NCBI GenBank assembly: GCA_010909165.1 | Contig: MU008165.1 | Location: forward strand, 558,001-622,000 | Length of the DNA: 64,000 bases | DNA from: Anthoceros angustus | Taxonomy: Eukaryota; Plantae; Anthocerotophyta | Direction of reading: 5' to 3' | Shown: positions 1 through 64,000 of the stretch, in pieces | How the letters are laid out: each line of letters opens with the position of its first letter | How positions within the stretch are numbered: the stretch's first letter is position 1 | The notes under the pieces: generated by a model | What the model was told of the DNA's origin: nothing | The model's database searches: none | Seen by the model: the letters and a program-made list of their open reading frames with translations, nothing else | Program-made: the position numbers and the translations under genes

Positions 1-994
1 TTGTTCTCTAATTTGAACATGAATCTGCCTCCCCTTCTCCAAAGCGGGGTTGCCCACACTTGCACATGCCTGCAGGAGGCACAGAAAGGTCACAGAATCG
101 GGGACAGCCCCATGCCCCTCCTGCTGCATAGCTCTGTAGATGGCAAGGGCTGCCTGCCCCATTCCCTGCCGGGCATACCCTCCTATCATGGCATTCCACA
201 TCACCACAGTTTTCTGACCAAGTCCATCAAACACCCCCTGAGCATCCTCTAAGCTGCCACACTTTGCATACATGTCCACCAAGCAACTACTGACGAACAA
301 ATCAGACTGAAGGCCACTAGCCAACACGTCGGCATGCACCAGCTGCCCAGTTTGTAAGTCTGCTCCCCTTGCACAAGCCTGAAGGGCTGCCACAAATACA
401 TGCCCATCTGCCTTCACCCTGGACCTCCTCATCCGATGATACAGTTGTATGGCCTGCGTGTCGTGCCCGTGCTTAACATGAGCAGAAATTATGGAAGACC
501 ACATGAAGGCATCTGGTTCTGCAACGAGGGTGAACACATCCATCGCGTCTTGCAACCTCCCATGACAAGCATACATTCGCAGGATGTGGTTGCACAGAAA
601 CTTGTCCGACTTGTATCCCTTTTTCACCGTCAGACAATGCACCCGCCGACCGAGAACAAGATCCTTCTTCGTTACACATCTCTTCAGGACAGTATAAAAC
701 AGAGATTTGGAAATACAACAGTCCGAATGCACCAAAACTTCTAAGGCTTCAACAGCCTCAGTCAGAAGGCCCTGATGACACAGCTTGCTCACGGTTGCAG
801 CAGTTACGATCCTATCGTATCCTGCAGGCCCCAAGCTCAGCATCATCCGGGACGATCCCGTGGAGTTTGGTGGCACGACGGTCCATCCCCAAAACCAGGG
901 TAGTGAGCTGCGCATCAACCCAAGCCCGCTTGTAGAAATCGTTCGTCTCCATCTCCAACCAGACATCCGCTTGGACGGGCTGGCACTTTTCCAA
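1..994 (-). CDS. 5' part of a PLS-class PPR gene running off the left edge; degenerate PDF-like leader in a shifted frame
   Basis: Manual translation of the minus strand is open from about 830 to base 1: PAGYDRIVTAATVSKLCHQGLLTEAVEAL...FLCNHILRMYACHGRLQDAMDVF...DMYAKCGSLEDAQGVFDG. This closely matches the N-termini of the neighbouring WW-type PPRs. The leader (WLEMETNDFYKRAWVDAQL, ORF 812..994) joins through a 1-nt shift in a C4 run near 830. The true start is uncertain. Confidence 0.85.
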
Positions 995-1449
995 AGGCCC
1001 TGGACTTCGAGGCTTGCTTCTTAACCCACAATTGGCTGATTGAAGGCAGGCGGGCGGTAGCTCTCCGCTCTGCCATGGCTACCAGGATCACACTCCTTCG
1101 ATGACTCAAAGATCTTGGTGCGACATTACAGACTAAACGATCGTAGTCTTGAAGTACGTGGATGAAAGCTAAGATTCACTGATTCTGACTACAGCCGGGC
1201 GGAGCGAATGACATAGACCGTTGTCTTTGAGAGGACAAAGTGACAACCATACCCAAGAAGCAGCGACCCAGTTCATGCAGATTAGTGGAACATGATGGAA
1301 TCACATGAAAAATAAGCGTGCGTAAATTGCGTGCAATGTGCCTGCGATGCATCCGAAGACATCGTAGGCAGCCAGCCCTCGGCGCACATCCCCTCGGGTA
1401 TCTGTCCAGATGTAGCACAGATCCTTCATTGAGAAATACATGTTCAGCT

Positions 1450-3990
1450 TTAGGAAACTGAAAAGCTATGCACCAGCCCGTCCATGTCTGTCCACCAGCT
1501 CTGACCAGGCTGCTTCCATGCCAACATTCTCATTCTCTTCGCATGCATATGCCGCGCTTGCTCCCACATCCGAGCACCAGTGTATATCTTGGACATGAGC
1601 AAATATGCTGTGGCATCTTTCTTGTCTAGCTTCACTGCTTGGTTGAAAGCATAGCGCCCCACCTCCACGTTGCTCCACTTTCCACAAGCACCCAACAGAG
1701 TACTCCAAACTACAGCGTCAGGCACTACAGGCATCGTCCTTACCAAAGCCAGTGCCTCATCCAGTTGGCCTGCACGGCCCAGGAGATCCACCATGCATGT
1801 GTAGTGCTCTACTGTTGGAGTGATGCTCTCAAGTCTCCTCATAGCATCGAAGTACTCTCGCCCCTTGTTCACCAGACCTGTATGACTGCATACTGTTAGA
1901 ACCCCAAGGAACGTGATGCCATCTGGCTGTATGCCATCCTCTCTCATTCTGAGAGCCAAATGAAAGACCTCATCACTGTCTCCTTGGTGGCTATAGCCTG
2001 CAATCAGTGCATTCCAGGTGGCAACAGTTCGGTCTACCAGTGCCTCAAACACCGTCTGTGCATCAACCATGCTCCCCGCCTTGCCATACATATTTATCAA
2101 ACTGCGCCCTACAACGACATCTGCTTGAAACCCTTGTTCTTCTATCTGTGCATGTAGCTGCCTTCCCAAATGCAAAGCTGCCATGTTTGCACATGCCTTC
2201 AGGAGATAAACAAATGTCACAGAATCAGGTAGAGCGATGCCTTCTTTCTGCATAGCCCTATAGAGACTAAGAGCCTCCTGCCCCAAGCCCTGCTTAACAT
2301 ACAGTCCTATCAAGGCATTCCACGTCACCACATCTTTTTGAGGAAGCCTGTCAAATACTGTGTGAGCGTCTTCCAAGCTCCCACACTTTGCATACATATT
2401 CACCAAACTGTTGGCCACAAATACATCAGCTTGGTATCCCCGTTCTCTAATTTGTTCATGAAGCTGCTTCCCCGTCTCCAACACCGGAACTCCCACGCTT
2501 GCACACGCCTGCAGGAGGCACACAAAGGTCACAGCGTCAGGTACTGCCATGCCATCTGCTTGCATTGCACTGTAAAGATGAAGGGCTTTCTGGCCCATGC
2601 CCTGCTGGGAATATCCTGCTATGATGGCACTCCACGTCACAACATCTTTTTGACTAAGCCCATCAAACACACCCTGAGCATCCTCTAGGCTGCCACACTT
2701 CGCATACATATTGACCAAGCTGCTGGCTACAAACACATCATCTTGATGTCCTCGACCTTGAATTTGTGCATGAAGCTCCTTACCCTTCTCCAAGGCGGGG
2801 ATGCCCATATTCGCACATGCCTGCAGGAGGCAAACATATGTCACAGAATCTGGTGTAGCCATCCCTTCTTTTTGCATGACACTGTAGAGACGAAGGGCTT
2901 CGTGCCCCAAGCCCTTCTGGGAACAGGCTGCTATCATGGCATTCCACGTGACCACATCCTTTTCACCAAGTCCATCAAACACTTTCTGGGCGTCTTCCAA
3001 GCTGCCACACTTAGCATACATATTCACCAAGCTGCTGCCTACAAACCCATCACTTTGATGTCCTAATCCTTGAATTTGCGCATGAAGCTGCTTCCCCTTC
3101 TCCAGAGCTGGGGTGCCCACACTTGCACAGGCCTGCAGAAGGCACACAAATGTCACAGAATTGGGTACCGCCATCCCTTCTTTTTGCATGAAACTGTAGA
3201 GACGAAGAGCTTCCTGCCCCATGCCGTGCTGGGAGTATACTGCTATCATGGCAGTCCAAATCACCACACTTTTGTCAGCAACTCCATCAAATACTGCTCG
3301 AGCATCTCCCAAGCTGCCACACTTTGCATAAATACCCACCAAGCAACTACAGACAAACGCATCCCGCTCAAACCCACTCGCCACCACATCACCGTGAACC
3401 TCCCGCACAGTTTCCAGGTCTTGCCCCTTTGCACAAGCCTGAAGGGCTGCCACGAACACATGGCTATCCGGCTTCGCACCTGACCTGCCCATACGACGGT
3501 ACAGTTGGATGGCATGCTTGTTATGTCCGTGATGGACATACGCAGAGATCATAGAAGACCACATGAAAGCATCTGGTTTGGGAACCAGGGCGAACACATC
3601 CATCGCGTCTTGCATTCTGCCATGGGCACCGTACATTCGCAAAATGTGGTTGCACAGGAACGTATCCGACTGGTACCCCTTTTTCACCGTGAAAGCATGA
3701 ACGAGGCGGCCCAGGACAAGATCCTTCTGGGCGACACATTTCTTCAGGACTGTGTATAAAAGATCTACCGAGATGCAAGAGTCTGTGTGGACCAGAACTC
3801 CCAAGGCCTCAACAGCCTCAGCTAGGTGGCCCTCCTCACATAGCTTGCTCACGGCTTCAGCCGTTGCGACCATTTCAAATCTGCGAGGGTCAGATCTCCG
3901 ACTAGCGAATTGCTTGTTTGCCAACGTTTGGTTCCTGGAAGTCAGGTGACCGGGACCCCGTGCTAGAGCTCGTAACTTAGACACAGCCAT
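1450..3990 (-). CDS. PLS-class PPR protein, E1-E2 plus truncated DYW:WW (846 aa), putative organellar RNA-editing factor
   Basis: Single open ORF with 6 PLS units (MYxKCGS motifs), an E region (TPTVEHYTCMVDLLGRAG...) and WKQPGQSWWTDMDGLVHSF followed by a stop. There is no HxE/CxxC deaminase core. Confidence 0.93.
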   Translation of the reverse strand: MAVSKLRALARGPGHLTSRNQTLANKQFASRRSDPRRFEMVATAEAVSKLCEEGHLAEAVEALGVLVHTDSCISVDLLYTVLKKCVAQKDLVLGRLVHAFTVKKGYQSDTFLCNHILRMYGAHGRMQDAMDVFALVPKPDAFMWSSMISAYVHHGHNKHAIQLYRRMGRSGAKPDSHVFVAALQACAKGQDLETVREVHGDVVASGFERDAFVCSCLVGIYAKCGSLGDARAVFDGVADKSVVIWTAMIAVYSQHGMGQEALRLYSFMQKEGMAVPNSVTFVCLLQACASVGTPALEKGKQLHAQIQGLGHQSDGFVGSSLVNMYAKCGSLEDAQKVFDGLGEKDVVTWNAMIAACSQKGLGHEALRLYSVMQKEGMATPDSVTYVCLLQACANMGIPALEKGKELHAQIQGRGHQDDVFVASSLVNMYAKCGSLEDAQGVFDGLSQKDVVTWSAIIAGYSQQGMGQKALHLYSAMQADGMAVPDAVTFVCLLQACASVGVPVLETGKQLHEQIRERGYQADVFVANSLVNMYAKCGSLEDAHTVFDRLPQKDVVTWNALIGLYVKQGLGQEALSLYRAMQKEGIALPDSVTFVYLLKACANMAALHLGRQLHAQIEEQGFQADVVVGRSLINMYGKAGSMVDAQTVFEALVDRTVATWNALIAGYSHQGDSDEVFHLALRMREDGIQPDGITFLGVLTVCSHTGLVNKGREYFDAMRRLESITPTVEHYTCMVDLLGRAGQLDEALALVRTMPVVPDAVVWSTLLGACGKWSNVEVGRYAFNQAVKLDKKDATAYLLMSKIYTGARMWEQARHMHAKRMRMLAWKQPGQSWWTDMDGLVHSFSVS

Positions 3991-4246
3991 AGTACCGCCT
4001 GTGGGAGATGCACCAGCTCATCGCACAAATCAGCTGGAACCAAGAATCATTCCAACGGTTCAAACAGCCGTTCTGGAAGTTGAAAGAAAGCTCTTTCTGG
4101 CAATGTCCGCAAGCATCCTCGATGCTGCTGCTCTTGAGTGGCAGCCCAAGAACGTAATCCGGCGTACTCTTCATCGTGATCAGTGGCGTCCGGTCGGGCC
4201 TGTTGTTTAGGGCATCTGCCATGGCAACCTTTCTGCTTTGACGCAC
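3977..4246 (-). pseudogene. Degenerate DYW-domain remnant downstream of the 1605-aa PPR ORF
   Basis: TPDYVLGLPLKSSSIEDACGHCQKELSF resembles the DYW segment (GYVPD..VL....EKEDALCGHSEKLA). It is out of frame with the upstream ORF and lacks the catalytic Glu and CxxC. Confidence 0.5.
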
Positions 4247-4252
4247 ATGATC

Positions 4253-7200
4253 TCAGCCATGTCGCCGCTGCAGAGTCTCAGACGTGGAGATGTCTGTTTT
4301 CCTTACTTCGGGGAAGACCTGTTTCAGCCTTGCTTGATTCCAGGGAAGCTTCTTATCCCCAACCAGAAAGGTATGAACCAGTCCGTCCATGTCAGTCCAC
4401 CAGCTCTGACCCGGTGGCTTCCATGCCCTGATGTGTATTCTCCTGGCCTGCACCTCGCGGGCCTGCTCCCACATCTCGGCAACGGTGTATATGTTCGACA
4501 TCATAACATAAGCTGCAGCATCTTTCTTGTCCAGCTTCAACGCTTGGTGGAAAGCATGGAGTCCCACCTCCACATTACTCCACTTTCGACAAGCACCCAG
4601 CAGTGTATGCCAAACTGTGTGATCAGGCAGCACAGGCATTGCACTCACCAAAGCTAGTGCCTCGTCCAGACGGCCTGCACGACCCAGGAGGTCTACCATG
4701 CATGTGTAGTGCTCAACCGTGGGGGTGATGCCATGGTTTGTGCTCATAGCTTCAAAGTACTGTCGACCCTTGTCTACTAGGCCCGTGTGACTGCATACAG
4801 TTAGAACACTCATGAACGTAATGCCATCTGGCTGTACGCCATCCTGTCTCATTCTGAACACCAAGTCGAAGACCTTTGCACTGTGGCCTTGGTTGCTGTA
4901 TCCTGCAACCAATGCATTCCAGGCCACGATGTTTCTCTTGGGTAATCCTTCGAACACATGCTGCGCATCACCCATGCTCCCAGACTTGCCATACATGTTT
5001 ATCAAACTGACAGCTACGCACCCTTCGTCTTGAAGACTTCTTTCTTTAATTTGTGCATGTAGCTGCCTACCCACGTGCAAAGCTGCCACGTTTGCACATG
5101 CTTGCAGAAGGCACACAAATGTGACGGAATTAGGTGCAGTAACTCCTCCTCCTTGCATAGCACTGTAAAGACTGAGCGCCTCCTCACCCATGCCCTGCTG
5201 GGCATACGCAGCTATCATAACATTCCACGTCACCACATCTTTTTCTACAAATCCGTCAAACACTCTCTGAGCATCCTTAAGGCTGCCGCATTTTGCATAC
5301 ATGTTTACCAAACTGTTCGCTACAAATACAGCAGCTTCCTTTCCTTGTTCAGTAATGTGCGCATGAAGCTGCTTCCCCTTCTCCAAACCTGGGGTACCTA
5401 GACTTGCACATGCCTGCAGGAGGCACACAAAAGTCACAGAATCAGGTACAGTCATACCATCTTTTAGCATATCATCGTAAAGACCAAGGGCTTCCTGTCC
5501 CATGCCCTGCTGGGAATAGCCTGTTATCATGGCATTCCATGTCACTACATCTTTTTGGCCAAGTCCGTCAAACACTTTTTGAGCAGCTTCTAGGCTGCCG
5601 CACTTGGCATACATGTTGACCAAATTGTTGGCTACGAACACAACTGCTTCATGCCCTCGTTCTCTAATTTGCACATGAAGCTCCTTCCCCTTCTCCAAAG
5701 CAGGGGTGCCAGCACTTGCGCAGGCCTGCAGGAGGCACACAAAAGTCACGGCATTTGGAACAGACCTGCCCTCCTCCTGCATAACACTGAAGAGATGAAG
5801 GGCTTCCAGCTCTCTGCCTTGCTTGGAGTATGCTGCTAGCATGGCATTCCACGTCACAACATCTTTTTCACCAAGTCCATCAAACAGTCTCTGCGCATCT
5901 TCCAAAGTGCCACACTTGGCATACATGTTCACCAAACTGGTGGCCACAAAGACATCAGCCTGATGCCCTCCTTCTCTAATTTGCGAATGAAGCTGCTTCC
6001 CCTTCTCCAAAGCTGTGGAGCCCAGACTAGCACATGCTTGCAGGAGACTCACAAATGTCATGGAATCAGGAACTGCAATGCCTTCTTCTTGCATAGCACT
6101 GTACAGACGAAGAGCTTCCTCCCCCATACCCTGCTGAGAATACTGTCCTATAATGGCATTCCATGTCCCCACATCCTTTTGGCAAAGTCCATCAAAAACT
6201 CTTCGAGCATGTTCAAGGCTCCCACACTTTGCATACATGTTAACCAAACTGTTGGCTACGACTATATCCGCCAGGTGTCCTCGTTCTCTAACCTGTCTAT
6301 GAAGCTGCTTCCCCTTCTCCAACGCCAGGGTGCCTACACTTGCGCACGCCTGCAGGAGGGAGTGAAAGGTCACACAGTCAGGCACAGTGCCGTCTTCTTC
6401 CATGCTACTGAAAAGACAAAGGGCTTCCTGGCCCATACCCTGCTGGGAATACCCTGCAATCATAGCATTCCATGTCACTACATCTTTCTGACCTAGCCCA
6501 ACAAACATTTTGTGGGCATCCTTTATGCTGCCACACTTTGCATACATGTTTACCAAACTGTTGGCTACAAACACATCAGACTGATGTCCTCTTTCTCTAA
6601 TTTGGGTATGAATCTCCTTCCCCCTCTCCAGCGCCTGGTTGCCCACACTTGCACATGCCTGCAGGACGCACGCAAAAGTGACAGAATTGGGTACAGTCCT
6701 CTCATCTTCTAGCATATTACTGAATAGACGCAGGGCATCCTGACCCATTCCCTGCTGGGAATATCCTGCTATTATTGTGTTCCATGTCACTACATCCTTT
6801 TTACAAAGCCCGTCAAAGACTCTTTGAGCTTCCTCCAAGCTGCCACACTTTGCATACATAGCTACCAAACTGTTTGCGACAAACATGTCAACTTCATGTC
6901 CTCTTTCTCTGATTTGCGCATGAAGCTGTTTTCCCTTCTCCAGAGCTGGGGTCCCAACACATGCACAAGCCTGCAGGAGGCACACAAAGGTCACAGAATC
7001 GGGTGCAACAATTCCTTCTTGTTCCATAGCATTGTAAAGCCGAAGGGCTTGGCCCCCCATGCCCCGCTGGGAATACCCTGATATCATGGCACTCCATGTC
7101 ACCACATCTTTTTCACCAAGTCCATCAAACACTCTCTGAGCATCTTCTACACTGCCACACTTCGAATACATGTTCAACAGACTGTTGACCACTAATGAAT

Positions 7201-9070
7201 CAGCTTGATGTCCATGCTCACTAATTTGCACATGGAGCTGCTTCCCCTTCCCCAAAGCTGCGGTGCCCAGACTTGCACATGCCTGTAGGAGGCACACAAA
7301 ACTCACAGAATTGGGTACAGTAATGCCTTCTTCTTCCATAAGCCTATACAGATAAAGGGCTTCATTCCCCATGCCCTGCTGGGAGTACCCTGATATCATG
7401 GCATTCCATGTCAATACATTTTTCTGAGTAAGCCCATCAAACACTTTCTGGGCATCTTCCAAACTGCCACACTTTGCATACATGTTTATTATGCTGTTGG
7501 CTAGCAACACATCACGTTCAAGTCCTCGCCCTCTAATTTGTGCATGAAGCTCCTTCCCTTTATCCAATGCAGGATTGCCCACACTTGCACATGCCTGCAG
7601 GAGGCAAACAAATGTTACAGAATTGGGTGCCATGATGCCTTCTTCCTGCATAGTCCTGTAAAGGCCAAGGGCTTCCTCCCCCATGCCCTGCTGGGAATAT
7701 CCTGCTATCATGGCACTCCAAGTAACTATATCTTTTTCACGAAGTCCTTCAAACACTTTTTGGGCGTCTTCCAACCTGCCGCACTTTGCATACATGTTCA
7801 CCAAACTGTTTGCTATCAACACCTCGGCTTCATGTCCTTGTTCTGTAATCTGTGCATGAAGCTGCCTTCCCTTCTCCAAAGCTAGAGTGCCCACACTTGC
7901 ACATGCCTGCAGGAGGCACACAAATGTCACGGAATTGGGTACAGCAATGCCTTCTTCTTGCATAGCACTGTAGAGTTGAAGGGCTTCATGCCCCATGCTC
8001 TGCTGGCCATACCCTGCAATTAGAGCAGTCCACGTGACCACATCTTTTTGACCAAGTCCATCAAACAAACTCTTGGCATCCTGTAAGCTGCCACACTTAG
8101 CATACATGTTTACCAAACTGTTGCCTACAAACACATCAGCTTCGTGGCCGCGTTCTTTAATTTGTGCGTGAAGCTGCCTCCCCCTCTCCAAAGCTGGGGT
8201 GCCCACACTTGCACATGCCTGCAGGAGGCAAACATATGTCACAGCGTTGGGTACAGCCATGCCGCTTTCTTCCATGACACTGTAGAGATGAAGAGCTTCC
8301 TGGCCCAGGCCGTGCTGGGAATATCCGGCTATCATGGCAGTCCATGTCACCACATCCTTTTTGCCAAGTCCGTCAAACACTCTCTTCGCGTCTTCCAAGC
8401 TGCCACACCTCCCATACGAGTCGACCAAACAATTACAGACAAACAAATCACGTTCAAACTTACTGGCCAAGACATGGGCATGCAGCTCCTGAACAGCTTT
8501 CAAGTCTTGTGCCCTTGCACAAGCCTGAAGAGCTGCCACGAATACATGGCTATCAGGCACCACACTTGACCTGCGCATCCGATGATACAATTCTATTCCC
8601 TGCTTGTCTTGACCGTGTTTAACATGAGCAGAAATTATGGAAGACCACATGAAGGCATCTGGACTGACAACCTCCGTGAACACATCCATCGCGTCTTGCA
8701 ACCTGCCATGAAAAGCATATAATCGAAGAATATGGTTGCACAGAAACGTGTTCTCCTGGTACCCCTTCTTCACCGTGAACGCATGCACCCGGCGACCTAG
8801 AACAAGGTCCTTCTGAACAACACATCTCTTCAGCACGGCATAAAGGAGAGACTTGGAAATGTAGCAGTCTATTTGCACCAAAACTCCCAAAGCCTCAACA
8901 GCCTCAGTGAGCCGGCCTTCCTCACATAGCTTGCTCACGGTTTCAGGCAGCACGCCCATTTCGCATCCTGCAGACACAGGACGAACCAAACAGTTGGGTC
9001 TGGAGGAAACAGTCCACACCAGAGCTGCCGGAGACGAACGTCGCCAACAGATCCGTCTCCAGCCAGACAT
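4253..9070 (-). CDS. Very long PLS-class PPR protein, E1-E2 plus truncated DYW:WW (1605 aa)
   Basis: Single-exon open ORF with 13 PLS units of about 104 aa, an E region and WKPPGQSWWTDMDGLVHTFLVGDKKLP, then divergence and a stop. ATG at 9070; a later start at MGVLPETV is also possible. Confidence 0.95.
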   Translation of the reverse strand: MSGWRRICWRRSSPAALVWTVSSRPNCLVRPVSAGCEMGVLPETVSKLCEEGRLTEAVEALGVLVQIDCYISKSLLYAVLKRCVVQKDLVLGRRVHAFTVKKGYQENTFLCNHILRLYAFHGRLQDAMDVFTEVVSPDAFMWSSIISAHVKHGQDKQGIELYHRMRRSSVVPDSHVFVAALQACARAQDLKAVQELHAHVLASKFERDLFVCNCLVDSYGRCGSLEDAKRVFDGLGKKDVVTWTAMIAGYSQHGLGQEALHLYSVMEESGMAVPNAVTYVCLLQACASVGTPALERGRQLHAQIKERGHEADVFVGNSLVNMYAKCGSLQDAKSLFDGLGQKDVVTWTALIAGYGQQSMGHEALQLYSAMQEEGIAVPNSVTFVCLLQACASVGTLALEKGRQLHAQITEQGHEAEVLIANSLVNMYAKCGRLEDAQKVFEGLREKDIVTWSAMIAGYSQQGMGEEALGLYRTMQEEGIMAPNSVTFVCLLQACASVGNPALDKGKELHAQIRGRGLERDVLLANSIINMYAKCGSLEDAQKVFDGLTQKNVLTWNAMISGYSQQGMGNEALYLYRLMEEEGITVPNSVSFVCLLQACASLGTAALGKGKQLHVQISEHGHQADSLVVNSLLNMYSKCGSVEDAQRVFDGLGEKDVVTWSAMISGYSQRGMGGQALRLYNAMEQEGIVAPDSVTFVCLLQACACVGTPALEKGKQLHAQIRERGHEVDMFVANSLVAMYAKCGSLEEAQRVFDGLCKKDVVTWNTIIAGYSQQGMGQDALRLFSNMLEDERTVPNSVTFACVLQACASVGNQALERGKEIHTQIRERGHQSDVFVANSLVNMYAKCGSIKDAHKMFVGLGQKDVVTWNAMIAGYSQQGMGQEALCLFSSMEEDGTVPDCVTFHSLLQACASVGTLALEKGKQLHRQVRERGHLADIVVANSLVNMYAKCGSLEHARRVFDGLCQKDVGTWNAIIGQYSQQGMGEEALRLYSAMQEEGIAVPDSMTFVSLLQACASLGSTALEKGKQLHSQIREGGHQADVFVATSLVNMYAKCGTLEDAQRLFDGLGEKDVVTWNAMLAAYSKQGRELEALHLFSVMQEEGRSVPNAVTFVCLLQACASAGTPALEKGKELHVQIRERGHEAVVFVANNLVNMYAKCGSLEAAQKVFDGLGQKDVVTWNAMITGYSQQGMGQEALGLYDDMLKDGMTVPDSVTFVCLLQACASLGTPGLEKGKQLHAHITEQGKEAAVFVANSLVNMYAKCGSLKDAQRVFDGFVEKDVVTWNVMIAAYAQQGMGEEALSLYSAMQGGGVTAPNSVTFVCLLQACANVAALHVGRQLHAQIKERSLQDEGCVAVSLINMYGKSGSMGDAQHVFEGLPKRNIVAWNALVAGYSNQGHSAKVFDLVFRMRQDGVQPDGITFMSVLTVCSHTGLVDKGRQYFEAMSTNHGITPTVEHYTCMVDLLGRAGRLDEALALVSAMPVLPDHTVWHTLLGACRKWSNVEVGLHAFHQALKLDKKDAAAYVMMSNIYTVAEMWEQAREVQARRIHIRAWKPPGQSWWTDMDGLVHTFLVGDKKLPWNQARLKQVFPEVRKTDISTSETLQRRHG

Positions 9071-9126
9071 CCTCTTGGAGGGGACGGGTTTCTAGCCCAC
9101 GCTTGTTTCTGCTTGCGATTGTGAGC

Positions 9127-10296
9127 ATGATGGTTGTGGGAGCACTGGCGTCGGAGGTGCAGCTGGTGGAAGATGCATGCGAGGAAACAATGCTACTGTG
9201 GGGCTTGGAGCAGCCAACCTTAGCAGCCCCGAATGCGTTCGTGAGCCATACGTCGCTGCTCCTGCAGCTGGATGCGTGCGGCCACAACCTCCACATCGAG
9301 CAAGCCCCGGCTTCCATGGTCTCTGCTCCATTTATCATTGTGGAAATGCAAATTCCAATGCTTGAATCAGTTGAGTTCACATCTCCTGCTACGAATTTGT
9401 GGCAGCACAAACCAGGGGTGACAGGAGCTGTCATGTGGGACAGCGGCGTGGTGCTGGCCAAGTTCCTGGAGCACGCGGTGGATTCAGGGCTGCTGCAGGT
9501 GCAAGGGAAGCGGTGTGTGGAGCTGGGAGCTGGCTGTGGACTGGTGGGGTGAGCTGTGTGTGTGTGTTGGCTGGTAGGCGTGATCCAGCCAATGTGTCTT
9601 GCCCTAACTCGCTCTCTCGCAGCTGTGTCGCAGCTCTTTTGGGTGCGCATGTTGTCTTGACGGACCTGCATGACCGCCTGCGTTTGCTGCAAAAGAACGT
9701 GGAGGAGAACGTGAAGCTGTGCGGTAAAGGCTCCGCGTCTGTGGAGCTGCTGGAGTGGGGATGTGAGCTCGAAGGAGACTTGCTGCATCTCACCACAGAT
9801 TATGGTCCGTTTTTTTTTCCCCTACGTGTTTTTCGTCCCTGAGGTACGCAATCAATCCAGCCTTGTAGGTTAGAGTAGGGAGGAGGTTGATTCTGCATTC
9901 ATCTCTGAAATGCAGTGCTTGCTTCCGATGTCATCTACAATGAGGACGTGGTTCCCGATTTGTTGCACACACTGCGAGCTTTGTGCAAACACACGGGTGC
10001 AACTGTATTCCTAGCAGGAGAGCTTCGAAACGGTTGGCCGGGATTCCAGCTTTCCTTTCATGTCATGTCAGGCTGTGTAATAAACTCTAGGAGAGACAGG
10101 CTTACGATACGTCCCGTGCAATGCAGATGCCGTTCTGGAGTGTTTTTTCGAGCTGGCCTTGAAGGACTTCGTTATTGGACGGATTCCGAAGGCATTGTGG
10201 CATCCAGACTTCATAAGTTCCCGTGTGGCGCTTTATGTGCTCGCCCGCAGAGGCAGGGAACAAAGTGTGGAAGCCATGTCAACTGAAACTTTATAA
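9127..10296 (+). CDS. METTL21-like protein-lysine methyltransferase (class I SAM-dependent), 5 exons
   Basis: Exons about 9127-9318, 9406-9548, 9623-9804, 9916-10032 and 10127-10296, with GT-AG introns. Motifs GVTGAVMWDSGVVLAKFL, VELGAGCGLVG, VVLTDL, LLEWG, ASDVIY and GELRNDAVLE..F match the plant METTL21A-like family. Confidence 0.92.
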
Positions 10297-11582
10297 GAAT
10301 ATTGTATAAAAGCTGGCTGGTATCCGCCACAGCTTTCACGGCAAGAATCGGACATTTCATTTGATCCGTGTGAACTTTGAAACACTTGGCTGCAACTTCT
10401 TGCTGGATGGAAGAGTGAGGGGGTTCCATGAGTTCTTTCGCGATGCCGCAATCCGCCAGAGCACGCCATTCGCCAGCAGCACCATGTGCATGGCATCCTG
10501 CATAGTTTCATTGGCCTTAGAGAACTACCCAATGGGAAACCATATGGACCCCATGACCCTACTTTACATACACAATTACCAAAGTATGGCACTACTGGTG
10601 GCCTATCTCTAGTTCTCCCTTTACATAGCATCATGTGCCATTATCCCATGCCATCCACATTGGCCTACTCCTGAGGAAGTAACTTGGTTGTAGCTTTGGA
10701 AGTGATCATCGTCGTTAGTTATAAGTGTACAAACCACGCCAGGATCACATCGTCCTCCTCCAATTTTTCCTTCAAACCCTTGAACAATGTCTCATTACAT
10801 ACGTCAACGCCCTCATTACGCAGTTGCTCATCCCCACCTCGCCAATTTCAAATCCCACCAGCTCATCGAGGATCAGCCTCCAAAACAGCCAGGATGCGGA
10901 CTTCCCGAGCTCAAGCTGCCACTTCCTGTCTCTTCCTGCATGGAACCTTTCAATATCGAAAGGCCTGCATGTTTGCCATGGCAGATAAACGAGGGTGTGC
11001 ACGTGGGCTACGGGAAAAGAGATATGGCGAGCATAAGGGCGTGGAGCGGGAGGACGTGAGAAGAGGAAGGGAGAACCGATGCGGGAGCATGATAGGAGAG
11101 AGAGCGTGGCCAACGCGAGGAGAGAGGTTGACTCGGAATGTCAACTGATAAACTGATAACTTTATAGTAATAAAAGTAATTATTATAAGTAAAATTTGCC
11201 TTCAAATTTTAAATTCCAGTTTTTCACTCTCTTTCATTTCAAGGTAATCAAGTGTCTATGAAGATATGGCTCTCAAGTGTGGCACCAAACTATGCTTGCA
11301 TGCAAACTTTCTACCCTCCCTCAAGCTAATCAAGTGTCTATGCACATTAAAGTGTGGCACCAAGCCATGCTTGCATCCCATTGTCAGAGAATATTTTTGT
11401 ACCTAGGGTTAGGCTTTGTCACATTAGGCTTTGCTCGGAATGCACATGGACGCTAGGATGGTCGCTATCATGGTTTGGGCATGATCTAGACACGATTTTG
11501 CTCGAGGGAAGCCTAGTATCCACTGTAGGCTCTTTGAATTGTCGGGAATGAAAGACGAAGTATCTCCAAACCCTTCGACCTA

Positions 11583-11760
11583 CACTACTAGAAAATGAGG
11601 GTTTTTACAACAGTTTTTCTAGCGAGTGTAATAATGTGCCGTTGTAAAACAGCGTTGTTTTGTAAACCGATTTTTATAACGGGTGTTGTAATGTGGCGTT
11701 GTAAAACGGCGTTGTTTTGTAACGGGTGTGCTTCATGACATTGTAAAATTGTTGACATAG
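11583..11760 (+). mobile_element. CACTA (En/Spm) transposon left terminus with subterminal repeats
   Basis: CACTACTAGAAAA at 11583, followed by short direct and inverted repeats (gttgtaaaac, gcgttgttttgtaa) typical of CACTA subtermini. No transposase is seen. Confidence 0.7.
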
Positions 11761-12569
11761 CCAATTCCAGCGCCACGTCATTAAAGTGGTGATGTGGCAC
11801 CACATCACCGCCACATCACCAAGTGATGATATGGCATGTTGTTGTTGTTGTCACGTGGCCCTTCATTGCCATGTCATCAGGTGATGATGTGGCATGATTT
11901 GATGACATGGCCCTCATCGCCACATCACCATGTGATGACATGGTGCCCACTGCCATGTGGCACCTAGTCAGCAACCCTTGCCACGTCACCTATTACAACG
12001 CCTCTTACAAAACCATTTATAACATCCCAGTTATCTAAGTTTGAGACGTCTCGGTGCAGGTACAACGCACTTTACAACGGCCTATTTTACAAAACCATCT
12101 ACAATATCCATTACAAAAGGAATTACAACATCTAAGTTTGAGACGTCTCGGTGCGGGTACAACGTACTTTACAAACGACCTATTTTACAAAACCACCTAC
12201 AATATCATAATTACAAAAGAAATTACAACATCTAAGTTTGAGACATCTCGGTGCGGGTACAATGCACTTTACAACGACATATTTTACAAAACCATCTACA
12301 ATATCGCAATTACAAAAGGAATTACAACATTTAAATTACAACGCCCTTTTATGTAATATATGTATGCAGAAAATACCTATATACAGAAATACATAATATT
12401 AGTAACATAAATATATAATTTTCAGCTTCTTTAAATAGGGCATATTTACAACAAATGTTTTACAACGTATTTTTTTGTAAACTTTGTATGCTGCATGCAT
12501 CTTGTTGTGAATTAGTGGGACACACGAGAAATGGAATGCTACTACCAAGTGCAAGTGACTCTAAACCCC

Positions 12570-13800
12570 GAATGAACACACACCCTCACACAAACTCACA
12601 ATTCAACTCACACAAACTCACATTCAACTCACACAAACTCACAGCCCACACAAACTCACACAAACTCACACAAACTCACAAGAACCCACTGGCTCTCACA
12701 GGCTCTCAGGATCAGGCTCACAGGCTCTCAGGATCAGCGCTCACAGGCTCTCACAGGCGAGACTCACAAGCTCTTGCGCTCACAACCTCACAGGATCAGG
12801 CTCACGGCCTCTCATAGTCTCTCGCTCACAGGCTCTCAGGATCAGCGCTCACGGCCTCTCATAGTCTCGCTCACAGGCTCTCACAGGATCAGCGCTCACG
12901 GCTCTCGCTCTCGAGGCTCTCATAGGATCTCATGCTTACAGGCTCGCCCGCTCACAGGCTCACAAGCTCTCGCTCACACACGCTCACAGCTCGGCTCTCG
13001 CTCTCACAGGCTCACAAGCTCACTAGCTCTCACTCTCACTCGAGCTCTTGCTCTCACAAGCTCCACAGTTCTCACGGGTTCATAGGAGCCATTCCCTAGA
13101 CACACAGACTCCCACAAACAAACATTGGGGCCATTCCCCAAACACACAGACTCACAAACATTCGGGCCATTCCCCAACATACGAGACTCACAAACATTGG
13201 GGCCATTACCCTCGACACACACTCACACATTCAACTCACACAAACTCACAACGCCCACACAAACTCACACAAACTCACACAAACTCACAAGAACCCACAC
13301 CTGGCTCTCAGAATCAGCGCTCACAGGCTCTCACGGGATCAGTGCTCACAGCTCTCACAGGCGAGACTCACAAGCTCTTGCGCTCACAACCTCTCAGGAT
13401 CAGCGCTCACGGCCTCTCATAGTCTCGCTCACAGGCTCTCACAGGATCAGCGCTCACGGCTCTCGGGCTCTCGTGCTCTCATAGGATCTCATGCTTACAG
13501 GCTCGCCCGCTCAGGCTCAGAAGCTCTCGCTCTCACAGGCTCACAAGCTCACTAGCTCTCACTCTCACAGGCTCAGAAGCTCTTGCTCTCACAAGCTCAC
13601 AGGTTCTCACAGGTTCATAGGAGCCATTCCCTAGACACACAGACTCCCACAAACAAACATTGGGGCCATTCCCCAAACACACAGACTCACAAACATTCGG
13701 GCCATTCCCCAACATACAGACTCACAAACATTGGGGCCATTACCCTCGACACACACACTCACACAAACATTAGGGCCATTCCCCCAGACACACATACATG
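12570..13800. repeat. Low-complexity arrays (cacaaact)n, (ctcacagg)n-like and acattggggccattcccc repeats
   Basis: Directly visible. A shorter copy lies at about 15350-16020 in the second duplication unit. Confidence 0.9.
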
Positions 13801-13899
13801 GGACATTCCCCACAAAAAGCCCGCATCAGTATCAATTTCTAAGAGTTTCAAAGGAGCAACTAAAAGAAAGCATCATGAACTCCACCAGAATGAGTGCAA

Positions 13900-14400
13900 C
13901 ACACATTAATGAATTTTTTGTCAACATCACATATCCTATCTTGTCAGACAACAAAACGAATATCATGGCGACACCAGTATGCAACCGGATTATACATCGT
14001 GGTTGTTGCCCGACAGTGAGAACCATCTATAGCGCCAACCATATTGGGAAGACCCGTGAGTTGCTTGAACTTCAATGTTGTTTGCTCTAATTCCATCCTT
14101 GTAGGCCAATGAACCGTTGGAAAATAATTTTCACGATTGCTTAGTATCTTTGAAATCATAATAGTGTATTGAGCCATAGTCAAAGCTCCTAGTAGGCCCC
14201 ATACATATCTGCAACAATATGAGACGGCAACCCCCTAACAAGACGATAGAGGATCAAGGTAACTGCATATTGGTGTTGAAGAGGCTTCCTAATAGATGTA
14301 CGAAGCATGTTCGAACGTGGTATATTAACCAAACCCAGAAAGTTAGATATGACATTCTTAGGATATAACATTCTACAAGCAAATCACCATTGAGCATCCG
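13900..14400 (-). mobile_element. PIF/Harbinger DDE transposase fragment (copy 1)
   Basis: Frameshifted pieces LQHQYAVTLILYRLVRGLPSHIVADMYG (HTH-like), FKQLTGLPNMVGAIDGSH and YWCRH match the DDE_Tnp_4-type GAIDGSHI motif. Confidence 0.8.
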
Positions 14401-16158
14401 TACCTTAGCTCCAATGCTATGCCATGCTTGCATACGTACATCTCTCCATAATAAGGAAACTTCACCATTCCCTCTTCCGCTTCCTAGATGATAATTGCTC
14501 CAAACTGTTCCGAGACTGTGCTCCGAGACTGTTGAACATTCTTGACTCCCCTGTTCAAGTACAGTGGTTGTGCTACCTGGTGATGTGGCACCACATCACC
14601 GCCACATCACCAAGTGATGATATGGCATGTTGTTGTTGTTGTCACGTGGCCCTTCATTGCCATGTCATCGGTGATGATGTGGCATGATTTGATGACATGG
14701 CCTCATCGCCACATCACCATGTGATGACATGGTGCCCACTGCCATGTGGCACCTAGTCAGGAACCCTTGCCACGTCACCTATTACAACGCCTCTTACAAA
14801 ACCATTTATAACATCCCAGTTATCTAAGTTTGAGACGTCTCGGTGCAGGTACAACGCACTTTACAACGGCCTATTTTACAAAACCATCTACAATATCCAT
14901 TACAAAAGGAATTACAACATCTAAGTTTGAGACGTCTCGGTGCGGGTACAACGTACTTTACAACGGCCTATTTTACAAAACCACCTACAATATCATAATT
15001 ACAAAAGAATTACAACATCTAAGTTTGAGACATCTCGTGGTACAATGCACTTTACGACATATTTTACAAAACCATCTACAATATCGCAATTACAAAAGGA
15101 ATTACAACATTTAAATTACAACGCCCTTTTATGTAATATATGTATGCAGAAAATACCTATATACAGAAATACATAATATTAGTAACATAAATATATAATT
15201 TTCAGCTTCTTTAAATAGGGCATATTTACAACAAATGTTTTACAACGTATTTTTTTGTAAACTTTGTATGCTGCATGCATCTTGTTGTGAATTAGTGGGA
15301 CACACGAGAAATGGAATGCTACTACCAAGTGCAAGTGACTCTAAACCCCAGAATGAACACACACCCTCACACAAACTCACAAATTCAACTCACACAAACT
15401 CACACATTCAACTCACACAAACTCACAACGGCCCACACAAACTCACACAAACTCACACAAACTCACAAGAACCCACACTGGCTCTCACAGAATCAGGCGC
15501 TCACAGGCTCTCACAGGATCAGGTGCTCACAGGCTCTCACAGGCGAGACTCACAAGCTCTTGCGCTCACAACCTCTCACAGGATCAGGCGCTCACAGCCT
15601 CTCATAGTCTCTCGCGCTCACAGGCTCTCACAGGATCAGGCGCTCACCGGCTCTCAGGCTCTCAGGCTCTCATAGGATCTCATGCTTACAGGCTCGCCCG
15701 CTCACAGGCTCACAAGCTCTCGCTCACACACGCTCACAGGCTCAGAAGCTCTCGCTCTCACAGGCTCACAAGCTCACTAGCTCTCACTCTCACAGGCTCA
15801 GAAGCTCTTGCTCTCACAAGCTCACAGGTTCTCACAGGTTCATAGGAGCCATTCCCTAGACACACAGACTCCCACAAACAAACATTGGGGCCATTCCCCA
15901 AACACAGACTCACAAACATTGGGGCCATTCCCCAACATATGACTCACAAACATTGGGGCCATTACCCTCGACACACACTCACACAAACATTAGGGCCATT
16001 CCCCCAGACACACATACATGGGACATTCCCCACAAAAAGCCCGCATCAGTATCAATTTCTAAGAGTTTCAAAGGAGCAACTAAAAGCATCATGAACTCCA
16101 CGGAATGAGTGCAACACACATTAATGAATTTTTTGTCAACATCACATATCCTATCTTG

Positions 16159-16600
16159 TCAGACAACAAAACGAATATCATGGCGACACCAGTATGCAAC
16201 CGGATTATCTGTCCTGTTAAGTTGTGCAGCCAGCTTGATGTGAGAACCATCTATAGCGCCAACCATATTGGGAAGACCCGTGAGTTGCTTGAACTTCAAT
16301 GTTGTTTGCTCTAATTCCATCCTTGTAGGCCAATGAACCAGTCTGGAAAATAATTTTTCCTGATTGCTTAGTATCTTTGAAATCATAATAGTGTATTGAG
16401 CCATAGTCAAAGCTCCTAGTAGGCCCCATACATATCTGCAACAATATGAGACGGCAACCCCCTAACAAGACGATAGAGGATCAAGGTAACTGCATATTGG
16501 TGTTGAAGAGGCTTCCTAATAGATGTACGAAGCATGTTCGAACGTGGTATATTAACCAAACCCAGAAAGTTAGATATGACATTCTTAGGATATAACATTC
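16159..16600 (-). mobile_element. PIF/Harbinger DDE transposase fragment (copy 2)
   Basis: Contains MVGAIDGSHIKLAAQLNRTDNPVAYWCRHDIRFVV; duplicate of the copy at 13900-14400. Confidence 0.8.
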
Positions 16601-17684
16601 TACAAGCAAATCACCATTGAGCATCCGTACCTTAGCTCCAATGCTATGCCATGCTTGCATACGTACATCTCTCCATAATAAGGAAACTTCACCATTCCCT
16701 CTTCCGCTTCCTAGATGATAATTGCTCCAAACTGTTCCGAGACTGTGCTCCGAGACTGTTGAACATTCTTGACTCCCCTGTTCAAGTACAGTGGTTGTGC
16801 TACCTGGTGATGCGCTGGATGGGGTGGATCCGCCGCGCACTTTGCAGCTCTAGCTAGACCTGGGGCCAATGCGATTTTTAACCCGTTGACGACTTGTCAC
16901 CAGGATATTCTCCGGAGACAGTGGTGCCGAACAGCTGTTAAAGCACGTGGCCAGGAAGGAGGTTGGGGAGAGCTTGGAGCAGGAGGGTGTCCCAGAAGCT
17001 TCTCAAGCGCGTGGCGTGCAGGCCTATAAAACGTAGGCTGCAGCACGGAGATGTAGGGAGGTGGTGGGATGGTGGGAAGGCTGTCCACCTGATGCAGGTT
17101 TGCTGGAGGTGGAAAGAGGGTCTCCAGATGATGCAGGTAGATGGTAGAGATAGTCTCTTCTGCCCTCGCACGCATAGATACATTGTCATTGAGGTACCTG
17201 TGACTCGCCATGAGGTGTTGTGATCATGCCAGTGCTGGCTTTGTGGATTGGTGACCTGCAGGTGCTTGCAAGCGTGAAGGGCAGTACCCGGCCGGGGGGA
17301 CGTGTGTGAGCGTGTAGGGTGGGATGGGCGTTGCAGTTCCAGTTGCAGTTGCCGGTGGAAGTAAGTGTCAATGTTTGTGCCCATCCGGATGGCTTTGAGC
17401 ATGCGAGGGTGAGTGTTGTCATGACAAGCTTGGAGCGTGCATGCTGATCATGAGCTGCAAGTGGTGTGCCTACAATTGGTGCAGTGCTGCTGATAGTTGT
17501 GGCTGGGGCAGGTTGCCCGGCAGTGGTGCTGATGATAGCTTCGTGTTCCAACGGTGCAGGGGCTTGGCATCCTGTACTGTAGGTTCTCGTCGGAAACGCA
17601 GTGTGTGAATTCGGAGGTGGGGGTACTGGTCCGGAGTCGGATCTTGTAGCCCGGTGGGCCGTGTCAGCAGTGGAGCGAATTGGC

Positions 17685-20600
17685 ATGGCGGGCTCGGATT
17701 CCGAGGATGCGAATGAGGAGCCGCTTCCTGTTGCGTTGCAGCAGCTTCTGGCCGAGCTGGGCGCCGGCCCATGGCCAGCTAGTGCAGCTCTTGCCTCTTC
17801 ATCCCACACTCCGCCACTGCGCACTGTTCTTGAATACGATCTGAGGGATGACAGGTTCGGGGGCTTCTTCTACCGGCAGATCTGGGCCGCACCGGTGGCT
17901 ACGAAGCGGTGGAGGGAAGTGCGACTGCAGGTGCTCTCTGCCATCGGCCATTGTCCTACTCTCGAAACCATCCGGTTGCGGGGCCAGTATAGAATCGGCG
18001 AGGATGGGCGAGTGGAAGAGGTGGAGGCTCTGTTGGGGGGGCTGGCATCCATATCCGACACCTCCGCCTTACACAAGCTGGATGTTGGAGAATGTAAGGG
18101 TGTGGGCAGCGCGGCTGGATGTGAAGCTTTGGCAGGCCTCCTGCGCGTCAGTCGCACGCTCCACGAGTTGATATTGAAAGCGGTCAATCTGCATGCGGCC
18201 GAGTTGCGGGAGCTGGTGAGCGCACTGAGGGCTGCCCCCCACTCTGCGCTTCGCGTCCTGGACCTGTCATACAACAACGATCTGACGACATGGTGGAAAT
18301 CGGGGGCTGAACATATAGCGGCGCTGCTCGCTCCCGGTGTTTGCCCTTCCTTGCGTGATTTGAACATTATGGGCATCCCCTGGACATTGACAGATGCGAG
18401 AACAATCGGCAAAGCCCTGGCCAGGAACACCACGTTGCAAGGGTTGCAGATGGGTGGTGGTTCTCGAGATTCACAATATGAGGGTATGGGAGAATTGCTT
18501 CGCACCGGATTGGGAGAAATCAGCACTGAGGGAGATGTGACGGTGGGCAATAGATCTGTCATTAGGCTTGTAATTCTTAACATGCCACATGGGTGTGTGG
18601 CAGATCTGAATTTGGTACTACGCACAAATGCTGTGCTGGAAGCCTGCGAGATGAAGGGAAGTTTGGACTTCAGATATGCCAAAGCAGGACTCCGAGTAGA
18701 CAAGGCCATAGCCCTCAAGAAACTGAGTATGGAAGGATATTTTAGCACACGGTTTAGTGATACAGTTTTTACATCCTTAGGGGTCAATACAACTATACAA
18801 ACTCTCAGTATTCTCGGATATAGAAATTTGACTTTGAAAATATTCACTATTCTTATGCGAAGTCTGCATTCGAATGAATCTTTGGAAACCATAGAAATAG
18901 ATGATCAGGAATGGGAAAAGGAAGGGAAAAGTGCATTGTTGAGGGAAATTGTGCGACGTAATAGTCGGCAGGTTGCATATTTACCTGCATTTTATCAGTA
19001 CCACTTCAAATTTGTATTGCCAAAAATGGGTAGATTCTTTCTCTGTGGATCGCCACGAGCAGGTAATAATTCCATCCTTTCCTTTAGAGTATTTCAAGAT
19101 TACTTGCTCTTTGTGAACGACTAATATAATGTCGGTTAAATATTTGTAGGGAAAAGCATAATACGTCGAAGTATGGTCCGCTATTCTCAAAGATGGAGAG
19201 TGGTGCCGACTTGGATGATGGATGTGCGCATGCCGTGGGAGATGACAAAAGGGATAGAAATCGAACATATTTTCGACAATGACGAAGATTTGCAAGTAAG
19301 CATCTGGGATTTAGCTGGCCAAGCTGAATTTCGCATTCTCCATGATTATCTCTTTCCTAATATTCACCAAGCTTGTCTATTTTCATTCGTGTTTAGTCCC
19401 TTTGACCATGAGTTAGGAGATATTATGTCTAACGAACATATTAGCACAAGGTTTGAGGATGAATTGAAGTATTGGCTAACATTTATTGCATCTAATGTCA
19501 AGCAGGGAAGTGTAGTGAGACCGAAATTATTGGTTATAATTACGTACTTAGATAAATTTAAAGAAAAACAACAACTTATTGAAAGTTTATTATACATAAA
19601 AATGCATTATCTAAAAAAAGAGTTTTCAGATTTAATAGATGTAATTCCACATATGAAAATTATCAAGGCTTATTCAATAAAATGCATAAAGAATGTATCA
19701 CTTGAGGTATTTAAAAGCTTAAAAACTTTATGTGAGGACTCAAAAAAAGTTCCATTAATATGTGAGAAATTGGGTAGAGTCTTGATAAAGTGGGTATCCA
19801 AAAATCCTTTTCAACCTTTGATGCGGAAAAAGGAATTTGAAAGCTATTGTGTGCAACAGCTTGAGGAGTTGAATAATTTTACGTCTGGTGACCAAATGAG
19901 ATTGGCAGCTGTCATTTCATCGTATCTTCATGATGTTGGAAAAATTATCCAGTTGAAAAATGAAGATGTAATAGTAATTAATCCTAATTGGATTACTCAC
20001 AACTTTCTAGGTCATCTCATACAATCACGTAGTCCCCTCTTACCCCCTACTACTCAAGGATTTGTAAGACGAGAGCTACTCGAGTCAGTTCTTACTAACT
20101 TTACAAAGGACTATACCGGACTTGAGACTCAAGACTTGGTGAATATTATGTTGGAGTTGGAGTTATGTTACGAGGCACCTCTAGATATGGAAACGCAAGG
20201 GTTTTTCATTCCAACAACCATCAATCAGCAAGCAGGCTCAAGTAGTGAAACATCTCTACAATGGCCAACTGGAGATGAGAATGATGAAAACTATGAGTTT
20301 ATAGGCCGCCGCTTACAATGTCAAGATGTTCGAACTTTCTTCACCGAGGGTTTTTTCCCGAGGTTTCAGGTAAATGTTTTCCTTTTTCTTGCAAATTTTT
20401 TGCGGTGAAGAGGTTGACAAAGGTGATAACTTGTATTTGAATGTTGTACTAACTTTGTTTCTTCTCTTAAGGTGGTCTTGCGAAATCATCTTTTTTCCAA
20501 GGTGGGCTTGGGAATGCAGTCTCATCATTACATCTTTGGCTACAATCTTATTTCCATAGGCTACAATGGTATGGATATCTTAATAGAATACAGCGGTGGA

Positions 20601-21911
20601 GGAGCGATTGGCGATTTTGTTGACATACTCGTCAAGTCAAAACAACGTCGTGGCTTTGCCTATACATTTATGAGACGCCATGTCCTTGAAGAATTGAGAA
20701 ACTTTTGTGCTTCACCTAGGGGTTGTCCAGGAGTTGCATTGGCAGAAGGTTTCATCAACCCTTTTTGTGTAACTCGTTTGCAACCTTGCAAATTGAGACG
20801 GAACCAAGCATACCTTGAGACAGATTTGACAAAGTTTCTTCTAGATGAAGAGCAAACTTTGCAGTGTGGTGAAGGGTATTTTGTTACCAGAAACATATTG
20901 GATTTTGTACATTCTTGGCCTGCTATTGGCGATGAAGTAAGTGGCATTAGGGTATCTCATAGGGTGGAGGAATTTGTAGATGCGGGATACTTGGCACATA
21001 TAGTGCAAAGGAATAGTGAGTTTTATGAATGGCAAAGAGATTGTGTATTGAAGATGACAACGGATCTTGTGCCTGTGTCACATATGGTCACAAGCTCCAA
21101 GGCTGCAGCAAGTCAAAGTGTGTCAACAATTCCTATACGAAGTCACTCTGACCTCTCCATGGGAAATAGGAGAACTTTCTTGGACAATTTCATTATAATA
21201 TCGCAGAAGCTTGATATACAACATTCGCAGGTGATGGACAAACTAGACAGCAATCAAAAGGAGGTAGTAGAGTTGATTAGATCAGTTGAAGCTAAGATGA
21301 TGGAGTCGAAAAGGGAAACATTGAGGGCTTTGAAACGCACCATGGATGATATTATAGGGTATCATGGTTCCACCTTGCCTCGTCGTCCTTTCTTGTGTAG
21401 TGATTATGTATCCTTCCGAGAAAGGTTTATGGCTTCGATTCAGGTTGGCAAGGCAGTTCATTTGCATCTTATGTGTGAGGAGAGAGGTGGAAACCATATC
21501 GTACAAGGACAACCTGGTTATCCTTTGCTTGTACAGTCCCGTAACTACAAGTGGATTCGAAAGCTTTCTGTGATGAGTGCTAACTTGCTCGTGTCTCTAG
21601 CCAAGGCAGGCTTGCATGTAGCTGCTGGTTTGGGAAATGCTATACCAACTTGCAAACGGAGCCATGCCATGTGGGGATTGGTAGAAACATTGTCCAACCA
21701 CCAATTGCCTAACATGGTGGCCGTGAATGAAGAGGATATCAATGTGGATGCCTGGTTGGGACTCGAGGAGATTCTAAAATCCCTCCAGGGCCGTATGTGG
21801 GAGCTGTTCCGGCTCACACAAGTGAGATACGTACAAGGGAAGGAAACAGCATGGCTTTGCAATAAGTGCATAAGTAAGTGCAAGGCAGGAGGACTGCTTA
21901 TGCAGCGATGA
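17685..21911 (+). CDS. TORNADO1-like Roco protein (RI-like LRR, ROC GTPase, COR), 3 exons
   Basis: Exons 17685-19062, 19150-20369 and 20472-21911 (GT-AG introns of 87 and 102 nt). LRRs (VLDLSYNN, LRDLNIMG, ALARNTTLQGL). Spliced P-loop CGSPRAG|KS, then TKGIEI, WDLAGQ and ITYLDK. COR motifs YLHDVGKII, INPNW and GFFPRFQ. TRN1-like C-terminus HLHLMCE...VRY...AWLCNKC. Confidence 0.88.
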
Positions 21912-24900
21912 TGTGAATGTGCAAGGTTTGTTATTGGTTTTTAGTGTTGGAGTTCTTTAGAAGTGTAGGTTTGTTTAAAAGCCAAGGTGTTGCTTGGTTG
22001 GTGAACACTTGAAACGTTGGTGAATGCTCCTAAGTTGATCACGGTTTCGCTTTTGAATAATGTAGCGTTCCATCACACTGAAAGGATCTGAAGCTTGTAT
22101 TCTGTTCAAATAAGCTTTGAGTATGTTCAAATATGCTTTGAGTCTGCTTAAAGATGAGCTGGTGGTCCAACCTGAAGATACTCTTATTATATTGTCACCA
22201 TATACTTGAAATTATGTTGCCAGTGGTGAGACTTTGTAGATGCAATAGAACTTGGAGCTACTTTTAAACCTTGGCTCACAAACTTGCAACCAAGAATCAC
22301 GAGCCGAGTGATCCAGCCGTGGGCAGAGACGTATAGACGATGCTTGTAAAAATTAAAAAACAGAACTATCACTACAAAGCAAGAGCTAGCATAAGCACAA
22401 CTTGAGCTGAAAGTTGTAACAAGTGCCACTAAACGAAGCCTATAAAAATTAAAAACATCACTATCACGACAAACCAAGAGCTAATATAAGCACAAGTTGA
22501 GTTAAAAGTTGTAGCCAAGTAACCAAAAGGATTGGAAGGAAGCACCCACATATTCCAGAAAACTTGTGTAACAACGATAGCCTGCAGGACCTACAATCCT
22601 ACGCTACTCTCCATGATCCCAAACTGATACAAGTTCTAGAGAAAGCTCACCTGACGGGACGTAGTTGGCCCCTTCAATACATGGAATCTAGTCATAGGCA
22701 AAACAGATGAGCCCAGATTAGGCGAAGAAAAACCAGGATCAATCAGCAGTGACTCACTTGGCAGTGGAAACTAAAGAGGACCAATTGAAATTGCACAGGA
22801 CAGCACCAATTGGATAAACTGACTGCCAAATGGATGTTTTTGATTTGTTTATACAGTGTAGTGTTTAGAACGGCTCACATTCCTACATCTTTGTAAGCTT
22901 CTTCTTGCTCCATTCATGGCATTGAAAGACAACAATAGGCTACTGTGTAGCAGGAAGGGCAGTAGGAGAGAGGGCAAATACTTGTTTGCGAAAGGCCTGC
23001 TGCTAATGTCCTCCCACCAGGCCTGCAAGTGCTTCTGGTACTTCACGCCCTCCACACTCACAGGCGACAGGCGGAGGAGCCAACAGGACGCTGTTGAGGT
23101 GTAGTATCACCAAATCCCAGCAGGTTGTGACAAAAGGACTGGCAGCCGCATGGCCATCCCGTTCACATTTTAGATCGACAACCCCATCTGGGTCCCCCCA
23201 ACCTGCATATCCCGCACCCACCAGCCGTAGCAGCACATCGTGCTATGCACCACACGACATCAATTTCCAACAGTCAACAGCAAACAACCATCGTGGAAGC
23301 AAAATAGCGAATTGCGGCACGCTTGCAAGCGCCACTTTACCAAGCGAGCCTGTGGAACCCTCAACCGAGATGGTCATCATTCCTAGCAAGCAATCCATGA
23401 GCGATGGCAGTAGGGAGCAGCAAAACTAGCAGTCGTCCAACCCGTTCGATCAAAAAGCGCGTACAAAAGAGGCCCTTGCCTTCAGCGGACTCCCAATATT
23501 CTAGTGCGATCCTACAGTACAGTCAAAAGCAGGTACATCCAACCGTGGTAGCAACGCGATATGCAAAACTAGGTCGACGTCCTAGTCACAAGCTTAAACG
23601 AGCATCCAGGTAGCACAGTAGGTCGTCATCCGCATGCCATCCCACGAAGCCATTCCCATGCAATCTTGTGCCCACCAGATCGCTTAGTGAAGCCAAACAG
23701 TCAGCATACCACCTATTTTCTGTCATTCCTTGCGACATGTATCAAACATAGACATCAGTCTCACAAATTGCAGTCAGATGCTTCACCCAAGCAGGGCCTT
23801 GAGTTAGTATCCCAACGGATGACGATTCCAGTAGTACATGCATCCAATACGAGGCATCCAGACAAAAATTGCAGCACGAACAACGACATATTCATAGCCA
23901 CGTCAACCTGCCGGAGCACGAAGTATCTTGTGTTGATCAAACCAGGTATCACGTCTGTTTAGAAAGGGGTTTCTCCTGAAACCCCTTTTTGCACACGGAC
24001 TTGGCCGGACCCCTTTTTGCACTTGAAAAAATCCGCACTATAATCAAGCTTTTTGATATTTCTCTGCAGACATGTTACCCGTCACCTTTTGAATAATTGT
24101 TTTGATACACATTATTTGAGATTGTAGATTGCAAGTCGTGGCAAAACCTAAAGTCCCATTCTCGTTCGGCTTTTTCAAGCTGGACACAAAATTCGGCGCA
24201 AACTTATGCGCGACTTACATCTAAGCTTCCAACATCGGCAATCATTGCGGTGTTGGACGATACAAAACATTTAGAGTTTTAGGGCTTGAACTGGTCCGTG
24301 CAAAACTTGTTTGCGCACCTACCTTTCATTCATACTAGTCAATCCTATGACTATACTCTCGCTCCGAGAATTTTACAGGACTTTGTTCCTTAGACATTGG
24401 GACAATAATATCTTCTTTGGCCTGATGCTCTTGATCCACATCTAGTGCGAGAATGAGAGTGGCATGGTCTGCACTTAGAGCTGGGCCCACGCCAAACGTC
24501 TCAAGATTCAAAAGATGCAAAAGGTTCTCACTACTAGTTCAAAGTTTTAACTACTAAAAAAAAAATGAGGGTTAAGTAAAGATAAGAACATATCCACACT
24601 AGGGTGCTGCACAAAAAAAGTTGAAAACGTCGAAAGGAACCCTTTAAAACAACAAAAATATCAAAAAAATACAAAAAAATGCAAAAATTTGTCAAAATTT
24701 TAGAGCAAATCTTGCGCACTTGCCTCAAAAACTGGACTTTTGTAATTTTTAAGGGTTTTAAGGGTTTTAAGACTTTTTCTATTTTTTCTTTGGATGAACC
24801 GTCTGAATGCACTAGGAGGCATGAACCATTTGGGTTCATGCTCCTGTGCCCTTCTTGACCTTGGGTGCGTGCACTTGTGTGCACACTTGCGCCTCCTTGC

Positions 24901-26603
24901 CCCAGTGCGCGCTGCTGCACACGGGCATCCTGCAGTGCGGCGCGCACAAGTGTGTGCACCGGGCCCCCTGCCCACAGTGCGCGCACCCGCCCCTCCTTGC
25001 CTCTGTGCACACTTGCGCCTCCTTGCCCCAGTGCGCGCACCCGCCCCTTGCCTCGGTGCATGCACTTGTTCACCCATGGGCCCCCGCATGTTTGATGATA
25101 ACCCGGTACTAGGTCACCGAAAGAGACTAAACACCGAAAGAATAAAAGGGATAGGGTGTTCTTCATCGCATTAGGGCATAGGATAGGTATATAAGAGTGG
25201 TCTAGGTGAACCTCCGATGTCTCCTACTTGTTATTTTGTGGAGTTCGGCACATCCTCGACCGCCAAAGGACATGCTTCCCCATTAGAAGATCATTTTCGC
25301 GTTCTTTTTGCAGTGCATGCACAAGTTTGCACATAAGCGTTGTTTAGGCGCACACTTATGCGCGCCTAGGCCCTCTGGTATACAAAACATACAAAAACCA
25401 CACAAAATGCGTAAACTACGGACATGACAAAATTATGGAACAATGAGGTCATCGCCCTTCATCACACCGACTAAATCGCCATGAACACGAGTATAAGGCG
25501 CCAGCGTGTAAATGACTCGACAGAAGTGGTGCGGGAGAATGCCGGCGATGGATGAACACCTACAAAAACCAACAAAAACCAAACCAACTTCGTGAAATAG
25601 GGTTGGGATTTTCCAAAACCCTTTTGACAGAGAAACCCTTTCTAAACAGACGCAAGTAATCGTCACCGTGAAGTAACAAACATGTGTTGAGTGTGGACAA
25701 CGCAAGGGAGTGGAAGAGGCGGGTGGCGAGAGGGAGGCAGTGGAGGCATGCAGCGGCCACAGTCGATCACGAGGGCAAAAATGCCGGACATGAGGCAGTT
25801 GTCTAGGGGGAGAGAGAAGGAGGGAGGAATGGGGGGGAACATCCAGGTGCGCTGAAAAAGGGCTAGGGGACGTTGACAGTTCATGGCCGTTGGGGGGACA
25901 TTTGATGGCGTGACGCAGAGGAGAACATGGAGGCAGAAAAGGACGCAGTCGATGAAATTCAAGATTTTGGGAGGCCCTGGATAGAGAAAAATAGGCTGTT
26001 GTGCTAGAAATTTGGGGCATAAAGATGCGTCGACATTTGCACAAATGGTAAATACAAAGTACCATATCATAAACATGTACAGATCAACATACGTACGTAA
26101 CTCGTATGGCATACATATTTATTACATACAAAATATAATATGAACATATATCATTGAAAATATTATACCGTATATATCACCGTAAATGATACACGTATAG
26201 TACAAAGAACGTATTGATATGGGAATTTATGTGTGATGGTATTGATGGGCGTATTAGTAGTAACGACTATGTAAAACTTGTATTCCATAGGACAAAAGTA
26301 AAAAAAGAATGGTAGATGGAGAGGAGGTTCGGAACCAAGCCTAAAAAAGTGTTCCAAGACTTTTCTTGTAACACTTTATATGTTGCAATCTTGTTGCAAT
26401 CTTGAGAGAGGGCAAAAGCACCTCTCACTTCATCTCAACATAATTGCAACATCCTTGCAACATGATTGCAACAAAAGCACTGGTCTAGTTTCCAAGTCAA
26501 AGTGTAACAAGGGGCCCAAAAAGTGTTACATAGCCCCAAAATTACAACATGAGTGTTACATCCAGGGGTCTAAATCTTAACATAAAGTGTAACATAAGCA
26601 GGC

Positions 26604-26616
26604 ATTTCTAGTAGGG
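26604..26616 (-). mobile_element. Possible degenerate CACTA right terminus
   Basis: The reverse complement CCCTACTAGAAAT matches CACTACTAGAAAA at 11 of 13 positions. It is preceded by gttgcaatc/gtgttaca subterminal-like repeats (about 26380-26600). There is no matching 3-bp TSD with 11583. Confidence 0.35.
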
Positions 26617-26619
26617 ATG

Positions 26620-28018
26620 CCTTGAGTCGCAAGCAAAGTTTACATTTAATAACTTGTTTTACGTTGAAGAGACCTAAGCTACAACACAAATGGTGATTGA
26701 GCCAAGGGACACTCACACACAGATCAAGGAAGCTTATCTGCGAGATCCATTAATATAGTATTGGATCAATGAAGTAGAGCAACTGGGATTTAAGTTTAAG
26801 CTTATGGATGGCTTGTTGATGTTTAAGCAAAATAGGATTGTGATTCCTGATTCTCAAGAGTTGAGAAGGAAGTTGCTTGCAGAATATCATGATGCGCCAA
26901 GTGCAGGTCATCGAGAGATTGACCCAACTTATAAGAAGTTGAGAAAGCTATTTTACTGGCCTGGAATGTACAAGCATACTGTTGAGTATGTGGAGTCTTG
27001 TATAGACTGCCAGTAGGAGGTGCCAGTAAGCACACTTCATCCCTATGAAAAAGCGAGTGAAAGCTTCTGAAGTTGCTTAGATGTTCAAGAATCATGTACA
27101 TGTGTTACATGGACAACCTATGCAAATTGTGAGTGACAGAGCTCCCAGATTTACTGCAGAGTTTTGACAACAACTTATGAAGAGCTTAGGAGTGCAATTA
27201 TATATGAGCACCGCGTACCACCTTGATACAGATGGATCAACAAAGAGGGTGAACAAATCCAAAAAGAATACTTACGACACTATGTAGATATGGACCAGTG
27301 AGATTGGAGTAATCATCTTGAGGATGCAGAGTTTTGTTATTGTTACAATAACACTGTACATAGCTCCGTAGGCTACACACCTTTTCATATGACAGGTAAC
27401 GAAGCAATGGATGTAGTTTCCATGTTGAATGCTGGCGTGTTTGAGACAACAACAAGAGAACCACGTGAATTCATTGAGCTGTTAAGGGCCAGACATGAAG
27501 TTGCTAAGAGGATATTAGCCAAGGCTCATGACAGGTAAAAGAAGTTTGCTGACAGGCACATGAAAGAGGTAGAGTTTCAAGTAGGTGACAAGGTGAGGGT
27601 GAAATTGAAGAATTTCCCACTGCCACAATGGTTGACCTCAAAGTTAAGGCCCAAGTTTGGAGGATCTATCTTTCGTAGTTCTGAAGCGCATTGAAGGTGT
27701 GGCTTACAATCTATAGCTGTCTGAACGGATCTTCTTTCATAATGTGTTTCATGTCTCTTTGCTGAAACCACTTGTGATTTGAAAGAGAATGAGGATATGA
27801 ACAAGAATGATTATGTCATCCTAGTTCAACACAATCATGGTCTGCGGGAAATTGTTGAGCTCCGTGGTAATGTACCAGTGAGAGTATCTAATAAGGCTTC
27901 GTGGTTATACAGATCCTGTTTCGGTTTCACTTGAAGATGTGCAACAAGGATCATGGATGATCTCACGTTACACTGGAGGTCATTGAGGACAATGACATCT
28001 TCCCAATGGAGGAGAGAG
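26620..28018 (+). mobile_element. Degenerate Ty3/gypsy pol fragment (RNase H end, integrase)
   Basis: DALSRK; IVIPDSQELRRKLLAEYHDAPSAGHREIDPTYKKLRKLFYWPGMYKHTVEYVESCIDCQ (HHCC zinc finger); IVSDRAPRFT; MSTAYHLDTDG; NNTVHSSVGYTPF; FQVGDKV. Multiple stops. A purine tract ggaggagagag lies at 28008-28018. Confidence 0.9.
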
Positions 28019-28920
28019 TAGCGACACTGGTGAAACAAGGTAGGAAGGTGAAAAGTTAAAAGAAGTAAAAAGCTAAGTTAGTAGTTGCCCTGTTAAGAAG
28101 ATGTATGTGTTGCATACTTCATGCAATCTCCTGTTAGAGAGGAATTGCTACAGCCACAAATGAAGAGCTGCCTAGAGAGGACTCTTAGTGATCAGTGGTA
28201 TGTAAGAACCCCTAGATTTAACAGCTGCCTAGTTGAGGTAGGCTGCGGGATATATAAGGACTAGAGCAAGGGCTTTGAGGAGGGGCCTCTAGTGTACTAG
28301 TTATCGTGCCCACGGTAAATGCTGGGTAGCCAAGTGCGGAGCGGATAACTGCTGCTGGGATCTGATGGGCCATCAGGCTCCATGACCTTCGCTTCGCTCA
28401 AGCCTTTTTAACATCATCTCATTCGGCGATGGATGAAGCAGCATCCGGAGTGCCAAATGGCAAGACCTGAAGGGGACACTCACTCTTTGAGAGAGCAGGC
28501 AAGTGTGCGCTACAAGCCTTATGTTGAGAGAGCCGTGGAGTGCTAGCTAGTGAGCTTGTCGTGGAGGCAAGGGCAGTGAGCTTGTCGTGGAGGCAAGGGC
28601 AGTGAGCTTGTCGTGGAGTCAAGGGCAATGAGCTTGTCGTGGAGTCAAGGGCAGTGAGCTTGTCGTGGAGTCAAGGGTAGTAGCCAGTTGGGTGTAGATA
28701 GCCAGATTCCATCGTTGTATTCTTTCAAAAAAGAGCAGCACCTCGAGGAGGTGGCTTGTGAGTCGTCAGTGGACGGTAGGCTACTTGGAGCCTAGTGCTG
28801 TGTCGTGAGGTTGAGAGCGCTGAGAATCGTGCAGGTCTCTTGTGGAGTGAATTGGCAAGGTCCTAGACCGCTAGGAAGCCAGCACTTGTCACTTCCTTGC
28901 TGCGCAGTGAGAGGTGTTAC
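28019..28920 (+). mobile_element. 3' LTR of the gypsy element, with an internal 26-bp tandem repeat (x5)
   Basis: Follows the integrase and polypurine tract and ends in gtgttac. Contains (gtgagcttgtcgtggaggcaagggca)x5 at about 28550-28680. Closely similar to 32845-33588. Confidence 0.75.
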
Positions 28921-29399
28921 TTTGCTGCGGGTGCAGTGAGGGGTGTTACTTTGCTTCGGGTGCAGTTAGGGGTGTTATTTTGCTAAGGGTGCCGAACCAC
29001 ATCCAAACTAGAAGTGCAATAAGCTGCACACAATTGTAACAAAAAGGCTTCAAAAATGCTATGACAAAAAAAAAGGCCTAAAAAATGTTATAAACTAAGT
29101 GACATAGGACCCCATATTCAAATCTACCTTGCCTACCTGCTATGGAAAGCATACGCACAGGTCTTTTCGGGAAAGGGCGAGACCATCATTTATTTCAATT
29201 CAATTGTAGCACACGCAGAAAATTAGGACAAGTTCCCAAAAACCCACATCCTTCAGCCTATGCATTTCAAAATCCATCGTTCATTCTCTAAAAAAAATCC
29301 ATCGTTCAGCCTTCCATAAGCACCACTATGCAACCCCAGCAGAATGCCAACAATGGCAGACTCCCTGCCTCCCGCCCTCGAGCAAGTGTATGTTCAAGA

Positions 29400-31654
29400 T
29401 ACCGACGTTGTTGGGCTTGTAAGGGAGCGAGACAAGGCCCACTAACCTCGCATTACGAACATCGCCGGGTTAACGAGTGTTTGCCGGCATGAGGAGTCGG
29501 GGGAGGTCCCGTGATGAGCTGGCTGTCTAAGCCAGCTTGGCTTGATGAGCAGCTCGTTTTTTCGGATATGCAGATGGCTCATGGTGGGCCTCTCCTTCCA
29601 AGTCGTGGTCTCTGAATAAGCCTGAACCTGGCAGGCTTGAAGGATCGGGAATGGGCGTCGTAACGGCTGGAACGGTGAGCATGTGATGTCAGCAGGGGAA
29701 GCTTTCTGAGGCTGTTGGAGCCCTGGAATCTCTGTCGGACACAGGGTCTGCCATTTCTCAGACTCGGTTTCCACTGTGCTAAAACGGGGAACCATATCTT
29801 GCGCATTTCTGCATGTGGAGGTAGGCTAGAGGAAGCCAGGGATGTGCTCACCAGGAAACCAAATGCCTTCATGTGATTTTCCCATTTTATCCGCATACGT
29901 TACGCATGGGAAGCAGAAAACTGCTCTGTGATGTCTTGCAGAGTGACATTCCTCCCGACTTGTTTGTTGGGAACTGCCTGGTGGACATGTATGCAAAATG
30001 TGGCGCTGATTTGTATGAACGAATGGAGCAGGAGGGCCTGGTTGTGGCTGACCACGTTACTTTTGATTACCTTCTGAAGGCTTGTGCAAGTGCTGGTTCC
30101 TTACAGCAGGGTAGGCGTCTGCACTCACAGATTGTGGGCCGAGGACAGCTAGATTTCACATTGGTGGGCAACAGCCTGGTGGACATTTATGCAAAATGTA
30201 GCGACCTGCGATCTGCACGAGAGGTTTTTGAAAGCTTGGCCACAAAGGATGTGGTGACATGGAATGCACTGTTATCTGGGTATGCCCAGCAAGGGTTTGG
30301 CCAAGAGGCACTTGTTCTGTATGGAGAAATGGAGCAAGAGGGAATCACTTTGGCTGACCATGTTACTTTTGCTTGCTTTCTGAAGGCCCATGCAAGCTCT
30401 GGTGCCTTTCAGAAGGGCAGGCAGCTGCATTCTCAGATCGTGGAAAGACAACTGCTGGATAACATTCTGGTGGGTAACTGCATGGTGGACATGCATGCAA
30501 AATGTGGTGAAGCGAAAGATGCACACCAGCTTTTTGACAGCTTGGCCAAAATGAATGTGGTGACATGGAATGCCCTGATGGCTGGGTATGCACAGCTTGG
30601 CCAATAGGCGTTTGTGCCTTAAAGAAGGGTAGGCAACTGCATTCAGAGATTGTGGAAGCAGGACTGCTGGATACCGTAATGTTAGGCAACTGCCTGGTGA
30701 ACATATATGCAAAACGTGGCAAACTGGAAGGTGCGCGCCAGGTTTTGACAGCTTGGCCACAAAAAATGTGGTGACGTGGACAACCCTGATAGCTGCCTAT
30801 GGTGATTGTGATGAAGGTCACAAGGTGCTACCTTGTTTGAGGAGATGTTAGTTGCTGGTTTTCAGCCTAATGATGTATCTTTTACTTGCCTTTTGGTAGC
30901 ATGCAGGCATGAGGGACTGGTGGATGAGAGTCGTCAGCTCTTTACCATCTCTGAACATCATGGCATCAAACCTACTGCTAAGCATTACAATTGCATGACT
31001 GATCTTCTTGGGCGTGCAGGCCGTTTAGATGAGGCAGAGACGGCGCTCTTATCATGCGAGAGCCAGAGCAATGTTGTGGGTTTGACGTCAAAAGTCATTG
31101 AGATATAGTAGAGAGGGCGATCCGGTGTTTTGCAAGCCTTGTTAGGCTGGACCCTCAATGGGCTCCTGCTCATGTGGTCTTGGTCAATGCCTACGCAGAC
31201 GCAGGTATGTGTCCGGACCGACGCTGACAGGATGAGAATGGTAGCAGGAGCTAGCAAGAAACCTGGAGTGGCGAGCATTGAGGTGAAGAACCAGCTACAT
31301 ACATTTGCGGTCGAAGAAAGAAGAGAGGATATTACTCTTAGGGTTGCGAGCACGAATGCACGTCGGAAGCAGGAAGGAGGCCACGTACCTCACACAAAGT
31401 TGGTGTTGAAGTCACTGTCAGAGAAGGAAAAGGACGATGCGCTATGTGAACATGCTGAGAAGCTAGCTCTGGCGTATGGTCGCTCGAACACGCCGGGTGG
31501 GAGATCTCTGGTAGTATCGAAGACTTCACGCATGTGCAGTGACTGCCACAGTTCAACGGAGATCATGTCAAGGCTGGAACAGAGAGACATTGTTGTGAGT
31601 GATGGGTACCGTGTGCATCGAAAAGGTTGTTGCCGTTGTAATGTTCGACCGTGA
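29400..31654 (+). pseudogene. Disrupted PDF-leader PLS-PPR-E-DYW:KP (GRP-type) gene
   Basis: Leader remnant RHEESGEVP** / SKPAWLDEQLVFSDMQM. PPR pieces at 29873-30607 and 30833-31108. Tail KKPGVASIEV...CEHAEKLALAYG...RMCSDCHSSTEIMSRLEQRDIVVSDGYRVHRKGCCRCNVRP. Many stops, frameshifts and deletions. Confidence 0.88.
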
Positions 31655-32844
31655 GAAATTTTTCCTTTCTGATTTGTCGCTTTATTAATCTAACAATGTT
31701 GTTACACCGGGCAGGGTCAGCAGCCCGAAATTTAGCAGTCGCGGATTTCAGAGTCTCAAGTAATCGGCATGCGCCTACACCACAGCATCTCGCCAAAACT
31801 TAAGAGACTCCTCCAGTGATGAGAAGACTGCGAGCTGAACGTGAGAATGATTAAGAACTCGGTAGTTCTCAACTGTGTAAAATCGCCTACAGTGTTTTCC
31901 CTTGCCACGGTGCCGACTGCAGTCCATCTCGTCGATGTCTCGTTTGCCTTCCGCGTGAGGCTGCCGGTGTCTGGCTTCCTAGGTTGTTGCTTTACTTCAG
32001 GTTGTCCATTTTCCAGCCACTGGATGTGGATGCGGTGTCCAATCCGTATTAACTGTACGTTGGAGCTGAACCGAAGAGATTGACCAACGAAGATGCCAGA
32101 GATGGAGAAGGGGAGTAAACAGGTTGAGAGAGGAGTTGCTGTTTCTCCACAATCCAGCTTCGAGGAAGATGGTGAGTCGGGACATGCGACTTGGATTAGG
32201 GTGGAGAAAGCTTGGGAGACCACTTGCAGTCGTCGTGTGCACCTCCATTCTGATCGGACTTGCACAGAAACCGCTCCGTCTGCCGGCCCAGCCCCATGCT
32301 TGTACAGTCCATCCCTAATCATCCCGATTCAGGCTTCCAGCATGAGAGCAAGCAGTACGTCTTACACTGGGAATCAGCTGCTGTATGGACAGCAAGACGC
32401 CCGCAACGTAGTCCTATCGGACGCAGGCGGATACACGAGGACCGCGCCCCTAGGAAAACCAGAACCTGCCTGTCCAGATGTCGCCTTCCCAGCGGAAGGA
32501 GCAGACGCAGCGATTCAGAACAGATTCAACAGTGTGACCGGTAGCTTGACATCGAGAGCCTGACGGGTGCGTGCTATTGGAGTGACGAGCATGTCGGCTC
32601 TCGGTTCTTCGAAGCTATCAAGACCTACTCGACTGGCGACTTCCTGCTTTTCTTGGGAGTTTACAGAACGACAGGTATTTTATATTCCACTTAATCTGGG
32701 GCCGGAAGCATCCTTTAGGGTTACGGGAACGAACAGCTAGAAGCATATCAACTAAAATCTGAATAATTTTACAACAAAGGCTTTGAAGGACTTTTGGTAG
32801 TATTAAGATTTTTGATACCATGCTGGGAACTCATATGACTAACG

Positions 32845-33588
32845 GCACTGGTGAAATAAGGTAGAGAAGTGAAAAGTTGAAAAAAAGTAAAAAGTTAAGT
32901 TAGTAGCTGTCCTGTTAAGAAGATGCATGTGTTGCATGCTTCATGCAATCTCTTGTTAGAGAGGAATTGCTACAGCCACAAATGAAGAGCTGCCTAGAGA
33001 GGACTCTTAGTGATCAGTGGTCTGTAAGAATCCCTAGATTTAATAGCTGCCTAGTTAAGGTCAGGCTGCGGGGTATATAAGGGCTAGAGCAAGGGCTTTG
33101 AGGAACAAGTTACAAGTTACTCATTCTTTGAGAGAGCAGGCAAGTGTGCGCTGCAAGCCTTGTGTTGAGAGAGAGCTGTGGAGAGCTAGCTAGTGAGCTG
33201 CGGGATATATAAGGGCTAGAGCAAGGACTTTGAGGAACAAGTTACAAGTTACTCATTCTTTGAGAGAGCAGCAAGTGTCTTGTGCAAGCCTGTTGAGAGA
33301 GAGAGCATGGAGAGCTAGCTAGTGAGCTTGTCATGGAATCAAGGGCGTGAGCTGGGCGTAGATAGCCAGATTCCATCGTTGTATTCTTGCAATAAAGAGC
33401 AGCACCTCGAGGAGGTGGCCTGCGAGTCGTCAGTGGACGGTGGGCTACTTGGAGTCTAGTGTTGTGTTGTGAGGTTGAGAGCGTTGAGAATCGTGCAAGT
33501 CTCTTGTGGAGTGAATTGGCGAGGTCCTAGACCGTTGGGAAGCCAGCACTTGTCGCTTCCTTACTAGCTGCGTAGTGAGGCGTGTTAC
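32845..33588 (+). mobile_element. Second LTR of the same family (apparently solo), with an internal duplication of about 130 bp
   Basis: Collinear similarity to 28025-28920, from cactggtgaaa to gtgttac. No adjacent gag/pol. Confidence 0.75.
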
Positions 33589-34511
33589 TATATGTGTATT
33601 TATTTTTTATAATTTTTTAATTCTCTTAAAAAATATTTCTGATGGGTCTACTACCCAACAAAACTTATTTGAAGATGTGAGAAGCTTCCTAGGAGTCTTT
33701 AGCTCATCTTTACATGGACATTCTTCCTCGCAGCTTTTAGCTCATCTTTGCATTGTGAGGGCATAGGACATTCTTAGCTCATCTTTGCGTTCTGAGGACA
33801 TCAGACATTTCAGTCTACACCTGCCTTATGTTTGTCTGTAGCCCTGTCATGAAACAAGAGACATGAGAAATTTCTCATTATTATCTTATCTGAACAATGC
33901 CATATCTGTGCAAGATACTAATCAATCTCTACTCTACATGGTTGAGTCATGTAAGAGATTGCGTTTACTTATTTAATAGTATTAAGTATACTTATATATA
34001 TTCTATGTGAGAATACTTAGTTATAAAATTTAAGTAATTTGAAGCACTTAATTCTAAAAATCAATTCGCTGTGTCTAATGGCTTAGGGTAGAAAAGAGTA
34101 AGGCATCCTCCGTAGTGACAGGGCAGTGTCGAAAAACGAAAAAGCCAGTAGGCAACAGGGTGCCTTATAGCTACATCAACTACGTACGCAAAAAGAGATT
34201 AGCTACGGTATTAACTACGGTAATAATTTCCCAAGGCCCCAACAGGAGAGCGCACTATATAACGGAAGGACATGGTAGTGAGATTTTTGTCTCTCGGGGC
34301 TCTGTGTGCGGTAGGCTTTGGGTGCGTCTCTTCCGTTTCTGGTGTTCTTCTTTGTCTTGCTGGGATTCGAGCGTTTGGGGTTTGGGTTGGAGTTGCCCTC
34401 TGCCCTTGCTCTAATTCCGGTGCGCCGCGCACGGTCGAGAGGTGGCTTAGGTTTGTGTGCTTGTTGCCAGGGTTTGCCGGAGTAGGAGGCGGGGGTCTAG
34501 CTGTCGCAGCC

Positions 34512-35261
34512 ATGTCTCGGGAGACGAAGGTGAAGTTGAAGAGCTCGGATGACGAGATGTTTGAGGTCGATGAAGCTGTCGCGCACGAGAGCCAGACAGT
34601 GAAGAATATGATTGAAGACACCGGTGTGGAAAACCCTATCCCGCTCCCCAACGTGAGCAGCAAGATCTTGGCGAAGGTCATTGAGTACTGCAAGTACCAT
34701 GTGGAGGCAGTGAAGTCGTCTGAGGACAAGCCGGCGGCTGCCGACGATGAAATCAAGGGCTGGGACCAAGAATTCGTGAAGGTCGACCAGGCAACCCTGT
34801 TTGACCTCATCCTGGTGAGTAAACTGGCGCTCGCTCTGCTGAAGTTGATGCTAGGCGGTTGGAATGAGGCCATTGTGCACCACCCTTCCGCCCTGCTAGC
34901 CGCTGTGGTCGTAGCGCATCATTGCGTGCGGATGGTTGTTGTTTTATGGTTTGGGTGGTTTGTTGTATCGTGAACATAGTTGTTTTGGTTCGGGTCATGC
35001 GATAAAGGGTTCAGGCCTTACTATGAGGGAACTAGCAGGAGGTCTTTCTACACGAGGTTGTAAACTTGTGTTTGTTCTGTGGAGCAGGCGGCCAATTACC
35101 TGAACATAAAGAAGCTGCTCGATTTGACCTGCCAAACTGTAGCAGATATGATCAAGGGCAAGAGTCCTGAGGAGATTCGGAAGACATTCAACATCAAGAA
35201 CGACTTCACTCCGGAGGAAGAAGAGGAGGTTAGGAGGGAGAATCAGTGGGCCTTCGAGTAG
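34512..35261 (+). CDS. SKP1: SKP1/ASK SCF ubiquitin-ligase subunit, 2 exons
   Basis: Exons 34512-34814 and 35088-35261: [18 protein letters not shown]...[22 protein letters not shown]...TLFDLIL|[57 protein letters not shown]. Confidence 0.97.
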
Positions 35262-36737
35262 GAGTTTTAGTAGCACTCCTGATTCGTGCTTGTATGATCA
35301 GGCTTGTGGCTTTCCAGGCCTTGGTATCCTCCATTCTCTTCAGGGTTGCCTACTTCTGTGGAGTAGACTTTTTTTTTCAGCGGGCCAGTCGCAAGAAGTC
35401 TTCACTTTTCTTGATAGGAATTAGACCCTGAAATCTTCTGGACACCTGAAGGATGTGGAAGTCTTAGATCCATCGGGACAGGGTGGTATATACTAGTTTG
35501 TCCGTTCAGGGTTTTATGTCCGTGCTATGTTCTGTCAGTTGGCTCTTGTGGCTAGACAATGCTTTTACTCAGTTAGCACTAGTTGTAGTTTTAACTGTTG
35601 GTGCATCCGTGTATGGCCTGGATATTAGCACTATGCCCTGATTGCTTCAGATGTCTTCTACCTTTTGCTTCCTTCTATGTGTTCAATAGGCGAGTGATAG
35701 AACGATAGAACGAACAGGTCCGTACGGAGTCATTTTTTGTTGCCTCAGTCGGTCCTGAATGCTGAACAGTCTGATAGGAATCCCACTTGGAATCCCACGT
35801 CTACTCATGCCCTGATTGCTTCAACTACGGTGTGCTTGTGTTTCCATTCTGCCTCGATGTTATGTTCCATCACGCGGAGGAGGCCGATAGGGAGTCAATT
35901 TTCTGTCATTTGGTCGGTTCTGAACTGGCTCCTGGCCTAGCCTCTTGCTTTTGGCCTGCTTTCTTGCTTTTGTGGTATATAACATTTAGGGATAAGATTC
36001 TGGGCCCTGTTTCTTCTCATCGTAACATTTAGAGCTGTCCAGCAGTTTTGGGTTTCGGAGACTTCAGCTTAAATGTAATGCGTTGTTTACTTTTTCGGTC
36101 CGCCCTGGTTTAGGCGCATCGTGATATCTGTTGTGTGAGATTATCCACTTTGAGATTGCGTAGTAACCTCCCATGTCTATCCTCCCTTTAACCCTAAAGG
36201 ACGAACCTACTCAAAATAAGTATTCGTCCCTACCCTTTCAGCCGGATTCTTAGAGCAGGAAAAAAGTGACACCATTTCCATGACAGTGAGATTCTGAAAG
36301 ATGCCTCGAACGAAGGCCATCTTACATGCGAACTTGAACCAAGGCCAGACCACATGCGAACGGCCGAATTGTCCGTTTCCTGACCTACGATGCTAGTGAT
36401 TTTTTTTGAGGATATCGATTTTTTGTGACGATGCCATGGCTTTTGCCAGGCTCAACCAGCTCTTTGTCATGCTCCTCCCCCATGCTCTCCCGTCTCTCTT
36501 TGTTCCCCAGTGAAAATGCTCTCCCGTGTCACCGTGAGCATGAGGTGCCACAGCGCATTGAAAATTTGTGGAATGGCGTCTCAGTCCCTGTCTTTTATAG
36601 AAACGAATGAGCGACTCCAACTATGCATGATGGTAATTGTGGGAGTGAAAACAAGGTCACCTGCGTTTAGATATGCATGGATACCGGTAGCTAAAGTTCA
36701 GCCCAAAACCCAGAAAACAGTCTTCGTCCTTTAGGGG

Positions 36738-38224
36738 TTAATACAGGGCAGCTATGGCTGGACAGCAGAAGACCTCAACCTCCACCAGAGTAACCACCCT
36801 ATCGTCGCCGAAAAGCGAGTCCTTCCCGTCGGGTCTGAAAGCATACGACAGGCCTAGGCGCGATTTCGCCTCCCGCAAATCGCCTCCACCGGAATTGGTG
36901 TCTGGCCCTGCAAACCCCCCCATGACCGGTGCCTTGGGAGGCCCGATCAAGAGCCCGTCGGCGCCGAACTGAGGCCCGCCACGCGCGTAGTCGAACAGGG
37001 CAGCGCCGCTGCCTCCCACCTTCCGTAACACGACGGGTGGGTCATCGGAGCGCTCGACGCTGTCCCAATAGAACAGGAAGGCGTCGAAAGTGTCGTAATA
37101 GTCGTCCGTGCTGCGATATCCTTCCGGGTTGAACGCGCCGAAGCGGAATCCGGTAGCGGATGCAGCCACCACGACGCAAGGCCCTGTGAAGTCGCAGCGC
37201 TGGTGGAAGCGCGCAGCTTCGAATCCGTCGCGGGACGCTTTGTAGCAGCACCGCAGCTCCCTGCCTGGCAAACGTAGATTGAAACATATTTGTGAAACCC
37301 GTTGAAGCGCAGACACAGATTAGTCTGAAGCACCTCGCTGCAAGAACCTTGAGTCACGTTCTATCCTACTACAACATACGAGCAAGCCACCACTGGTTCT
37401 TCCAAATCACAAGGAAGAAACTGATGTCTCCTTATATCAGATTCAAACACACAGGCAAGCACTGTTTCGTCCGAATCGCAAGAAGAAGCTGATGTCTCCA
37501 TGTATCAGATTCCCAACACACAAGCAAGAAACCACTGCTTCTTCCAAACCACAAGGAAGAACTGATGTTGCTTTGTATCGGATTCCAAGACGCAAGCAGC
37601 CACTGCGTCTTCCAAATCACAAGGAGGAAACTGATGTCGCGCAGTATCGGATTCCAACACAAGCAGCCATTGGTTTTCAAAAATCAGAAGGAAGAAACTG
37701 ATGTCGAGTTGTATCGCATTCCAACACACCAGCAGGCACGGGTTCTTCCAAATCACAAGGAAGAAACTATGCAGGCACGGGTTCTTCCAAATCACAAGGA
37801 AGAAACTATGCAGGCACGGGTTCTTCCAAATCACAAGGAAGAAACTATGTCGCAACGTTACAATGCCTAATCAGACAAGAATGAAGTTGGTAGCAGCAGA
37901 CGGATCTGGATGTCCTAGCTCCCTCTAAGATTCACCTGCCAAGAAGGTCCCGGAGAGCAGCGAGGCGGGAAACGGCAACTGGATGTCTTCGTGGAGCAGC
38001 AGCTTCGGCTGTAGCGGCTCTTGCTCAGGCTTCTTTCTGAACAGACCCCCGAATAGGCAGCGCACAGGCCTTCCACGGCCGGATTGCGTTTTTACGGTCC
38101 GTTTGATGCTCGTCCTCCATCTTTGGAGCTTAAGGTGAGCGTGAGTGCGGGAAGAAGCGCAGGGATTGGACGAAAGGATCGGGGTGGAAATCAAGCAGTT
38201 GCTGTGGCTACACGTTAAGGCCAT
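36738..38224 (-). CDS. TLDc-domain protein with N-terminal transit-peptide-like exon, 2 exons
   Basis: Exon 1 (38224-37936) is Ser/Arg-rich and ends GTFLAG. Intron 37935-37265 is GT-AG. Exon 2 reads [33 protein letters not shown]...FGAFNPEGY...[11 protein letters not shown]...VEVEVF, which are TLDc motifs. Confidence 0.9.
37380..37860. repeat. Intronic minisatellite of about 60 bp (core ttccaaatcacaaggaagaaactgatgtc)
   Basis: About 7-8 degenerate tandem copies inside the TLDc intron. A related array lies at about 51080-51470. Confidence 0.9.
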
Positions 38225-38625
38225 GGAACTGACTCCGACTCAGCATGCTTCACTGATGTCCGTGCGTTTCCCGCCTTGGGTTCATAGTCTCAGCGCAACA
38301 CGAAAGGGTTTAGGGTTAAAGCTTGTGCACTGCGGGATGGAAAGAATTGGACCGTCGCACCGGAGTTTGAATGTGTCATGCCCGACGCCAAGGAAATCAA
38401 TTCCCACACTGCAGCTGCTTCCAAGAGTGGTATAGGCGGTTGCCAAGTCTGCAAACGGCAACAGAGCCCAGCAGATCCAGATGTCGGCCTGGTAATTCCC
38501 TGGTTTTAGCAATTCAGGTTACAATGACATGCTAGAGGTTGCAGTGATTGAATATTTCGTGTTTGCTGGCAAATTTGCAAGAAGGCTGTTGGGGGAGGTG
38601 GTTGCTCATAGAAGTTGGAAATGTG

Positions 38626-41600
38626 TGCTCTGTTGCTGGTTCTGTGTCGACTCCTAGAAAAACCCTGCGTGGCTGCAGTGTGGGGATGCAAGATGTTCAG
38701 AGGCAGGCAATGTCGGTGTATGGTGTAGCAGGAAATCACCGAGGCAAGTGGATCTGGCAGTCGTAAGGGTCTCTGAAATGTTGCAGCGTAGCGTAGCATA
38801 ACATTATGCAGTGTAGCATAACATTATGTTTGTTTTGGCATATCCTTGTTGACCTTTCTGGATGATGCAGTTTGCCAAGGATTGAAGACGACCTGTAGTC
38901 TGATGCATGGGGCAAACTTCGTACTGAAGGACGCCTTACTCAGGAATTTCATGCTGTGGATCTTTGGAGACGGGGAGGATTGTTTGCGTCCAGAGCTCGT
39001 CTGTGCCGTCTCCTGAAAGGGTGCATTGAGAAGAAGGATCTGGAACTGGGCACGCGAGTCCATGCCTTTTGTGTTGAATGTGGCGATGGGTCCAACTCGT
39101 TTCTGACAGTTCTGCTAATCCGGAGGTATGCATTGCATGGGAGTTTGTGGGAAGCAAACTAAGTGTTCAGCAAGCAACATGCACTTGATTCGTTTGTGTG
39201 GGCGTCGATTGCTTCGGCACATGTTGAGCTTGGGAAAGCTCAGCAGGTGCTGGAGCTGTACCAACAGGTGCGGCAGACAGCCATTAGGCCCAATGACTAC
39301 ACTATTGTGGCTGTGCTTAAAGCTTGTGCACTGCAGGATGGAAAGAATTGGACCGTCGCACCGGAGTTTGAATGTGTCATGCCCGACGCCAAGGAAATCA
39401 ATTCCACTGCAGCTGCTTCCAAGAGTGGTATAGGCGGTTGCCAAGTCTGCAAACGGCAACAGAGCCCAGCAGATCCAGATGTCGGCCTGGTAATTCCCTG
39501 GTTTTAGCAATTCAGGTTACAATGACATGCTAGAGGTTGCAGTGATTGAATATTTCGTGTTTGCTGGCAAATTTGCAAGAAGGCTGTTGGGGGAGGTGGT
39601 TGCTCATAGAAGTTGGAAATGTGTGCTCTGTTGCTGGTTCTGTGTCGACTCCTAGAAAAACCCTGCGTGGCTGCAGTGTGGGGATGCAAGATGTTCAGAG
39701 GCAGGCAATGTCGGTGTATGGTGTAGCAGGAAATCACCGAGGCAAGTGGATCTGGCAGTCGTAAGGGTCTCTGAAATGTTGCAGCGTAGCGTAGCATAAC
39801 ATTATGCATACTGTAGCATAACATTATGTTTGTTTTTGGCATATCCTTGTTGACCTTTCTGGATGATGCAGTTTGCCAAGGATTGAAGACGACCTGTAGT
39901 CTGATGCATGGGGCAAACTTCGTACTGAAGGACGCCTTACTCAGGAATTTCATGCTGTGGATCTTTGGAGACGGGGAGGATTGTTTGCGTCCAGAGCTCG
40001 TCTGTGCCGTCTCCTGAAAGGGTGCATTGAGAAGAAGGATCTGGAACTGGGCACGCGAGTCCATGCCTTTTGTGTTGAATGTGGCGATGGGTCCAACTCG
40101 TTTCTGACAGTTCTGCTAATCCGGAGGTATGCATTGCATGGGAGTTTGTGGGAAGCAAACTAAGTGTTCAGCAAGCAACATGCACTTGATTCGTTTGTGT
40201 GGGCGTCGATTGCTTCGGCACATGTTGAGCTTGGGAAAGCTCAGCAGGTGCTGGAGCTGTACCAACAGGTGCGGCAGACAGCCATTAGGCCCAATGACTA
40301 CACTATTGTGGCAGTGCTTCAAGGTTGTAGCAGCAGATCCGACCTGGCAATGGGCAAGCTAGTTCATGCTAATGTAGTTGTTTCAGGCTTGGAATCAGAT
40401 GTGTTTGTTGGGACTACCCTTGTGGACGTCCGCCAAATGTGGGAGCTTGGAGGATGCTCGGAAAGTATTTGATGCCATGCCAACAAAGACTTAAAGTACC
40501 TGGAGTTCTTTGATTGCTGGATATGCCCACCATGGACAAGGTGAGGAAGCTCTGCATCTCTTTTCCAGCATGGAACAGAAAGGCATGACTGCAGACAAAC
40601 TCACTTTTGTAGTTGTCCTGAACGCATATGTCAGTATTACTGCCCGTCAGGAGGGCACTCGGATCCATGCCCAAATTGTGGAAGCAGGACTGAATACAGA
40701 CATGTTTGTTGCAAGCTTGTTGACATGTATGTAAAGTGCTGAGGCCTGGTACATGCTCGCACAATCTTCGACGTTTTGCCTACCAAGGATGTGGTGATAT
40801 GGGGTGCAATGCTCGCAGGATATGCTCAGCATGGCCTTGGTGCAGAAGCGCTCGAACTTTATGCAGGCATGCCACAGTAAGATGCCAGACAACACTGTTG
40901 TAGTGGTTGGCATGCTGAAAGCATGGGGGCTATCAAGGAGGGAACGGAAATCCATTCTCGGATTCAAGAACGATGTCTTGATGCGAGTGCTCCATTTGAC
41001 ATGTATGTAAAGTGCTGAGGCCTGGTACATGCTCGCACAATCTTCGACGTTTTGCCTACCAAGGATGTGGTGATATGGGGTGCAATGCTCGCAGGATATG
41101 CTCAGCATGGCCTTGGTGCAGAAGCGCTCGAACTTTATGCAGGCATGCCACAGTAAGATGCCAGACAACACTGTTGTAGTGGTTGGCATGCTGAAAGCAT
41201 GGGGGCTATCAAGGAGGGAACGGAAATCCATTCTCGGATTCAAGAACGATGTCTTGATGCGAGTGCTCCATTTGACATGTATGCAAAGTGCGGGAGCCTG
41301 GCGAATGCTCGGAGTGTATTTAACAGTCTGGCCAACTGGAATGCTGTGACATGGAACGCTATGATTGCAGGATACGTTCAGGAAGGACTGGGCCAGGATG
41401 CGGTTGGCCTACATACAGACATGCAGCAGGATGGTGCTACAGTGGCCAGTGACAGCACGTTTGTGAGCATTTTGAAAGGCTGTGGCAGCCTGGGGGCTAA
41501 TTTGCAATGCAAGGAAATACATGCGCAGATCCGAGAAAGGGGGTTTAGGTAACCAGGATCACTGGGACCAGCCTGGTGGACGTGCGCAAAATGCAGGAGC

Positions 41601-42270
41601 TTGGTGGATGCTCGCAAGTTGTTTGACAGATGTCCGCCAGAATCAAGGGCACTTTGAATGCCATGATCGCTGTCTATGGCTAGCACAACAATGACTGCAA
41701 AGTGGGCATGCAGGGCTTCGAGGATCTGGCACAACATGGAGTGAAACGCGATGCTGCAACGTTCATGTCGTTGCTTGTTGCGTGCAGTCATGTGGGCTAT
41801 GTGGACGAGGGGCGGCAATACTGTATGAAGATGGTCGAAGAGCATGGCATCACCCAACTGCGGAACACTATCACTGCATGGTTGATCTCCTTGCCGTGGA
41901 GGTCACCTCGAGGACGCAGAGTCTCTGCTCCTGTCCACGCTCCAGTCCAAAGAGGACACCGTGGGTTGGACAGCGTTACTCAGCTCCAAGGAGCCTGAAT
42001 TTCCAGATGCGAGAGGACGAGGCCCATATGGATTTGGTCTCCGAGCCCATCACTGACAGGGAGAAGGAAGATGCCTTGTGTGGGCATGCTGAATCGCTGG
42101 CTGTTGCCTTTGGTCTCCTCAACACGGCTGAAGGCTCAACTCTGTTGCTGACCAAGGATCTGCGAATGTGCAACGACTGCGACAACGGCACTAAGATACT
42201 CTCCAGGCTTGAAAGACGAGAGATCGTTGTCAGTGATGCTCCCACCATGTGGCTTTTCTCCACATAGTCA
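38626..42270 (+). pseudogene. Pseudogenised duplicate of the DSR-type PPR-DYW:KP gene at 52.4-55.4 kb
   Basis: Collinear similarity to 52441-55355 with stops, frameshifts, deletions and two internal tandem duplications. The deaminase motif reads GHAESLA...CNDCD (His lost) and the terminal segment is deleted. Confidence 0.9.
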
Positions 42271-42679
42271 AGGATTTGGGCACAACACGGAAACCGAGAT
42301 ACGAAGCAGGTTCGAATTTTTTCTCTCTTTCAGTATTCCAGTCTTCTTCTACGTAAGTCTCCGGAGTTCTTTCAGTGGTGGAGATTTCTCAATCGGCTTT
42401 TTATGCGGGTTCGTATAACTGCAGATGGACAGCGTCTTTGACACTCCATCCAGTCTTCGCGTTAGGTTTCATTCTGGAAGCCCTCGAAGTCATCAACAGG
42501 CTCCGAGTCTCATGTCCTCTCGCGTTTCCGCAGGCACGCGGTGTATGCGGTGGTGTCAGGCGGGTCTGGTGGTATCTGGCGGTGCAGCGCCGGATACCAC
42601 TGGACTGGCTTGCTGGAGGGAATGTGTGGGTTTCCTTACTTCTCCGGGGGCGCTGTCTTGTTTGTGCAGCTTGAGGCGA

Positions 42680-43100
42680 GAAGATCGCGTGGGCTTACGG
42701 TATGTGCGAATCTTGTGGACGTTTCGACGGCGTTTGCGTCTTCTGTTGTTCAGATTGGTGACTTGTCTCGTCTCTTGCAGATCCGTTCGCTGACTCGAAT
42801 GTTGACGGTTCTGGGGCAGGGTCCAAGGACTCTGTGCAAGTCCGCGTGCCGCAGCGGAATGGTGGAAAGAGTCTGACTATTGTGCAGATATTGAAGAAAG
42901 AATTCAATTACAACAAAATCCTTAAGGATTCCAAGAAGGTAGGTATTGGGAGCTCTTAGGCCCATCCCATTTTCTTTCTCACCACGAGATCTGTGTGAGC
43001 GAGTCTTCTGATGTGAATCTGCGGTGCAGGAATTCTGCTGCAATGGGACCGTGGTGCAGGACACGGAGCTTGGTGAGGTGATTCGGCTGCAAGGGGACTA
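42680..43100 (+). pseudogene. eIF1/SUI1 pseudogene
   Basis: Similar to 56100-56620, but the ATG-containing segment is deleted (AGAT microhomology), with frameshifts and a premature TAG after LQGD. Confidence 0.88.
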
Positions 43101-43743
43101 GTTCCTGGGGCTGTTGAGCCTTCCGAACCCTCTGTTGTTTGTGGTAAGTGGCGGTCCCACGGTCTGGCGATTTCTAAAGCTGTAAAGTCTTATTGTGATC
43201 CTAGTTTGGTTCATACTAACTTATCGAGATTAAATTGAGAATTTTTGAGATTATACGAAGCCCAAAGACTATATATGTACTGCTCATCACTTGAAATTTG
43301 ATCACAAAGAACACCTTGAACACTTTGTTGCCAGTGTTTGTACGTTCCTTTTTTAGGTTCTTGCTGGAGTGCTCCAAGTATTTTTTTTTGAGGTACCTCT
43401 ATCTTTAAGTTATGTTTCTAGTGGGTACCTGTTAGGTACCTCTAATACATGTTGCTAGGTGATAGAAATATCATTTTATCCTTTGGCAACCGAAAGACCC
43501 TAGGGGATGCCGATTATTAATTTAGCGACTTGTTAGTTTGATATATTTGTCTCTCGGGGCTGTGTGTGTGATGGGCTTGTGAGTGTGCGTTTTCGGTTTC
43601 TGGTCGTTGTGCTTGTCTTGCTGGGATTTAAGTGTTGGGATTGGTGTTGGAGGTGCCCTCGCTCTCATTCCGCTGTGCCGAGCACAGGCGAGAGGATGCT
43701 TAGGTCTGTGTGCTTGTTGCCAGGGCTAGAGGAAGAGGCAGCC

Positions 43744-44441
43744 ATGTCTAAGGTGAAGTTGATGAGTTGGGATGGCAAGATGTTTGAGGTTGAGGAAGCT
43801 GTTGCGCAAGAGAGCCAGACACTGAAGCTTCTGATTGAAGACATGGGCGTTGAAGACCCTATCCCACTCCCTAATGTGAACGGGGAGATCTTGGTGAAGG
43901 TAATTGAGTATTGCAAGTATCATGTGGAGGCAGTGAAATCGTCTGAGGACAAGCCGGCAGCTATCGACGAGATCAAGGGCTGGGATCGAGAATTCATGAA
44001 GGTCGACCAGGCAACCCTGTTTCACCTTCTCATGGTGAGTAAACTGGCATTATCTCTGTTGAAGTTGATGCGAGTTGGCGGTTGGAATGAGGTTTTGTAT
44101 GCCACAGTTCTGCCGTCGTAGCCACTGTGGTCGTAGTGTGTCATGGGGTGCAGGTGATACTGGTTTTGGTTTGGGTCACGTGAAAAAAGGGTTCATCAGG
44201 CTTTGAACAAACCAGCAGGAGCTTTTCCTGTACGGGGTGGTAAACCTGTGTTTGTGCTGTGGAGCAGGCTGCCCATTACCTGAACATCAAGAAGCTGCTG
44301 AATTTGACCTCCCTAACCGTGGCAAATATGATCAAGGACAAGAGCCTTGAGGAGGTTCAGCAGATATTCAAAATAAACAATGACTTCACTCCTGTGGAGG
44401 AAGAGGAAGTTAGAGGGGAGAATCAGTCGGGCTCCGATTAG
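43744..44441 (+). CDS. SKP1: Divergent SKP1-like paralog, 2 exons
   Basis: Exons 43744-44034 and 44268-44441, with the same intron position as the 34.5 kb copy and an open frame. The C-terminus is altered (...[12 protein letters not shown]). Confidence 0.88.
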
Positions 44442-45305
44442 GAGTCTCAGTAGTACTCCTTATTCGTGTTTCGGTGTTTGTATGATCGGGCTTATGTCCA
44501 CCATTCTCTCCAGGGTTGCCTACCATTGCGGAGTAGAACTTTTCCTTCAGCAGGCAAGGCGCAAGTAGTTTTGAACCTGAACCCTGATAGCTTCTCGACA
44601 CGTGAAGGATGAGGAAGTAAGGATCACATCTGCCGGTGCGGGCTGGTATGCGTCGGTGTGTCCGTGTATAGCTTTTTGCCCTCGCCCATTTGTCATTCTG
44701 TGGTGGCTAGACAAAGCTCCTACTCAGCTGGCTCTAGTTGTTTTTACTGTTGGTGCATCCGTGTGTGGCCTCGATATTACTGGATGTTATCACTTTGCCT
44801 TGATTGCTGTATAAATTCTTTATTTGGGGACACTTCCCTGTTGTTTAATCGAGAAGCACTTGTCCAACTCCCACTTCGTCGTGACAACTGCCAGTGTTTG
44901 TCAAAAGCCTGCTGCTCTAGTGACCCATTCCTCTGATGGCCGTTGTCTGTACACGTGCATAGTATCAAGAGATTCGTGAAAGGTGTCTGCAGGATCGTCC
45001 ACCTTTCATCCGATCTGTATCAAAGCCACCAGCTACCCTAATTCTGAGGAGTCTTGCGTTGAGATCGCTTTTACAGACACAAGTGTGAGAATGCTGTATG
45101 AAGCCTGGAGTTGTTTTAGTTTCATCTGAACCATCGTTAGTACGAAGGCCAAGTCTGGATACTTAGCTGAAAAGGGCCTGTGGAGTACGTGGCCAGGTCC
45201 TTATCCCGATCCATCCTTTCACAGGCCTTACGCAAGCAAACTCATCCCTCAGAAAAAGGGAAATTCCCTGGCGTACCCACTTAACCACTGGCAAGTTCTC
45301 CCTTC

Positions 45306-48300
45306 TCATGGTCGACCCTTACAACTGCAACAACCATTTGCGAACCGATGCACACGGTACCCATCCCGTCCAACAATATCTCTTTGTTCAAGCCTTGACA
45401 TGATCTCCGTAGAACTGTGGCAGTCACTGCACATGCGTAGATTCTTCGTTACCACCAGAGGTGTCCCACTCGGAGTGTTCAACAGACCAAACGCTAGAGC
45501 TAGCTTCTCAGCATGCCCACAAAGGGCATCTTCTTTTTCCTTCTCACACAGTGGCTTCAGCACCAACTTCGTGTGAGGCACGTGGCCTCCTTCCTGCTTC
45601 AGACGTGCACTCGTGCTCTCCACCTTGCAAAATATCCTCTTCCTTTCTCCCACCAGAAATCTATGAACCTGCCGATTCACCTCAATGGTCGCCACTGCAG
45701 GTTTCTTGTTAGCTCCTGCTACTATTCTCTGTGTTTCAATCCTGTCTACATCGGTCCACCTACCTGCATCTGCATACATTGGCCATGAGCACATACGCAG
45801 ATGCCCTTTGAGGCTCCAGCCTAACAATGCTTTCAAAACACCACACCGCCCTCTCTATATCCCCGTGACTTTTGCAGGCATTCAACAAAGACGTCAAGCC
45901 CACAACATTACTTTGGCCCTCACATGATAATAGCATCTTCTTTTCCTTCTCACACAGTGGCTTCAGCACCAACTTCGTGTGAGGCACGTGGCCTCCTTCC
46001 TGCTTCAGACGTGCACTCGTGCTCTCCACCTTGCAAAATATCCTCTTCCTTTCGCCCACCACAAATCTATGAACCTGCCGATTCACCTCAATGGTCGCCA
46101 CTGCAGGTTTCTTATTAGCTCCTGCTACTATTCTCTGTGTTTCAATCCTGTCTACATCAGTCCACCGACCTGCATCTGCATACACGTTGGCCATGAGCAC
46201 ATACGCAGATGCCCTTTGAGGCTCCAGCCTAACAATGCTTTCAAAACACCACACCGCCCTCTCTATATCCCCGTGACTTTTGCAGGCATTCAACAAAGAC
46301 GTCAGGCCCACAACATTACTTTGGCCCTCACATGATAATAGCATCTTGCGTGCCTCATCTAAATGGCCAGCACGCCCAAGAAGATCCATTGCGGTTACAA
46401 TTTCAGCTGCGGCCTTGGGCGCCATGCCTCACAGCAACCTCCCTTGCCTCGCGCCTCGAATCGGTGATGCCTCGCCTGAAATTCTTGGCGGGTCAGTCTC
46501 CCAGGGTTCCTACCTCCTCAGCAACCGCGCCACCGCCCGTTGAGCCCTCCTCCTTCAGCGTCGCGGCTCGCGACCTCACTGGCGAGGGTCTGGGCTGCCC
46601 CTCCTCGCGATTGCGCCCTCATGCCCTTCAGCAGACCGCGGTATCTCCAGGCCCAGCTCCTCGACGTCCTCGCGCTCCAGCCGCCGCGTTGCGCCCGCTC
46701 CCACTCGGAGTGTTCAACAGACCAAACGCTAGAGCTAGCTTCTCAGCATGCCCACAAAGGGCATCTTCTTTTTCCTTCTCACACAGTGGCTTCAGCACCA
46801 ACTTCGTGTGAGGCACGTGGCCTCCTTCCTGCTTCAGACGTGCACTCGTGCTCTCCACCTTTTGCAAAATATCCTCTTTCCTTTCGCCCACCACAAATCT
46901 ATGAACCTGCCGATTCACCTCAATGGTCGCCACTGCAGGTTTCTTATTAGCTCCTGCTACTATTCTCTGTGTTTCAATCCTGTCTACATCAGTCCACCGA
47001 CCTGCATCTGCATACACGTTGGCCATGAGCACATACGCAGATGCCCTTTGAGGCTCCAGCCTAACAATGCTTTCAAAACACCACACCGCCCTCTCTATAT
47101 CCCCGTGACTTTTGCAGGCATTCAACAAAGACGTCAGGCCCACAACATTACTTTGGCCCTCACATGATAATAGCATCTTGCGTGCCTCATCTAAATGGCC
47201 AGCACGCCCAATGGCCATTGGGCGGTTACAATTTCAGCTGCGGCCTTGGGCGCCATGCCTCTACAGCAACCTCCCTTGCCTCGCGCCTCGAATCGGTGAT
47301 GCCTCGCCTCGAAATTCTTGGCGGGGTCAGTCTCCCAGGGTTCCTACCTCCTCAGCAACCGCGCCACCGCCCGTTGAGCCCTCCTCCTTCAGCGTCGCGG
47401 CTCGCGACCTCACTGGCGAGGGTTCGGGGCTGCCCCTCCTCGCGATTGCGCCCTCATGCCCTTCAGCAGACCGCGGTATTCTCCAGGCCCAGCTCCTCGA
47501 CGTCCTCGCGCTCCAGCCGCCGTTGCGCTCCGCTCCTCACTCTCGCTTCAACCTCCGTTGCGCGTTTGCGACCCTCCTGAACTAGTCCCTCATGACTGCA
47601 TGCTACTAGAAGGCAAGTAAAAGTAGCATCATCAGGCTGAACACCGGCAACTAACATCTCCTCAAAACAAGCTAGTGCCTTGTGACCTTCATCACTAGCA
47701 CCATACCCAGCAATCAGCGCTGTCCATGTCACCACATCCTTGTGGCCATGCTGTCAAAAACCTGGCGTGCATCTTCCAGTTCGCCACATTTCGCATACAT
47801 GTCCACCAGGCAGTTGCCCACCACTATGTCATCCAGCAGTCCTCTTTTGACAATCTGTGAGTGCAATTGCATGCCCTTCTGTAAAGCACCAGTGCTTGCA
47901 CAAGCCTTCAGAAGGCAAGAAAAGGTGACATGGTCAGCCAAAATGAGGCCCGCCTCCTCCATTTGTCCATACACAACAAGCGCCTCTGGGCTGAGTCTTT
48001 GCTCTGCATACCCAGCAATCAGGGCATTCCATGTCACCACATCCTTTGTGGCCATGCTGTCAAAAACCTGGCGTGCATCTCCCAGTTCAGCCTCCTCCAT
48101 TTGTCCATACACAACAAGCGCCTCTTTGCCGAGTCCTTGCTGTGCATACCCATCTATCAGCGCTGTCCAAGTCACCACATCCTTTGTGGCCATGCTGTCA
48201 AAAACCTGGCGTGCATTCTCCAGTTCGCCACATTTCGCATACATGTCCACCAGGCAGTTGCCCACCACAACGTCATCCAGCAGTCCTCTTTCGACAATCT

Positions 48301-50343
48301 GTGAGTGCAGTTGTATGCCCTTCTGTAAGGCACCTGTGCTTCCACAGGCCTTCAGAAGGGAAGAAAAAGTAACATGGTCAGCCAAAATGAGCCCCGCCTC
48401 CTCCATTTGTCCATACACAACAAGTGCCTCATGTCCGAGCCCTTGCTGGGAATACCCATCAATCAGCACCGTCCATGTCACCACATCCTTTGTCGCCATG
48501 CTGTCAAAAACCTGGCGTGCCTTCTCCAGTTCGCCACATTTTGCATACATGTCCACCAGGCAGTTGCCCACCACAACGTCATCCAGCAGTCCTCTTTCGA
48601 CAATCTGTGAATGCAATTGTATGCCCTTCTGTAAGGCACCAGTGCTTGCACAGGCCTTCAGAAGGCAAGAAAAAAAGTAACATGGTTAGCCAAAATGAGG
48701 CCCTCCTGCTCCATTTGTCCATACACAACAAGCGCCTCTTGGCTGAGCCCTTGCTGTGCATACCAGCAATCAGGGCATTCCATGTCACCACATCCTTCGT
48801 GGCCATGCTATGAAAAACCTGGCGTGCATCTTTCATGTTGCCACATTTCGCATACATGTCCACCAGGCAGTTTCCAACAAACAAGTTATTAGGAATGCCA
48901 CTCTGCACCACATCACTGTGCACTTTTCTGCCAGATCCCAAGTCGGCGGCAAATGCACAAGCTTGAAGGGCCGCTACAAAGACGTGAGCATCCGCCTTCA
49001 CTCCTGACCTACGCATCTCATGGTACAGCTGTACGGCCTCATTAGCTTTCCCATGCTTAGCGTATGCCGAGATGATGGAAGACCACATGAAGACATCCGG
49101 TTTGGCCACTCTGGTGAGCACATCCATGGCCTCCTCGAGCCTACCTGCACATGCATACATACGTAAAATATGGTCCCAAGTGTGCATTCGACTCGTACCC
49201 AAGTTGGACACTGAGGTCCTGAACTCGTCGCCCCAAAACCAAATCCCTCTTAGCTGTACACAGTTTTAGTACAATGTAAAACAGAGACTGAGAAACCGCA
49301 GAGTCTGCGTGCGCCAGAGATTCCAGGGCTCCAACGGCCTCAGCAAGCTTCCCCTGCTGACATAACAAGCTCACGGTTCCAGCCGTTACCACGCCCAGTT
49401 CCGATCCTGCAGGCCTCCCAGGTTCAGGATTATCTGGAGAGCTGGACTCGGAAGCACAGGCACCATGGCCCATCTGCATATCCAAGGAAATGAGCTGCTC
49501 ATCAACCCAAACTGGCTTAAACATGTTGTTTAACCACAGCACCTCGCCGGACCCCTTACGCCGGAAGTCGGGCAAACGGGAGCTCTTCTTGTCTCGTCTG
49601 TTTATCCCACCACAGGGTAGGGTCCAGAAAAAATTGTCGCCACAAGTGCTCCTGCTCCTGGCGGCGACCATCGTTGGAAATCCCGTCCCCACCCACACAT
49701 TTTCTCGGATGTGGAAGTGCTGGGCTGCTTACACTGCTGCACCTGGAACCCATTTCCGAATCTGTACGCCTCTCAGGTTCAGGATTATCCGGAAAGCTCG
49801 TCTTGGAAGGAGAGGCACCATGACCCATCGGCATATCCAAGGAAACCAGCTGCCCATCAACCCAAGCTGGTTTCAACATGTTGTTTAACCACAGGACCTC
49901 GCCGGACCCTTTACGCCGGAAGTCAGGCCAATGCGAGCTCTTCTTATCTCGTCTGTTGTCCCACCACATGGTAGGATCCAGAAAAAATTGTTGCCACAAG
50001 GGCTCCTGCTCCTGGCCACGACCATCGCTGGAAAACCCGCCCCCACCCAGACACTCTCTCGGAAGTGGAAGCGCCGGGTTCCTTACAGTGCTGCACCTGG
50101 AGGCTTCGTTTGCCAGGGGTTGACTCCCGAAGATGAGGTGAGCGGGAGCTCCTGGTAGAATCCCTCTACACATACCAATTTGTTGGGTCCACGACGGGTC
50201 CGGTTGACACACTGTGGCCATCGTTCAGGGACCGTTGTTGGAAGACGAGTCCAACAACAGACTATGCCAGAATGCCCAGGTACTGAGCATGACCACACCA
50301 TGCGAGCTGGCTCCGATGCCGTAGCATAATAAGCAACATGCAT
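45306..50343 (-). pseudogene. PDF-PDF-PLS-PPR-E-DYW:KP (GRP-type) locus, fragmented as assembled; candidate U-to-C editing factor
   Basis: Two PDF motifs, PPR pieces (48579-49211, 47729-48616, 47463-47735), a GC-rich insert and a triplicated E/DYW tail. The complete end at 45306 reads KKPAVATIEV...CGHAEKLALAFGLLNTP...KNLRMCSDCH...HRFANGCCSCKGRP. Several frameshifts are in homopolymers. Confidence 0.85.
49490..49999 (-). other. Two tandem OSB-type PDF motifs (354-bp period) in the PPR leader
   Basis: Copy 1 reads LWQQFFLDPTMWWDNRRDKKSSHWPDFRRKGSGEVLWLNNMLKPAWV. Copy 2 reads LWRQFFLDPTLWWD/NRRDKKSSRLPDFRRKGSGEVLWLNNMFKPVWV, with one extra A in copy 2. Confidence 0.85.
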
Positions 50344-50959
50344 ATAGTTTCCTTGGCCGCTGTGCGGATTTTGCCGTCCCGATGTCAGTGGTATTTCGGG
50401 TGCAGCAGGATGGAAAAGTTGACGGAGTTGCAGGATGCTGAAGACTTGTCAGGACGCACCGGGAGCAGCGAGGAGGACGGGAGTGGAGACGGGAAAATAA
50501 GCAGGTGGTGGTAGACCAGTCCGAATTGGGATAAGCCTACCCACCTAGAGTGAAGGAAGAAAAAGGCTCACGGCCGGGCGCCGTGAACGGTCATAGCGGC
50601 CAATCCCCCCTCATCTCTGCTATGTTCTCCCCTGCCCATGTCGACTGTTGTCTGGCACTGCCATGTTCTCGACCTAGGAGTATGGTGATTCGTGACACCA
50701 GTCCTCTTGCAACTTCCGGAATTGCTTGCGGCCGCTCAGGACTGTCGAGCTTAATTTGCCAAGCCGGCCGCCGCGTCCAAAGTGGAGTTGGCAGCTTAGT
50801 AGTTCTACTCTAATCTGCTGCGCTGCTGTGGCTGTGAGGAGGGCAGAAAAGTGGGAGTGAAGAATTGTTCATACTAGGCTGTTTGAGCGCAGAGAGTTTG
50901 GAGCGAGAGATGGATCAATCTAAAAGAAAGTGGCAATTTTCAAGGCGGACTAGTCGTAG

Positions 50960-51810
50960 GCTAAAGGTCCATTGAGGGGAATCTTGCCTTCGGGTCTGAG
51001 CGCATACGACAGGTCTTGGTGCGATTTCGCCTCCACCGGAATTGGTGTCTGGCCGTGCAAACTGCAAACACAAGCAATAACTCTTCCATATTACAAGAAA
51101 GAAACTGATGTCTCCTTGAATCAGATCCCGACACACAAGGAAACACTGCTTCTTCCACATCAGACGAAACTGATGTCGTGCTGTGTCGGATTCGAACAAC
51201 AGAAGTAGCCAATCCGCCGTCGAAATCACGAGGAAGAAACTGATGTCGTTTTGTCTCGGATTCGCACACAATAGCAGCCACAGCGTCTTCCAAACCACAA
51301 GGAAAAAACTGATGTCGTTTTGCCTCGGATTCCAACACTCAAGCAGCCACTGCGTCTTCCAAATCACAAGGAAGAAACTGAGGTCGCGTTGGATGGCATT
51401 CCCACACACAGGCAGCCACGGGTTATTCCAAAACACAAGAAAGAAACTGATGTCGCAACATTCAAATGCCAAATCAGACACGATGAAATTGCTAGCAGCA
51501 GATGGATCTGGATGTCCTAGCTGCCCAGATTAACCTGCCAAGAAGGTCTTGGAGAGCAGCGAGGCGGCGAACGGCAGCTGCATGTCTTCGTGAAGCAGCA
51601 GCTTCGGCTGTGGCGGCTCTTGCTCAGGCTTTTCTCTGGACAGGCCCCCGAAACAAGCTTCCACTGCCGGATTGCATTTTTCCGGTGCGTTTGATGCTCG
51701 TCCTCCATCTTTGGAGCTTAAGGTGAGCGCGAGTGCGGGAAAAAGCGCAGGGTTTGGGAGAAAGGATCGGGGTGGAAATCAGGTTCTTGCTGTGGCAACA
51801 GGTTTAGGCA
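50960..51810 (-). pseudogene. TLDc pseudogene (duplicate of 36738-38224)
   Basis: Exon-1 similarity at about 51520-51810, the same intronic minisatellite, and only the frameshifted PDTNSGGG...3' piece of exon 2. Most of the TLDc exon is deleted. Confidence 0.85.
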
Positions 51811-52610
51811 TGGAACTGAGCATGCTTCAGGGATGCCCATGCGTTTCCAACCCTGCGTTCATAGTCTCAGCGCAACAGGAAAGGGTTTAGGGTTTAAGCG
51901 TGTGCACTGTGGGAGAGCAGCAGCGGGATGAAGAGAATTGGACGTTCGCATCGGAGTTTGGATGTGTCATGCCTGACGCCAAGGAAATCAATCCCCTTCA
52001 GCTTCTTCCAGGAGTGGTACAGGCGGTTGTCAAGTCTGCAAACGGGAATAGAGCCCAGATTTCGGCCTGGTAATTCCCTGGTTTTAGCAATTCAGGTTAC
52101 ATTGACTTGCTGGAGATTGCAGTGATAAAATATTTCGTGTTTGCTGGCAGGTGATCGAAATTTGCAGGAAGGCTTGTCGGGGGAGGTGGTTGCTCATACC
52201 TCGCTTTGGTGGGATAGCAAGTGGAGGGAAAAGGTGAAACGTGTGCTCTGTTGCTGGTTCTGTATTGGTGTTGGAAATTCTCATTGATGATCTGGACTTA
52301 GGAGGGATGTTTTGCTTTCTTAGAAGCACATGCTGATGATTGCTCATCACAGCAGAGCAATCTGGACCTCATTCAAAAAGCCAATAGCGAGGCCTTGGGG
52401 CTCGACTCCTGGAAAAACACTGCGTGGCTGAAGTGTGGGTATGGGAGATCTTCGGAGGCAGACAAGGCTGGTGTATGGTGTAGGTGGAAATCACTGAGGC
52501 AAGTGGATCTGGCAGTCGTAAGGGTCTCTGAGATGTTGATAACATTATGCAGTGTAGCATAACATGATGTTTGTTTGGTATCTCCTTGTTGACCTTCTGG
52601 ATGATGCAGT

Positions 52611-55355
52611 TTGCCAAGGATTGAAGATGACCTGCAGTCCGATGCAAGGTGGCAACTTTGTACTGAAGGACGCCTTACTGAGGCATTTCATGCAGTGGAT
52701 CTTGGGAGACGGGAAGGATTGTTTGTGTCCAGAGCTATTCTGTGCCGTCTCTTGAAAGGGTGCTTTGAGAAGAAGGACCTAGAACTGGGCAGGCGAGTCC
52801 ATGCTCTTTGTGTGGAATGTGGCTATGGGTCCAACTCGTTTCTGGCAGTTCTGCTAATCCGGATGTATGCCTTGCATGGGAGTTTGCGGGAAGCAAATGA
52901 AGTGTTCAGCAAGCAACATGCACCTGATGCGTTTGTGTGGGCGTCCATTATTTCAGCACACGCTGAGCTTGGGCAAGCTCAGCAGGCCCTGGAGCTGTAT
53001 CAACAGATGCGGCAGACAGCCATTAGGCCCAATGACTACACTATTGTGGCTGTGCTTAAAGCTTGTATCACCAGATCCGACCTGGCAATGGGGAAGCTAG
53101 TTCATGCTGACGTAGTTGTCTCAGGCTTGGAATCAAATGTATTTGTTGGGACTACCCTTGTAGACATGTACGCCAAATGTAGGAACTTGGAGGATGCTCG
53201 GAGAGTGTTTGATGCCATGCCAAGAAAGAATGTAATTACCTGGAGTTCTTTGATTGCTGGATATGCCCACCATGGAAAAGGTGAGGAAGCCCTTCATCTC
53301 TTTTCTTACATGCAACAGAAAGGCATGACTGCAGACAAAATCACTTTTGTAGCCGTCCTGAAAGCATGTGGCAGTATTGCAGCCCTTCAGGAGGGCACCC
53401 GGATCCATGCCCAAATTGTGGAAGCAGGACTGGAAACAGACATGTTTGTTGCAAGCTCTCTTGTCGACATGTATGTAAAGTGTGGAGACCTGGTACATGC
53501 TCGCATGATCTTCGATGTTTTGCCTACCAAGGATGTGGTGATATGGGGTGCAATGCTCGCAGGATATGCTCAGCATGGCCTTGGTGCAGAAGTGCTCGAA
53601 CTTTATGCAACCATGCCACAAGATGGTAAGATGCTAGACAACACTGTTGTATTGGTTAGCATCCTGAAAGCATGTGGCACTATGGGGGCCATCCAGGAGG
53701 GAACGAGAATCCATGCTCGGATTCGAGAACGATTTGTTGAAGCAGATGTTTTCCTCGGGACTGCTCTAGTTGACATGTATGCAAAGTGCGGGAGCCTGGA
53801 GAACGCTCGCAGTGTATTCAACAGTCTGGCCAACCGGAATGCTGTGACATGGAACGCTATGATTGCAGGATACGTCCAGGAAGGCTTGGGCCAGGATGCA
53901 CTTAGCCTATATACAGACATGCAGCAGGATGGTGCGACAGTGGCCAGTGACAGCACGTTTGTCAGCATTTTGAAAGCCTGTGGCAGCCTGGGGGCTATCT
54001 TGCAAGGCAAGGAAATACATGCGCAGGTCCAAGAAAGAGGGGTTCAGGTAAACGGGATCATTGGGACCAGCCTGGTGGACATGTACGCTAAATGTGGGAG
54101 CTTGGTGGATGCTCGCAAGGTGTTTGACAGATGTCCTACCAAAACCAAAGGCACTTGGAATGCCATGATCTCTGGATATACTCAGCACGGGCGTGAGCAG
54201 GATGCCCTTGATCTTTATGCGAGCATGCAGCAGCAGAGTGTCACCCCGGACGAAATTACCTTTGCCACCATTTTGAAGGCATGTGGCAGCATAGGAGCTA
54301 TTCAGGAGGGTAAGCGTGTGCATGCTCACATCCTTGAAAGTGGGTTGAAGGTCGACCCGTTTATTGGGAGTGCTCTGGTTGACATGCACACCAAATTCGG
54401 AAGCCTGGAGGATGCACACAAATTGTTCAATAGCCTGTCACGGCAAGATGTGGTGACCTGGAATGCTTTGATCAACGGCTATGGCCAGCACAATGACTGC
54501 AAAATGGCCATGCAGTGCTTCGAGGATATGGCACAACACGGAGTGAAGCCCGATGCTGCAACGTTCATTTCATTGCTTGTTGCCTGCAGTCATGTGGGCT
54601 ATGTGGACGAGGGGCGGCAATACTTTATGAAGATGGTTGAAGAGCATGGCATCACTCCAACTGTGGAACATTATCACTGCATGGTTGATCTCCTTGGCCG
54701 TGCAGGTCACCTCGATGACGCAGAGGCTCTGCTCCAGTCCATGCCCTTCAAACAGGACACCGTGGGTTGGGTAGCTTTACTCAGCGCCTGCAAGGCTCAT
54801 GACGACATCTCCCGTGGCAGGAGGTGCTTTGACCGTCTTGTGGAACTGGAACCCGCACATGGTGCTGGATACGTGCTCATGGTTGACATGTATGAAAGTG
54901 CAGGCAAGCATGAGGACGCTCGCCACATCCAACGTTTGAGAGCATCTGCTGGTGCTGTGAAAAAACCTGCGAGAGCCACCATCGAGGTCGACAACAAGGT
55001 GCATGAGTTCATCGTCGGAGAAGAGCGGGATGACATCTCTTCGAAACTAAGGAGCCTGAATGTCCAATTGCGGGAGGATGAGACCCACATGGATTTGCTC
55101 TCCGAGCCAATCACTGACAGGGAGAAAGAAGATGCCTTGTGTGGGCATGCTGAAAAGCTGGCTGTTGCCTTTGGTCTCCTCAACACACCTGAAGGTTCAA
55201 CTCTGCTGCTGACCAAGGATCTGCGAATGTGCAACGACTGCCACAACGGCACCAAGATACTCTCCAGGCTTGAAAGACGAGAGATCATTGTCAGAGATGC
55301 TCACCGGGTCCATCACTTCAAGGCTGGGTTATGCTCCTGCGGGGATTCTCGTTGA
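52611..55355 (+). CDS. PLS-class PPR-E-DYW:KP protein, DRH-like subtype ending in DSR (main exon, 914 open codons); candidate U-to-C editing factor
   Basis: PLS repeats, an E region, then KKPARATIEV...CGHAEKLAVAFGLLNTPEG...KDLRMCNDCH...RDAHRVHHFKAGLCSCGDSR. The ORF has no ATG at its 5' end. It follows an acceptor (tgcag, 52609); a candidate upstream exon at 52441-52517 contains an in-frame TGA. Confidence 0.88.
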   Translation: MPRIEDDLQSDARWQLCTEGRLTEAFHAVDLGRREGLFVSRAILCRLLKGCFEKKDLELGRRVHALCVECGYGSNSFLAVLLIRMYALHGSLREANEVFSKQHAPDAFVWASIISAHAELGQAQQALELYQQMRQTAIRPNDYTIVAVLKACITRSDLAMGKLVHADVVVSGLESNVFVGTTLVDMYAKCRNLEDARRVFDAMPRKNVITWSSLIAGYAHHGKGEEALHLFSYMQQKGMTADKITFVAVLKACGSIAALQEGTRIHAQIVEAGLETDMFVASSLVDMYVKCGDLVHARMIFDVLPTKDVVIWGAMLAGYAQHGLGAEVLELYATMPQDGKMLDNTVVLVSILKACGTMGAIQEGTRIHARIRERFVEADVFLGTALVDMYAKCGSLENARSVFNSLANRNAVTWNAMIAGYVQEGLGQDALSLYTDMQQDGATVASDSTFVSILKACGSLGAILQGKEIHAQVQERGVQVNGIIGTSLVDMYAKCGSLVDARKVFDRCPTKTKGTWNAMISGYTQHGREQDALDLYASMQQQSVTPDEITFATILKACGSIGAIQEGKRVHAHILESGLKVDPFIGSALVDMHTKFGSLEDAHKLFNSLSRQDVVTWNALINGYGQHNDCKMAMQCFEDMAQHGVKPDAATFISLLVACSHVGYVDEGRQYFMKMVEEHGITPTVEHYHCMVDLLGRAGHLDDAEALLQSMPFKQDTVGWVALLSACKAHDDISRGRRCFDRLVELEPAHGAGYVLMVDMYESAGKHEDARHIQRLRASAGAVKKPARATIEVDNKVHEFIVGEERDDISSKLRSLNVQLREDETHMDLLSEPITDREKEDALCGHAEKLAVAFGLLNTPEGSTLLLTKDLRMCNDCHNGTKILSRLERREIIVRDAHRVHHFKAGLCSCGDSR

Positions 55356-56141
55356 CAGTCAACCAATGTGGCTCTTCTCCACAATGTCAGAAGGATTTCA
55401 GAACAATTTCGCTGCAGAAGGTTTGACCACTCGCACAGGACGAAAACCGAGATACGAAGCAGGTGCGATTTTTTTCTATCCGTTCATTATTCCAGACTTG
55501 TATGTAAGTTGGTTGATGTTTCCTATTTCCAAAACTAAAGAACAGGTACAGGTGGAGTTTCCTGAGTGGTAGAGGCTTCTCAATCGGCGGCTTGCTATGT
55601 TCTTATAAATCCAGATAGACAGCGCCTTCGACGCTGCGGCCAGTCTTCGCTCTAGGCTTCAATCTTGAATCCCTCGAAGTCGTCCACAAGCGCCTCATCT
55701 TCTCTCGCGTTCCCGGCGGCACGCGCTGTGAGCGGTGGTCTCAGGCGGGTCTGGTACTACCCGGTGGTGCTGCGCCTTGGTACGAGTTCATAGCCTCCCT
55801 CTTCGTGCTGTGCGCCGTTGATTGCTTAGAGTAGGGAGATATGCGAGGGCGGCTCTCTCTTGCTTTGCACGGTTTGCTTGTAGCCATGCAGGAAGGATGT
55901 CTGTGGAGGAAGATGGTCCGGTTGTTGCTTTCCGGGATGTGACTTGGATGTGTGGTAGTAAGGCGGTAGGTTTTGGTCCGGTGGGGAGTCCGGGCGTAGA
56001 GCGACGCGCCGCCGAGGATGCCTTAAATTGGCTGGTTGGAGGGGATGTGTGGGGTTTCTTACTTCTCCACGGTTGCTGTCTTGTTTGTGCAGCTTGAGGC
56101 GAGAAGATATCTCTTGGTCGGGGTTCCATCAACCGAAGTTC

Positions 56142-56746
56142 ATGTCAGATCTAGACGCTCAGATCGCGGGGGCTTACGGTATGTGCGAATCTTGTGGACG
56201 TTTTTACGCCGTTTGTGTCCTCCGTTGTTCGGATGGGTGACTTGTTTCCTCTCTTGCAGATCCGTTCGCTGACGCGAATGCTGAGGATTCTGGGGCAGGG
56301 TCTAAGGACTATGTGCATGTCCGCGTGCAGCAGCGGAATGGTAGAAAGAGTCTGACGACTGTGCAGGGTTTGAAGAAAGAATTCAATTACAACAAAATCC
56401 TTAAGGATTTCAAGAAGGTAGGTCCTGGGGACCTTGGGCCCATCCCATTCCTCTTCCTGACCGAGAGATCTGTGCGAGCGAGTCTTCTGATTTGAATCTG
56501 TGGTGCAGGAATTCTGCTGCAATGGGACCGTGGTGCAAGACACGGAGCTGGGTCAGGTGATTCAGCTGCAAGGGGACCAGCGCAAGAATGTTTCGCAGTT
56601 CCTGGTGCAGGTGAGCCTTCCTAACCCTCTGTTGTTCTGCGGTAAGTGGCGGTCCCACGGTCTGGCGACCTCTCACGGGTGGGGTCCTGGTATTCCAACA
56701 GGCTGGAGTTGTGAAAAAGGATCTCATCAAAATACACGGGTTCTGA
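56142..56746 (+). CDS. eIF1: Translation initiation factor eIF1/SUI1, 4 exons
   Basis: Exons 56142-56178, 56260-56417, 56509-56610 and 56702-56746: MSDLDAQIAGAYDPFADANAEDSGAGSKDYVHVRVQQRNGRKSLTTVQGLKKEFNYNKILKDFKKEFCCNGTVVQDTELGQVIQLQGDQRKNVSQFLVQAGVVKKDLIKIHGF. Confidence 0.97.
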
Positions 56747-57341
56747 GCTGGGGCACCTACGCATTGAAGTTTTGTCAGATGCTCGGGGCATGATGTGCGG
56801 TATCTGAACACTGGATGTGGTGACGCGGCATGTGGGTCTTGGATGTGGAATTCCATCAGCCGCTAGGGTTTGGCATTTGTGGTGGGGCTAGGGTAATGTC
56901 TCCACACGTTGATGTAGAGTTAATTTTCACCCACGACTTGGCCTGACCGTGTGAGTCGGCAAAGATGTGGAGAAAGCTGGCATCTATTAATATACTCGAG
57001 TTTCTGGTGTTGTCTTTTACTTGGTGTACATAAACGACTCTTAGTCGAGTCGAACTTGTTGTACATAATAAAAGTTATGTTGAGAACGCCGTTCCAATGC
57101 GCGACCTACGTGGTCCTTTTTACTCACTTATGACACTCACATGGCTCGCCTCGGGCGTGACCCAGCCCCGTCAGGCCGGGAGGTGACACTTAGCCGAGCC
57201 CGCTTAATGGCTTCAGCACGGCTTTCACCAACACACCTGCTGTGACAGCACCGACGAATTAATGACGCACGACTCGCCGCTCTTGTTATTTTTCGAGCTC
57301 GAAGACGGCCATGTCTCATCAAGAAACACACAGCTTTAGCT

Positions 57342-57680
57342 ATGGCTTCCTCCAGCTCTGTCCCGATGCTCCTCCTTCTCGTCTCGCTTGTGGCTGCCAT
57401 CGCTGTAGCTGATCCGCTGGAGGCGTCCGGGGAAGTCTTGCAAGAAAGCGATGCCAACATTCATGTGAAGGTGAAGTGCAACGTGGATGTGGCAGCCTGC
57501 CTGCGAGGCAAGCGACAGTGCTGCCAGCAGCTGGAGAAAGCGGACGCTGCCTGCTTCTGCAGCGTTGCGCGCAAGGTTGCTGTGACTGTGACCGTGGACA
57601 TCGCCGTGAACTTGCTCAAGACTGTTTGCCCCAAGCTGGTGGACGTTCACGTCCATGTTATCTGCCCCGGCGGCCATTGA
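57342..57680 (+). CDS. Secreted eight-cysteine-motif protein (nsLTP/prolamin superfamily)
   Basis: Hydrophobic signal peptide (MLLLLVSLVAAIAVA) and the C-Xn-C-Xn-CC-Xn-CxC-Xn-C-Xn-C pattern. Confidence 0.8.
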   Translation: MASSSSVPMLLLLVSLVAAIAVADPLEASGEVLQESDANIHVKVKCNVDVAACLRGKRQCCQQLEKADAACFCSVARKVAVTVTVDIAVNLLKTVCPKLVDVHVHVICPGGH

Positions 57681-59220
57681 GGTGGCACAGCGATGCTCGC
57701 TTCTCCTATTCTAGTCTTTTGGCAGCTCTTGTTATTGTTCTGTTCATGCATTTCACACATTTCTTCTTCTGCCTTCAGGTTGTGTGATGTACGCAGCGTA
57801 GCGTCATTGTGAAGCTGTTGCACTGGAGCTGGAAGATGCCGACGTTCTGACTCGAACCGTTCTTTACGGCCCTGTCAGTCCTCGCTTTGTAACTCCTCGA
57901 CTCTGGCTTTGATTGGCTTGATCGTCTGGTCCAACTTTGCCTTGGCAACGTCTCCGAAGCAAAGTGGAGAAATTTGGACTTAGAATCAGGGGAAGCCTAT
58001 TGTGGACTTCCGGGGGAGCCTATTCTGGACTTCCGGGAGAAGCCTGGGCCTGTGGTGCCATCCCTGCAGCGCCTTCCGTTTGTGCAGTCATATGTTTTTG
58101 AAATGAACGAAGTTTAATATAAGTCATTCGAAATTCATGTATCCTCTTTGTGTCTTCCGTTTGATGTGTCCACTTATTCCGTTTGGTTTTGTTTCGGAGC
58201 GTTCCATGAAGTGGTTACGCAGCCGAGTTATTAGAGCGTGAACTCTCGGGCTGCATGCACACAGCTGCCCGGCGTGACTCTTCCGTAACCTACATCAGTT
58301 CTGCCATCGCCAAATTGCAACGACCTAGCTAAAACGAGGTTACTCAACTCACGGCAGGCGACACGCAGTTCGCGACAGGTGGAGGAGCTCTGAAGTGGGA
58401 CGAACGATTTGATTGACGAGCTTCGTCTGCTCACGAGTATGTGTAGTCCCCCCACCTACGAGCTCCTGTTCTTGTCCTCCCAAGCAGGGTTTGCAATAAA
58501 GCTTACAAGCATATGGTGTGATTGGAAGATGAAATGTCGAATTCAGACAATGACTGCATCTCGGTGTATATATGTATAATTGTCAAAGGTGAGCCTTCCC
58601 TGTTCACCTAGATCTTTCAGTTAGGGAATAATGTGCATCGATCCTAGAGTGGCCGCCGGTAGTAATGAGGGCCTGCCACTTTGGACAACCGTCCATGACT
58701 GGGCTCAGCGTTGTTCCTAAGATGCTTTGTTGCGGAGGCAGCATATTGTATTCCTGTATGTTGTATGATGACCCAGGCTTAGTGTAGGTCCTTTCGGCAT
58801 GATTCTTACATTTCGTATTCCTGTATACTTGAGGCTCGCTGTGTTGTGGTGCCTGACTCATGGAGGGTTGTGGCTTGCTCGCCTGACGAGATATCAGAGG
58901 CTGACCATCACTGTTCCTTCAAGTGTGCTTATACAGACTTTTGGAAATCAAAAGACTGCATTGCTTGGAACTCCCGTAAGCCACCTGACCTGCAGGGACT
59001 GACGTGTGATAATCAGTATTGACCAGGGCCCGTCATCCAGGAACAGAAATGTGTGGGTACTCATACCTTGCTGAGCACGAACTGTGATAAGTTTTGTTCT
59101 CTGGGTAGGGCACTGAGGTAATTACAAATATCGTTGCCCACAGGAGCATTCTTAAACATAAGTTTAATCATTTAACAATTCTAGACATGACCCACGGCTT
59201 GACGTTCATGTGTGCCACTT

Positions 59221-62200
59221 TCATGCTTCACTCTTGAAATGCCTCTCACGACACAGAAATCTGTGCACCAAACCGTCCATGTCTGTCCACCAGCTTTCAC
59301 CTGGCTGCTTCCATGCCCTTATTTTGATTCTTCTAGCCTGCATCTCCTCGGCCTGCATCCACATTTGGGCACCGGTATATATGTTCCACATCAACACATA
59401 TGCTGCCGCATCATTCTTGTCTAGTTTCACTGCCTGGTCAAATGCATGACGTCCCACTTTCACATTGCTCCATTTCCGACAAGCACCCAAGAGGGTGTGC
59501 CAGACTGTAGCATCAGGGATTACAGGCATTCTCCTTACCAAAGCTAGTGCCTCATCCAGTTGGCCTGCACGGCCCAGGAGATCCACCATGCATGTGTAGT
59601 GCTCCACTGTGGGAGTGATACCATACTGGACAGTCATAGCCTCAAAATACTCTAGCCCCTTGGCTACTAGACCAGTATGACTACATACCATCAGTACACT
59701 GAGGAACGTTATGCCATCTGGCCGTATGCCATCTTCCCTCATCCTGAGAACCAACTTAAAGACCTCTTCACTGTCTCCTTGGTGGCTGTATCCGGCAATC
59801 AGTGCATTCCAGGCGACAAGGTTTCTTTCGGGCAATGCCTCAAACACCTGCTGGGCATCAACAATGCTCCCGGACTTGCTGTACATGTTTATCAAACTGC
59901 CAGCCACAAACAGATCACCTTGAAGCTGTTGTAATTCAATCTGTTCATGTAGCTGCCTTCCCAGATGCAAAGCTGCCGCATTTGCACACGCCTGCAGAAG
60001 ACACACAAATGTCATGGAATTGGGTACACCAGTGCCTTCCTCTTTCATGGCACTGTAGAGACGAAGGGCTTCCTGGCCCATGCCCTGCTGAGAATACCCT
60101 GCTATCATGGCATTCCATGTCACCACATCTTTTTCGAGGAGTCCGTCAAACACTACCCGAGCATCCTTCAGGCTGCCACACTTTGCATACATCTTTAACA
60201 AACTGTTAACAACAAACACATCGGCTTGATGTCCTCGTCCTGTAATCTGCACGTGAAGCTGCTTCCCCATCTCCAGAGCTGGAGAGCCCACACTTGCACA
60301 TGCCTGCAGGAGGGACACAAATGTCACAGAATTGGGTGAGGCCATGCCATCTTCCTGCATAGCACTGTAAAGGCGCAGGGCCTCGAAGCTTTTGCCCTGC
60401 TGGGCATAGCCTGTTATCATCGAGTTCCATGTCACAACATCTTTTTGTCCCAGTCCGTCAAACACTCTCTGCGCATCCTCTAGGCTGCCACACTTTGCGT
60501 ACATGTTTACCAAACTGTTCACCACAAATGCATCAGGTTCGTGTCCTCGGTCGCTGAGTTGTGCATGAAGCTGCTTCCCCTTTTCCAAAGCTGTGGTGCC
60601 CAGACTTGCACATGCCTGCAAGAGGCACAGGAAAGTTATGGAATTGGGTACAGCAGTGCCATCTTCTTGCATAACACTGTAGAGATGAAGGGCATCCTCA
60701 CCCATGCCCTGCTGGGAGAAGCCTGCTATCATGGCATTCCATGTCACCACATCTTTCACATCAAGCCCGTCAAACACTCTTTGGGCCTCTTCCAAGCTGC
60801 CACACTTTGCATACATATTCACCAAGCTGCTGGCCACGAAAACATCAGCTTCAAGTCCTTGTTCTGTAATTTGCATATGAAGCTGCTTCCCCTTCTCCAG
60901 ACCTCGGGTGCCAACACTTGCACATGCCTGCAGGAGCCACACAAACGTCACTGAATCTGGTACAGCACTCCCTTGTCCTTGCATCGCACTGTACAGATGA
61001 AGGGCTTCCTGGACCAAGCCCTGCTGGGAATACCCCGCTATCAAGGCATTCCAGGTCATTACATCTTTTTGACCAAGTCCGTCAAACACTTGCTGAGCGT
61101 CTGCCAAGCTGCCACACTTCATGTACATCTTCATTAAATTGTTGGCTACGAACTCGTCAGCTTGGTGTCCATGTTGTGTAATTTGCCTATGAAGCTCCTT
61201 CCCGTTTTCCAATGCCAAGGTTCCCACCCTTGCACAAGCCTGCAGGAGACACGAAAATGTCACAGAATCGGGTATAGCCAAGCCATCTTCTTGCATAGCA
61301 CTGTACAGACTAAGGGCTTCCTGACCCATGCCCTGCTGGGAGTAGGCACCTATCATGGTATTCCACGTCACCACATCCTTTTCAGCTTGTCCTTGAAACA
61401 CCTCCTGAGCATCCTCTATGGAACCACACTTTGCATACATGTTCATCAAACTGCTTCCTACAAGTACATCACCTCGAAGCCCTTGTTCGCTAATTTGTGC
61501 ATGAAGCTGCTTCCCCTTCTCCAATGCTGGGTTGCCCACGCTTGCACATGCCTGGAGGAGGCAGACAAATGTCACAGAGTTGGGAGCAACAATGTTTTCT
61601 TCTTCCATAGCAGTGTACAGGCTAAGGGCTTCATGCCCCATGCCCAGCTGGGAATACCCAGCTATCAGGGAACTCCAGGTCACCACATCCTTTTTCGCAA
61701 GTCCATCGAACACCCTCTGAGCATCCTCCAAGCAGCCACACTTTGTATACATGTTTACCAAACTGTTGCCAACAAACACATCAGCTTGAAATCCTCGTTC
61801 TCTAATTTGTGCGTGAAGCTGTCTCCCGGTCTCCAGAGCTGGAGTCCCCACACTTGCACACGCCTGCAGGAGGCACACAAAGGTTGCAGGCTTTGGTAAA
61901 GTCATTCCTTTTTCTTCCATAACACAGTAGAGATGGAGGGCCTCCTGCCCCATGCCCTGCTGTGAATATCCTGCTATCATTGCAGACCACGTTACCGCAT
62001 CCTTTTCACCAAGTCGGTGAAACACCCTGTGAGCATCTTCCAAGCTGCCGCACTTTGCATACATGTCTATTAAAGTGTTGGCTACAAACACATCACCTTC
62101 AAGCCCTTGCTCTCTAAGTTGTGCATGAAGCTGCTTCCCCTTCTCCAGAGCCGGGATGCCCACACTTGCACATGCCTGCAGAAGGCAGACAAAGGTCACA

Positions 62201-64000
62201 GCATCAGCTACAGCAAGACTACCTTCTTGCATAGCACTATAAAGACGAAGGGCTTCCAGACCCATGCCCTGCTGGGAATATCCTGCAATTAGAGCAATCC
62301 ATGTTGCTACATCTTTTTGACCAAGTCCGTCAAACACCCTCTGAGCATCCTCGAGACACACACACTTCGCATACATCTTCACCAAACTGCTGGCTAGAAA
62401 CACATCGCCTTCAAGCCCTTGTTCTCTAATTTGTGCATGAAGCTGCTTACCCTTATCCAAAGCTAGGGTGCCTACACTTGCACATGCCTGCAGGAGGCAC
62501 GCAATTGTCACAGAATTGGGAGTTACTATGCCTTCTTCTTGCATACTGTTGTACAGAGACAGGGCTTCCTGCCCCATCCCCAGCTGGGCATACCCTGCAA
62601 TCATGGAAGTCCATGTCACCACATTCTTCTGACCAAGTCCATCAAACACACTCCGGGCATCCTCTAGACTGCCACACTTTGCAAACATGTTCACCAAACT
62701 GTTGGCTACAAATACATCAGCTTGATGCCCTCGTTCTCTAATTTGCACAAGTAGCTGCTTTCCGGTCTCCAAAGCAGGGGTGCCCACACTTGCACATGCC
62801 TGCAGAAGGCACACAAACGTCACAGAATCGGGTATAGCCATGTCATCTTCTTGCATAGCTCTGTACAGAGCAAGGGCTGCCTGCCCCATACCCTGCTGGG
62901 CATATCCTGCTATCATCGCACTCCACGTGACTACGTCTTTTTGAGCAAGTCCGTCGAACACTCTCTGAGCATCCCCCAGACTCCCACACTTTGCATACAT
63001 ATTCACCAAACTATTGGCTACAGACACATCAGCTTGATGTCCTCGTTCCCTAATTTGTTCATGGAGCTGCTTCCCCTTCCCCAAAGCTGGGGTGCCCACC
63101 CGTGCACATGCTTGCAGGAGGCAGACAAAAGTCACAGAGTTGGGGACAGCAATCCCTTCTTCTTGCATCACACTGTAGAGCCGAAGGGCTTCCAGCCCCA
63201 TCCCCTGCTGAGAGTATCCAGATATCATGGCAGTCCAGGTCACCACATCCTTTTCCCCAAGTCCGTCAAAAACTCTCTGAGCGTCTTCCAAGCTGCCGCA
63301 CTTCGCATACATGTCCACCAAGCAATTACATACGAACAAATCAGGCTCACCCCCACTGGCCAGCACGTCAGCATGCACCTGCTGCCCACCTCTCAGGTCC
63401 CTCCCCCTTGCACAGGCCTGAAGGGCTGCCACGAACACATGGCCATCTGGCTTCACACGGCACCTGCGCATCCGCTGATACAGCTGCACGGCCTGCTTGT
63501 CTTGTCCATGTCTAACATGCGCAGAGATTATGGAAGACCAGATGAAGGCATCTGGTTCATCAACCATGGTGAACACATCCATCGCGTCTTGCAACCTGCC
63601 ACACGAAGCATACATTCGCAGAATGTGGTTGCACAGGAACGTGTCCGACTGATACCCCTTGTCCACCGTCAAACCATGCACCCGACGACCCAGAACAAGA
63701 TCCTTCTTCAACACACATTTCTTCAGTACAGTATAAAACAGAGACTTGGGAACACAGAAGTCTGTTCGCACCAAAACTTCCAGAGCCTCAACAGCCTCCG
63801 TGAGCAGGCCCTCATGACATAGCTTGCTCACAGTTTCAGCCATCATACTCCTATCGTATCCTGCAGGCCTTCGATTGTCCCGACCGTCGGGCAAGCTCAA
63901 TTTGGATTTAGAGGCCTCACGACCCATCTCCATATCCAAAGCAGCAAGCTTCGAATCCACCCAGGCTGGCTTGTAGAAGTGGTGCAGCCAGAGCACCTCA
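59221..64000 (-). CDS. Very long PLS-class PPR, E1-E2 plus truncated DYW:WW (over 1591 aa; 5' end beyond the window), with a PDF-motif half at the edge
   Basis: Open ORF with 13 PLS units, ending WKQPGESWWTDMDGLVHRFLCRERHFKSEA*. It begins at the edge with EVLWLHHFYKPAWVDSKL. Confidence 0.95.
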   Translation of the reverse strand, partial: EVLWLHHFYKPAWVDSKLAALDMEMGREASKSKLSLPDGRDNRRPAGYDRSMMAETVSKLCHEGLLTEAVEALEVLVRTDFCVPKSLFYTVLKKCVLKKDLVLGRRVHGLTVDKGYQSDTFLCNHILRMYASCGRLQDAMDVFTMVDEPDAFIWSSIISAHVRHGQDKQAVQLYQRMRRCRVKPDGHVFVAALQACARGRDLRGGQQVHADVLASGGEPDLFVCNCLVDMYAKCGSLEDAQRVFDGLGEKDVVTWTAMISGYSQQGMGLEALRLYSVMQEEGIAVPNSVTFVCLLQACARVGTPALGKGKQLHEQIRERGHQADVSVANSLVNMYAKCGSLGDAQRVFDGLAQKDVVTWSAMIAGYAQQGMGQAALALYRAMQEDDMAIPDSVTFVCLLQACASVGTPALETGKQLLVQIRERGHQADVFVANSLVNMFAKCGSLEDARSVFDGLGQKNVVTWTSMIAGYAQLGMGQEALSLYNSMQEEGIVTPNSVTIACLLQACASVGTLALDKGKQLHAQIREQGLEGDVFLASSLVKMYAKCVCLEDAQRVFDGLGQKDVATWIALIAGYSQQGMGLEALRLYSAMQEGSLAVADAVTFVCLLQACASVGIPALEKGKQLHAQLREQGLEGDVFVANTLIDMYAKCGSLEDAHRVFHRLGEKDAVTWSAMIAGYSQQGMGQEALHLYCVMEEKGMTLPKPATFVCLLQACASVGTPALETGRQLHAQIRERGFQADVFVGNSLVNMYTKCGCLEDAQRVFDGLAKKDVVTWSSLIAGYSQLGMGHEALSLYTAMEEENIVAPNSVTFVCLLQACASVGNPALEKGKQLHAQISEQGLRGDVLVGSSLMNMYAKCGSIEDAQEVFQGQAEKDVVTWNTMIGAYSQQGMGQEALSLYSAMQEDGLAIPDSVTFSCLLQACARVGTLALENGKELHRQITQHGHQADEFVANNLMKMYMKCGSLADAQQVFDGLGQKDVMTWNALIAGYSQQGLVQEALHLYSAMQGQGSAVPDSVTFVWLLQACASVGTRGLEKGKQLHMQITEQGLEADVFVASSLVNMYAKCGSLEEAQRVFDGLDVKDVVTWNAMIAGFSQQGMGEDALHLYSVMQEDGTAVPNSITFLCLLQACASLGTTALEKGKQLHAQLSDRGHEPDAFVVNSLVNMYAKCGSLEDAQRVFDGLGQKDVVTWNSMITGYAQQGKSFEALRLYSAMQEDGMASPNSVTFVSLLQACASVGSPALEMGKQLHVQITGRGHQADVFVVNSLLKMYAKCGSLKDARVVFDGLLEKDVVTWNAMIAGYSQQGMGQEALRLYSAMKEEGTGVPNSMTFVCLLQACANAAALHLGRQLHEQIELQQLQGDLFVAGSLINMYSKSGSIVDAQQVFEALPERNLVAWNALIAGYSHQGDSEEVFKLVLRMREDGIRPDGITFLSVLMVCSHTGLVAKGLEYFEAMTVQYGITPTVEHYTCMVDLLGRAGQLDEALALVRRMPVIPDATVWHTLLGACRKWSNVKVGRHAFDQAVKLDKNDAAAYVLMWNIYTGAQMWMQAEEMQARRIKIRAWKQPGESWWTDMDGLVHRFLCRERHFKSEA

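Follow-up and report, generated by a model that had tools for sequence, protein, structure and literature searches.

OSB-type PDF motifs at the head of a decayed PPR-DYW:KP gene from Anthoceros angustus and of intact PPR proteins from other plants

Very probably, the window (the whole 64,000-nucleotide stretch of the Anthoceros angustus assembly that was analysed here) contains a decayed PLS-PPR-E-DYW:KP(GRP) gene with a leader of two PDF motifs, and the gene represents an old architecture, in whose intact members the PDF motif would work as an accessory grip. The PDF motif is otherwise known from the organellar single-stranded DNA-binding (OSB) proteins. An earlier note, made from the letters of this DNA alone, had proposed that such motifs were fused to a candidate U-to-C editor. 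Here, the homology of the motifs, the state of the locus, the spread of the fusion in other plants, and its likely meaning are considered in turn.

When the open reading frames (ORFs) were searched against Pfam, no PDF match was obtained even at an E value of 1. Pfam has no model for this motif; therefore, a profile was built from OSB proteins. An exhaustive phmmer search with the 221-residue ORF carrying the first unit, run against 1.84 billion representative proteins, returned 491 matches at E ≤ 1e-3 and 107 at E ≤ 1e-10. Among the best 150 of the 491 matches, an SSB-like domain was present in 53, with the PDF match on its C-terminal side, which is the OSB architecture, and 15 were PPR proteins with the match at the N terminus. 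Named OSBs among the matches were a Populus "protein OSB1, mitochondrial-like" and a Euphorbia "organellar single-stranded DNA binding protein 3" (OSB3). For the OSB-only profile, 113 motifs were taken from the 53 SSB-positive proteins, seeded from the Populus OSB1-like protein, and all six reading frames of the whole window were translated and searched with the profile. Copy 1 was matched with a domain E value of 1e-21, and the two halves of copy 2 with 2e-4 and 6.8e-13. The earlier note had itself proposed a profile made from OSB PDF motifs as the deciding check and had named the lack of a significant match as grounds for giving up the idea. The match found was strong, and thus the PDF homology stands.

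In an alignment of 71 PDF motifs, the window copy retained all invariant columns (D, R, K, D, and F) as well as the nearly invariant ones, and the conserved columns were mostly Trp, Phe, Arg, and Lys. An AlphaFold (AF2) model of the PDF motif computed from this alignment reached a pLDDT of 85 and showed a helix, short strands, and a second helix. When the model was compared with Swiss-Prot by Foldseek, the sole matches were the PDF regions of Arabidopsis OSB1, OSB2, OSB3, and OSB4, with TM scores by query of 0.71 to 0.80 and an rmsd of 0.7 to 1.2 Å, both sides being predicted structures. Among solved structures, no counterpart was found (nothing by Foldseek, a best Z of 2.8 by VIA-align, and nothing below an E value of 0.49 by sequence profile). 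A tree of the 71 motifs was unresolved with its 66 columns; in it, the PPR-linked motifs clustered, with 4 changes compared with 16.9 in shuffles. Both units are thus bona fide OSB-type PDF motifs, as the earlier note had recognized, and their match is far beyond chance. A Pfam search of the ORFs of the locus found no SSB or OB-fold domain, and PPR repeats follow the PDF motifs instead. The window gene shares a module with the OSBs and is not itself a member of the OSB family.

The features of the locus and of an intact paralogue in the same window are collected in Table 1. The PDF units lie upstream of the PLS-PPR array and the E/DYW:KP segments and on the same strand. The ORF at 49556..50221 has 221 codons, opens with an ATG at 50221, and places about 70 residues, a possible presequence, before PDF copy 1, which it encodes as LWQQFFLDPTMWWDNRRDKKSSHWPDFRRKGSGEVLWLNNMLKPAWV. 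The second copy begins in the same ORF as LWRQFFLDPTLWWD, after which the frame is lost. In another frame, the ORF at 49141..49698 resumes copy 2 with NRRDKKSSRLPDFRRKGSGEVLWLNNMFKPVWV and runs on into the first PPR helices, so that the C-terminal half of copy 2 and these helices form one ORF of 185 codons. The starts of the two copies are 354 to 355 bp apart, a spacing also given by the repeat search, and the DNA alignment showed 91% identity. Thus, the two copies reported earlier on the strand of the PPR array were recovered at the reported spacing, but the amino acid string given for copy 2 crosses a frameshift. The interval 49490-49999 assigned to them earlier covers copy 2 wholly and copy 1 mostly, not fully. 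ORFs on the plus strand (49490-49888 and others) overlap the region but match no family and were set aside as antisense shadows. As a side observation, the locus shows that tandem duplication of the PDF motif occurs on PPR genes.

Table 1. Features of the PDF-PPR-DYW:KP locus and of its paralogue, in window coordinates
Feature	Position	Strand	Remarks
PDF motif copy 1	about 49841-50011, core 49886-49984	-	intact, in frame within ORF 49556..50221
PDF motif copy 2	about 49486-49657	-	split after WWD by a +1 frameshift
Tandem duplication, 354-bp unit (PDF + linker)	49426..50133	-	91% identical
PLS-type PPR array	about 47540-49400	-	at least 4 frame changes: near 49170-49290, 48762, 48680, 47741
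Tandem, partly overlapping triplication of E2/DYW:KP N-terminal segment plus about 330 bp of non-homologous sequence	45464..47545	-	unit about 830 bp, 97% identical
Last DYW:KP segment	45309..45779	-	KKPAVATIEV, HAEKLA...CSDCH, C-terminal GRP and stop
Intact paralogue, 1592-codon open frame, cut by window edge	59224..63999	-	end of PDF, long PLS array, E motifs

The frameshift in copy 2 could be traced to a single base. In the DNA alignment, the only indel between the two 354-bp units is 1 nt: on the coding strand, GAC-AAC in copy 1 is replaced by GAT-A-AAC in copy 2, and the +1 shift falls between WWD and NRR. On the plus strand, the extra A corresponds to a run of T at 49601-49603. Between the two PDF units, pN/pS was 0.22 in the motif core (17 substitutions) compared with 0.6 to 0.8 in the linkers. 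From the low value in the core, purifying selection seems to have acted on both copies in the past, before the gene broke.

Further decay was found downstream. PDF copy 1 is read in one frame; a second one encodes the latter half of copy 2 together with the linker and the first PPR helices. The PPR array is followed by about 330 bp without homology, an E1/E2/DYW segment that runs to LNTPSGS, the E1/E2/DYW unit once more, and the last DYW segment, so the DYW domain is interrupted after LNTPSGS by the triplication. In a self-comparison, 46761-47542 matched 45933-46706 at 97%, and 46699-47179 matched 45464-45939 at 98%. The insert of about 330 bp was considered as a transposon or an intron. Because it stands in place of coding sequence and is found nowhere outside the local tandem duplication, it is neither. 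The last segment contains the KKPAVATIEV box (KPAxA in place of the PG box) and the HAEKLA/CSDCH zinc site (HxE...CxxCH) and ends with ...CSCKGRP and a stop near 45309; the tail had rightly been called a GRP-type DYW:KP domain in the earlier note. When intact homologues from the Logan-derived set (P0088, P0200, and P0267) were compared with the locus by tblastn, they covered the PPR array and the E region at 37 to 72% identity and mapped on 45309-50221 in at least six pieces with alternating frames.

A single open frame for a PDF-PPR-DYW protein was not found; the frame changes at least five times, and the E2/DYW segment is present in triplicate. In the one assembly analysed, the locus is a pseudogene as assembled, from which no single protein is possible. 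A fused protein of this locus, as envisaged earlier, thus fails because of the frameshifts (in copy 2 and in the array) and the duplications at the E/DYW end. We consider it very unlikely that the locus is a working gene for a two-PDF PPR-DYW:KP-GRP protein whose frame changes and duplications are errors of assembly or consensus. Such a reading would gain from the short homopolymer run in which the copy 2 frameshift sits, from the past purifying selection on the motif core, and from contigs of runs X13, X7, and X9 with one base fewer at 49601, which possibly derive from paralogues or other species. In addition, contigs of X13, which may be an RNA run, match 47164-47608 and 50136-50400 exactly. 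Against this, at least five independent frame changes and a triplication of about 830 bp would all have to be errors, while the long open frames of two other PPR genes in the window extend over 914 and 1592 codons; frameshifts are thus no general fault of the assembly. Moreover, among the DNA contigs of X1, the run that best contains the locus, variants without the extra base at 49601 were not seen, and X13 contained 0.25 of the sampled words at the broken locus compared with 0.70 at the intact paralogue (63300-63999, its PDF-PPR junction). Over 45300-50400, short contigs of paralogues numbered in the tens of thousands and overwhelmed the read evidence, of which a few exactly matching contigs and the indels tabulated at 49601 were usable.

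The idea that the PDF units are a fragment of a separate OSB-like gene merely lying upstream of the PPR gene is already contradicted, and we give it next to no credence. The frame break between copies 1 and 2, with no continuous ORF, could suggest separate pieces. However, no SSB or OB-fold is encoded near the units, the C-terminal half of copy 2 is read through into the first PPR helices, and single ORFs hold the PDF and PPR parts together both in intact homologues such as P0088 and in the paralogue of the window. Of the PDF motif of this paralogue, the window edge leaves the final 20 residues (63940-63999), which scored 0.012 on the OSB-only profile; the reading frame closes directly behind KQPGESWW. 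Thus, the earlier assignment of the PDF part to the PPR gene is borne out. Other PPR genes of the window are preceded by decayed remnants of leaders.

The fusion is not confined to the window. In the 15 N-terminal PDF-PPR proteins (among the best 150 of 491 matches), the PDF motifs lie at positions 1 to 290 and score about 1e-19 to 1e-26 on the OSB-only profile. Fusions were found in Selaginella moellendorffii (XP_024517303.1), Diphasiastrum complanatum (KAJ7517631.1, KAJ7570437.1, and KAJ7231026.1), Adiantum capillus-veneris (KAI5076972.1 and KAI5061374.1), Ceratopteris richardii (KAH7429238.1), Pteridium aquilinum (a transcript model), and Sphagnum compactum (CAM6033764.1). Of these fusions, the one most similar to the window gene is P0088, a hornwort-like protein encoded by one uninterrupted ORF of 753 codons (locus L001) on a 9.1-kb contig. 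Its order is a presequence-like stretch of 77 residues, one PDF motif, a PLS array, E motifs, and a DYW:KP domain ending in GRP. The hornwort-like sample includes intact fusions with GRP tails and with DRH tails.

A second sample consisted of the 118 best PLS-PPR matches to P0088, a single hornwort-like query. An N-terminal PDF motif was present in 32 of the 118, of which 27 were from Diphasiastrum, many of them with a PG box and a CGDYW tail, and one was from Sphagnum fallax; the others were two metagenome-derived DYW proteins, one protein with a GRP tail, and one with a DRH tail. No PDF motif was found in the Ginkgo and Cryptomeria proteins among these 118 matches, and no Arabidopsis PPR protein with a PDF domain was found in the fold search of Swiss-Prot models, which together make up a small sample of seed plants. 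A word-indexed search with the PDF region of the Selaginella protein P0075 returned only the query. The architecture consists of a presequence, one to three PDF motifs, and a PLS-PPR array, to which E motifs and a DYW domain may be added. It is ancient, and sequences of hornwort-like, peat-moss, lycophyte, and fern origin commonly contain it in intact form. Apparently, it is undescribed: no paper found in a search of the open literature describes a PDF-PPR fusion, which earlier papers on OSB or DYW:KP proteins could mention, and PDF and OSB are not mentioned in a 2026 kingdom-wide survey of domain fusions of editing factors (PMC13386178). Public annotation names the PDF-PPR proteins as PPR or hypothetical only.

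By its sequence, the window gene would belong to the candidate U-to-C factors of hornworts (DYW:KP, GRP). Designer DYW:KP proteins of the GRP subgroup edit U-to-C in Escherichia coli (PMC9478123). A KP-type DYW domain occurs in just one of the first 15 fusions, P0088. The Sphagnum PDF-PPR protein ends with the canonical ...CSCRDYW, those of ferns, Selaginella, and several from Diphasiastrum stop at the E motifs without a deaminase, and the paralogue in the window, which stops after KQPGESWW, is not of the KP type. Since the fusions mostly have a canonical DYW domain (C-to-U type) or are PLS proteins without one, the PDF fusion is not specific to U-to-C editors, and the special link drawn in the earlier note does not hold.

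In the intact members, the PDF motif is most likely an accessory, sequence-unspecific grip on single strands. This is the most economical reading, and we infer both the binding and its substrate. Trp, Phe, Arg, and Lys are typical of surfaces that bind single-stranded nucleic acids, and the conserved columns, rich in these residues, would suit stacking on, and charge contacts to, a single strand. In PPR-RNA recognition, the N-terminal repeats of the tract face the 5' side of the RNA, so that a PDF motif ahead of the tract would sit upstream of the recognized sequence. From this position at the N-terminal end of the tract, on the 5' side of the bound RNA, the motif could strengthen the binding of RNA upstream of the editing site or keep this RNA open; alternatively, it may keep the factor on ssDNA in the nucleoid. 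In OSBs, the PDF motif has about 50 amino acids and occurs in one to three C-terminal copies, and in OSB1 it is sufficient for ssDNA binding (PMC6963530 and PMC4166229). Because OSB1 and OSB2 are reported to prefer ssDNA over dsDNA or RNA (PMC4166229), an RNA role of the PPR-linked motif can only be offered as a guess.

The same preference of OSB1 and OSB2, together with the ssDNA binding by the OSB1 motif, lends some weight to the suggestion, made earlier, that the leader of intact members tethers the factor to the ssDNA of the nucleoid or of the transcription bubble and so allows cotranscriptional editing. The PPR-linked PDF motifs also retain each conserved OSB residue and score 1e-24 on the OSB-only profile. 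Even so, the motif adjoins an RNA-binding tract, where an extra RNA contact would be its simplest use, and a leader of one to three copies is far from the tetrameric, abundant, DNA-coating OSBs; we regard tethering as possible but rather unlikely. The leader might instead be a module for protein-protein contact and assembly, or for import and sorting, without any role in nucleic acid binding, for example by oligomerization or by recruiting a DYW deaminase that acts in trans. A deaminase is missing behind the E motifs in most PDF-PPR proteins of ferns and Selaginella and in many of Diphasiastrum, which would thus need a partner DYW protein; OSB2 is a tetramer (PMC6963530), and the leader always stands behind a presequence-like N terminus. 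However, Trp, Phe, Arg, and Lys make up most of the conserved columns, and the sole tested activity of the PDF motif is ssDNA binding, which makes a pure assembly or sorting module improbable. A more far-reaching idea, which we put forward as a long shot, is that the leader is a built-in single-strand clamp of the PLS-PPR editors of seedless plants, which would increase affinity or prevent folding of the target RNA on the 5' side, or of the non-template DNA strand during transcription, and that separate helpers such as MORF/RIP took its place in seed plants. Such a takeover would explain why PDF-PPR proteins were found in hornwort-like, moss, lycophyte, and fern sequences and not in the sampled Ginkgo, Cryptomeria, and Arabidopsis proteins.

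In the usual description, a PLS-PPR editor is composed of a targeting peptide, a PPR array, E motifs, and a DYW domain. What this description would lack is a conserved N-terminal domain with a fold of its own, borrowed from the organellar ssDNA-binding proteins. An accessory grip of this kind would also provide a testable handle on how editors find or hold their substrates in plants without MORF-type helpers, and engineered PPR editors could use the PDF motif as an optional affinity module. In addition, the range of the PDF motif is widened beyond the OSB proteins. The window locus itself, a decayed copy, adds little to this.

Compared with known systems, the nearest relatives of the leader are Arabidopsis OSB1 to OSB4 (Zaegel et al. 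2006, via PMC6963530 and PMC4166229). They carry a PDF motif of roughly 50 to 60 residues, every conserved column of which is common to the window copy (W..F..P..WWDNR..K...PDF.HK..E.LW...P.WV). The helix-strands-helix predicted fold and the tandem arrangement in one to three copies are also shared. OSBs have an SSB-like OB-fold at the N terminus and PDF motifs at the C terminus and serve the maintenance of organellar DNA (PMC6963530 and PMC4166229), whereas the window gene has no OB-fold, bears its PDF motifs at the N terminus, and has the body of a PLS-PPR RNA-editing factor. That body resembles the GRP subgroup of hornwort DYW:KP factors (Gerke et al. 2020, via PMC9478123; designer KP2/KP3), which share with the window gene the PLS array, the E motifs, KPAxA, HxE...CxxCH, and GRP. 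The available descriptions of these factors mention no N-terminal PDF motif, and the window copy differs further in being frameshifted and rearranged. The order of parts in the window gene is the same as in the intact PDF-PPR proteins XP_024517303.1, KAJ7517631.1, KAJ7570437.1, KAI5076972.1, KAH7429238.1, and CAM6033764.1 and Logan P0088, P0200, P0267, and P0003. Unlike the window locus, these have open frames and mostly a canonical DYW domain or none, while P0088 and P0200 have the DYW:KP-GRP end of the window gene. Finally, MORF/RIP, ORRM, and OZ proteins (PMC13386178) are likewise extra nucleic-acid- or protein-binding parts that aid PLS-PPR editors, and they are sometimes fused, as the PDF motif is here.

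A PDF leader, i.e., one or more N-terminal PDF motifs ahead of a PLS-PPR array, is present in the window in several states of decay, since frameshifted remnants were found upstream of other PPR genes. Residues still readable in these remnants included ...SWLSKPAWLDEQLV... and ...FYKRAWVDAQL.... The intact frame that begins inside a PDF motif is a PDF-led gene of the non-KP type. Because its stop lies directly after the KQPGESWW box, it lacks the deaminase core. For the open PPR-E-DYW:KP frame, no recognizable PDF was found upstream and the first in-frame ATG did not occur before approximately residue 85; the 5' end of this frame could have suffered damage or be located in another exon.

At least 10 PLS-PPR genes or gene fragments were densely packed in the window. 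The units of the E2/DYW:KP triplication were 97-98% identical, and their unrelated sequence had no further copy elsewhere in the window.

PLS-PPR and PDF-related features of the window
Feature	Position	Strand	Remark
PLS-PPR genes/fragments	1-8900, 29700-31650, 38900-42240, 45300-50220, 52600-55350, 59200-64000	both	
PDF leader remnant	29380-29560	+	decayed, frameshifted; ahead of PPR gene
PDF leader remnant	899-943	-	decayed, frameshifted; ahead of PPR gene
E2/DYW:KP segment plus ~330 bp unrelated sequence	45464-47545	-	tandem partial triplication; unit ~830 bp
PPR-E-DYW:KP frame	52611-55355	+	open, 914 codons; C-terminal end ...CSCGDSR
PLS-PPR frame	59224-63999	-	intact, 1592 codons; begins inside PDF motif, cut by window edge

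Among the proteins matched by phmmer with the 221-aa PDF ORF (P0001, P0002, P0007, P0009, P0019, and P0064), some carried 9 to 13 PDF motifs in tandem, with or without an SSB domain, and a kinesin-annotated Coptis chinensis protein carried three. Unless these multi-PDF and kinesin-annotated proteins are annotation fusions, the range of the PDF motif exceeds the classical OSBs.
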